A DNA stretch of 61,528 nt from an uncultured Clostridia bacterium (GTDB lineage Bacteria; Bacillota; Clostridia; TANB77; CAG-508). The stretch's first letter is position 1, and every line of letters begins with the position of its first letter. The stretch is from NCBI GenBank assembly GCA_944388705.1, contig CALXJU010000005.1:1-61528 (forward strand), in the 5' to 3' direction. This document shows, piece after piece, positions 1-61,528 of the stretch. The position numbers were made by a program, and so were the translations under genes. Below the pieces are notes generated by a model. The model saw only the letters and a list, made by a program, of their open reading frames with translations, ran no database searches and was not told the origin of the DNA.

Positions 1-59
1 TTGCAACATATTAAGAGTTTTTAGTATTTATTAAGATTTATTTTTAATTTGCTAATGTT

Positions 60-1559
60 CTATGCCAATGGTTTCATAGTTGGAAATAGTAATACATCTC
101 TTATTGATGCAGAATCTGTTAATAACATTACTAATCTATCTATTCCTATTCCAAGTCCTCCTGTTGGTGCCATTCCATATTCTAGTGCATTTATATAATC
201 ATCATCCATCATTCCAGCTTCATCATCACCATTTTCTCTTGCTCTTATTTCTTCTTTAAATCTTTCATATTGGTCAATTGGGTCATTTAATTCTGAGAAT
301 GCATTTCCATATTCTCTTCCACCTATAAATGCTTCAAATCTTTCTGTTAATCTAGGGTCTTTTTTAGATTTTTTTGCAAGTGGTGATATTTCTATTGGAT
401 AATCATATATAAATGTTGGTTGTATTAATGTTGCTTCAACATATTCATCAAAAAATAAACTTATAATATTTCCTCTTGTTTCTTTTCCTACTGGAATTTC
501 TATTTTTCTTTCTTTTGCTAAAGCTACTGCTTCTTCATCTGTTTTAATTGTATTAAAGTCAATTCCTGTAACTTCTTTTATACTATCTATCATGCTAATT
601 CTTTTCCATTTTCCACCTAATTCAATTTCTGTTCCTTGATATGTAATTTTAGTTGTTCCACAAACTTTCATTGCACATCTTTGGAAAATTTCTTCTGTTA
701 TGTCCATCATATCATGATAGTTTTGATATGCAGCATATAATTCCATCATTGTAAATTCTGGATTATGTCTGATATCCATACCTTCATTTCTAAATACTCT
801 ACCTATTTCATATACTTTGTCATATCCACCTACTATTAATCTTTTTAAATTTAGTTCTAAGGCAATTCTTAGATACATTGCTATGTCTAGTGTATTATGA
901 TGTGTTATAAATGGTCTTGCTGTTGCTCCTCCTGATATTGTATTTAATATTGGTGTTTCAACTTCTAAATATCCTTTTTCACTTAATAGATTTCTTATTT
1001 CATTTATTATTTGACTTCTTTTTATAAATGTTTCTTTTACTTCTGGGTTCATTATTAAGTCTACATATCTTTGTCTATATCTTAAATCTACATCTTTTAA
1101 TCCATGGAATTTTTCTGGTAATGGTCTTAATGATTTTGAAAGTAATGTTACTTCTTTTGCATGTACAGATATTTCTTCTGTTCTTGTTTTAAATACAAAT
1201 CCTTTTATTCCAATTATATCTCCAATATCCCATGTTTTAAATGCCTTATATGCTTCTTCTCCTAAGTCATTTATACTTACATAACTTTGGATTTTTTCAT
1301 CACTATCTAATATTGTACAAAATGATGCTTTTCCCATTATTCTTTTTGCTATTATTCTTCCTGCTACTGATACATCTTTTTGTTCAAATTTTTCGTAGTT
1401 TGCTTTTATTTCTCCTGCTGAATTTGTTCTATCAAATTTTGTTATTTCATATGGGTCTTTTCCTTGCTCTTGTAATTCTTTTAATTTGTCTTTTCTTATT
1501 TGTATTAAATGATTTTCGTCTAATTCTACTTCTTGGTTTTGATTGTTATTTTCTTGCAT
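60..1559 (-). CDS. lysS: Lysyl-tRNA synthetase (class II)
   Basis: [10 protein letters not shown]-fold, YRQRYVDL, motif 2 [14 protein letters not shown], motif 3 GLGIGIDRL. The ORF-track extension to 1619 overlaps the tRNA, so the start is placed at MQENN (1559). Confidence 0.97.
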
Positions 1560-1582
1560 TTTCCATCTCTCCTTCTTTTTTA

Positions 1583-1658
1583 TGGAGCTTCTAACGGGAA
1601 TTGAACCCGTGACCTCCACCTTACCAAGGTGGCACTCTACCTACTGAGCTATAGAAGC
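1583..1658 (-). tRNA. tRNA-Thr(GGT)
   Basis: Reverse complement GCTTCTATAGCTCAGTAGGTAGAGTGCCACCTTGGTAAGGTGGAGGTCACGGGTTCAATTCCCGTTAGAAGCTCCA: 76 nt cloverleaf, GGT anticodon, TTC loop, encoded CCA. Confidence 0.97.
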
Positions 1659-1726
1659 ATTAACTTACAGTATTATATTATATTTTAGCTGGAAAATCAA
1701 GACAAAAGCAGAAGTTTTCTCCTGCT

Positions 1727-2119
1727 TTAAAATATATTTTGTAAATTAAATGAATTTTTATCTTCTATATGTTCTAATATAAATTTTCCTTCTTCTAATT
1801 CGGCTGAAGCAGATGAAATGTCTTCTGTTTCAAAATAACTTTTCATATTAACTATAGCTGTATCTACTTTTTCTAATTCATCATGTTCAATATAATATGC
1901 TAATTTGTCATGTTTTTCTTTCCATTTTTGATTTAATTCATCTATTTTTTCTTTTGTTTTTTCTTTGTTTCCTAATGTCATTTCTTCTTTTATTAAAGCT
2001 AATTCTTCTGTTATTGTTTCAACACTTTGTTTTGTATAATTTTGCGTAAATAAGTCTAAACAAACTATCAAAACAATAATTATTATGCAAGTTACTATTT
2101 CTTTAAACATTTTTATCAT
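1727..2119 (-). CDS. DUF4363-family membrane-anchored protein
   Basis: N-terminal TM helix, W....L.YYIEHDELEK motif, typical partner of DUF421. Confidence 0.75.
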   Translation of the reverse strand: MIKMFKEIVTCIIIIVLIVCLDLFTQNYTKQSVETITEELALIKEEMTLGNKEKTKEKIDELNQKWKEKHDKLAYYIEHDELEKVDTAIVNMKSYFETEDISSASAELEEGKFILEHIEDKNSFNLQNIF

Positions 2120-2792
2120 CTTCCTTTTCTAATGGTTGGCAAAAGAATTTCCCTTCTCCATCTATTGTGATTATTAGTGCTTCTTCTGGTTTTATTCCAA
2201 ATTTTTCAGTCTGTTTTTTTAACCACACATAATTTTTACCAATTTTTTGTAAATTTTCATACATTACTTTTCCGTCAACAACTAAATCATATGGAATTCC
2301 TTCATATTTAGGTTCTATATAAAAGTCTTCTGGTGTTGTCGCTCTTTTATTTGGTTTTGGAATTACTGTTACTTGTCCACTCGTTTCTAATATTGCATAT
2401 TCTACATCTCCTATATTAAATATGCTATTATCTCTTAATCTTTCTTCAAGTTCATTTATTGTAAATCTTTCTTTTTTTAGCACTTTTTGGTCTACTTTTC
2501 CTCTATATATTAATATTGATGGTTTTCCACAGATTATTTCTCTCGCTCTTGAACTTTTCATATTGATTATTGATATTACTAAATGCATTACTAACAATCC
2601 TAATATTGGCATTATTCCATTTGTTAACGGAACTCCTGTTTCTGCCATTGGCACTGCTGCTAAGTCTGCTATCATTATTGATATTGCCAATTCAAATGGT
2701 TGTAATTGACCTATTTCTCTTTTTCCCATTAATCTCATTACTATTAATACTAATATGTATAAAACTATCGCTCTAAAAAATGTTATTAACAT
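2103..2792 (-). CDS. DUF421/YetF-family membrane protein
   Basis: RLMGKREIGQLQPFE and AILETSGQ motifs. Confidence 0.9.
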   Translation of the reverse strand: MLITFFRAIVLYILVLIVMRLMGKREIGQLQPFELAISIMIADLAAVPMAETGVPLTNGIMPILGLLVMHLVISIINMKSSRAREIICGKPSILIYRGKVDQKVLKKERFTINELEERLRDNSIFNIGDVEYAILETSGQVTVIPKPNKRATTPEDFYIEPKYEGIPYDLVVDGKVMYENLQKIGKNYVWLKKQTEKFGIKPEEALIITIDGEGKFFCQPLEKEDDKNV

Positions 2793-2954
2793 TTAAGTTC
2801 TCCTTTTTTGTTTTTTTATTTTTATTTTCTTCATTTTTTAGTTATTTATACGATTTTTGTATAATTAATTTTTTGTTGTAAATAATATTGATATAACCTT
2901 GAAAAAAAATGACGTTTAACGCGTTTAATAAAAACTAATAAGGAGGTTTTTGAT

Positions 2955-3326
2955 ATGTCAAATACTCAAAGTAATAGTGCTAGTGGTACTTCTACAGTTT
3001 GGCAAATTGTTGGTAGATTAGTTGCTGCTGCTATAGTTTTAGCAATTACAGCATTTTTCACACCTGGTTTTTCTATTAATAATATATGGTCTTTAGCTAT
3101 CGCCGCAATTGTTTTAACTATAATGGACTACTTAATTGTTAAATTTACAGGTTTACATGCAAGTCCTTTTGGAAAAGGTTTTGTAGGATTTGCATTAGCT
3201 GCTATTATTTTATATGCTACTCAATTTTTTGTGGCTGGATATTCAATTTCTTGGATGGCTGCAATTATTGGTGCTTTAATATATGGTGTAGTAGATTACT
3301 TTATACCTGGAAATCAACAAATGTAG
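2955..3326 (+). CDS. 4-TM phage-holin-family (YvlD-like) membrane protein
   Basis: Four hydrophobic helices, PGF motif, strong AGGAGG RBS. Confidence 0.65.
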   Translation: MSNTQSNSASGTSTVWQIVGRLVAAAIVLAITAFFTPGFSINNIWSLAIAAIVLTIMDYLIVKFTGLHASPFGKGFVGFALAAIILYATQFFVAGYSISWMAAIIGALIYGVVDYFIPGNQQM

Positions 3327-3335
3327 CACAAAATA

Positions 3336-3551
3336 GGACGGTTCTGTTTAGATGGAGGACTGTCCTTTTTAGTATATTTTTAATAATTAATTTATAAAAA
3401 AGTTTATATATTACTATGTAATAAGGTCAAGACCCCCGACGAAGACCCAGAATATGTTTTGACCATGGAATAGTAATATATAAACTTTTAAATATAATAA
3501 ATACATAAAATGTACCAAAAAGGACAGTCCTCCATCTAAACAGAACCGTCC
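3336..3551. repeat. Nested palindromic intergenic element, copy 1 (REP/MITE-like)
   Basis: Outer arms GGACGGTTCTGTTTAGATGGAGGACTGTCCTTTTT / exact complement; inner arms AAAAGTTTATATATTACTAT / ATAGTAATATATAAACTTTT; apex GGTCAA-GACCCCCGACGAAG..-TTGACC. Confidence 0.85.
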
Positions 3552-3566
3552 AAAAATTTTTAAAAC

Positions 3567-4232
3567 TTATCTTTTATCTACTACTTCATTTTTATTTTTG
3601 TATATACTATTTTCAGGAACTACTCCTCTAACAGAAGATAGTGGATATATATTAGTATTTTTGCCAACAACTGTTCCTGGATTTAAAATACTTCCACATC
3701 CAACTTCAACTTCATCACCAATCATTGCTCCAAATTTTTTTAAACCTGTTTCTATTGTTTTTGTTCCATTTTTTACAATAACTAATTTTTTATCTGATTT
3801 TACATTTGATGTTATTGAGCCTGCTCCCATATGTGATTTATATCCTAATATTGAATCACCTACATAATTATAATGTGGTACTTGTACTTTATTAAATAAT
3901 ATAACATTTTTTAATTCTGTAGAATTTCCAACTACTGCTCCATTTCCTACAATTGCTTTTCCTCTTATAAATGCACAATGTCTTATTTCTGCATTTTCTC
4001 CAATTATTGCAGGGCCTTTAATATATGCTGTTGGAGCTATTTCTGCATTTTTGGCAATCCAAATATCTTCTCCTTTTTGCTCATAAATTTCTTTATTTAA
4101 AGTAGGACCTATTTTTAAAATAAATTCACTTATTTGTGGTAATGTTTCCCATGGATATGTACAATTTTCTAATAATTCTTTTGCAATTGTTTCTTCTAGA
4201 TTATAAAGATTTTTTATTTTACATTCTTCCAT
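3567..4232 (-). CDS. Hexapeptide-repeat acetyltransferase (stand-alone GlmU C-terminal-like)
   Basis: Left-handed beta-helix repeats, HYNYVGDSILG motif. Confidence 0.85.
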   Translation of the reverse strand: MEECKIKNLYNLEETIAKELLENCTYPWETLPQISEFILKIGPTLNKEIYEQKGEDIWIAKNAEIAPTAYIKGPAIIGENAEIRHCAFIRGKAIVGNGAVVGNSTELKNVILFNKVQVPHYNYVGDSILGYKSHMGAGSITSNVKSDKKLVIVKNGTKTIETGLKKFGAMIGDEVEVGCGSILNPGTVVGKNTNIYPLSSVRGVVPENSIYKNKNEVVDKR

Positions 4233-4246
4233 ATAAAATTTCCTTT

Positions 4247-5494
4247 CTACTTTTGTCTATTCCAAAACTTTTCATACAATTCTTTAGCTGTTTTTGGACT
4301 ATCAACACCTTCTTTATTTTTTATTGGTGCAAAATCATCTTCTCTTTTTCCTCTTAATATTGCAATATCATCAAAAAATTCAAATGCATCAAATATAAAT
4401 GATTCGAATTTATATGAATTTGGTTCTTCTGGTATTATTTCTTTTCCATCTTCATCTATATATGAGTTTTTCTTAAATGCACAATGATACATTAATGGCT
4501 CTTGACTAATTTTTTCTATTGCTTCAATTGTGTATAAATTACACATTATATGTGATTCACCATATTTTAGTTGACCTTTTTTATCAACTTCTTCTGCCAT
4601 TTTTTCTGGCAATTCTGCATATTCTATTACTTTTGGGTGTCCATTCATTTTACAGAATACTCCTACTTTTTCATGAGGGTTTGCTTTTACTACTGACTTT
4701 GATGCTATTTGCACTTTTTTCTCTTTTGCCATTCCAAGTAATGTTACATCAGCCATTTTTAATAATGCATTATCTATAGCCCCTATAAATACCCATTGTA
4801 TTCCTCTTTCTTTCATATCTGCCAATGCCCCTGATGCTCTTAATGATGAATATGTACCACCATTTCCATCTGATGCTTCTTTTATTTTGAAATTTTTTCC
4901 TATAAGTAATTTTCCATTTATATCAATTAATGGTAATTCACTTTGTGTGAATATTGTTATGTAATTTTTATCATACCCAAAATATTTATGTTTTTTTAAG
5001 AATTTTACTGTTTCTTCATTATTTTCTTTACTTGTCATTATATACCATGGTATTGTTGTTTCATATTTTTGATTTGCTTCTTTTAAGTTTTCTATTAATA
5101 TTTCAAATAAATATTTTCCTTTTCCATATACATCTAGTTTAAATGTTCCTTTTGGTCCTGTATGACCTAGTCTTGTTCCTTGACCTCCTGCCATTGTTAC
5201 TACTGCATATTTTCCGTTTCTTATTATTTTTTCTCCTAATTCATCATATCTTTTTCTTTGCTTTTCTGTTAATGTTTCTTTGTCTAAATATTTTATTGGT
5301 TCTATTTTACTTTCTTTAAATTCTATTTCTTTTTTTGTATTTTCATATAATTCTGCAATTTGATGTAAGTCAATATTTTCTATTTGTTTTATTAATTCTT
5401 CTCTTTTATTTTCATCTAGTTTTTTTAATAATTTTATAACATGGTCTTGATTATATTGTTTTAAAATGTCAATTGTATCTTGCATTTTATCCAT
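4247..5494 (-). CDS. UDP-N-acetylglucosamine pyrophosphorylase (UDPGP/UAP1 type)
   Basis: MAGGQGTRLG..GPKG, DGNGG, EKVGV, KFESFIFDAF, FAPIKN motifs. Confidence 0.9.
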   Translation of the reverse strand: MDKMQDTIDILKQYNQDHVIKLLKKLDENKREELIKQIENIDLHQIAELYENTKKEIEFKESKIEPIKYLDKETLTEKQRKRYDELGEKIIRNGKYAVVTMAGGQGTRLGHTGPKGTFKLDVYGKGKYLFEILIENLKEANQKYETTIPWYIMTSKENNEETVKFLKKHKYFGYDKNYITIFTQSELPLIDINGKLLIGKNFKIKEASDGNGGTYSSLRASGALADMKERGIQWVFIGAIDNALLKMADVTLLGMAKEKKVQIASKSVVKANPHEKVGVFCKMNGHPKVIEYAELPEKMAEEVDKKGQLKYGESHIMCNLYTIEAIEKISQEPLMYHCAFKKNSYIDEDGKEIIPEEPNSYKFESFIFDAFEFFDDIAILRGKREDDFAPIKNKEGVDSPKTAKELYEKFWNRQK

Positions 5495-5671
5495 TTTATC
5501 CTTCTCCTTTTGCTCAGTTTCACTATATTATATGTTCTTTCGAATTACTATTCTATCATATTTATTTTTATTTTTCAAGTTTTTTTAAAATCGTGGTTAT
5601 ATTCTTAATATTTAAACAATATATATTAGTAAAAGTTTGTCTTAACTAGAAAATTCAAGGAGGTAGTATAG

Positions 5672-7150
5672 ATGGAAAATGTAGGCTTATATCAAGATAT
5701 AGCCAAACGAACTGATGGTGATATTTATATTGGAGTTGTCGGTCCTGTAAGAACTGGTAAATCTACTTTTATTAAGAAGTTTATGGATTTACTTGTTATT
5801 CCTAATATAGATAATGAATACAAAAAAGAAAGGGCTAAAGATGAACTTCCACAAAGTGCTGGTGGACGTACAATTATGACAACAGAACCTAAGTTTGTTC
5901 CTAATGAGGCTGTTGAAATTACAATAGATAAAAATTTAAAATTAAAAACACGTTTGGTCGATTGTGTTGGATATTTAGTCGATAATGCAATTGGATACTT
6001 GGAAGATGATATGCCTAGAATGGTTAAAACACCATGGTCAGAAGAAGAAATTCCTTTTGAAACAGCTGCAGAAATTGGAACTAAAAAAGTTATTGAAGAA
6101 CATTCTACGATTGGTATTTTAATCACAACTGATGGTACTGTTACTGATATCCCACGTGAAGACTATATTAAAGCAGAAGAAAGAGTTGTTAGCGAACTTA
6201 GAGCATTAAATAAACCTTTTATTATATTGCTAAATTCAGCTGAGCCATCTTCTCCTGAAACAAAAGTTCTAGCAACACAATTGTCAGAAAAATATAATAC
6301 AAATGTTATGCCTATTAATTGTGAAGAACTTTCAGCAGAAGATATTAATCAGATGTTTTCTAATTTACTTTACGAGTTTCCTGTTGAAGAAATTAAAATT
6401 AGTTTTCCTAAATGGATTGATGGATTAGATTTTACTCATCCATTAAAAGCTAAATTATTTGAACAAATTAAAAATGCTTTTACTAATATTTCAGCATTAA
6501 AAGATGTTTCAAATTGTGTGTCTTTAATTGATAATACTGATATTATTTCTAAAACTTTTGTAAATAATATCATGCTTGGTAATGGAAAAGTTTGTATTAC
6601 TATTAATTTAAAAGATGAACTATTTTATGAAGTTTTATCACAGATGACTGGAATGAATATTACAAATGAAGGTGAATTGTTCTCTATTATGAGTGATTTA
6701 GCAAGTACTAAAAAGAAATATGATAAAATTGCATATGCTCTTGAAGAAGTTAAAACTAAGGGTTATGGTATCGTTACTCCTTCTATTGATGAACTTGTTT
6801 TAGAGGAACCTGAACTAGTTAAACAAGGTTCACGTTTTGGTGTTAAACTTCGTGCAACTGCTCCTTCAATCCACTTAATCCGTGCTAATATTGAAACTGA
6901 AGTTTCTCCTATTGTTGGCTCAGAAAAACAATCTGAAGAACTTGTTAATTATCTTCTTTCTGGTTTTGAGAATGACCCTGCAAGTATTTGGAGTTCAAAT
7001 ATTTTTGGAAAGAGTTTAAATGAATTAGTTAATGAAGGTCTTCAAACTAAACTTGCTAAAATGCCTGAAGAGGCTCAAATGAAACTTCAAGAGACTCTTG
7101 AACGTATTGTTAATGAGGGTAGCGGTGGATTGATTTGTATAATTTTATAA
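5672..7150 (+). CDS. spoIVA: Stage IV sporulation protein A
   Basis: GVVGPVRTGKSTFIKKF, DELPQS..G.TIMTTEPKFVP, C-terminal GSGGLICIIL. Confidence 0.97.
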   Translation: MENVGLYQDIAKRTDGDIYIGVVGPVRTGKSTFIKKFMDLLVIPNIDNEYKKERAKDELPQSAGGRTIMTTEPKFVPNEAVEITIDKNLKLKTRLVDCVGYLVDNAIGYLEDDMPRMVKTPWSEEEIPFETAAEIGTKKVIEEHSTIGILITTDGTVTDIPREDYIKAEERVVSELRALNKPFIILLNSAEPSSPETKVLATQLSEKYNTNVMPINCEELSAEDINQMFSNLLYEFPVEEIKISFPKWIDGLDFTHPLKAKLFEQIKNAFTNISALKDVSNCVSLIDNTDIISKTFVNNIMLGNGKVCITINLKDELFYEVLSQMTGMNITNEGELFSIMSDLASTKKKYDKIAYALEEVKTKGYGIVTPSIDELVLEEPELVKQGSRFGVKLRATAPSIHLIRANIETEVSPIVGSEKQSEELVNYLLSGFENDPASIWSSNIFGKSLNELVNEGLQTKLAKMPEEAQMKLQETLERIVNEGSGGLICIIL

Positions 7151-7214
7151 TTAATAAAGAGGAGTTATAAAACTCCTCTCTTACTATTTTATAGATTTTT
7201 TTAAGGTATCTTTA

Positions 7215-7532
7215 TTATGTTCGTGGCAATTTTCCTGCCAAATCTTTTAAATCATTTTGGGCTTTTTGGTATTCATTATAACATCTCTCTAAATATTTGC
7301 CAAAACATTCTAATTCTTCTTCAACTTTTGCTGATGCTGAATTTGAGTTTGCTTCTTTCAAACCTTCTACTTTATTTATAAATTCATCGTAATCTTTACC
7401 TTGCCAATTTGATGACATATTTTGTGCCACTGTTTGTATTTCTGTATCTTTTCCTCTTTGTGTTTCAAGGCTCGTATTTATTGCATCTTTAGTTGAATTT
7501 AATAAATCTAAATCTATTTTTAAGCTACTCAT
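7215..7532 (-). CDS. WXG100-family protein
   Basis: 105 aa helical protein with central WQG, last gene of the T7SS operon. Confidence 0.75.
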   Translation of the reverse strand: MSSLKIDLDLLNSTKDAINTSLETQRGKDTEIQTVAQNMSSNWQGKDYDEFINKVEGLKEANSNSASAKVEEELECFGKYLERCYNEYQKAQNDLKDLAGKLPRT

Positions 7533-7540
7533 TTTTCACC

Positions 7541-7912
7541 TCATTTAAAAGCATCTGCAAGTGATTTATTTGTTGTTTCTACATCAGTATATCCACCTGC
7601 AACTACTTGTTTTATATAATTTATATAATTATTTATCTGTGTAATTTTGGCATTATGGTCTTCTTTTAATATATTAAATGCATTTACTGCATTCCATGCT
7701 GCTTGTCCTTCCCAAATATAATCCAAATTGTTCATTTGAGTAACTGCATTTTCAAATTCTTCTGTTATTGCTTGTACAATATCAGATATTGCCTGTACAT
7801 CAGATAATACTCCTTCTGTATCTATATATGTTCTATCAGCCAAATCAGAGTTTATTTGCATTATTTCTGGAATAGTTACATCATTTTTTATTTCATTTTC
7901 ATTCTCTTCCAT
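7541..7912 (-). CDS. WXG100-family protein
   Basis: Central WEG and C-terminal YxxxE (YTDVE); paralog of 9591..9896. Confidence 0.75.
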   Translation of the reverse strand: MEENENEIKNDVTIPEIMQINSDLADRTYIDTEGVLSDVQAISDIVQAITEEFENAVTQMNNLDYIWEGQAAWNAVNAFNILKEDHNAKITQINNYINYIKQVVAGGYTDVETTNKSLADAFK

Positions 7913-7921
7913 TATAATCTC

Positions 7922-8233
7922 CTAATTATTCATATATTTTTCTCTGCTTTCATATTTCTCTTTGTTTTCATAATATGCTTCTAGTCTTTTTATAAATTCT
8001 TCTCTTTCTTCATTTTCATATCCTCTAAAAAAGACTGTTTCTATTGCTTCTTCATTTATAAAAAACATACAGTTAGGGCTAATAAAACCTTCTGGATATG
8101 GCACTGCTAAATAATCATATACTTTGTTATTAGCTAAATTTGTTTGTTTAACTCCAATTACCATAACTTTCTTTTTACCGTTTTTTAATATTATTACACT
8201 TCCAATTGGTAATAAATTTTTTACATTTTCCAT
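7922..8233 (-). CDS. DUF4176 family protein (T7SS-associated)
   Basis: LLPIGSVIILKNG.KKVMVIG, YDY.AVPYPEG, VFFRGY motifs. Confidence 0.88.
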   Translation of the reverse strand: MENVKNLLPIGSVIILKNGKKKVMVIGVKQTNLANNKVYDYLAVPYPEGFISPNCMFFINEEAIETVFFRGYENEEREEFIKRLEAYYENKEKYESREKYMNN

Positions 8234-8263
8234 TTTGCTAACATTCCTTTCTTTCAAAATTAC

Positions 8264-9358
8264 TTACTTTGCTAATGCTTCTTCCATAGCTTTATCCCAG
8301 ACAGCAACTCCTCCATCTTGTACAGCATGTTCTATATCTCGACCAGCATCAACTACTGCTCCTACTACATCTCCTTCAGTAACTATTTCTCCAACTACTT
8401 CTAATGAACTTCCTATTGCTCTACCTGTATTCATTATACAATCTCCTGTTGCTTTTATTCCTCCTATGATAAAGTCAGAAACAAATTCTGTAAAATCTTT
8501 TCCTGTTGTATATTCACATACAGCATCTGCAACTATTTTTCCCATTACTACAGCTGCTGCTATTAATGGTGCTGGTGCTACTACTCCTATTATAGCTATA
8601 GAGGCTGCAGTTGCTATTGATACTAATGCTTTATCTATTACTAAATCAACAACAAATTCTCCTACTGTTTCTGCAATTGTTCGTAAATTCCATCCACCAT
8701 TTTCTTTGAAGTTTTCAGCTAAAGTTCCTAATGCTCCAAGTCCTTTTCCAACCCAACCTGCTACTGAATTAAACATATTACCAGCTTTATTAGATATGTT
8801 TTCTACCCATTCATCTAGTCCTAATTGTTGAGCCCATGTTGCAGCTTTATCTCCAACTTTTCCTATACAATATACTAAATCTCCTAACATTGAAACGAAA
8901 TTTCCTGCTAGTCCAAAAAAATCTTCCAATGTTGATTTTCCTGTAATAACTCCTATAACTACACTTACGCCTTCTCCCAAATATCCAAATTCACTGACAA
9001 AATCAGCTACATCATCTAAAGCATCTCTTGCCCAATCAACAGCACTATTCCATGAGTCTACAAAATCGCCAAACCAATCACCATTATATGTTAATGGGTC
9101 AATATCTCTTAATGTTGATTCTACACTATTTATTTTAGAACTCACCTTTTGTAAATAGTCCACATTTTTTTTAAGTCTCCATACAAAATCATTTGGAGAA
9201 CCTTGACTTTGCAATGTCCATGATATACCATTATATCCTTGTTGGTTAGCATAGCTAGTCAAATTGTTATCTAGAGTATTTACTGAATTTATTAAACCTT
9301 GTAATCTTGAAACATAATCATCTATTTTTAAAGTATCAACTTTTATTTCATTAGACAT
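8264..9358 (-). CDS. Putative T7SS substrate/effector
   Basis: N-terminal WXG/LXG-like helical region (EIKVDT..I..Y..RL), then Gly-rich hydrophobic helices; position inside the T7SS operon. Confidence 0.55.
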   Translation of the reverse strand: MSNEIKVDTLKIDDYVSRLQGLINSVNTLDNNLTSYANQQGYNGISWTLQSQGSPNDFVWRLKKNVDYLQKVSSKINSVESTLRDIDPLTYNGDWFGDFVDSWNSAVDWARDALDDVADFVSEFGYLGEGVSVVIGVITGKSTLEDFFGLAGNFVSMLGDLVYCIGKVGDKAATWAQQLGLDEWVENISNKAGNMFNSVAGWVGKGLGALGTLAENFKENGGWNLRTIAETVGEFVVDLVIDKALVSIATAASIAIIGVVAPAPLIAAAVVMGKIVADAVCEYTTGKDFTEFVSDFIIGGIKATGDCIMNTGRAIGSSLEVVGEIVTEGDVVGAVVDAGRDIEHAVQDGGVAVWDKAMEEALAK

Positions 9359-9382
9359 TTTCTTTTTTCCTTCTTTTATTTA

Positions 9383-9574
9383 TTAATAATAATTTGCTAT
9401 TATATTATTTTTTATATTTGTATAACATGTTGAAACAAATTGTAGACTTGCTGTACAATTTTCTTGTCCTAGACCTACTACATTTGTGTTTATTTCTGAA
9501 ATTAAATTATCTAATTCATTGATAATTCTTTGAAGCTCATTTAAATATGTATTTAATGTTACATCGTTTGTCAT
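9383..9574 (-). CDS. Small helical hypothetical protein (possible effector-targeting factor)
   Basis: 63 aa with GGAGG RBS, between WXG100 genes and the effector candidate. Confidence 0.5.
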   Translation of the reverse strand: MTNDVTLNTYLNELQRIINELDNLISEINTNVVGLGQENCTASLQFVSTCYTNIKNNIIANYY

Positions 9575-9590
9575 TTTTGCCTCCTAAATT

Positions 9591-9896
9591 TTATTTAAAT
9601 GCATCTGCAAGTGTTGTATTTGTTGTTTCTGTATCTTCATGTCCTGATACTACAACATTTTTCAAAAATTCTACATATTGGTCTATTAAGTCTTTATAAG
9701 ATTGAAAATATTGGTTTGCAAAAGAATTTACTGCTTCTATTGTAGCAGTTGCTGCATCACCTGTCCATACTTGTTCTAGGTTTTTAATTGTTGTTTGTGC
9801 ATTTGTCAATGTTGTTTGTAAATCATCATTTAATTTTGATATTGAATCAGCTATTGCATTTACTTGAGCTGGGTCAATTTTCATTAAATCTGCCAT
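9591..9896 (-). CDS. WXG100-family protein (EsxA/B-like)
   Basis: 101 aa, central WTG, MKIDP N-terminus. Confidence 0.85.
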   Translation of the reverse strand: MADLMKIDPAQVNAIADSISKLNDDLQTTLTNAQTTIKNLEQVWTGDAATATIEAVNSFANQYFQSYKDLIDQYVEFLKNVVVSGHEDTETTNTTLADAFK

Positions 9897-9911
9897 TTTA
9901 TTTTCCTCCTT

Positions 9912-10211
9912 TTATTGTCCTAATTTTGATACTTGTGAAATATTATCTGTTCTTCTATCATCATAATTTTGTGCTTGTTTTGTTAAAGTTTCTCCATCTG
10001 TTCTTAATTTATCTGCCATTTGTTTTAATTTTGTTGAAATTCCTTTTATTTGTTCTACGAATGCTAAATTGTCATCTCCTACCCAAGCTTCTCCCATTGT
10101 TTCTGCTTGTTGGAATAGATTTTGATAAATCTCTTCAAATGTTGTAGCATATTCTGTTAACTTTGTTCCTGCGTTTTTTAATTGTTGTGGTTCTACTGAT
10201 GTTGCTCCCAT
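9912..10211 (-). CDS. WXG100-family protein (EsxA/B-like)
   Basis: 99 aa, central WVG, C-terminal AQNY. Confidence 0.85.
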   Translation of the reverse strand: MGATSVEPQQLKNAGTKLTEYATTFEEIYQNLFQQAETMGEAWVGDDNLAFVEQIKGISTKLKQMADKLRTDGETLTKQAQNYDDRRTDNISQVSKLGQ

Positions 10212-10246
10212 AAATATTACCCCTTTCTTTGTTAAAATTTACAATA

Positions 10247-10498
10247 TTATGTTATCATAATTTTGCTTCCATTGTCAATATCTGTCTCAAAAACCCTTAA
10301 ATTTTTATTATATTCTTTTCCTGTAGAGAAGTTACAAATTGTAGCTTCTCTATTTTCTCTATACTGACCTTTTGATAAATCACTTATCGCACTAGATAGT
10401 AAAAATCCAACTTCTCCAACTCTACTTTCTGCTGGTATATATGCATCATATTTTAGTCTTGCTGCTGGTACATACACTTCAACTAATATCTTACTCAT
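10247..10498 (-). CDS. YukD/EsaB-like ubiquitin-fold T7SS component
   Basis: About 83 aa, YD..IP and I.NGSKIMI pattern, directly after essC. Confidence 0.7.
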   Translation of the reverse strand: MSKILVEVYVPAARLKYDAYIPAESRVGEVGFLLSSAISDLSKGQYRENREATICNFSTGKEYNKNLRVFETDIDNGSKIMIT

Positions 10499-13400
10499 TA
10501 GACTCATCCTCCTTTGTGTTTAGAATTTTAACAATTTTTGCTTCTCCATTATTTATAGATATAGCAAAATTTTTGTCTGTTATATCTTTTTTGATTTCTC
10601 CTGTGTTGTTAGAAATTCTAAAATTATATTGATTTGAAAATCCTTTTCCAATCCATATTCCGTCATCTGGATTTATATGATTTTTATACCATTTTTTTGC
10701 TGTTAGTATACTTATCTTTTTAAGTTCATCAAATATTATAAAGTTTACATTGTAATTTTTTGAACCTTTTTCTAATGCCAATTCTAATTTTTCTACTCTT
10801 ACATTATCTTTGTTTTCTAATAATGTTCTTATCGAATTTATTATAAATAATTTTTTTTGGAATGTTTCACATTGTGTTCCTGCTGATAATGCATCTTTAT
10901 ATTTATTATTTCTTTCTAATACCAATTGATATATTTCATCTATGAATTCTTCTGCTGATTTTGTTCCTACAACATGTCTTATTTTGCTATTTGTTACTTG
11001 TACTTCATCTGCTTCATCTACTAATGTAGTTTCTACATCTGTATATTCATTTGAGATGAAATTTGATATATCTTGTAAGAATTGCAAATAACTCTTATCT
11101 TCTGATAATATCATATTTATATAATGTTTTTCTGCATTTAAATAATGTATTTGTAATGTGTTTTTCTCCATTCCAATTGGTATATTTAAATTATTTTTTA
11201 CATATGGTTTTAAAATTTCTGGTGTTATTTTTCTTGGTAATACTGCAATTTTATTTGCTTCAAAACCACTATATTTATCTGTTAATTCTTTGCATTGTTC
11301 TCTTATAAATTTATATGGTGTACTTTCTGGAACAATTTTTGCAGTTTGGAATTCATAAATATTTTTATTTATTTTTACTAATCCTCTTCCTTCATAATGG
11401 CTAGGTACTAATCCACCAGTTTTTCCTAGAACCATTGTATAGTTTGATTCATCATTAAATTGTAATACAAGGCTTTGTCCGAAATTTTGTGATGTTCTAT
11501 ATTTCATAGCATTTGTAGAATTTAATGTTGCTACAAAATATATTCCATATTTGCTTCCTTCTCTTGTCAAATAATTTATTGCATCTTCTTTTTCTGGATA
11601 TGTTTCAGCAAATGCTGCATAATTATTAATTACTATTATTATATTTGGTACTTTTTCTTCACTTTCTTCTATATATGTTAAATATGAACCACCATATTCT
11701 GCAAATTTTCTTTTTCTTGTTTCTAATTCTTTATATAGTGTTTTAAATAAATTCGTTATTTTTTCTGCATCGTATGCTAACATTACATCTCCAATATGTG
11801 GTGCTTTTGCAAATGCATTTAATGTTCCTGATTCAAAATCTAATAAGTATAAATTAACTTCTCTTGGTGTGTGTTTATTTATTATTGAATATATCATTGT
11901 TGTTATTAACATTAATTTTCCACTACCTTGTGAACCATAAACCAATAGATTTCCTTGTTGTGTTATTGGTATTCTTAAATAACTTTGAGATTGATTTACT
12001 GGGTCATCATATTCTCCAATTACAGGTTTTATATCATATTGACTATCAAATATATTGTATTTTTCTTCTATTTCATTTAATAATATATTTTCACTAATTG
12101 GTGGTAACCATATTGGTTTTACTGATATATGTTCTTCTTCTGCAATTGAACTTATATGCATTGTTATTGCATCTAATTGCTTTTTAGGTGTGATTATATT
12201 TCCTTTATTTTTATTTAATTTTACTTGTTTTAATACTCTAGCATTGTTATCTATTATTGAAACACTATTATCTCTTTCTTCTACATATTTATCTACTGGA
12301 TAATATGGTGCTCCTGCCCATGCTGATTGTCCTAATTCAAATAATTCATTATAACCTACTTGCAAATAAAATCTTCCTGTTTCTTTTAGCATTGCCGCAT
12401 CAGGTCTTTTTAGCATGTCCATACTATCTGCTTTTTCTTGTACTTTTAAACATATTCTGAATTTTGAGTTACTCCAAATTTGGTCATCTACTACTCCATT
12501 TGGTTTTTGTGTTGCTAATATTAAATGTACACCTAAACTTCTTCCTATTCTCGCTGCACTTACTAATTCTGACATAAATTCTGGTCTTTGACTTTTTAAT
12601 TCTGCAAACTCGTCTGATATAATAAATAAATGTGGTAATGGTTCATCTACTTCATGTTCTCTATATAATTTTTGATATTTATATATATCTATATTGCTTG
12701 TACCTGTTTTTTTACTTGTTTGGTCAAATATCCTTTGTCTTCTTTTTAATTCACTATTTATTGATACTATTGCTCTATTTATTGATGCTCCATCTAAGTT
12801 TGTTATTATTCCTGCTACATGTGGAAGTTTTTCAAATGATTTTGCCATTCCTCCACCTTTATAATCTATTAGTATAAATGTTACTTCATCTGGGTGGTAG
12901 TTTACTGCAAGTGATAATATATATGTCATTATAAATTCTGATTTTCCGCTTCCTGTCATTCCTGCAACTAATCCATGTGGTCCATGGAATTTTTCATGTA
13001 AGTCTAATTTGAATAATTCTCCATATGTATCTACTCCTATTGGTGTTGCTAAACTTTTTGTTGGGTCATTATTTTTCCATCTGTTTAATATGTTTAAATG
13101 TTCTATTTTTCCAACTTGAAACATTTGTAAGAAGCTTATTAATGTTGGTAATTCATATCCATTTTCTAATGTGTCTAATAGTGTATTTGCTAATTTTATA
13201 CTTAATTTTTTAGGGTCTGCTGTTAAATATATATCAGGCTTAAATGTTAGGTTGTTTCCAGTTATGTCATTTCTTTCATACATTTTTGCTTCTTCTTGTA
13301 TTTCTATTACTGTTGTACATTCTTTTGGAAGTTCTTGCAATTCTTCAACAAAATTTATTACACTTATATTTAGATTTTCTTTTTCATTATATATCTGATT

Positions 13401-15068
13401 AATCATTTCTGATTTTAATGCTAGTTCTTTATCTAATGCAAATATTATGTAATAAGGCAACATATTTTCTTTTTTCTTATTGTTTGCTTGTATTCTTGTT
13501 GTTATTTCTCCATCTAAATAATATGATATTTCTTTTGCTTCATCAGCATTTGTTGCTATAAATCTAAAACTTTTATCATTTGTAAATGTGTGTGGTAACC
13601 ATTTTACAAATTCAAATTCATCTTTGTCTTTTTCATTATATAAAAATATCATTTTTACTTCATCATAACTGTATAATGCTGCCAATTGGAATATTAGTCC
13701 TTTTGCAAATTCTTTTACTTTTTTGCAATCTCCTATTACCCCTGAAATATAGTCATCATACAATGATACTGTTATTGGAACATTTTCTAGTATTTTAGGC
13801 TTTTCACAAAATTCATACATTTTATCTTGTAAATTGTCTTCTTTTAAAGAAAATCTTTTTTCAGGATATGATATTTCTGCATCTAATGGTTTATTTCCTA
13901 TTCCTATTCTTAATTTCAGGAAGTCATTTTGTCCTATTTCTCTTTCCCATAATGTTCTTTTTGTTTTTAGTATTCTATCTTCACATTCATCAATTGTAAC
14001 AAAATTTTCTTTTAGAATTTGTCTTTGTTTTTCTTGTTCTTTTTCAATTTCTTGTTCTACATCTCCTAGATATTTTATGTATTTTTCTTGTCTATATTTT
14101 TCTTGTTTTTTTCTTGCTCCTTTTTCATATACTTTTGTTACCATTGGCCACAATAATGTTCCTAATAACATACTTCCTGACATTACTATTGATGGCATAT
14201 ATGATTGTATATTTCCACTTGTTATTGCATTACTTATTGTAAATCCTGTTGTTGTCATTGAAGCTAATCCCATTGTTACTGATGGTCCTATTGTTAATGC
14301 TGCTGGCATTTTTTCTCCTGTTTCTCTTTCTGGTGGATTGTCTATTTTGAATTTTGCTTCTTCTATATCTCTTTTAAATCTTGGTGACCTATAAAAGTAT
14401 TCTCTTTGCATTTCTTCAATTTCTTCAATTTCTTCATCTTCTTCATTATTATCAAATGGATTAAATTTATCTTCAGGCGTTTCTTGAAAAACGCCTTCTT
14501 TTATTGTTACTTTTCCATCTGGATTATTTATCATAATAAAGTCATAAAATACGATTATTTTTAATCCCATTATATATATTACATCACCAAAGTCTAAGTC
14601 TTTTGCTTTTTCTTTTTTACCATTTATAAATATTCCATTTGTGCTATTATTATCTTTTATTAACCAATATTTATTGTGATATGCAAGTTTTGCATGTACT
14701 GAAGATACAAAATCATTTTTGAAACATATTGCATTTTCTTCACTTCTTCCTATTGATATTCCTATATCTTTTTCTATTACTTTTTTTGTATATATTTGTC
14801 TATCTTCTGTCAATGGTTCTGTGAATATTAGTCCTATTGTTTCTCCTTTTTGTATTTTGATTATTGTGTTTTCTTTTAATTCTATTGTTTTTTCTTTGTG
14901 TTCTAGTATTTTTACTTTTTTACTAGATTTTAGTTCCCATTTTTCGTTACTTCCTTCTATACTTATTATTTCTTTTTCTTCATCTGTTCCTAACCAAAAT
15001 TGTCCTTCTTTTTTGTTCGGAAGTGTAATAGTGTTTAATTTTTCTTTGTATATTAATGTTACTATCAT
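10491..15068 (-). CDS. essC: Type VII secretion ATPase EssC (FHA + 2 TM + FtsK/SpoIIIE domains)
   Basis: FHA domain, YRSPR, two TM helices, HGPHGLVAGMTGSGKSE, DEFAELK, second Walker A GSQGSGK, degenerate third ATPase domain. Confidence 0.95.
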   Translation of the reverse strand: MIVTLIYKEKLNTITLPNKKEGQFWLGTDEEKEIISIEGSNEKWELKSSKKVKILEHKEKTIELKENTIIKIQKGETIGLIFTEPLTEDRQIYTKKVIEKDIGISIGRSEENAICFKNDFVSSVHAKLAYHNKYWLIKDNNSTNGIFINGKKEKAKDLDFGDVIYIMGLKIIVFYDFIMINNPDGKVTIKEGVFQETPEDKFNPFDNNEEDEEIEEIEEMQREYFYRSPRFKRDIEEAKFKIDNPPERETGEKMPAALTIGPSVTMGLASMTTTGFTISNAITSGNIQSYMPSIVMSGSMLLGTLLWPMVTKVYEKGARKKQEKYRQEKYIKYLGDVEQEIEKEQEKQRQILKENFVTIDECEDRILKTKRTLWEREIGQNDFLKLRIGIGNKPLDAEISYPEKRFSLKEDNLQDKMYEFCEKPKILENVPITVSLYDDYISGVIGDCKKVKEFAKGLIFQLAALYSYDEVKMIFLYNEKDKDEFEFVKWLPHTFTNDKSFRFIATNADEAKEISYYLDGEITTRIQANNKKKENMLPYYIIFALDKELALKSEMINQIYNEKENLNISVINFVEELQELPKECTTVIEIQEEAKMYERNDITGNNLTFKPDIYLTADPKKLSIKLANTLLDTLENGYELPTLISFLQMFQVGKIEHLNILNRWKNNDPTKSLATPIGVDTYGELFKLDLHEKFHGPHGLVAGMTGSGKSEFIMTYILSLAVNYHPDEVTFILIDYKGGGMAKSFEKLPHVAGIITNLDGASINRAIVSINSELKRRQRIFDQTSKKTGTSNIDIYKYQKLYREHEVDEPLPHLFIISDEFAELKSQRPEFMSELVSAARIGRSLGVHLILATQKPNGVVDDQIWSNSKFRICLKVQEKADSMDMLKRPDAAMLKETGRFYLQVGYNELFELGQSAWAGAPYYPVDKYVEERDNSVSIIDNNARVLKQVKLNKNKGNIITPKKQLDAITMHISSIAEEEHISVKPIWLPPISENILLNEIEEKYNIFDSQYDIKPVIGEYDDPVNQSQSYLRIPITQQGNLLVYGSQGSGKLMLITTMIYSIINKHTPREVNLYLLDFESGTLNAFAKAPHIGDVMLAYDAEKITNLFKTLYKELETRKRKFAEYGGSYLTYIEESEEKVPNIIIVINNYAAFAETYPEKEDAINYLTREGSKYGIYFVATLNSTNAMKYRTSQNFGQSLVLQFNDESNYTMVLGKTGGLVPSHYEGRGLVKINKNIYEFQTAKIVPESTPYKFIREQCKELTDKYSGFEANKIAVLPRKITPEILKPYVKNNLNIPIGMEKNTLQIHYLNAEKHYINMILSEDKSYLQFLQDISNFISNEYTDVETTLVDEADEVQVTNSKIRHVVGTKSAEEFIDEIYQLVLERNNKYKDALSAGTQCETFQKKLFIINSIRTLLENKDNVRVEKLELALEKGSKNYNVNFIIFDELKKISILTAKKWYKNHINPDDGIWIGKGFSNQYNFRISNNTGEIKKDITDKNFAISINNGEAKIVKILNTKEDESNE

Positions 15069-15094
15069 TTTTTCCTCCTACTATATTTCTTGGT

Positions 15095-17650
15095 TTATTT
15101 AGCTTTATATCTATAAAGTGTTCTTGTTCTTACTTCTGTTGAATCATTTGATGTTGCTACTGTATCACTATATGCAGTCCAATCTGACCATTTGTAGTAA
15201 TAGTATGTCGAACTAAGTATTTCTTTAACTGAATATGTATAAAGTATTGAAGTACCTGTATATCCCCATGCATCAAGTCCGCACTCTGAACATATATTTC
15301 CTATTGCATATAGAGTTTCTGAAGAAACAGTATTAACATTTGCTAATTTTGTACTCTTTTCAGCAATTGAAGCTGCACTTTGTATTTGGGTTTGTGCCCC
15401 TTCTGGAAAATCTGGATATGTACCTGATGCATACCAAACTCCATTATATAAAGCACATCTATGTTGATATCCATACATAGTTTTTTTACTCTTTATTGTA
15501 AATTCTTCTTTATCTGTATTTTCATAAATTGAATCATAAGAAAATTTGCCATAACTCTTACCATACACCCTTTTCACATCATATTGAGTCCAACCATCTA
15601 AAGAACTATTTGCTGATGTTGTAGTTTGTTTTGTTCTATAACTATATTGCGTTTTAGTTTCTATGTTGTAATTATTTGCTGTGACTCCACTTGGTAAACT
15701 TTCTACCCATCCTGACCATTCTTTATTTTGAATTACATTATTATTGGTTTGTTGGTTATTTTGATTGTTATCCTCCTGTTCTTGAACTTCTACTCCTAAA
15801 CTAACTAGTACTTCTATAGTCATCCCTAAATTAACTTCTTGACCTTCTGGTGTCATTTGACTTATTATTATATCTTTTTCTACATCATTACTATATTGCC
15901 CTGTTGCATTTATTGGTAACCCCATTGCTGTTAATTGTTGTATTGCATCATTTATATTCATTCCTACTACATTTGGTACTATTACTTTTTGTTTTGATAC
16001 TGCTACTTTTATTGTTACTGTTGTTCCTTTTGCTACTTCTTGATTTTCTTGTATTGATTGTTCTAATACTTTTCCTATTTGTGTTTCATCTTCTACTTCT
16101 TCATATTCATATTGTATTTCTAATTCTAATTCATCTATTTTTTGTGTTGCTTCTTCACTTGTCAATCCTACAACTTGAATCATTCTTACATTTTCTATTA
16201 CTGGTACTTGTTCTTCTTCTTTTTTGAATTTTGGAATAAATATAATTCCCAATACTATTAAAATTACTAGTAATGCTAGAATTATTTTATATCTATTATT
16301 TTTTATCTTTATCCATATTGGACTTTTGATTTTCTCTTCTTTTTTTGGTCTTTCTTTTATTTTTACATTTTGTTTTTCTTCTTTGATATCTTCTTGTACG
16401 ACTTCTTCTTTTATTTTATTTTTTTCTATTTCATTATTATCTACTTTATCTTGTTGCACTTCTTTTTCAGCAATTGGTTCATCCTCATTCTCTACAACTT
16501 CATTTATTGGTTGTTTTTCAATAACCTCTTCATCTTGATGAACATCATTTATTTCATTAATACCCATTCCCACTGTCATATCTAATTGGTCTTTTGGTTG
16601 TTCACTTTCAAAAACACTTAATGTACCATTATGGCTATCTGATTTTGTATTTTCTATAAATAATTTATTCATCTTTTTTTCATTAAAATCAAATAGTATT
16701 TTAGGTTTATCTATTTGGTCATATACTTTTTGTAAATCTGTTTTCAATTCTGTTGCACTCGAATATCTGTCTTTTGGATAATAATTACATGCTTTTAATA
16801 TTATTTCTGCTATCTCCCTTATTGCATTTTGCGGTGCCGGCATTTTTTCTCCTGATATCCTTTTATATAGTGCTTCTTCTCTAGCTTCCATTGTTATTTC
16901 TTCAGGATAATTTGGCAAAAATGGCAATCTGTTATAATTAAAATATCTATATAGCATTATTCCTAATGAATATGTGTCAACTGTTCTATTTCCTTTTTCA
17001 TTTTTATATAGCTCTGGTGCCATATAATTTTCTGTTCCTTTTTTAGACATATTTGATATTGTTTTATCTATATGTTTTGCTATACCAAAATCCCCTACTT
17101 TGTAAATTCCTTTTTTATTTACAAATATGTTGTCAGGTTTTATATCTCTATGTACTACATTGTTTTCTTCACAATCTTCTAATGCTGTTGCTACATCTAT
17201 TGCCATTTTTATTGCTTCTTTATCTGTAATGTTATTTTCTAAAATATAGGCATCTAAATTTTTTAGTAACTCCATTTTTATGTTTATTATAAAGCCAATT
17301 TCATTTTTCTTTGGAATAATTTCATAATCTTCTATACTTACAATATTTTCACTATCTTTAAATATAGACATGAATTTGATTTCTTCTACCCATTTTTGTA
17401 CAGATTTCTCATAATATCTTGTAATATCATTTTGTGTCATTCCTTCTGTTTTAAGTGTTTGTATTTCTGATTTGGTTTGTGGAATTTCGATTTGTTTTAT
17501 TGCTGAATATGTTGCTATTCCAAATTCTTCTTTTTTGACTTTATATACTTTTCCATATGAACCTTCGCCTATTAGTTCTTCTTCTTTCCATGTTTCTTTA
17601 AAAAATGTTTTCTTTTCTTGAATTTGTTTTTTCTTTTTTATTCCTAACAT
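15095..17650 (-). CDS. Hanks-type Ser/Thr kinase with TM, two PASTA domains and variable C-terminal extracellular domain
   Basis: IGEGSYGKVY, AIK, HRDIKPDN, DFG, YMAPE; TM helix; PASTA repeats (VPNVVGM). Confidence 0.93.
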   Translation of the reverse strand: MLGIKKKKQIQEKKTFFKETWKEEELIGEGSYGKVYKVKKEEFGIATYSAIKQIEIPQTKSEIQTLKTEGMTQNDITRYYEKSVQKWVEEIKFMSIFKDSENIVSIEDYEIIPKKNEIGFIINIKMELLKNLDAYILENNITDKEAIKMAIDVATALEDCEENNVVHRDIKPDNIFVNKKGIYKVGDFGIAKHIDKTISNMSKKGTENYMAPELYKNEKGNRTVDTYSLGIMLYRYFNYNRLPFLPNYPEEITMEAREEALYKRISGEKMPAPQNAIREIAEIILKACNYYPKDRYSSATELKTDLQKVYDQIDKPKILFDFNEKKMNKLFIENTKSDSHNGTLSVFESEQPKDQLDMTVGMGINEINDVHQDEEVIEKQPINEVVENEDEPIAEKEVQQDKVDNNEIEKNKIKEEVVQEDIKEEKQNVKIKERPKKEEKIKSPIWIKIKNNRYKIILALLVILIVLGIIFIPKFKKEEEQVPVIENVRMIQVVGLTSEEATQKIDELELEIQYEYEEVEDETQIGKVLEQSIQENQEVAKGTTVTIKVAVSKQKVIVPNVVGMNINDAIQQLTAMGLPINATGQYSNDVEKDIIISQMTPEGQEVNLGMTIEVLVSLGVEVQEQEDNNQNNQQTNNNVIQNKEWSGWVESLPSGVTANNYNIETKTQYSYRTKQTTTSANSSLDGWTQYDVKRVYGKSYGKFSYDSIYENTDKEEFTIKSKKTMYGYQHRCALYNGVWYASGTYPDFPEGAQTQIQSAASIAEKSTKLANVNTVSSETLYAIGNICSECGLDAWGYTGTSILYTYSVKEILSSTYYYYKWSDWTAYSDTVATSNDSTEVRTRTLYRYKAK

Positions 17651-17670
17651 CTTTTATCCCTTCTCACCAT

Positions 17671-20247
17671 TTACTTTGCTTGATATCTATACAATGTCCT
17701 AGTTTCTTCCTCGCCATTACTTCTAGTATCCAACCAATCTGTATATTTATAATAATTATATATTATAGTTTTATTTCTTGTCTGATATTTATAACTTCCT
17801 GTTGTAGATGAACTCTGCACGTACCATGAACTTAAAATACATTGGCTACATTTACTTCCATTTTTCAATCCTTTTATAGTTGAATCATTTGAAAATTCTT
17901 CTGTTGTTGTTAATGTATGTCTTTCTTTTAATAAAACTGTAACAGAAGAATTATTATCATCTAAATTTACAGTCTTATCTGATGCTACTCCTTCATATAC
18001 AACTCCAGTTGAATTATTTTTGGTTTTTGTATGCCAATGATAATATACATATGTTGTTACTGCATCAGAAGATGTTATTCTTAAAGTATCTGATTCATTT
18101 GGTTTAGTTTTGCTTGATTTTATAGAACTCCAATCTGAATATGAAACTGTATTTACTCCATTTTGTATCCAACCATTTAAACTATTACTTGTAGAAGTTG
18201 TATATGTTTTATATCTATATTGAGTTTTTGTTTCTATATTATAATTATTTGCTGTAACTCCACTTGGTAAACTTTCTACCCATCCTGACCATTCCTTATT
18301 TTGACTATCACTATTATTACTTGGACTATTAGTTTGTTGAGTATTTTGATTATTATTATTTGTTGTTTGGTCATCATTATTTGTATTATTATTATTATTG
18401 TTATCTTGTCCTTGAAGTTCTGCTCCTAAACTAACTAACACTTCTATAGTCATTCCTAAGTTAACTTCTTGACCTTCTGGTATCATCTGACTTATTATTA
18501 TATCTTTTTCTACATCATTACTATATTGCCCTGTTGCATTTATTGGTAATCCCATCGATGTTAATTGTTGTATTGCATCATTTATATTCATTCCTACTAC
18601 ATTTGGTACTACTACTTTTTGTTTTGATACTGCTACTTTTATTGTTACTGTTGTTCCTTTTGCTACTTCTTGATTTTCTTGTATTGATTGTTCTAATACT
18701 TTTCCTATTTGTGTTTCATCTTCTACTTCTTCATATTCATATTGTATTTCTAATTCTAATTCATCTATTTTTTGTGTTGCTTCTTCACTTGTCAATCCTA
18801 CAACTTGAATCATTCTTACATTTTCTATTACTGGTACTTGTTCTTCTTCTTTTTTGAATTTTGGAATAAATATAATTCCCAATACTATTAAAATTACTAG
18901 TAATGCTAGAATTATTTTATATCTATTATTTTTTATCTTTATCCATATTGGACTTTTGATTTTCTCTTCTTTTTTTGGTCTTTCTTGTTCTTCTACTGGT
19001 TCTTCTTGCACTTCTTCAGTAGGAATTTCATTTTGTTCTTTTTCCTCGATGTCTGTCTCTTGATTTACAGATTGTTCTTCTTTCACATTTTCTGTAATTT
19101 CTTCCACAGGTTGTTCAGGTATTTGTTCTACATTTATTTGTTCATTTACAATTTCATTAACTCCAATACCAACTGTCATTTCTAATTTATCTTTTGCTGT
19201 TTCATCTTCAAAAACACTTAAAGTTCCATTATGACTATCTGATTTTGTATTTTCTATAAATAATTTATTCATCTGTTTTTCATTAAAATCAAATAATGTT
19301 TTGGGCTTATCTATTTGGTCATATACTTTTTGTAAATCTGTTTTCAATTCTGTTGCACTTGAATATCTATCTTTTGGATAATAACTACATGCTTTTAATA
19401 TTATTTCTGCAATCTCTCTTGGTGCATTTTGTGGTGCCGGCATTTTTTCTCCTGATATTCTTTTATATAGTGCTTCTTCTCTTGAATCTATAGTTATTTT
19501 TTCTGGATAATTTGGTAAAAATGGTAATCTGTTATAATTAAAATATCTGTATAACATTATTCCCAATGAATATATATCAACTGTTCTATTTCCTTTTTCA
19601 TTTTTATATAGTTCTGGCGCCATATAATTTTCTGTTCCTTTTTTAGACATATTTGAAACAGTTTTTTCTATATGTTTTGCTATACCAAAATCCCCTACTT
19701 TGTAAATTCCTTTTTTATTTACAAATATGTTGTCAGGTTTTATATCTCTATGTACTACATTGTTTTCTTCACAATCTTCTAATGCTGTTGCTACATCTAT
19801 TGCCATTTTTAGAATTTCTTTATCTGTAATGTTATTTTCTAAAATATATGCATCTAAGTTTTTTAGTAATTCCATTCTTATATTTATTATCCAGCCAATT
19901 TCATTTTTCTTTTTGTTGATTTCATAATCTTCTATTGTTACAATATTTTCACTGTCTTTAAATATAGACATGAATTTAATTTCTTCTACCCATTTTTGAA
20001 CAGTATTTTCATAATAACTAGTTATATCATTTTGTGTCATTCCTTCTGTTTTTAATGTCTGAATTTCTGCTTTTGTTTGTGGTATTTCTATTTGTTTTAT
20101 TGCTGAATATGTTGCTATTCCAAACTCTTCTTTTTTCGCTTTATATACTTTTCCGTATGAGCCTTCACCTATTAATTCTTCTTCTTTCCATTGCTCATTA
20201 AAAAATGTTTTTACCTCTTGTTCTTTTTTGCGTTTTTTTCCAAACAT
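17671..20247 (-). CDS. Paralogous Ser/Thr kinase with TM, PASTA domains and a different C-terminal tip
   Basis: Same catalytic motifs; tandem paralog of 15095..17650. Confidence 0.93.
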   Translation of the reverse strand: MFGKKRKKEQEVKTFFNEQWKEEELIGEGSYGKVYKAKKEEFGIATYSAIKQIEIPQTKAEIQTLKTEGMTQNDITSYYENTVQKWVEEIKFMSIFKDSENIVTIEDYEINKKKNEIGWIINIRMELLKNLDAYILENNITDKEILKMAIDVATALEDCEENNVVHRDIKPDNIFVNKKGIYKVGDFGIAKHIEKTVSNMSKKGTENYMAPELYKNEKGNRTVDIYSLGIMLYRYFNYNRLPFLPNYPEKITIDSREEALYKRISGEKMPAPQNAPREIAEIILKACSYYPKDRYSSATELKTDLQKVYDQIDKPKTLFDFNEKQMNKLFIENTKSDSHNGTLSVFEDETAKDKLEMTVGIGVNEIVNEQINVEQIPEQPVEEITENVKEEQSVNQETDIEEKEQNEIPTEEVQEEPVEEQERPKKEEKIKSPIWIKIKNNRYKIILALLVILIVLGIIFIPKFKKEEEQVPVIENVRMIQVVGLTSEEATQKIDELELEIQYEYEEVEDETQIGKVLEQSIQENQEVAKGTTVTIKVAVSKQKVVVPNVVGMNINDAIQQLTSMGLPINATGQYSNDVEKDIIISQMIPEGQEVNLGMTIEVLVSLGAELQGQDNNNNNNTNNDDQTTNNNNQNTQQTNSPSNNSDSQNKEWSGWVESLPSGVTANNYNIETKTQYRYKTYTTSTSNSLNGWIQNGVNTVSYSDWSSIKSSKTKPNESDTLRITSSDAVTTYVYYHWHTKTKNNSTGVVYEGVASDKTVNLDDNNSSVTVLLKERHTLTTTEEFSNDSTIKGLKNGSKCSQCILSSWYVQSSSTTGSYKYQTRNKTIIYNYYKYTDWLDTRSNGEEETRTLYRYQAK

Positions 20248-20259
20248 CTTTCTTCCCCC

Positions 20260-21330
20260 TTATTTTGGAAATACTTTTATTGTTTTATTGTATAATATTT
20301 GTCCATCTTTATCTTTTATTGTAATTGTACTTGTTCCTTCTTTTTTGGCTATTATTTTTCCATCATTATATTCAATATTATCATTATTTATTTCTATTTC
20401 TGCCTTGCCTTCATATTCAAATTCATAACTTTGTCCAACTATTACAGAACCTGGATATTCATCTTTTATAATTTTAAATTCATTTCCTTTCATCATCATT
20501 GAAAATATTATAATAGCTACTATTAAAACAACTATTATAGGTATTATTTTTTTATAATTTTTACCTTTGTTTTTTTGTATTTCTAATACTATTACTGTTA
20601 TATTGTCTGTTCCGCCTCTTTCTAGTGCAATTCTTATTAATTCTTCTACTATTTCTTTTACTTCTCTTTTTTGTGATAATATTACTTCTATTTCTCTATC
20701 TTCTAACATATCTGTTAGACCATCACTACATATTAATATTTTTTCATATTCATCATATTCTATTTTATTTATATATGGTTTTAATATCATTTCATCTTTT
20801 CTTATTCCTAAATGTTGTGTTAGTCTTGCTTTATGTCCTGTATTTATTTGTAATCTTTCTTGCATTTTTGCTTCTGTATGGTCTTCTGATATTTGTTCTA
20901 ATGTTTTTCCTTTTAAACCATATATTCTACTATCTCCAATATTACAAACACTAATTTTGTCTTTTAAAAATTGAGTTGCTGCTATTGTAGTTCCCATTCT
21001 AGCATTACCACTCATTTCTTCACATATTTTTCTATTTGCTTCTTCTATATATTCTCTCCATCTGAATTCTCTATTAACATTTTTTTGTATATATTCTTTT
21101 AATGTTGATGTTGCTAAATATGACGCTCTTTCTCCTCTTACTTCTCCACCCATTCCATCAAAAACCGCACATATTATGTTATCTATGTTTTCAAATTGCA
21201 TAGTTAATGTTTTACTATTTCCTTCATTTTCTTCTTTTAATGTTTTAAAATTAAAATAATAATTATCTTCATTATTTTTTCTTACTTTTCCTATTACTGA
21301 CTTACATGCACCATTTATTATATAACTCAT
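20260..21330 (-). CDS. PP2C/PrpC-type Ser/Thr phosphatase with C-terminal TM and Ig-like domain
   Basis: RKNNED, VFDGMGG, NIGDSR, CSDGL, DNIT motifs; AGGAG RBS before MSYII (21330). Confidence 0.92.
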   Translation of the reverse strand: MSYIINGACKSVIGKVRKNNEDNYYFNFKTLKEENEGNSKTLTMQFENIDNIICAVFDGMGGEVRGERASYLATSTLKEYIQKNVNREFRWREYIEEANRKICEEMSGNARMGTTIAATQFLKDKISVCNIGDSRIYGLKGKTLEQISEDHTEAKMQERLQINTGHKARLTQHLGIRKDEMILKPYINKIEYDEYEKILICSDGLTDMLEDREIEVILSQKREVKEIVEELIRIALERGGTDNITVIVLEIQKNKGKNYKKIIPIIVVLIVAIIIFSMMMKGNEFKIIKDEYPGSVIVGQSYEFEYEGKAEIEINNDNIEYNDGKIIAKKEGTSTITIKDKDGQILYNKTIKVFPK

Positions 21331-21470
21331 TTTTTTCTCCTTTTCTTCAGTATTAGTTATATCACAAATTACTTTTTTATACAATGTTTTTTGTTGTTTT
21401 TTTATGTCTTTTTTTGACATTCAAAAAGCGATGTATTTATAATTTACATCGCCTATTTATATCCTATTTT

Positions 21471-21731
21471 TTAACAACAACAATTTTTCTTTTTATCACT
21501 TTTCTTACAACATATTAAAGCTACTATAGCTATTATTAATAAAATTAATAGTGTAATTATTAGAGTTATTGTAGCACCTATTCCTAATAAAGCTATAAGT
21601 CCAAATATTGTTCCAAAAAATACTCCAACAAAAAATGATAATAATACAGATATTATTGCTATTATTATCCATAAACATGAACAATCTTTTTTTCTGTCTT
21701 TTTTACAATATATTTCTACTTGTGGTTCCAT
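21471..21731 (-). CDS. Small Cys-rich membrane protein
   Basis: Two hydrophobic helices, GGAGG RBS. Confidence 0.55.
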   Translation of the reverse strand: MEPQVEIYCKKDRKKDCSCLWIIIAIISVLLSFFVGVFFGTIFGLIALLGIGATITLIITLLILLIIAIVALICCKKSDKKKNCCC

Positions 21732-21853
21732 AATCTTTAGCACCTCCAGTACTAATATATATTATGTTTTTATTTGACTGTTTGTGCATTTTTTTATTGT
21801 AAAATCTAATTAATTGTAGTATAATAATTGAAAATGTAAATTATGGAGGAATT

Positions 21854-22534
21854 ATGAAAATACTTAGTATAGATACAGCAAGTAATTTATGTACTGTTGC
21901 ATTATTAGAAAATAAAACTTGTGTAAAAGAACTAATTGTAAATGATGCTAGAAATCATTCTGAAAAAATTATGCCTTTAATTGAACAACTTTTTACAGAA
22001 ACTAACTCATCTTTAAAAAATATAGATTTAATTGTATGTAATAAAGGACCTGGTTCTTTTACAGGCATCCGCATTGGAACTGGTACTGTTTTAGCTTTTA
22101 GAGACAGTCTAAATATAGATTGTATTGGTATTAGTTCTCTTGAAGCTTTAGCATATAATACTAGTTCAGAAGGATTAATCTGTTCTTTAATTGACGCCAA
22201 AAATAATAATGTTTATTATGGATTATTTGAATTAAAAAATGGTGTTTATTCTAAAATTGGAGATTTTAGTTTTAAAAATATTAATGACATTGTTCCATTA
22301 TTAAACAAATACTCTGAACCAATTACTTTTGTTGGTGATGGTGCTGTTTCATATAAAAATTTTATTACTAGTAATTTTAAAAATTGTAATTTTTGTGAAA
22401 AAAATGACTTAAGTAGTTATTCACTTGGATGTGCAGGATTTGATAATTACAATAAAGGTATAAAGGATGATATTATGCCACTATACTTAAGAAAATCACA
22501 AGCGGAAAGGGCCTTAGAAGAGAAAGGTAGGTAA
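21854..22534 (+). CDS. tsaB: tRNA threonylcarbamoyladenosine biosynthesis protein TsaB
   Basis: ILSIDTA, HSE, GPGSFTGIRIG, PLYLRKSQAER. Confidence 0.95.
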   Translation: MKILSIDTASNLCTVALLENKTCVKELIVNDARNHSEKIMPLIEQLFTETNSSLKNIDLIVCNKGPGSFTGIRIGTGTVLAFRDSLNIDCIGISSLEALAYNTSSEGLICSLIDAKNNNVYYGLFELKNGVYSKIGDFSFKNINDIVPLLNKYSEPITFVGDGAVSYKNFITSNFKNCNFCEKNDLSSYSLGCAGFDNYNKGIKDDIMPLYLRKSQAERALEEKGR

Positions 22535-22538
22535 AATT

Positions 22539-22973
22539 ATGGAAATTACTGAAATGACTTTAACTGACTTAGAACAAATGAAAAATACCTTATATTCCGA
22601 TTTTGATAATTTTTGGAGTTATAATGTTTTAAAACAAGAACTTGAAAATGAAAATACTACTTATATTATTGCAAAAGAGAATAATGAAGTTGTTGGTTTT
22701 GCTGGAATTTCTGTTTGTCTTGACGAAGCTACTCTTAATAATATTGTAGTAAAAAAATCTTGTCGTGGTCGTGGGATTGGTGGAGAATTGTTAGATTCTT
22801 TATTAGATATTTGTGGAGATTTAAACATGAAATCTCTTACTTTAGAAGTCAATGTTTCTAATACTCCTGCAATCAAATTATATGAGAAATTCGGCTTTAA
22901 AAATTTAGGTTTAAGAAAAAAATATTATAATAATTCACAAGATGCAATTATTATGACAAAATATGATATTTAA
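22539..22973 (+). CDS. rimI: Ribosomal-protein-alanine N-acetyltransferase
   Basis: GNAT motifs RGRGIG, LEV..SN..AI.LYEKFGF, RKKYY; follows tsaB. Confidence 0.9.
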   Translation: MEITEMTLTDLEQMKNTLYSDFDNFWSYNVLKQELENENTTYIIAKENNEVVGFAGISVCLDEATLNNIVVKKSCRGRGIGGELLDSLLDICGDLNMKSLTLEVNVSNTPAIKLYEKFGFKNLGLRKKYYNNSQDAIIMTKYDI

Positions 22974-22979
22974 CAAAAG

Positions 22980-23167
22980 CGGACTGTTTGAAAGCGAACA
23001 GTCATCTTTAGTGTATTTCTAATATTTAATTTATAAAAGTTTATATATTACTATGGAATAAAGCCAAGACCCCCGACGAAAGCCCCAGCTATGTTTTGGC
23101 TATGGAATAGTAATATATAAACTTTTTATTTTAAATAAAAACTAAAAATGCCCAAAAGAGAACCGTT
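22980..23167. repeat. Nested palindromic intergenic element, copy 2
   Basis: Same AAAAGTTTATATATTACTAT arms and GACCCCCGACGAA loop as 3336..3551; inner stem AGCCAA/TTGGCT. Confidence 0.8.
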
Positions 23168-23172
23168 AATTT

Positions 23173-23973
23173 TTAAACAAATTTTTCTACTTTTATTATA
23201 GTTCTACCACTTTTAGTTTGTCCTACTAATTCTTTTATATAAAATCTTCCTTTCCCTCTAATTGTAACAATGTCTCCTGGTTTTATTTGTTTAGTTTTTT
23301 TAGTCTCATTTTGAAAATTTATAAAAACTCTTTCCATATTTATTATTTCCAATGCTTTATTCCTTGAACATCTTGCTAGTTCTGAAATAACATTATCTAA
23401 CCTTAAAGATGAAACTATTATATCTAATTCTTCTTTTTTTACTTCTACTTTTCTTAAATTTTCTATTTGTTCTACTGTAATTTTAGATTTAGAAAACCTA
23501 GTTAAACTATTTAAATTTTCTAATAAAAATTTTGTAATATCTTTATCAACTATTATATCTGCTCCATCTTGAGATACTATTATGTCACCTACTTTTTCTC
23601 TTTTTACTCCTAATTTTATTACTGCTCCCAAATAGTCTCTATGTGAATATTTTCCTTTTAAATCATCTGGTAATTGTATTCTAACTATATTTACTATATT
23701 ACTTAGATTTTTTGAAACAACTTCTGTATTAAATTTCTCTGGATATATTACATACATTTTTCTTTCTGCTTGTTCAAATCCTCCATAAGTCATATAATTT
23801 GTAATTTTGATTTTATTTATAAATTTTTGTACTAATTCAATTTGTGACATATCTAAAAAATCAGTGTGTTCTATTTTATTTTTATTTTCTACTGCTTCTA
23901 CTTTATCTAAAATTTGTGCCAATAAAATTTTGTCATCTTTTTCTCTATATTCATTTAAAATGTCTCTATTCAT
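23173..23973 (-). CDS. ylmH: YlmH/Sll1252-family S4 RNA-binding protein
   Basis: GG..AER, HRDYLGA..LG..RE..GDI, SLRLD, RGKGR. Confidence 0.88.
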   Translation of the reverse strand: MNRDILNEYREKDDKILLAQILDKVEAVENKNKIEHTDFLDMSQIELVQKFINKIKITNYMTYGGFEQAERKMYVIYPEKFNTEVVSKNLSNIVNIVRIQLPDDLKGKYSHRDYLGAVIKLGVKREKVGDIIVSQDGADIIVDKDITKFLLENLNSLTRFSKSKITVEQIENLRKVEVKKEELDIIVSSLRLDNVISELARCSRNKALEIINMERVFINFQNETKKTKQIKPGDIVTIRGKGRFYIKELVGQTKSGRTIIKVEKFV

Positions 23974-25129
23974 GATTGCCCTCCATATAATTTCTAAGTT
24001 CTATTAATGCTTTTGCAGAAACTATATAATCTTTTACAAAATTAAATACATAATGTGATAATTTTGAGGCTGGTCTATCAAGATATATATCTTTTACAAG
24101 ACATATTCCTAATCCTTTATCAAATAATCTGTTAAGTCTTTTTCCTATTTGTATAAGATTTTCTTCTTTCATTTTGTTATATATATTTTCTGCAATTGTG
24201 TGTTTTTCATTTAGTTCTTTTATAAATTCTTCAAATGTGTATTCTCTATATTTATACATTTTATACATTTGTGCCGCATATTCTAAACCATATATTGTCT
24301 GTAAATTAAAGTTTTCTAGCATTTTTGCAAATTCTTCTGGCTTAAAATAATACATATGTCCTTGTAATTTGTTAAAACTTCTCATTGTGTCTAAATATCC
24401 TAGTTTCATATTATTGATTATTCTTTCATGATTGAATTCAAATATTCCACCTAATTCTTCTGTTGGCGATATCACTTTTACATATACATTTCTATCAAGT
24501 GTTTTTCTACTGAATCCTGCTCCTGCAATATCTGCTATTATTAGGTTTTTGTACCCTTTTTCTATTAACATATTTGATGGTGCATTATCATATAATCCTC
24601 CATCATAATATTCTTCATCTCCAATTTTTTGTGGCTTGAATATTGGGAAACATGAACTTGCTAATAAATAATCTACCATCTGTTCTTTTGGTATTTCATT
24701 TTTAAATTTTTGTAAAGGTGTTTTATTTTTTACTGAATATGCAACTAGTCCAAAATCTATTTCTGAATTATAAACTTTATCTACATCTATATAATGTTCT
24801 ATCATTTTTCTTAGAGGTGTATTGTCTATTCCTTTTTGTTTTGTATAACTTGTTGCTAAGTTTAATATATTTGATAAATCAAATATATCTTTTTGACTAT
24901 CTACTCCTTCTACATTCATTATATCTTTCATTTTTATATTTTCATACATTTTTACCGTTGTGAAAAAATCGTCTTGCAAAAACATTGCTCCATTTAATGC
25001 TCCTATTGATGTTCCTACTATTGCTGTTATTTTTATTCCTAATTCTTGCAATGCTTTCCATACTCCTACTTGATATGCTCCTCTTGTTCCTCCACCTACT
25101 AAAACTAAACCATATTCTTTATTTTCCAT
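23966..25129 (-). CDS. Patatin-like phospholipase
   Basis: GGGTRG, GTSIG (GxSxG), DGG. Confidence 0.9.
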   Translation of the reverse strand: MENKEYGLVLVGGGTRGAYQVGVWKALQELGIKITAIVGTSIGALNGAMFLQDDFFTTVKMYENIKMKDIMNVEGVDSQKDIFDLSNILNLATSYTKQKGIDNTPLRKMIEHYIDVDKVYNSEIDFGLVAYSVKNKTPLQKFKNEIPKEQMVDYLLASSCFPIFKPQKIGDEEYYDGGLYDNAPSNMLIEKGYKNLIIADIAGAGFSRKTLDRNVYVKVISPTEELGGIFEFNHERIINNMKLGYLDTMRSFNKLQGHMYYFKPEEFAKMLENFNLQTIYGLEYAAQMYKMYKYREYTFEEFIKELNEKHTIAENIYNKMKEENLIQIGKRLNRLFDKGLGICLVKDIYLDRPASKLSHYVFNFVKDYIVSAKALIELRNYMEGNHE

Positions 25130-25268
25130 TTCTATTCCTTCTTATTTCTTTATTTTATGCACTTATTATAGCATATTTTAATTTGTGTAGTCAATTTATT
25201 AATATTCATTGACTTTTAAATTTTAATAAAATATAATCATGTTGAAAAATATCAATGGAGGTGGAAAA

Positions 25269-26351
25269 ATGTCGAAAAATAGTTTAGGCATTTTAGTTCT
25301 TGATAACTTTGAAGCCTTTGGGCAAAAAGTTCAAGAACATTTATCAAAAATTAGAAACACAGATGAAAATTTTTTAATCAATTTTACAGCTAGTAGATTT
25401 TCAAATGGAGAAGGAAAATTAGTTATTGAAGACACAGTTCGTGAAAAAAATTTATTTATTCTTTCTGATGTAGGAAACTATGATATAGAATATTTATATC
25501 ATGGCAAAAATCATTTTATGTCACCTGATGAACATTTTATGGATATCAAAAGAGCTATTTCAGCAACCTGTGGACATGCTTCAAAAATTTCAGTCGTTAT
25601 GCCTTTATTATATCATTCGAGACAACATAGACGAAAATCAAGAGAATCTTTAGATTGTGCAATAGCACTACAAGAATTAGAAAGATTAGGAGTTAGTAAT
25701 ATTATTACTTTTGATGCTCATGACCCTAATGTTTGTAATGCAATTCCAAACTTATCTTTTGATAACTTTTACCCTACAAATTGTGTTTTAACACAAATGA
25801 TTGAAGATGTCCCAGATATATTTGAAAATGTTTTAGTCATTAGTCCTGATATGGGTGCTATGGAGAGAGCCAGATATCATGCTGAATTAATTGGTTGTGA
25901 TGTAGGTGTATTTTATAAAAGACGTGATTTAAGTCAAGTTGTTAATGGTAAAAATCCTGTTGTTGCACATGTATATATGGGAACAGATGTGAAAGATAAA
26001 AATGTTTTGATTGTTGATGATATGATTGCTTCTGGCGGTTCTGTTCTAGATGTAGCAACAGAATTACGCAAAAATGGCGCAAAGAAAATTTATATTACTT
26101 GTACTTTTGCTTTATTTACAGAGGGTATAGATAAATTTAAAAAAGCCTATGATGATAACTTATTTGATGAATTATATACTACAAATTTATCTTATATTCC
26201 AAAAGAATATTCTGATTTAAATTGGTTTAATATTGTTGATTTATCAGAAATGGTTGCTCAAATTATTGATAGATTAGATAAAAAAGAATCAGTTAGTAGT
26301 TTCTTTAATGGAAAAAAGGCAATTATTAATAAAATTCAAAAATTAAATTAA
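25269..26351 (+). CDS. prs: Ribose-phosphate pyrophosphokinase
   Basis: RFSNGEG, DAHDP, SPDMG, IVDDMIASGGS. Confidence 0.92.
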   Translation: MSKNSLGILVLDNFEAFGQKVQEHLSKIRNTDENFLINFTASRFSNGEGKLVIEDTVREKNLFILSDVGNYDIEYLYHGKNHFMSPDEHFMDIKRAISATCGHASKISVVMPLLYHSRQHRRKSRESLDCAIALQELERLGVSNIITFDAHDPNVCNAIPNLSFDNFYPTNCVLTQMIEDVPDIFENVLVISPDMGAMERARYHAELIGCDVGVFYKRRDLSQVVNGKNPVVAHVYMGTDVKDKNVLIVDDMIASGGSVLDVATELRKNGAKKIYITCTFALFTEGIDKFKKAYDDNLFDELYTTNLSYIPKEYSDLNWFNIVDLSEMVAQIIDRLDKKESVSSFFNGKKAIINKIQKLN

Positions 26352-26391
26352 CTTTTTTTTAATCGTATTCATAAAATATACTGGTGATTTT

Positions 26392-26871
26392 ATGAATACG
26401 ATTTCTTATAATAGAGCTTCTGCTATTGCTTATGCCAAAAAGTGGGCACTTTCTCGAAACCCTAGATATTATAATTTTGACCCAGTTGGCGGTGATTGTA
26501 CTAGTTTTATTTCTCAATGCTTATTTGCTGGTAGTAATAAAATGAATTATAATTTTGAAAATGGTTGGTATTATAACAATGGTTATGATAAGTCTCCTTC
26601 TTGGAGTGGGGTTGAATTTTTATACAAGTTTTTGACCACTAATAAAAGTTATGGTCCTCGTGGCATTGCTACTTCTCAAGAAAATATTATTCCTGGTGAT
26701 ATTGCCCAACTTTCTTTTTCTGGTACAAAGTTTGAACATAGTTTATTTATTATTGATACTTCAAATGGCATTTCTATTGCTACTCATACTTATGATGTTC
26801 TTGGTAAAAAACTTGATGCTTATACTTTTGCTAAAGTTAGATTTGTTCATATTGAAAATGTTGGAGTTTAA
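26392..26871 (+). CDS. Putative amidase domain protein (Amidase_6-like)
   Basis: YNR..AIAYA.KWA, GGDCT.FISQCL.AG, H..I and AHT-like motif. Confidence 0.85.
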   Translation: MNTISYNRASAIAYAKKWALSRNPRYYNFDPVGGDCTSFISQCLFAGSNKMNYNFENGWYYNNGYDKSPSWSGVEFLYKFLTTNKSYGPRGIATSQENIIPGDIAQLSFSGTKFEHSLFIIDTSNGISIATHTYDVLGKKLDAYTFAKVRFVHIENVGV

Positions 26872-26921
26872 TGCAAAAGTTGCTACATAATTTTATAGTA
26901 ACTTTAATTTTTCTAGTAATT

Positions 26922-28145
26922 TTATTGAAGATATATAAAAACTTTTAAAAAGTCTTCTTCTGTTCTAAATCCTTGCTCTTTTATCATATTATTAAAATCT
27001 TCTCTACTCATTCCTTCTTGTACTAAGAAATTATCAAAGTTTCCTGTTCCTCCGTTTTTTTCTACAAACATTTGCTCTAACTCTTCTATCGCCTTTTCTG
27101 CTCCTCCATTATTATAAACTGCATACTCAACTCTTAGCCAAGAATTTTCAGCATTAACTAGTATATTTTTTATATATTCAATATATTTCATTCCAGCATC
27201 TTCTGCTTCTTGGTTAAAATCAATATCATATTCTTGTAAATCTTGTAGAAATTCTTCATATGTACCTGTGTAACTATACGTTTTTAATATTAACTCCTCT
27301 AATTCTTCTTGACTTTTATTTAACATATATCTTTCCATAAATGATGCTAAAAGTACATTTTCGTTTTTGACTTTAGTTACTGCTCCACATCCTGTACATT
27401 GTTTATATGGATTACCATCATAATCAGAAATATTAGGTGACATTCTTACCCTTTCAAGATTTATACAACCGGTAAAAGCCATATCTCCTATACTAGTTAC
27501 TGTATCTGGAATGTATATAGTCTTTACATATTTATAATGTGAGCAAAATCCCTTTCCTATTTTAGTAACTGTTATCCCTCTTACTTCACTAGGTATAACT
27601 ATATTTTCTAATTGATATGGGCATTTACTATCATGCAACTTGTCATTATAATAGTCTTCATAATCTTTTAAAGTGATTGTACCATCATCAGAAATTTCAA
27701 AATAGCTTGGGTCTGTTGTCTCTAAATCATTGTCAAAATTGCCTAAATCTCCCAAATCAGTTGCTTCTTCATTTTTATCTAAATAATAAAGATGATTATT
27801 TTCTATTAAATATACATCTTTTCTCCCCGAACCATTTCCTGTACTTAATTTCTTTTCTAATAATTTCGGAACATTTACTATGCAATTATTGTCTATTATC
27901 CCATCTGCTTTTAATAAATTAATTTTGTCTTCTTGTAATTCTCCTTTATATTGTGCATAATAATCAGCTAATTTTAATTTTATTCCCTCCAACACTGCTC
28001 CATTATCATTTTTTATTGAAGATTCTTCAGCTCTCGTAATTATACCGTTTTCTCCTGTTAACATTGATATACTTACTCCAGCCAAAATTAGTAATACAAC
28101 AATTGTTACCACTAATGCAATTAATGTTATACCTTTCTCTTTCAT
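26922..28145 (-). CDS. Type IV pilin-like protein with BspA-type LRR (pilin A)
   Basis: Prepilin-like KG|ITLIALVVTIVVLLILAG, IPDTVTSIGDMAF.GC LRR, shared C-terminal module. Confidence 0.8.
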   Translation of the reverse strand: MKEKGITLIALVVTIVVLLILAGVSISMLTGENGIITRAEESSIKNDNGAVLEGIKLKLADYYAQYKGELQEDKINLLKADGIIDNNCIVNVPKLLEKKLSTGNGSGRKDVYLIENNHLYYLDKNEEATDLGDLGNFDNDLETTDPSYFEISDDGTITLKDYEDYYNDKLHDSKCPYQLENIVIPSEVRGITVTKIGKGFCSHYKYVKTIYIPDTVTSIGDMAFTGCINLERVRMSPNISDYDGNPYKQCTGCGAVTKVKNENVLLASFMERYMLNKSQEELEELILKTYSYTGTYEEFLQDLQEYDIDFNQEAEDAGMKYIEYIKNILVNAENSWLRVEYAVYNNGGAEKAIEELEQMFVEKNGGTGNFDNFLVQEGMSREDFNNMIKEQGFRTEEDFLKVFIYLQ

Positions 28146-28177
28146 CTTTTTCCTCCTTGGTTTTTCTTAAATTTATA

Positions 28178-28351
28178 TCTTCAATCAAATAAATTAAAGA
28201 TTTTTAAAAATCTCGATATTTTATCATATTTTAAATTACATATATTATTTAATTTTTATTTTTTAAAATTTTATTCTAAATATATCTTGATTTTTTTAAT
28301 ATTTATTGCTATATTAATTTTATAAGTTTCTTTAATTTATTTGATTAAGGA
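28178..28351 (+). promoter_or_regulatory. Putative invertible promoter switch A (OFF relative to pilin A)
   Basis: Sites TCTTCAAT-CAAATAA-ATTAAAGA (28178-28200) and TCTTTAAT-TTATTTG-ATTAAGGA (28329-28351) with inverted spacers; TTGATT(28287)-17bp-TATATT(28310) with TG extension in between. Confidence 0.75.
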
Positions 28352-28523
28352 AATTTTTTTATTTTTAATTTCTAAATTTTTATATCAAAATTTAAATTAT
28401 ATGATTTTAGAAAAGTATAAAAATAATGATGAAGCTATAGAAAGTCTAGATAAAATTAGAAAAATTTTTACTAATAAAAAATAAGAAATTAAAGAAATAA
28501 AGCTGATTATTAGTTATCTATAT

Positions 28524-28765
28524 TCTAATCGGTATTATTAGAACCTATTGTAATCTCATTCCTTTGTTCTTCTGTTCCTTTGTAATTTACTGTTGTTAAA
28601 ATATTACAAGCCCAAAATGCATTATCGCCTATACTTGTCACACTATTTGGAATTATTATACTTGTTAATCCAGCGCAATTACAAAACGCATTATCTCCTA
28701 TTATCTTTAATCCACTAGGTAATTCTACTATTTTTTAAGTTTCATTTGACTTATTAAAACAAAAT
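28524..28765 (-). pseudogene. 3' remnant of another pilin-LRR gene
   Basis: Translates as LPSGLKIIGDNAFCNC..IPNSVTSIGDNAF..VNYKGTEEQ.NEITIG, similar to the C-terminus of 31789..32931; frameshifted and 5'-truncated. Confidence 0.75.
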
Positions 28766-28767
28766 AA

Positions 28768-29097
28768 GGCTATGGGAGAATACAGAAAAACATATTAACA
28801 AAAGTTTATGCAGTTAGGAAAAATAAAGATAATGAAAAACTTTATCTTTCACCAATAGTAGATTTATTTAATGGAGAAGTAATTAGTTTTAATCTCTCAA
28901 GACATCCAGTATTTGCACAAGTAGTAGATATGCTAGAGAAAGCTTTTAGTGAAATACCAGATAATACAAAATAAATTATTATAATAATAAAAGAATAAGA
29001 GGTAAACTAAAAGGAATGAGCCCCGTTCAATACAGAGTTCATTCCCTAGTTGGTTAGTACCTAGTCAAAAAATGTCCAATTTTTTTGGTTCAGTACA
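28768..29097 (+). mobile_element. IS3-family transposase remnant (internally deleted)
   Basis: KLYLSPIVDLFNGEVISF and YYNNKRI..KLKGMSPVQYR fragments; terminal TGTCCAATTTTTTTGGTTCAGTACA ending in CA. Confidence 0.85.
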
Positions 29098-29420
29098 AGT
29101 GTGTAACACACTACAATACTTTTTTAGCCGATGGCAAAAAGTATTAGTGTGGCAGGGAAAAATTTATTTTTCCCCACACCCCTTTTCCTAAAAAATATAA
29201 ACATATTTTTTAGGTTTTTAAAATAAATTTGCTATTCGCAATTTTATTCTAAAAAAATCAGCCACTAAAGTAGTTTATCTACTCTAGTAGCTGATTTTCT
29301 ATATGCAAATGTAACTTTTCACATTTGCATATTATTTAGCATATTGTCTGTTAGAATATCTTTCCTTTTATTTGCCTTTATTTTTAGTTTTTTTCGTTTT
29401 TCTTTTGTTTTTTAAGTAAT

Positions 29421-30383
29421 TTATCTTTTGTTAATTTGGTAAGATATCATTTCTGGAATTCTTGTACTATCTACACTTCTCTTTCCAATTTCTAATGCTA
29501 AACAGCTTTGACTTGAACATACCATATTTATGGTTTTTATGTGATTTAACTTTTGTGAAATTTCTTCAATTGTATCAAAGATACTATTTATATATTCATT
29601 CAATTGCTCTTTATATCTAATTGTATTGTCATAAGGCTTGTCAACTTCTAACTTGATAATATTACATTTTTCTTCAAATTGTCTTAATTGTATATCTGTA
29701 ATATTTCTAGTTATTGAAATAACTATAACCAAATTGTCTTTATTCATATCTAAGTCTTCTAATTTTGTTCTCAAATTTAACTTAGGGTATTTTTTATTTT
29801 TCTTGTGTTCAAGTTTATAATAATTTTTTGTATCTATTTTATCAAACTCATAATAATCATCTATTTCTTCTCTTTCCAAGAATGTCCCTGCATACATTAT
29901 AAAAGGAATTGGTGCTATTCCAGTATATCCTCTTTTTCCTTCTATTGTTTCGTTTTTAAATGCATTTACTTGGTCTTCTATTTGCTCCAATATACATTCA
30001 CAACTTTCTTTATCTAATCTATTACAAAAAATTTTCTTATATATATTTACAAAATTAATTTTCCTCTCTCTAAAATCATTTCTAATATCTTTCTTCATTT
30101 TGAAATATGGCTCTATTCTTTGTCTCATATATCCATTAATATTTAATACACATACTTTTCTTTTCGAATAAAAATTCAGTATAACAGTAACTATTATTAA
30201 AAAAATTCCCAAAAAGAAATAGTATAAATTAAAATCTTCTACAAGTTCATTAATATCATTTCTATTATTTATGATTGCAACAATTTTTACTAATGTATCT
30301 TGCCAGTTTCCAGATGCTTGACTCAAGAATCCTATTCCTGCTGTTAAAATAGTAGCAATAAAACTTTGTTCTTTTAAATTCAA
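29421..30383 (-). CDS. 2TM-SAVED domain protein (CBASS-type effector), probably truncated
   Basis: Two N-terminal TM helices, YTGIAPIPF..YAG, VISIT..I, and S.QSC.ALEIGK typical of SAVED; TTG start, abrupt end. Confidence 0.7.
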   Translation of the reverse strand: MNLKEQSFIATILTAGIGFLSQASGNWQDTLVKIVAIINNRNDINELVEDFNLYYFFLGIFLIIVTVILNFYSKRKVCVLNINGYMRQRIEPYFKMKKDIRNDFRERKINFVNIYKKIFCNRLDKESCECILEQIEDQVNAFKNETIEGKRGYTGIAPIPFIMYAGTFLEREEIDDYYEFDKIDTKNYYKLEHKKNKKYPKLNLRTKLEDLDMNKDNLVIVISITRNITDIQLRQFEEKCNIIKLEVDKPYDNTIRYKEQLNEYINSIFDTIEEISQKLNHIKTINMVCSSQSCLALEIGKRSVDSTRIPEMISYQINKR

Positions 30384-30452
30384 TTCTAAGTTAAAAAGTC
30401 CAATAAAATGTTAAAAAATAAATTGGTCAGACGCGTCTGACCAATTTATTTT

Positions 30453-31508
30453 TTAATTATTTTCTTCTTCATTTTCATCTATATCTATATGCAAATTCAA
30501 ATCTTCTTCTGTTGGTAATGCTTCCATAATATCTTTTGGTAATATATTTGAAACTTCATAAGAACTTACTCCAATAGGTTTATTTATATCTCTTAAAGAA
30601 TACTCAACTGAAAACTTTTTCTTTTCTCTACATAAGATAATTCCAATACTTGGATTGTCACTTTCCGTTTTTAATAAGTCATCTACTGCTGATAGATAGA
30701 AATTTAATTTTCCAGCATATTCTGGCTTATATTGTGTATTTTTTAATTCTACAACTATATAACAATGTAATCTTGTATGATAAAAAAGCATATCAATGAA
30801 GTATTCGTCTCCATCTACTTCAATTCTATATTGATTTCCAAGAAAACTAAAACCATTTCCAAGTTCCAATAAAACTGTTTTTATTCTTTCTACCATTGCA
30901 TTTTCTAGTTCTGTTTCGATATAACTTTCTTTTAAATTAGATAAATCTAGTATATATGGATCTTTCATCATATCTCTTGCTAATTCACTTTGTGGAGCTT
31001 TTAATGTTCTTTTAAAATTGTTTGGCTTATCTCCTAATACTTGTCTCTTATAAAGATCACTTTTTATTTCAAAACCTAAAACATCATAAGACCATCCATT
31101 TAGTTCTGTCTGTTCCATATACCATCGTCTTTGTTTTTCATCTTTGATTTTACTTAAAATAAGAATATTGTGCGACCATGGAATTTTTGCTGACAACACT
31201 TTCATTTTTTCATCTTTTTGACATTCCAAATAATATGTTCTCATATATTTTAAATTTGTAATTGAAAATCCCTTCATATTTGGAAAATCAACTTTAAGCC
31301 TAATTGAAAGGTTTTTAACAAATTTGTTTCCCCATTTTGCATTATCTTCTATTATTTTTCCAATAGTATAGTATAAACTCAAAGTTCTAGCATTAGCACC
31401 TTTAAATATATCATATTGTGCATTTAATATTTCATATTTTATATCACTAAAAACTTTTTTGAACTCTTCATCTTGCATATTATTTTCTACTAACTCTTTA
31501 TTACTCAT
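30453..31508 (-). CDS. YhcG/DUF1016 PD-(D/E)xK nuclease-family protein
   Basis: WG.K.V..LS, GFS..NLKYMR, WSHN, KDPY, ELG.GF.F, DMLFYH..L.CYIVVELK. Confidence 0.93.
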   Translation of the reverse strand: MSNKELVENNMQDEEFKKVFSDIKYEILNAQYDIFKGANARTLSLYYTIGKIIEDNAKWGNKFVKNLSIRLKVDFPNMKGFSITNLKYMRTYYLECQKDEKMKVLSAKIPWSHNILILSKIKDEKQRRWYMEQTELNGWSYDVLGFEIKSDLYKRQVLGDKPNNFKRTLKAPQSELARDMMKDPYILDLSNLKESYIETELENAMVERIKTVLLELGNGFSFLGNQYRIEVDGDEYFIDMLFYHTRLHCYIVVELKNTQYKPEYAGKLNFYLSAVDDLLKTESDNPSIGIILCREKKKFSVEYSLRDINKPIGVSSYEVSNILPKDIMEALPTEEDLNLHIDIDENEEENN

Positions 31509-31788
31509 TTTTGAATCCTCACTTACTTTATTTTTTCATAGTATATCATTTTATAGTTAGTTTATCAACAATATAAATATTTTTACTACAAAATTTCCCA
31601 ATTAGTCAGATACATCTGACCAAAATTCTTTTATAAAATCAAAAAAAGATGACATTGTATTATTTTTTACAATTCATCTTTTAAATATGTGAAAATTTTA
31701 TAATTTACTAAATTGTTCGTAGGAGGAAACCTTTGCTATTATTACATTTTATTTTTTCGTCTTATACTATATTTAATAGCTTTTTTCA

Positions 31789-42213: not shown

Positions 42214-43290
42214 TTATTTTACATATTCATTTAAAGGTTTAACTTTGTAAGTTAATTCTCCCATTCTTTCAGTTGGAACATATCCTGGTTCTGCATTTAT
42301 AACATCAGGAATTCTATTAACAACTGAACCACAAGTTAATTCAACTGTTGCTGGTCTTGCAACAACAATTGTTGTATCTGGTTCTCCATGAATTGTCCAT
42401 TCATTTTTATCATAATCTTCTTTAGAATAAACTTTTCCTATACATTCACTTTCAATAGTGATTCCTTCTTTTGTTTCTGTAGTAACTACTGCACTCATTC
42501 CTGTAGCATCTCCTGCTTTAACTGTCATATTAAGAGTTGATGAAAATAAATCTTCTTTATAAGTTTGTGGTACACATTTTTGTCTTTGAGAAACTACTGT
42601 TAATCCTAATTTTTCACAAAGCCAACCATTTACATTCCACATATATGAAGGCAAATATTCTCCACTATTTATAATTTTTTGTCTTTCTTCATCACTTATT
42701 TTATCAACTGATGCAACTTCTTTATCAAAATCTTCTAATGTTAGACCTGCACCATGTGCTTTTGCTAATGCTATTCCATACTCTTCTACATTATAGCTTG
42801 AACTTCCTGTTATTTTTGTGATTTTTTGTGTAGAGCCTGCTATTGATGATATTAATTGACCCCAATATATATCTTGATATCCGCTTCCTGTTATTGTACA
42901 ATTATTCTTTTTTGCTAATTCGTCTATTTTTCTTGTTAATGTTGGATTAGAATTTGCTGGGAAGAATGCTTCTTCACATGTTGTAATTGCGTTTATTCCT
43001 AATTCTGCACATAACAATAGTGCATCTGCTGTTTCTTTTATTAAACTCATTGTTGTTACTACACATATATCTGGTTTTGTTTGTTGTAACATTTCTTTTG
43101 CATTTTCTGCACTTGTAACAACTACACCTTTATTTTCTGTTCCTAAAATTTCTCCAATGTCTTTTCCTATTACAGCTGGATTCACATCTACTGCTCCTAC
43201 TATTTCTCCACCTTTTTCATACACATATCTCATTGTGTATACACTCATTTTGCCTACTCCGTATTGTACAACTTTTACTTTTCTTTCCAT
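42214..43290 (-). CDS. NAD(P)-dependent dehydrogenase, DapB-like/2,4-diaminopentanoate dehydrogenase family
   Basis: YGVGKMS Rossmann motif, TTCEEAFFP, VNRIPDVINA.PG. Confidence 0.75.
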   Translation of the reverse strand: MERKVKVVQYGVGKMSVYTMRYVYEKGGEIVGAVDVNPAVIGKDIGEILGTENKGVVVTSAENAKEMLQQTKPDICVVTTMSLIKETADALLLCAELGINAITTCEEAFFPANSNPTLTRKIDELAKKNNCTITGSGYQDIYWGQLISSIAGSTQKITKITGSSSYNVEEYGIALAKAHGAGLTLEDFDKEVASVDKISDEERQKIINSGEYLPSYMWNVNGWLCEKLGLTVVSQRQKCVPQTYKEDLFSSTLNMTVKAGDATGMSAVVTTETKEGITIESECIGKVYSKEDYDKNEWTIHGEPDTTIVVARPATVELTCGSVVNRIPDVINAEPGYVPTERMGELTYKVKPLNEYVK

Positions 43291-43402
43291 AGAAAGACCT
43301 CCTTTTTACAAATTTTAGCAAGCAAATATTTTCTTTTGCTTGCCTACATTTTATCATATTATTTCCATTTTGCAAGTTTTTATTCTAAAAGTGACAGTTC
43401 TG

Positions 43403-44974
43403 TTACTTTAAAAGCAAAACCGTCTCCTTTAGCGCAAATCCCACATTAGTTTCTTTTCTCCATTTTTTAACTCTGTCATTTAAATATTTCAATATTTTAG
43501 ATTCAAATTCATTAACTTCAGAATCTGTATCTGCATTTGATTCACTTTTCATCATTTTTGCAGTTTCTTCTAATCCTATATATCCTAAAGTTAAAGTAGA
43601 ATTATCACCATATAAGAATTGATCTATTTTTTCACCTTTTTTTAAACGAGCTATTGCTCCATGTTGCCAATGAATTGGTGACATATCTGATTTTGTTCCC
43701 AATAATGCATAATGTCTACACATTAATGCCTCTTTACATAGTTCTAGTCTTTCATCTAATATTTTCCAAAATTCATCTTCATTTTCTTTTGTATTTTCTG
43801 CTATTGAAATTAAATTAATACTAACTGTACCTTGATTAAATTTTCCTTTTTCTTTTGCTTTATTAGCTTGTATAAATTCTACACTTGAGCATTTTGATGC
43901 CATTTGTACTAAAAATCCATATTCTTTATTTTCATTACTATTGTATTCATCTAATAAATAGATTAATTTTGGATATATTGGAGTTTCATAAATTCCATCT
44001 TCATTCTTTATTCCTTGTATTGCTTGTTTTAATATTTCTTCTATTATTTTTGCATTTTCTTCTGTATATTCATGTTCTGGTTCTAAATGAAGAAACAATT
44101 TTACATTTGGTGTTTGTCCATTTGTTGTTGTTAATGTATTTATTTGATATATTAACATCTGTACTCCTGATGATAATTCTTCTTTGATTCTATCGTTGAC
44201 TACTTCTTCTATTATTTCTTTTGATATTTTTCCTCCGTATTTTTCTGTTAAACTTTCTTTAAATTTATTATAACTTCTTCTTAAATATTTTCCTAAATGA
44301 ATTAAGTCTATTGATTGTTCTCCATATTGATTACTTCCTACAGTTTGAATTATTCGAGTCAACACAGTACATGCCACTTGAAAACTTTTAGGTGTTTCGA
44401 TTATTTTTCCATTTATTACTGTTCCATTGTCTAACATATCTTCGATATTTACTATACAACTATCAATTACTGGTTGTATGAAATAGTCTGCGTTATGAAA
44501 ATATAATATTCTTTCTTCATGTGCTTTAGATATTTTTTCTGGTAGTAAAATTCTTCTTGTTAAATCTCTTGAGACTTCTCCTGCTATGTAATCTCTTTGT
44601 ACTGCTGCAGAAAGAAGTTTTTTCTTTGTTTTTCCTTCAGCAACCTCTTTATCTTGATTTCTTAGTAATCCTAATATTGATTCATCTGTAGTATTCGATT
44701 TTCTTACTAGTGTTCTTGTATATCTATATACTATATATTTTTTAGCTAATTCATATCTGTCATATTCCATCAACTTTTGTTCTATTATGTCTTGTATATC
44801 TTCTACTAAAATCCTTTTTTTCCCTAACTCTTCTATATATGCTATTATTTCATTTATTTCTTTTTGGGTTGCTTTTTCTTTTTCTTTGACTTCTTTATTT
44901 GCTTTTTGAATTGCAATTTCTATTTTTGTTCTGTCAAAATCGATTGTTCTTCCATCTCTTTTTATAACTTTCAT
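43403..44974 (-). CDS. Shortened NrdD-like protein (ATP cone plus partial class III RNR body)
   Basis: VIKRDG ATP cone, RDYIAGEVS, YQINTL.TTNGQ.P, FNQG.VSINL; large internal deletions and no glycyl-radical C-terminus. Confidence 0.75.
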   Translation of the reverse strand: MKVIKRDGRTIDFDRTKIEIAIQKANKEVKEKEKATQKEINEIIAYIEELGKKRILVEDIQDIIEQKLMEYDRYELAKKYIVYRYTRTLVRKSNTTDESILGLLRNQDKEVAEGKTKKKLLSAAVQRDYIAGEVSRDLTRRILLPEKISKAHEERILYFHNADYFIQPVIDSCIVNIEDMLDNGTVINGKIIETPKSFQVACTVLTRIIQTVGSNQYGEQSIDLIHLGKYLRRSYNKFKESLTEKYGGKISKEIIEEVVNDRIKEELSSGVQMLIYQINTLTTTNGQTPNVKLFLHLEPEHEYTEENAKIIEEILKQAIQGIKNEDGIYETPIYPKLIYLLDEYNSNENKEYGFLVQMASKCSSVEFIQANKAKEKGKFNQGTVSINLISIAENTKENEDEFWKILDERLELCKEALMCRHYALLGTKSDMSPIHWQHGAIARLKKGEKIDQFLYGDNSTLTLGYIGLEETAKMMKSESNADTDSEVNEFESKILKYLNDRVKKWRKETNVGFALKETVLLLK

Positions 44975-45093
44975 TATTTTATTTCCTCCCAATCATCTAA
45001 TTTTATTATATAGTTATTTTTATTTTTTTCTGTTGCATATGCAACAATTTTATGATATATTTGGTTTAGATTTTTATACTTCAGGAGGTTACT

Positions 45094-45723
45094 ATGGATG
45101 CTAATTTTGATAAAGAACTTTTCATAGAAAAATTTAAAAATAGTTGTAACAGAATTCAAATTAAAAATTTTAAGAAAAATGAGATTGTTACTACTTATAT
45201 TGAAAAACGTAATCAGATTTGCATTGTTTTATCTGGTGAAGTTGATTTAATTAGATATGATTCTAATGGAAATAAAACTATTATTGGGCATTTTGTGGTT
45301 TCTGACGTTTTTGGTGAAGTTTTCTATCCAGCTAATACAAATAATGAACTTTTTGTAATTGCTCGTAAAAATTCTGAGGTTTTGTTTTTTACTTATGATA
45401 CTCTTTTCACAAAATGTAGACGTAACTGCGATTTTCATAAAGAGCTTACTAGTAATTTAACTGAGCTTTTTCTGGATCAAATTATTAATTTGAATTTACG
45501 CATAGAGCTTCTTACAAAACGTACTATTAGAGAAAAAATACTTTCATATTTTGATATACTTTCTAAACGCTCTATTAGACGTTCTTTTACTTTACCTTTT
45601 TCATATACTGATTTAGCTGATTTTTTGAGTGTTGATAGAAGTGCTATGATGAGAGAACTAAAACTTCTTGTTGATGAAGGTTTTATTAAAAAACACGGGA
45701 ACAGAATTACTTTAACATTTTAA
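45094..45723 (+). CDS. Crp/Fnr-family transcriptional regulator
   Basis: cNMP-like domain with FGE; HTH LADFLSVDRSAMMREL. Confidence 0.9.
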   Translation: MDANFDKELFIEKFKNSCNRIQIKNFKKNEIVTTYIEKRNQICIVLSGEVDLIRYDSNGNKTIIGHFVVSDVFGEVFYPANTNNELFVIARKNSEVLFFTYDTLFTKCRRNCDFHKELTSNLTELFLDQIINLNLRIELLTKRTIREKILSYFDILSKRSIRRSFTLPFSYTDLADFLSVDRSAMMRELKLLVDEGFIKKHGNRITLTF

Positions 45724-45791
45724 AAATCATAACTTCTGTAAAACAGAGGTTATGATTTTCGTTAACTAAAATATATTTAATGAATAATATT

Positions 45792-46367
45792 TTATTCATC
45801 ATCAAAAATTTCGCCATCAGCTTCTGCAAACTGTTCTTCTTCATTATTTACTGCTTGCTTTTCATTTTCTGTAACTTTTTGTTCTTGTCCTTTAACTTCT
45901 GGACTTTTAGATTTATTTTTCATCGCATTTATAATAGTTTTATTTCTTTCTTCACTGGCTTGAACAGTTTTATTAAACATATCGTTTACTTTTTGCAATA
46001 AATCTGGTACATAATCTAAAAGTTTATCAATATAAGAATCATGATTAACAGGCATTAATTTTACATTATCATTTTGAACAACTAAAAACGCCACTGGATT
46101 TATTGTAACCCCTGCTCCTGCTCCACCACCAAAAGGTAGTTTATATTCAATTTCTTCATTTTTATCTTTTCTATTATACTCTTTTAAAGTCTCTCCATTA
46201 AATTCACTTCCACCTGCAGCAAATCCGAAGCATACTTTTGAAATTGGTATAATTGTGATATTATTACCTGCTTCTATAGGTTCACCTATAATTGTATTTA
46301 CATCAACCATATCTCTGATACTACTCATAGCTGTTAGCATAAGACTTTCTATTGGATGTTCGCTCAT
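45792..46367 (-). CDS. gerW: Sporulation/germination protein GerW (YtfJ)
   Basis: MVDVNTIIGEP, IPISKV.FGFAAGGSEF, PFGGG.GAG...P.AFLV. Confidence 0.92.
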   Translation of the reverse strand: MSEHPIESLMLTAMSSIRDMVDVNTIIGEPIEAGNNITIIPISKVCFGFAAGGSEFNGETLKEYNRKDKNEEIEYKLPFGGGAGAGVTINPVAFLVVQNDNVKLMPVNHDSYIDKLLDYVPDLLQKVNDMFNKTVQASEERNKTIINAMKNKSKSPEVKGQEQKVTENEKQAVNNEEEQFAEADGEIFDDE

Positions 46368-46884
46368 TTTTATTTCCTCCCAATCTCTTAAAAATTTGAC
46401 TATATATATAATGTGTCAAATTAACTGTAAATATACTGTCTAATATTATTTTTATAAAATTTTTACCTGAATAAATAGGAATAACTTCATATCTTGGTTT
46501 TCTTATCAAAACACCTAAAACTGAAGCTATAATACCAACTACAATAGCTGTTAATGCTGCATCTTGTGTTCCAATTTGTATATTTAAATCTATTTTTTCT
46601 ATATTAATATTTTGTATTACTTCTTTATAATCTATTTTTAAATCCTTTTTCTTTAAAATTCTTATATCTAAATCTTTATTTCTAATTTTAATTTCTTTTA
46701 TGTCTTTATTTAAAATTTTTATTTTATTAAAAATAGATAAATAAATATTAATTTGATGGTCTTTATTTATTTTATCTGTACATTCAGTATTAATTTTGAA
46801 GTTTTGAATTTCTATGCCTAATTTTATTGTGTGAACTGCTATAATTAAAAATAAAATTATTATAAAAATAAAAAGAAAAAACAA
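46321..46884 (-). CDS. DUF2953/YtfI-like protein
   Basis: N-terminal TM, IGTQDAALTAI..G motif, upstream of gerW. Confidence 0.75.
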   Translation of the reverse strand: MFFLFIFIIILFLIIAVHTIKLGIEIQNFKINTECTDKINKDHQINIYLSIFNKIKILNKDIKEIKIRNKDLDIRILKKKDLKIDYKEVIQNINIEKIDLNIQIGTQDAALTAIVVGIIASVLGVLIRKPRYEVIPIYSGKNFIKIILDSIFTVNLTHYIYSQIFKRLGGNKNERTSNRKSYANSYE

Positions 46885-46923
46885 TATTATCGCCCTCTTT
46901 GCTTTAATACTATTTTTTCCAAT

Positions 46924-47676
46924 TTATTTTGTTTTATTCTTTTCAACTTCAATATCTCCAAACAATTCCTCTTGTTCTGTAATTACTTTATTTCTTCTTG
47001 ACATTTCTAATAGTCCTGAAAATGCAGTTACAACCTCTTTTTTGTTTCTTTTTTTAGGTGAAAATAATTTGTTAAATGTAAACTTTTTATATTTTATTAA
47101 TGCCTTATACATTTCTTTTACTGTATTTCCTACTGAATATGTTTCTACAATTGCAATTTTTTCAATATTTGAAGCATTTTCATTTATTTTATCTTTATTT
47201 TTTTCTATTAAATTTCTATAAAGAGTAGGAATTATATTTTTATCAAAATCTGTTCCAATTTTTTGTTTTGGTAATTCAATCTCTTCTTGCATTTTAAAAT
47301 ATCTTTTTGAATATTCCAAATAATTTTCCTTTAATTTTTTAGTAATCTCTTTATATTTTTTATATTCAATAATTCTTCTTATTAATTCTTCTTCACTTAT
47401 CTCTTCTTCATCATCTTGAGTTTTTGGTAATAAATGTTTAGATTTTAAATATAATAGTGTTGAAGCCATAACTAAAAATTCACTTGTTACATCTAAATTC
47501 ATTTTTTCCATATTATTAATATAATCTATATATTGGTCTGTTATTTGACTAATATTTATGTCATAAATATCCATTTTATTTTTATCTATTAAATGGCATA
47601 ATAAATCTAATGGTCCTTCAAAATTATTTATTTTTATTGAATATTTTTTTGTTTCTAATGCTAATACATTTTGCAT
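46924..47676 (-). CDS. scpA: Segregation and condensation protein A (kleisin)
   Basis: FEGPLDLL.HLI, SEFLVMASTLL.LKS, F..LLEM, QEELFGDI. Confidence 0.95.
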   Translation of the reverse strand: MQNVLALETKKYSIKINNFEGPLDLLCHLIDKNKMDIYDINISQITDQYIDYINNMEKMNLDVTSEFLVMASTLLYLKSKHLLPKTQDDEEEISEEELIRRIIEYKKYKEITKKLKENYLEYSKRYFKMQEEIELPKQKIGTDFDKNIIPTLYRNLIEKNKDKINENASNIEKIAIVETYSVGNTVKEMYKALIKYKKFTFNKLFSPKKRNKKEVVTAFSGLLEMSRRNKVITEQEELFGDIEVEKNKTK

Positions 47677-47678
47677 AT

Positions 47679-48098
47679 TTAATCACATCTGTATCCTTTC
47701 TTATACAAGTATTGCTCAATCTCTTGCTCTTCCATTGTTGCTGATTTTTTCATTTTAATTTTTTCAATACATTTTTGTTCATATTCATTTAATTTATCAT
47801 AATTTTTATCTATATATTCTTCTATTAGTTTTCTGTCTAATCCTTTTGCATATAATTTATATTTTATTTCTTTTATTGATAAAGTTTTTAATAACATATA
47901 TTCATTTACTTGTTTTTCTATAAATTCATAATCATCTAAATATTTTGCTTCTTTTAAATATTCAATTATATCATCTAGCATTTCTTCTTCAATTTGTCCT
48001 TTAAATTTATTTCGTACTTCATATTCTGTCCTTTTTTTGTACATAATATATTTAAATACTTTTGTTTTTTGTTTGTCAAATTCTTCTATACTATACAT
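47679..48098 (-). CDS. recX: RecX-family regulator
   Basis: RTEYEVR.K, YLDD..F, L..KG repeats. Confidence 0.8.
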   Translation of the reverse strand: MYSIEEFDKQKTKVFKYIMYKKRTEYEVRNKFKGQIEEEMLDDIIEYLKEAKYLDDYEFIEKQVNEYMLLKTLSIKEIKYKLYAKGLDRKLIEEYIDKNYDKLNEYEQKCIEKIKMKKSATMEEQEIEQYLYKKGYRCD

Positions 48099-48243
48099 AT
48101 TTTTCCTCTTTTCTTTTTCTTTCGTTATTTTATATGATTTTTCGTTTTTTTGCAAGATTTTTCAAGTATATTTTGTTTTAAAAAATTTATACTATTAATA
48201 GGTTTTATTGTTTATAAAACTAATTTTTTAAGGAGGATTTATT

Positions 48244-48726
48244 ATGAGTAAGAAATTGATTTTTATATCTAGCTTATTAGTTGCCATAATTTTCTCTTTT
48301 TCTGTAACATTTTGTTTTGCTACTGATGGTAATGATGGACAAAATATGATGAACAATGCTGTTAATGGTGTTCGTGATGCTGTTGGTGGTGCAGAAAATG
48401 CTGTTGAAGGTGCTGTAAAAGATGTTACAAATGGTGCAAAAGATATGACAGGTAATGCAGAAAATACTATGAATAACGTAACTGATAATAACAACAACAA
48501 TAATAACAATACTAACATAATGGGAACTACAAATACTAATACTGGATATTCAGCTAATAGAACTGCTACAACAAGAACTGCTACTAATGAAGGTACATTT
48601 TTAGGTATGACTTCTACTGCTTGGACTTGGTTAATACTAGCTGTTGCTGCTGTTGCTATAGTTGCTCTAGTTTGGTATTATTCAAATCAAATTTCTGATA
48701 GCAGAAGATATGATGATAATGACTAA
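48244..48726 (+). CDS. Secreted/membrane low-complexity hypothetical protein
   Basis: Signal peptide, Asn/Thr-rich body, C-terminal TM AWTWLIL. Confidence 0.7.
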   Translation: MSKKLIFISSLLVAIIFSFSVTFCFATDGNDGQNMMNNAVNGVRDAVGGAENAVEGAVKDVTNGAKDMTGNAENTMNNVTDNNNNNNNNTNIMGTTNTNTGYSANRTATTRTATNEGTFLGMTSTAWTWLILAVAAVAIVALVWYYSNQISDSRRYDDND

Positions 48727-48873
48727 TTAATAAGTTTAAATATGTTACTATAAAATAAGTTAAACATTTTATTTTAGACGAAAGTTGACTTATTTAATAG
48801 TAACATATTTTTTGATTTATAATTGAATTTTTCTCTTATTGTATGTTATAATAGCATAGAAAAGAGGTATTTT

Positions 48874-49332
48874 ATGAATATTAAATTAATCGCTAAAAAT
48901 CCAGTTGCTTATCATAATTTTAATATAGAAGATAAATTTGAAGCTGGTATTGTTTTAACAGGTACAGAAATAAAATCTATTAGAGCTGGTAAAGTTAATT
49001 TAAAAGATAGTTATGCAGGTTTTAATAAAGGTGAATGTTACATATATTCTATGCATATTAGTCCATATGAACATGGAAATATTTTTAATAAAGACCCTTT
49101 ACGTGATAGAAAATTACTTTTAAATAAAAAAGAATTAAATAAACTTTTTGGAAAAGTAAAACAAGACGGTTATAGTCTTGTTCCTATTAGCTTATATTTT
49201 AAAGGTAGTTTTGTTAAATTAGAACTTGGTCTTGGCAAAGGTAAAAAATTATATGATAAACGTCAATCTCTTGCAAAAAGAGATGCTGAAATTAGAATGA
49301 GAAAAGCTATGAGAGCACAAGAGAAAATGTAA
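48874..49332 (+). CDS. smpB: SsrA-binding protein
   Basis: [33 protein letters not shown]. Confidence 0.97.
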
Positions 49333-49379
49333 TATAAAAAATGCCGTTTCTTAGTGAATCGGCATCTTTTATTTATATT

Positions 49380-50312
49380 TTATGCTTTATTTGCTGAACC
49401 AAATACATCTTTCATTTTATGTGCAACTGTTTGTTGGATTAATTCTCTTGCTGGTTTTAAATATTTTCTTGGGTCAAATGCACTTGGGTCTTCTACAAAT
49501 ACTTTTCTTATTCCTGCTGTCATTGCAAGTCTTAAGTCTGTATCAACATTTATTTTAGATACTCCTGATACACTTGCTTCATGTAACATTTCATCTGGAA
49601 CTCCTTTTGCACCAGGGATATTTCCACCATATTTATTACACATTTCTACTAATTCTGGAATTACTGTTGATGCACCATGTAATACTATTGGTGTATTTGG
49701 TATTCTTATTTTTATTTCTTTTAAAATATCAAATCTTAATTTTGCTTCTCCTTTAAATTTATAAGCCCCATGACTTGTTCCAATTGCTATTGCAAGTGAA
49801 TCAACACCTGTTCTTCTTACAAATTCTTCTGCTTGAGCTGGGTCTGTATATATTGCATCTGATGCTGCAACATTTACATCATCTTCTATTCCAGCTAATT
49901 TTCCAAGTTCTGCTTCTACTACTACTCCATGAGCATGTGCATAATCTACTACTTCTTTTGTTAGTCTAATATTTTCTTCAAAATCATATTTTGAGCCATC
50001 AAACATGACTGAAGTAAATCCTGCATCTACACACATTTTACATGTTTCAAAATCTGGTCCATGGTCTAAGTGCATTGCAATTGGAATATTTGGATGTTCC
50101 TCTACTGCTGCCTCTACCATTTTCATTAAATAATTTATTTTTGCATATTTTATTGCACTTGATGAAGCTTGTAAAATTACTGGTGAATTTTGCTCTGCTG
50201 CTGCATCTACTATTGCTTGTATTAATTCCATATTATTTACATTAAATGCTCCTATTGCAAATCCTTCTTTCATTGATTTTTCAAACATTTCCTTTGTTGT
50301 TACTAATGCCAT
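49380..50312 (-). CDS. fba: Fructose-1,6-bisphosphate aldolase class II
   Basis: GAFNVNN, HLDHG, VEAELG, GTSHG, VLHGAS, KINVDT. Confidence 0.97.
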   Translation of the reverse strand: MALVTTKEMFEKSMKEGFAIGAFNVNNMELIQAIVDAAAEQNSPVILQASSSAIKYAKINYLMKMVEAAVEEHPNIPIAMHLDHGPDFETCKMCVDAGFTSVMFDGSKYDFEENIRLTKEVVDYAHAHGVVVEAELGKLAGIEDDVNVAASDAIYTDPAQAEEFVRRTGVDSLAIAIGTSHGAYKFKGEAKLRFDILKEIKIRIPNTPIVLHGASTVIPELVEMCNKYGGNIPGAKGVPDEMLHEASVSGVSKINVDTDLRLAMTAGIRKVFVEDPSAFDPRKYLKPARELIQQTVAHKMKDVFGSANKA

Positions 50313-50380
50313 ATAATATCACTCCTTCTTTTATTATTGTCTTAATTTTATTTCTATTTTTTATTTTTGTCAATATGAAA

Positions 50381-50853
50381 TTAATAAATTTAGATTTTAA
50401 ACTATTAAATCTTTATGAGCGAGTAGGAAGCACACATATGTATTTAAAACATTCCAAATTTTGGACAAGCCAAACTTCCCGTATAAAATCTAATATATTC
50501 AGATGAGCCTCTTTCATTCAGGCTCAAGCTTATAAATATGTTTATTTTGATTAAACAACGAATACGACCGGAATAGTGTTACAAATTCTTAAACTAAAGT
50601 CATAAAGGTCCCCATTTTTGGGTATTGTTGTGACTTTAGTTTTAGAATTTGTTAACGTTATGTAGGGTAGTCGAGGCAGTTTATGAAAAATACACATATT
50701 TATAAGCTTGCCCATGAACATTCCTCATCTGAATATATAAGATTTTCTAACGTTAAGTTTAGATGTACAAAATTTTTCATTTTTTTAAATACATATGTGT
50801 GCTTCCCACTACCTCATAAAATGTTTTCTTTGTTTAAAATCTAAATTTATTAA
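50381..50853. repeat. ~470-bp rod-like imperfect palindrome, copy 1
   Basis: Self-complementary end to end; ~360-bp core (50436-50796) almost identical to 56509-56868. Confidence 0.9.
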
Positions 50854-50856
50854 ATA

Positions 50857-51021
50857 CTATTCATCACATTCGTAACTTCCGCACATAGATTCATCTGCTT
50901 TTCTTGTTTTGCAATCTTGTGTTGGTTGTACTTGTATTGCTTGTAATGTACATCTAGCAGTTTCACTATCTTGATATACACAACTTTCTACTGTACAATT
51001 TATTTTTTGATTTTTATCCAT
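50857..51021 (-). CDS. DUF1540-like small Cys-rich protein (not in ORF track)
   Basis: MDKNQKINCTVESCVY..RCTLQAIQV..ESMCGSY, 54 aa, AGGAGG RBS. Confidence 0.8.
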   Translation of the reverse strand: MDKNQKINCTVESCVYQDSETARCTLQAIQVQPTQDCKTRKADESMCGSYECDE

Positions 51022-51138
51022 AATTAACCTCCTTCTGACAAAAAAGTCATCATTAAATATTATCTACTAATTTTATGTTTTTATTCTAAAGTATATTTTT
51101 TTACATTTTTCGCATAATAATTTATAAGGAGTTTTCAC

Positions 51139-51420
51139 ATGATTGCAAAAATAATTATAATAAGTAATAAATTTGGAGAAATAAATAAATTTTTGACAGA
51201 ATTCTATTCTAAAGAACAAAATTTAGAAAATGTTTTATCTTGGCAAAAACAATTTTCCAATCCTATAGAAATTTCTGAATTTATAGGAACATTTATTGAT
51301 AGTTTTTCCAATTTTGAAATATCTATGTGGATTTCTTTAGATGAAAATGTTTATATAAAAATTTCTAACTCTAATTCTAATGATATAATTAAATATTTAT
51401 TTGAAAGATACCCATATTAA
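51139..51420 (+). CDS. Conserved hypothetical protein
   Basis: AGGAG RBS, 93 aa ending YLFERYPY. Confidence 0.65.
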   Translation: MIAKIIIISNKFGEINKFLTEFYSKEQNLENVLSWQKQFSNPIEISEFIGTFIDSFSNFEISMWISLDENVYIKISNSNSNDIIKYLFERYPY

Positions 51421-51430
51421 AAAAAGATAC

Positions 51431-51632
51431 TTATATATATTCATATTAATTAATTAAAAACATTCCAGTATTTTGGATAAGCTAAACTTTCGTAGAAATT
51501 ATAATAAAAAACGATGAGCCTCTTTCAATATGAAATTGAACATCCCTCACCGTTTTTTATTTAATTTCTTAACTTCAAGTTTAGATATACAAAATACTTT
51601 CATTTATTTTAATTAATTTATATGAATTATAA
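51431..51632. repeat. Short variant of the rod-like palindrome
   Basis: Shares CATTCC..TTTTGGA.AAGC.AAACTT, GATGAGCCTCTTTCA, TGAACAT.CCTCA, AAGTTTAGAT.TACAAAAT modules. Confidence 0.8.
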
Positions 51633-51637
51633 TAATA

Positions 51638-52075
51638 TTATTTTTCTATTATTATAGTAACAGGTCCATCATTTAATAATTCCACTTTCATATCTGCTCC
51701 AAAAATTCCTTTTTGTACTTCAATACCTGTTTTTTCGCATTGTTCACAAAAATACTCATATAATGGAATTGCTTCATCTGGTTTTGCAGCTTCAATAAAA
51801 CTTGGTCTATTACCATCTGCACAATTTGCATATAATGTAAATTGTGAAACAATTAATAATTTACCATTCACATCTTTTAAATTCAAATTCATTTTATCAT
51901 TCTCATCTGTAAATATTCGTAAATTACATAATTTTCTAACCAAATAATCTGCTTCTTTTTTTGTATCACCTTGTTTTATTCCTACTAAAACAAGAAATCC
52001 TTGATTTATTTGCCCTACTACTTTTTCATCAACTTTTACATTTGCATATTTTACTCTTTGAACTACTATTTTCAT
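51638..52075 (-). CDS. dtd: D-aminoacyl-tRNA deacylase
   Basis: VVQRV, SQFTL, GNRPSF, FGADM.V.L.NDGPVT. Confidence 0.97.
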   Translation of the reverse strand: MKIVVQRVKYANVKVDEKVVGQINQGFLVLVGIKQGDTKKEADYLVRKLCNLRIFTDENDKMNLNLKDVNGKLLIVSQFTLYANCADGNRPSFIEAAKPDEAIPLYEYFCEQCEKTGIEVQKGIFGADMKVELLNDGPVTIIIEK

Positions 52076-52603
52076 CTAATTTTCTTCTTTCTTTTCTTTT
52101 TCCTCTTCTTCTTTTATTTCTTCTTGTAACTCTTCTTTTACAATTTCTTTTTCAGTTTCATTTTCTGGTTTAATCTCTACTGTTTCAAGTTCTTCTAATA
52201 CAGCTTCAGGTTCTTTTGCCTCTTCAGTAGCTTCTGTTTCTTCTTGTTTTTCTCCACAATATGGGCAAAATGCGCTTGTTTTTTCTATTGTTTTATTACA
52301 TTTTGGACATACTTTTTGGTCTTTTAATTCTAATATTGATTTTAAACATGTTTCAATTTCTGCTGATAATACATCTATTTTTGTACATTCTTCTTCCAAT
52401 TCTGTACTTATATCTATATTTTCTTCTCTCACATGTTTTTCATAAACCTTTTTACCTATTTCTGTATATAAATCTTTAATATCTGACTTGTTTTCATTTA
52501 TTTTCATTTTTAATTTTGCTTCTTTTGCAATTTTACTTGTTTTTTCTGCTGTTGCACCATATGCTTCACTAGCTTTTTTACCTAATTTACTAAGAAAATC
52601 CAT
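52076..52603 (-). CDS. Zinc-ribbon domain protein
   Basis: Coiled coil plus CPKC..FCPYCG. Confidence 0.75.
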   Translation of the reverse strand: MDFLSKLGKKASEAYGATAEKTSKIAKEAKLKMKINENKSDIKDLYTEIGKKVYEKHVREENIDISTELEEECTKIDVLSAEIETCLKSILELKDQKVCPKCNKTIEKTSAFCPYCGEKQEETEATEEAKEPEAVLEELETVEIKPENETEKEIVKEELQEEIKEEEEKEKKEEN

Positions 52604-52683
52604 TTTTATTCCTCCTATTATTACATATTATGTTTTATTTTTAAAAAAATTATGTATATTTATTATATTTTAAATTTATTTCT

Positions 52684-61528: not shown

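Follow-up and report, generated by a model that had tools for sequence, protein, structure and literature searches.

Does a type VII secretion system (T7SS) operon headed by a phosphatase and two receptor kinases form a system of its own, and is its motor ATPase EssC switched by threonine phosphorylation? The question is raised by contig CALXJU010000005.1 of assembly GCA_944388705.1, from an uncultured Clostridia bacterium (TANB77; CAG-508). The whole stretch of 61,528 nt that was analyzed is called the window here; the genome assembly consists of 65 contigs and has a completeness of 95.8%. The locus is probably a self-contained, reduced T7SS operon of a T7SSe-like lineage with its own kinases and phosphatase. 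In agreement with the preliminary description, 12 co-oriented ORFs lie on the minus strand (21420..7215) with intergenic gaps of -17 to +35 nt, in the order PP2C, kinase 1, kinase 2, essC, the YukD-like gene, WXG100 A1, A2, and a cargo module. All 12 ORFs are intact, and their catalytic motifs are kept. The locus adjoins spoIVA. Two further features flank the operon.

21471..21743, minus strand: Cys-rich small membrane ORF, 90 aa, one strong hydrophobic segment
7156..7181, strand not assigned: terminator-like hairpin (consensus-scan match on both strands; pattern match only)

The hairpin lies between the operon 3′ end and the convergent spoIVA. It is doubtful that the 90-aa ORF upstream of the PP2C gene belongs to the system, since its Pfam matches are all sub-threshold and no homologue was found upstream of the PP2C gene in the sister locus of another genome, G041.

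The upstream part of the operon is a dedicated signalling module, in which a membrane PP2C is joined by a tandem pair of PASTA receptor kinases. Gaps of 12-26 nt separate the PP2C gene, both kinase genes, and essC.

20260..21420, minus strand: membrane PP2C/PPM phosphatase, TseF-like, 386 aa (PF13672 1.9e-12; PF00481 6.5e-11)
17671..20247, minus strand: receptor Ser/Thr kinase 1, 858 aa (Pkinase 1.6e-39; PASTA 9.7e-22)
15095..17650, minus strand: receptor Ser/Thr kinase 2, 851 aa, tandem paralogue (Pkinase 1.2e-37; PASTA 5.2e-22)

The kinases had been called catalytically intact, and their G-loop, AIK, HRD, DFG, and APE motifs are indeed present. Beyond that description, the analysis revealed PASTA domains and an additional C-terminal domain in both kinases, and a TM helix followed by a short extracytoplasmic tail in the PP2C. 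Kinase 1 consists of a kinase domain, an acidic linker, a TM helix (residues 443-461), two PASTA stretches, an N-rich linker, and an unannotated all-beta C-terminal domain of about 200 aa. An AF2 model of residues 470-858 has a pLDDT of 85.3, and structure matches confirmed the PASTA fold (3py9, Z 12.9; Foldseek, 3.4e-8). Kinase 2, also with two PASTA stretches, is 71% identical to kinase 1 overall. The kinase, TM, and PASTA parts are near-identical and the stretch from the TM helix to the first PASTA is identical, while the last 190 aa or so have diverged; the two genes share DNA repeats of 300 nt that are 90-93% identical. The PP2C has a catalytic domain (about 40-285), a TM helix (292-310), and an extracytoplasmic tail of about 75 aa, and its motifs are intact: RKNNED47 (RxxNED), DGMGG88, GDSR162, SDG232, and DNIT272. 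Kinase 1 scored 217.7 bits against NF033483 (cut-off 450), and the PP2C 160.6 bits against the Stp1-type NF033484 (4.2e-47; cut-off 230). A housekeeping PASTA kinase (605 bits, above cut-off) is found together with Stp (C8:3560-4267; 271 bits, above its cut-off) on contig C8. Thus, the operon kinases and PP2C are extra copies. Genome G043 has about 50 paralogues of the operon kinase type, the majority of them outside any T7SS locus.

EssC, the YukD-like protein, and the two WXG100 proteins A1 and A2 make up the conserved core of the operon.

10491..15068, minus strand: EssC/TsxC ATPase, 1525 aa (TIGR03928 1095 bits, cut-off 778; FtsK_SpoIIIE 2.9e-57)
14571..14759, minus strand: second FHA domain (FHA2) of EssC, residues 104-166 (PF00498 1.3e-13)
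10247..10507, minus strand: YukD/EsaB-like small protein, TsxB, 86 aa (family members match PF08817)
9912..10211, minus strand: WXG100 protein A1, 99 aa (PF06013 5.5e-10; TIGR03930 1.8e-11; WVG at 43)
9591..9896, minus strand: WXG100 protein A2, 101 aa (PF06013 3.4e-8; NF035934 9.6e-16; WTG at 44)

EssC is made up of two N-terminal FHA domains, a membrane anchor, and FtsK-type ATPase domains, with the Walker A motif GMTGSGKS703. Its FHA domain is the sole PF00498 match in the genome (5.3e-15 in a genome-wide search). The phosphothreonine (pThr)-binding residues reported preliminarily are all present in FHA2 (G107, R108, S122, H125, N144, and G145, with T143 next to N144). Among PDB sequences, FHA2 matches the FHA domain of Rv1747 best (1.9e-5). 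For an AF2 model of residues 1-225 (pLDDT 91.7), the top Foldseek matches were the tandem FHA domains of T7SSb EssC/YukB (9qks_H, 8.3e-7; 5fwh, TM 0.60/0.71; 1wv3), followed by FHA domains of Rv1747, GarA, EmbR, FhaA, and OdhI. The EssC N-terminus is therefore predicted by modelling to be a tandem FHA with the architecture of T7SSb EssC/YukB. The YukD-like gene and the end of essC share 17 nt. A Pfam search gave no match for the 86-aa protein itself; PF08817 (YukD) was matched by 14 of 24 aligned members of its family (best 2.9e-7), and homologues follow essC in 70 loci.

The remaining five genes form a candidate cargo module.

9383..9574, minus strand: helical small protein, 63 aa, candidate cargo partner (ORF without Pfam match)
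8264..9358, minus strand: candidate T7SS substrate, 364 aa (no Pfam or NCBIfam match)
7922..8257, minus strand: DUF4176 protein, 111 aa, candidate cargo chaperone (PF13780 2.8e-27)
7541..7912, minus strand: WXG100-like protein, 123 aa, candidate Lap-type partner (WEG at 67)
7215..7532, minus strand: WXG100-like protein, 105 aa, candidate Lap-type partner, final gene in the operon (WQG at 43)

The 364-aa effector candidate has a helical N-terminus and a hydrophobic, Gly/Ala/Val-rich C-terminal region, with two hydrophobic segments at 239-277. Its nearest Atlas clusters (0.95-0.90), some with WXG100/EspC, Gly-zipper, or LXG domains, are leads only. Its homologues are paired with DUF4176 in three other loci (L030, L050, and L069), and a stabilising effect of DUF4176 on an LXG toxin has been reported (PMC12482557). 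No immunity gene for the 364-aa protein is evident. The 63-aa protein has a homologue at the same position in L030 (2e-18) and weak relatives beside cargo genes in seven other loci. The last two genes had been taken as WXG100 genes. A W-x-G motif is present in both products, but PF06013 matches them only below the gathering threshold (4.8e-4 and 6e-4, respectively). The 123-aa protein is 35% identical to A2, and the 105-aa protein has a homologue in L030 (2e-17).

Are the usual partners of EssC encoded elsewhere in the genome? HMM searches of the 95.8%-complete genome gave no match above cut-off for EssB (TIGR03926), EsaA (TIGR03929), EssA (TIGR03927), or YukC (PF10140), each of which exceeded the cut-off in exactly one of 14 control genomes. 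The absence claimed from the operon alone thus extends to this assembly. Neither the EccB nor the DUF6382 model had a match in the same genome, and tblastn with Neobacillus vireti proteins found no homologue of TseI, TseH, or TseJ in it. With these three, EssB, EsaA, and EssA all missing, no envelope-spanning partner is evident. Since the genome is 95.8% complete over 65 contigs, some component may be missing from the assembly.

Is the linkage conserved in relatives? In a FastTree phylogeny of 85 EssC sequences, the window EssC falls within a 51-tip clade (support 100) as the sister of L030 (support 100). In the fetched flanks of the 50 other loci of this clade, a kinase was found in 33, a PP2C in 26, and a DUF6382-FHA protein in 25; each was found in 0 of 32 loci of the sister clade in the same survey. 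Kinase/PP2C linkage with T7SS genes, other kinase types included, occurs in 35 of the 50 related loci. The full architecture recurs in G041, with the same downstream genes but different flanks (identities to the window: PP2C 64% over 358 aa, kinase 86%, EssC 72%). Further metagenome assemblies have EssC homologues at 62-76% identity. The kinases had been placed in the position of EssB, but this position is not conserved: the kinase lies upstream of essC in the window and downstream in most related loci. The full FHA motif (G-R..S..H..S.N-G) is present in 42 of 51 EssC sequences of the clade, and none of the 34 EssC sequences of the sister clade combines R108 with N144. The association of this motif with kinases rests on one deep split of the tree and vanishes inside the clade: the motif is full in 10 of the 11 EssC whose flanks contain no kinase, PP2C, or TseJ-like gene, and partial in 8 of the 39 whose flanks contain such a gene. 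Some EssC was found in 23 of 300 sampled family genomes (best 45% identical). This system is absent from the close congeners and family members examined, indicating that it is dispensable for the lineage.

These results suggest how the operon may be controlled. The PASTA and variable beta domains outside the cell would sense a cell-envelope cue, and the kinases would phosphorylate themselves or a partner on threonine. FHA2, the only Pfam FHA match of the genome, would then dock on the pThr and promote assembly or activation of the EssC motor, and the PP2C would reset the switch. The kinases may thereby stand in for EssB as the membrane partner of EssC.

It is possible, although rather unlikely, that the kinases and PP2C act indirectly, through transcription or by phosphorylating substrates, YukD, or other proteins; in that case, the EssC FHA would read a phospho-protein other than the kinase or be a phospho-independent scaffold as in T7SSb. 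Enterococcus faecalis IreK activates T7SSb transcriptionally and T7SSb FHA domains function without pThr binding, as reported in PMC10765036, and Schaalia Esr1 is described as affecting transcription via an FHA protein (PMC13622651). The separate DUF6382-FHA adaptor in half of the related loci (25/50) also suggests that the relay is not always from kinase to EssC. However, the operon encodes no transcription factor, a TseJ-like adaptor is absent here, and 42 of 51 EssC of the clade retain the residues with which FHA2 binds pThr, which argues that EssC itself reads phosphorylation.

It is improbable that the locus is a decaying T7SSe remnant which has lost TseH, TseI, TseJ, TseK, and secretion. 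TseJ and TseK, listed at all T7SSe loci, and TseH and TseI, common to T7SSd, according to PMC11217815, were not found, and the distribution of EssC in the family is sporadic (23/300; best 45% identical). On the other hand, 12 of 12 ORFs are intact with preserved catalytic motifs, G041 keeps the same reduced architecture at 64-86% protein identity, and the 62-76% identical EssC homologues come from further assemblies. An Ig-like TseI was found in the flanks of only 4 of 50 related loci; thus, many relatives are likewise without a TseI nearby. A chance neighbourhood, with the kinases and phosphatase serving cell-wall or sporulation signalling only, is very improbable: PASTA kinases are general envelope sensors, spoIVA adjoins the locus, and most of the approximately 50 such kinases of G043 lie off T7SS loci, but the canonical Stp/PASTA-kinase pair exists elsewhere in the genome, the gaps are 12-26 nt, the arrangement recurs in G041 in a different context and, if loci with other kinase types are included, in 35 of the 50 clade members, and the only FHA domain of the genome is in EssC.

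How does phospho-gating of EssC through FHA2 compare with known systems? The locus had been proposed as a T7SS subtype, but such a subtype is not new, as kinase/PPM/FHA variants were already described by Garrett, Higginson, and Palmer 2024 (Microlife uqae013; PMC11217815). These are T7SSc-j, in which the membrane kinases are active, PPM phosphatases occur, and the FHA domains are pThr-competent. There, the EssB-like kinase topology was noted and phospho-regulation proposed by T6SS analogy (T7SSc/d/e/j); thus, the idea of threonine-phosphorylation switching of such T7SSs was already published. What sets this locus apart is that its kinases combine PASTA domains with an unannotated beta domain rather than being of the TPR type, and that its PP2C is membrane-anchored. 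T7SSe, whose exemplar genus is Neobacillus, is described there as TseA, A2, B, C, D, F, H, I, J, and K. Four Neobacillus loci of T7SSe type (order C-B-A-A2-J-F-D-(147 aa)-I) share the EssC clade of the window. As in T7SSe so described, the window has pThr-motif FHA domains at the EssC N-terminus, a pair of WXG100 proteins with a YukD-like one, and a Ser/Thr kinase in the membrane together with a PPM phosphatase; T7SSa and T7SSb accessory proteins are absent, and threonine-phosphorylation control is proposed for both. In contrast, the window genome is without TseJ (DUF6382-FHA), the Ig-like TseI, and a TseH-like gene. The window kinase is duplicated in tandem, and two PASTA domains and the beta domain take the place of the helical/TPR ectodomain. 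TseF is described as cytoplasmic (PMC11217815), but the window PP2C contains a TM helix. The signalling genes of the window precede essC, and those of T7SSe-type loci follow it. The kinases are only distant relatives of those of T7SSe-type loci (phmmer 1e-8 to 1e-14); the kinase was therefore exchanged during evolution.

T7SSb of Staphylococcus aureus and Bacillus subtilis consists of EsxA, EsaA, EssA, EsaB/YukD, EssB/YukC, and EssC/YukB. The window resembles it in an EssC above the TIGR03928 cut-off with a structurally shared tandem FHA, in the YukD-like and WXG100 proteins, and in a candidate LXG-style cargo that is accompanied by DUF4176 and small helical proteins as partners. The tandem-FHA region of T7SSb EssC binds the EssB pseudokinase and, unlike the window FHA2, is missing the phosphate-binding residues, as stated in PMC10765036. 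Like EssB, the window kinases have a cytoplasmic kinase fold, one TM helix, and an extracellular C-terminus, but they are catalytically intact and do not match the EssB models; EssB, EsaA, and EssA are absent. In Pseudomonas aeruginosa, the T6SS is under threonine-phosphorylation control by PpkA/PppA/Fha1. PMC11217815 cites a T6SS case from Agrobacterium. The likeness, in which a membrane kinase of the Hanks type acts with a PP2C and an FHA reader to gate secretion post-translationally, is one of analogy only; the T6SS machine is unrelated, and its FHA protein is a separate scaffold, not within the motor ATPase.

In the Esr (epibiont sensing and response)-Esx system of Actinomycetales (bioRxiv 2026, PMC13622651), experiments are described for a path in which a kinase/phosphatase pair activates Esx via an FHA protein; this protein was shown there to be phosphorylated, and post-translational activation of secretion was proposed. 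Both systems combine surface sensing with a kinase/phosphatase pair and have an FHA output linked to Esx/T7SS, and some EsrG FHA-EccC fusions are described. This system belongs to another phylum, its MoxR/vWA/beta-propeller sensing parts are absent in the window, where PASTA kinases would be the sensors, and its FHA protein is usually separate, whereas the window FHA sits on EssC. Finally, IreK also ties envelope damage to T7SS activity through a PASTA-domain Ser/Thr kinase (PMC10765036). IreK is a housekeeping kinase encoded elsewhere that takes a transcriptional route, whereas the window PASTA kinases are dedicated and operon-encoded, beside a pThr-competent EssC.

As had been outlined in the preliminary description, a T7SS operon with a PP2C phosphatase and two receptor kinases was confirmed, by twelve co-oriented ORFs and their domain matches, in the AT-rich window (GC 0.21-0.30). 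The twelve ORFs, all on the minus strand, follow one another closely (gaps of -17 to +35 nt) and are flanked by spoIVA and tsaB. In the direction of the operon, the features are as follows.

21854..22534, plus strand, tsaB, divergent from the operon
21840-21813, promoter-like site (pattern match only)
21743..21471, minus strand, membrane ORF of 90 aa upstream of PP2C
20260..21420, minus strand, PP2C phosphatase of 386 aa, first of the twelve ORFs
17671..20247, minus strand, Ser/Thr kinase 1 of 858 aa, after PP2C
15095..17650, minus strand, Ser/Thr kinase 2 of 851 aa
10491..15068, minus strand, EssC of 1525 aa, after the kinases
after EssC, minus strand, YukD-like protein of 86 aa
directly after yukD, minus strand, two WXG100 proteins
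after the WXG100 pair, minus strand, small ORF of 63 aa
after the 63-aa ORF, minus strand, candidate substrate of 364 aa
after the 364-aa gene, minus strand, DUF4176 protein
operon end, minus strand, two WXG-like proteins
7156-7181, 3′ of the last gene, terminator-like hairpin (pattern match only)
5672..7150, plus strand, spoIVA, convergent with the operon

The locus has the general hallmarks of a T7SS, namely a membrane FtsK/SpoIIIE-type ATPase and WXG100 proteins encoded with it, and each T7SS gene is present as a single copy in the genome, all within the operon. EssC matches TIGR03928 with 1095 bits (cut-off 778) and PF01580 with 2.9e-57, and its Walker A motif can be read from the sequence, as can the W-x-G motifs of the WXG100 proteins. 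Both WXG100 proteins exceed the PF06013 gathering threshold (39.8 and 34.1 bits versus 27.3). The 86-aa protein has no Pfam match on its own; its homologues come after essC in 70 loci, 14 of the 24 aligned members of the family match YukD (PF08817), and the family profile found nothing with an E-value below 0.14 among PDB sequences. The AF2 model of EssC residues 1-225 (pLDDT 91.7, pTM 0.80) consists of two beta-sandwich domains. Its top Foldseek ranks are T7SSb structures, the B. subtilis core unit 9qks_H, EssC 5fwh (TM 0.60/0.71), and 1wv3, and lower ranks are the phosphothreonine (pThr)-binding FHA domains of Rv1747, GarA, EmbR, FhaA, and OdhI. When sequences are compared, the second FHA domain (FHA2, residues 104-166) finds its best PDB match in the Rv1747 FHA, and no T7SSb FHA was matched at E-values up to 0.01. 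FHA2 retains G107, R108, S122, H125, N144, and G145, and its PF00498 match (1.3e-13) is the only FHA match in the entire genome. Thus, this EssC has the T7SSb architecture, yet its second FHA domain has a canonical pThr pocket.

It had also been claimed that EsaA, EssA, and EssB are absent, and genome-wide profile searches bore this out: nothing rose above the cut-offs, and for each model except DUF6382 one of 14 control genomes did. In the genome (1.60 Mb, 65 contigs, estimated completeness 95.8%), the best matches were 9.8 bits (E 0.2) for EssB (TIGR03926), 16.4 bits for EsaA (TIGR03929; cut-off 122), and 15.8 bits for EssA (TIGR03927; cut-off 32.45). YukC (PF10140) had no match and the EccB model nothing above the cut-off. 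Components of T7SSe, one of the subtypes T7SSc-j described by Garrett, Higginson and Palmer in 2024 (PMC11217815), were also sought. The genome has no match to the DUF6382 model of TseJ (PF19909), and tblastn with the N. vireti TseJ matched only the EssC FHA (7e-4). The 1558-aa Ig-like protein and the 147-aa protein of N. vireti, the queries for TseI and TseH, gave nothing by tblastn against the genome, although remote homologues of such fast-diverging proteins could escape this search; no ORF longer than 1000 aa besides EssC lies in the window flanks. The 90-aa ORF (21471-21743) has hydrophobic segments, several cysteines, and a K-rich C-terminal tail ending in C-C-C. It matches no family, and it is a conceivable stand-in for the single-TM protein TseK, though no conserved counterpart was found in G041, the genome of the sister locus L030.

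Catalytic motifs can be read in both kinases and in PP2C, each of which has a single TM helix in the sequence. Could these be the housekeeping pair of the cell? The operon kinases score 217.7 and 208.8 bits against NF033483 (Stk1/PrkC-type), below the equivalog cut-off of 450, and the operon PP2C and kinase copies are all under their equivalog cut-offs. A true NF033483 equivalog was found elsewhere in the genome (C8:4310-5971, 605 bits), adjoined on contig C8 by a genuine Stp phosphatase (271 bits). On this ground the reading of the operon copies as the housekeeping pair was rejected.

The two kinases are tandem paralogues with 71% overall identity; their kinase domains are near-identical, while the last ~190 residues have diverged. 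AF2 modelling of the ectodomain (pLDDT 85.3) gave two PASTA domains, confirmed against the structures of S. aureus PrkC and M. tuberculosis PknB, and after them some 200 residues that are confidently modelled as an all-beta domain.

17674-18330, minus strand, C-terminal all-beta domain of kinase 1, no Pfam family
15098-15700, minus strand, C-terminal all-beta domain of kinase 2, no Pfam family

Conserved W-S-x-W..L-P and Y-R-Y motifs bracket a variable middle of this domain. With a composite model that includes the PASTA domains, Foldseek returned only jelly-roll or lectin rows for its fold (probability at most 0.14), and VIA-align wide gave Z of at most 3.9 for that part, the PASTA domains filling the list; an ESM Atlas query with the C-terminal domain had a best score of 0.78 and gave no usable lead. 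At E-values up to 1e-3 the domain has 143 representative relatives, nine of which were covered by a Pfam scan. Four of the nine combine a kinase, PASTA, and the beta domain, one has PASTA and the beta domain and is perhaps a fragment, and the other four are surface proteins that carry M23 peptidase, Flg_new, C-type lectin, or LRR parts. BspA-type leucine-rich repeats occur in P0147, a surface protein sharing the kinase C-terminal domain, and also a few kb from the operon in a 407-aa protein (26922-28145, minus strand; PF13306 1.3e-8). The protein stretch from the TM helix to the first PASTA domain is identical between the paralogues (15700-16300 and 18330-18930, minus strand), while the flanking linker and the C-terminal domain differ. 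This identity is in keeping with gene conversion, and the assembly of a MAG is another possible source. An 8.8-Mb Clostridiales MAG (G043, the genome of L072) has about 50 matches to the operon kinase type with 35-50% kinase-domain identity, many in tandem arrays (e.g. L111, L115, and L119), with frames of ~300 to 1330 aa. These matches suggest that a family of receptor kinases, variable in their ectodomains, has expanded in this MAG.

In the 364-aa protein, the N-terminus is helical and the C-terminal part is hydrophobic and rich in Gly, Ala, and Val. The protein matches no family. The Atlas clusters closest to it consist of hypothetical Bacillota proteins, some with WXG100/EspC, glycine-zipper, or LXG domains, and serve as leads only. 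Its homologues are paired with DUF4176 in L030, L050, and L069. An LXG toxin is reported to be stabilised by DUF4176 (PMC12482557), and small WXG100-related partners are described next to candidate substrates at all new T7SS loci (PMC11217815). I read the end of the operon as a cargo module of a putative membrane-active substrate and its export partners; no immunity gene for the 364-aa candidate is evident.

Is this arrangement common among relatives? Among the matches listed, the closest EssC sequences (62-76% identity) come from metagenome assemblies and the next tier (~55%) from Neobacillus, Oceanobacillus, Sutcliffiella, Lysinibacillus, and Lachnospiraceae; all of these listed homologues in both tiers carry PF00498. 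By contrast, sampling of 24 congeners yielded EssC in only 4 (37-40% identity), and sampling of 300 genomes of the family yielded it in 23 (best 45%). UDPGP-spoIVA synteny is conserved in all four congeners examined, and in the 4-8 kb after spoIVA both the T7SS genes and the tsaB-side genes of the window are missing. Thus, the operon sits at a synteny break. A search for an insertion scar at the operon revealed neither mobile-element genes nor repeats.

For comparison, ORFs were called at 80 named and four congener loci, searched with the window proteins, and clustered. FastTree was then run on 85 EssC sequences, each 1400 aa or longer; L033 (EssC at a contig end, outside the chosen gene set) and L100 (EssC split into two ORFs) were dropped. 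The tree contains no reference TsjC, TsfC, or TsbC and no accessions from PMC11217815, and a named C. acetobutylicum or C. felsineum locus is not among the 80 loci fetched or the 120 homologues listed. The tree splits into clades A and B with a support of 100 each.

The kinase-PP2C-essC linkage expected in the preliminary description recurs in much of clade B and was not found in the flanks of clade A. Clade A comprises 34 sequences from 32 loci, with the four congeners (L017, L018, L019, and L020 in G012, G017, G013, and G018) and 28 named loci (e.g. L073-L106) of Bacilli and Erysipelotrichaceae MAGs. Besides essC, the clade-A loci have a yukD-like gene and at times small ORFs, and a kinase, PP2C, or FHA protein was found in the flanks of none of the 32. 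Clade B comprises 51 sequences, with 50 loci besides the window. Their fetched flanks carry a kinase in 33/50, PP2C in 26/50, a DUF6382-FHA protein in 25/50, and an Ig-like giant protein in 4/50. A family of ~774 aa without a Pfam match (e.g. L054:16089-18413) comes after the WXG100 pair in 15/50 of these T7SSe-like loci and is missing from the window; it may be an undescribed accessory component. Mbeg1-like alpha/beta-hydrolases of ~513 aa adjoin small WXG-like genes in 21 loci (e.g. L063:13054-14595) and are similar to the "reverse lipase" substrates named by Garrett et al. (PMC11217815). Four Neobacillus loci have the order C-B-A-A2-J(DUF6382-FHA)-F(PP2C)-D(kinase-TPR)-147 aa-I(Ig-like). 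This agrees with the components that Garrett et al. list for T7SSe, of which they name a Neobacillus strain as a carrier (PMC11217815).

The window EssC is sister to that of L030 (support 100), and both belong to a 14-tip subclade with N. rhizosphaerae (support 100); the window groups only weakly with L063 and L072 (support 44). In G041, PP2C (64% identity including the C-terminal tail) is followed by a kinase (86%) cut by the contig end, and a second contig has the kinase C-terminus, essC (72%), yukD, two WXG100 genes, the 63-aa, 364-aa, and DUF4176 genes, and two WXG-like genes. The flanking genes of G041 are unlike those of the window. The seven-position FHA motif (G107, R108, S122, H125, S142, N144, and G145) is complete in 42 of the 51 clade-B EssC sequences, while R108 and N144 occur together in none of the 34 from clade A, where the second FHA is degenerate. 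This difference is one deep contrast and not many independent ones. Within clade B, 31 loci have the full motif with signalling genes in the flanks, 10 the full motif without them, 8 a partial motif with them, and 1 a partial motif without them, and kinases could lie past the fetched flanks; this split shows no association of motif retention with kinase presence.

The linker of the kinases provides a candidate contact for FHA2.

19150-19230, minus strand, kinase 1 residues 340-361, juxtamembrane threonines in T-x-x-[VI] contexts (G-T342-L-S-V and M-T358-V-G-I)

Both motifs are conserved in the two paralogues, the T342 motif also occurs in G041, and similar motifs are present in other T7SS-linked kinases. 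T342 and T358 are putative FHA docking sites, held as a lead only because the linker is poorly aligned and the pattern over-simple. Complex prediction for EssC 1-225 and residues 1-375 of kinase 1 gave no answer (0.00 against a mark of 0.32), which speaks neither for nor against binding. It is conceivable, although I consider it rather unlikely, that the locus is a minimal T7SS in which the two dedicated PASTA kinases and the membrane PP2C are the sole membrane partners of EssC, replacing the EssB-type scaffold and the TseJ adaptor. Envelope cues, peptidoglycan-derived or other, would then be read by PASTA and the two variable beta domains and would directly fire the membrane-active toxin via FHA2 docking on kinase phosphothreonine.

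The preliminary description had proposed a kinase-gated subtype. The gating is a reasonable interpretation, strengthened by the dedicated extra kinase and PP2C copies, the single FHA domain matched in the genome, and the T7SSb-like tandem-FHA fold, but the putative phospho-switch repeats a hypothesis already published for kinase/phosphatase/FHA variants of T7SS. Garrett et al. described TscD, TsdD, and TseD as membrane kinases whose active sites are conserved and whose topology resembles that of EssB, assigned PPM phosphatases to those systems, noted conserved pThr motifs in TsdC, TseC, and TsjC, and explicitly proposed phospho-regulation with a T6SS analogy (PMC11217815). A 2026 preprint reports a relay from kinase/phosphatase to an FHA protein that controls Esx in an actinobacterium, and fusions of FHA proteins with EccC (PMC13622651). 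The word "PASTA" is absent from the main text of PMC11217815; a literature search pairing PASTA with T7SS terms found only papers mentioning IreK or pseudokinases, and one on the T7SSc-j names found no experimental follow-up in Bacillota. The locus bears on how T7SS outside mycobacteria, staphylococci, and Bacillus are assembled and activated. It is among the smallest versions, with seven candidate core genes, a single motor-borne pThr reader, and no separate adaptor, and this reduced set makes it a convenient construct to test pThr-FHA gating of EssC. It also ties a PASTA sensor to a T7SS in cis, a link so far made only in trans (IreK in Enterococcus). Since the principle would be expected by a specialist, its value lies in being a tractable reduced example.

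In contrast to T7SSb, the window locus is devoid of EssB/YukC, EsaA, and EssA, and its FHA2 keeps the pThr residues that T7SSb EssC FHA domains are described as lacking (PMC10765036, PMC11217815). With T7SSe it shares equivalents of TseA, TseA2, and TseB and a pThr-motif FHA on the TseC equivalent. The window EssC lies in the 51-tip clade (support 100) with the four Neobacillus loci of T7SSe order, which may point to a place among the T7SSe ATPases. As judged from domain matches and motifs, the window also encodes the membrane Ser/Thr kinase (TseD) and PPM phosphatase (TseF) activities. The distinctive points are three. TseJ (DUF6382 and FHA), stated for all T7SSe loci in PMC11217815, was not found in the window's genome, and neither were the large Ig-like envelope protein TseI and the small membrane protein TseH. 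The tandem kinases have a PASTA-plus-beta ectodomain and a kinase domain only distantly similar to the TPR-type, and the PP2C is anchored in the membrane.
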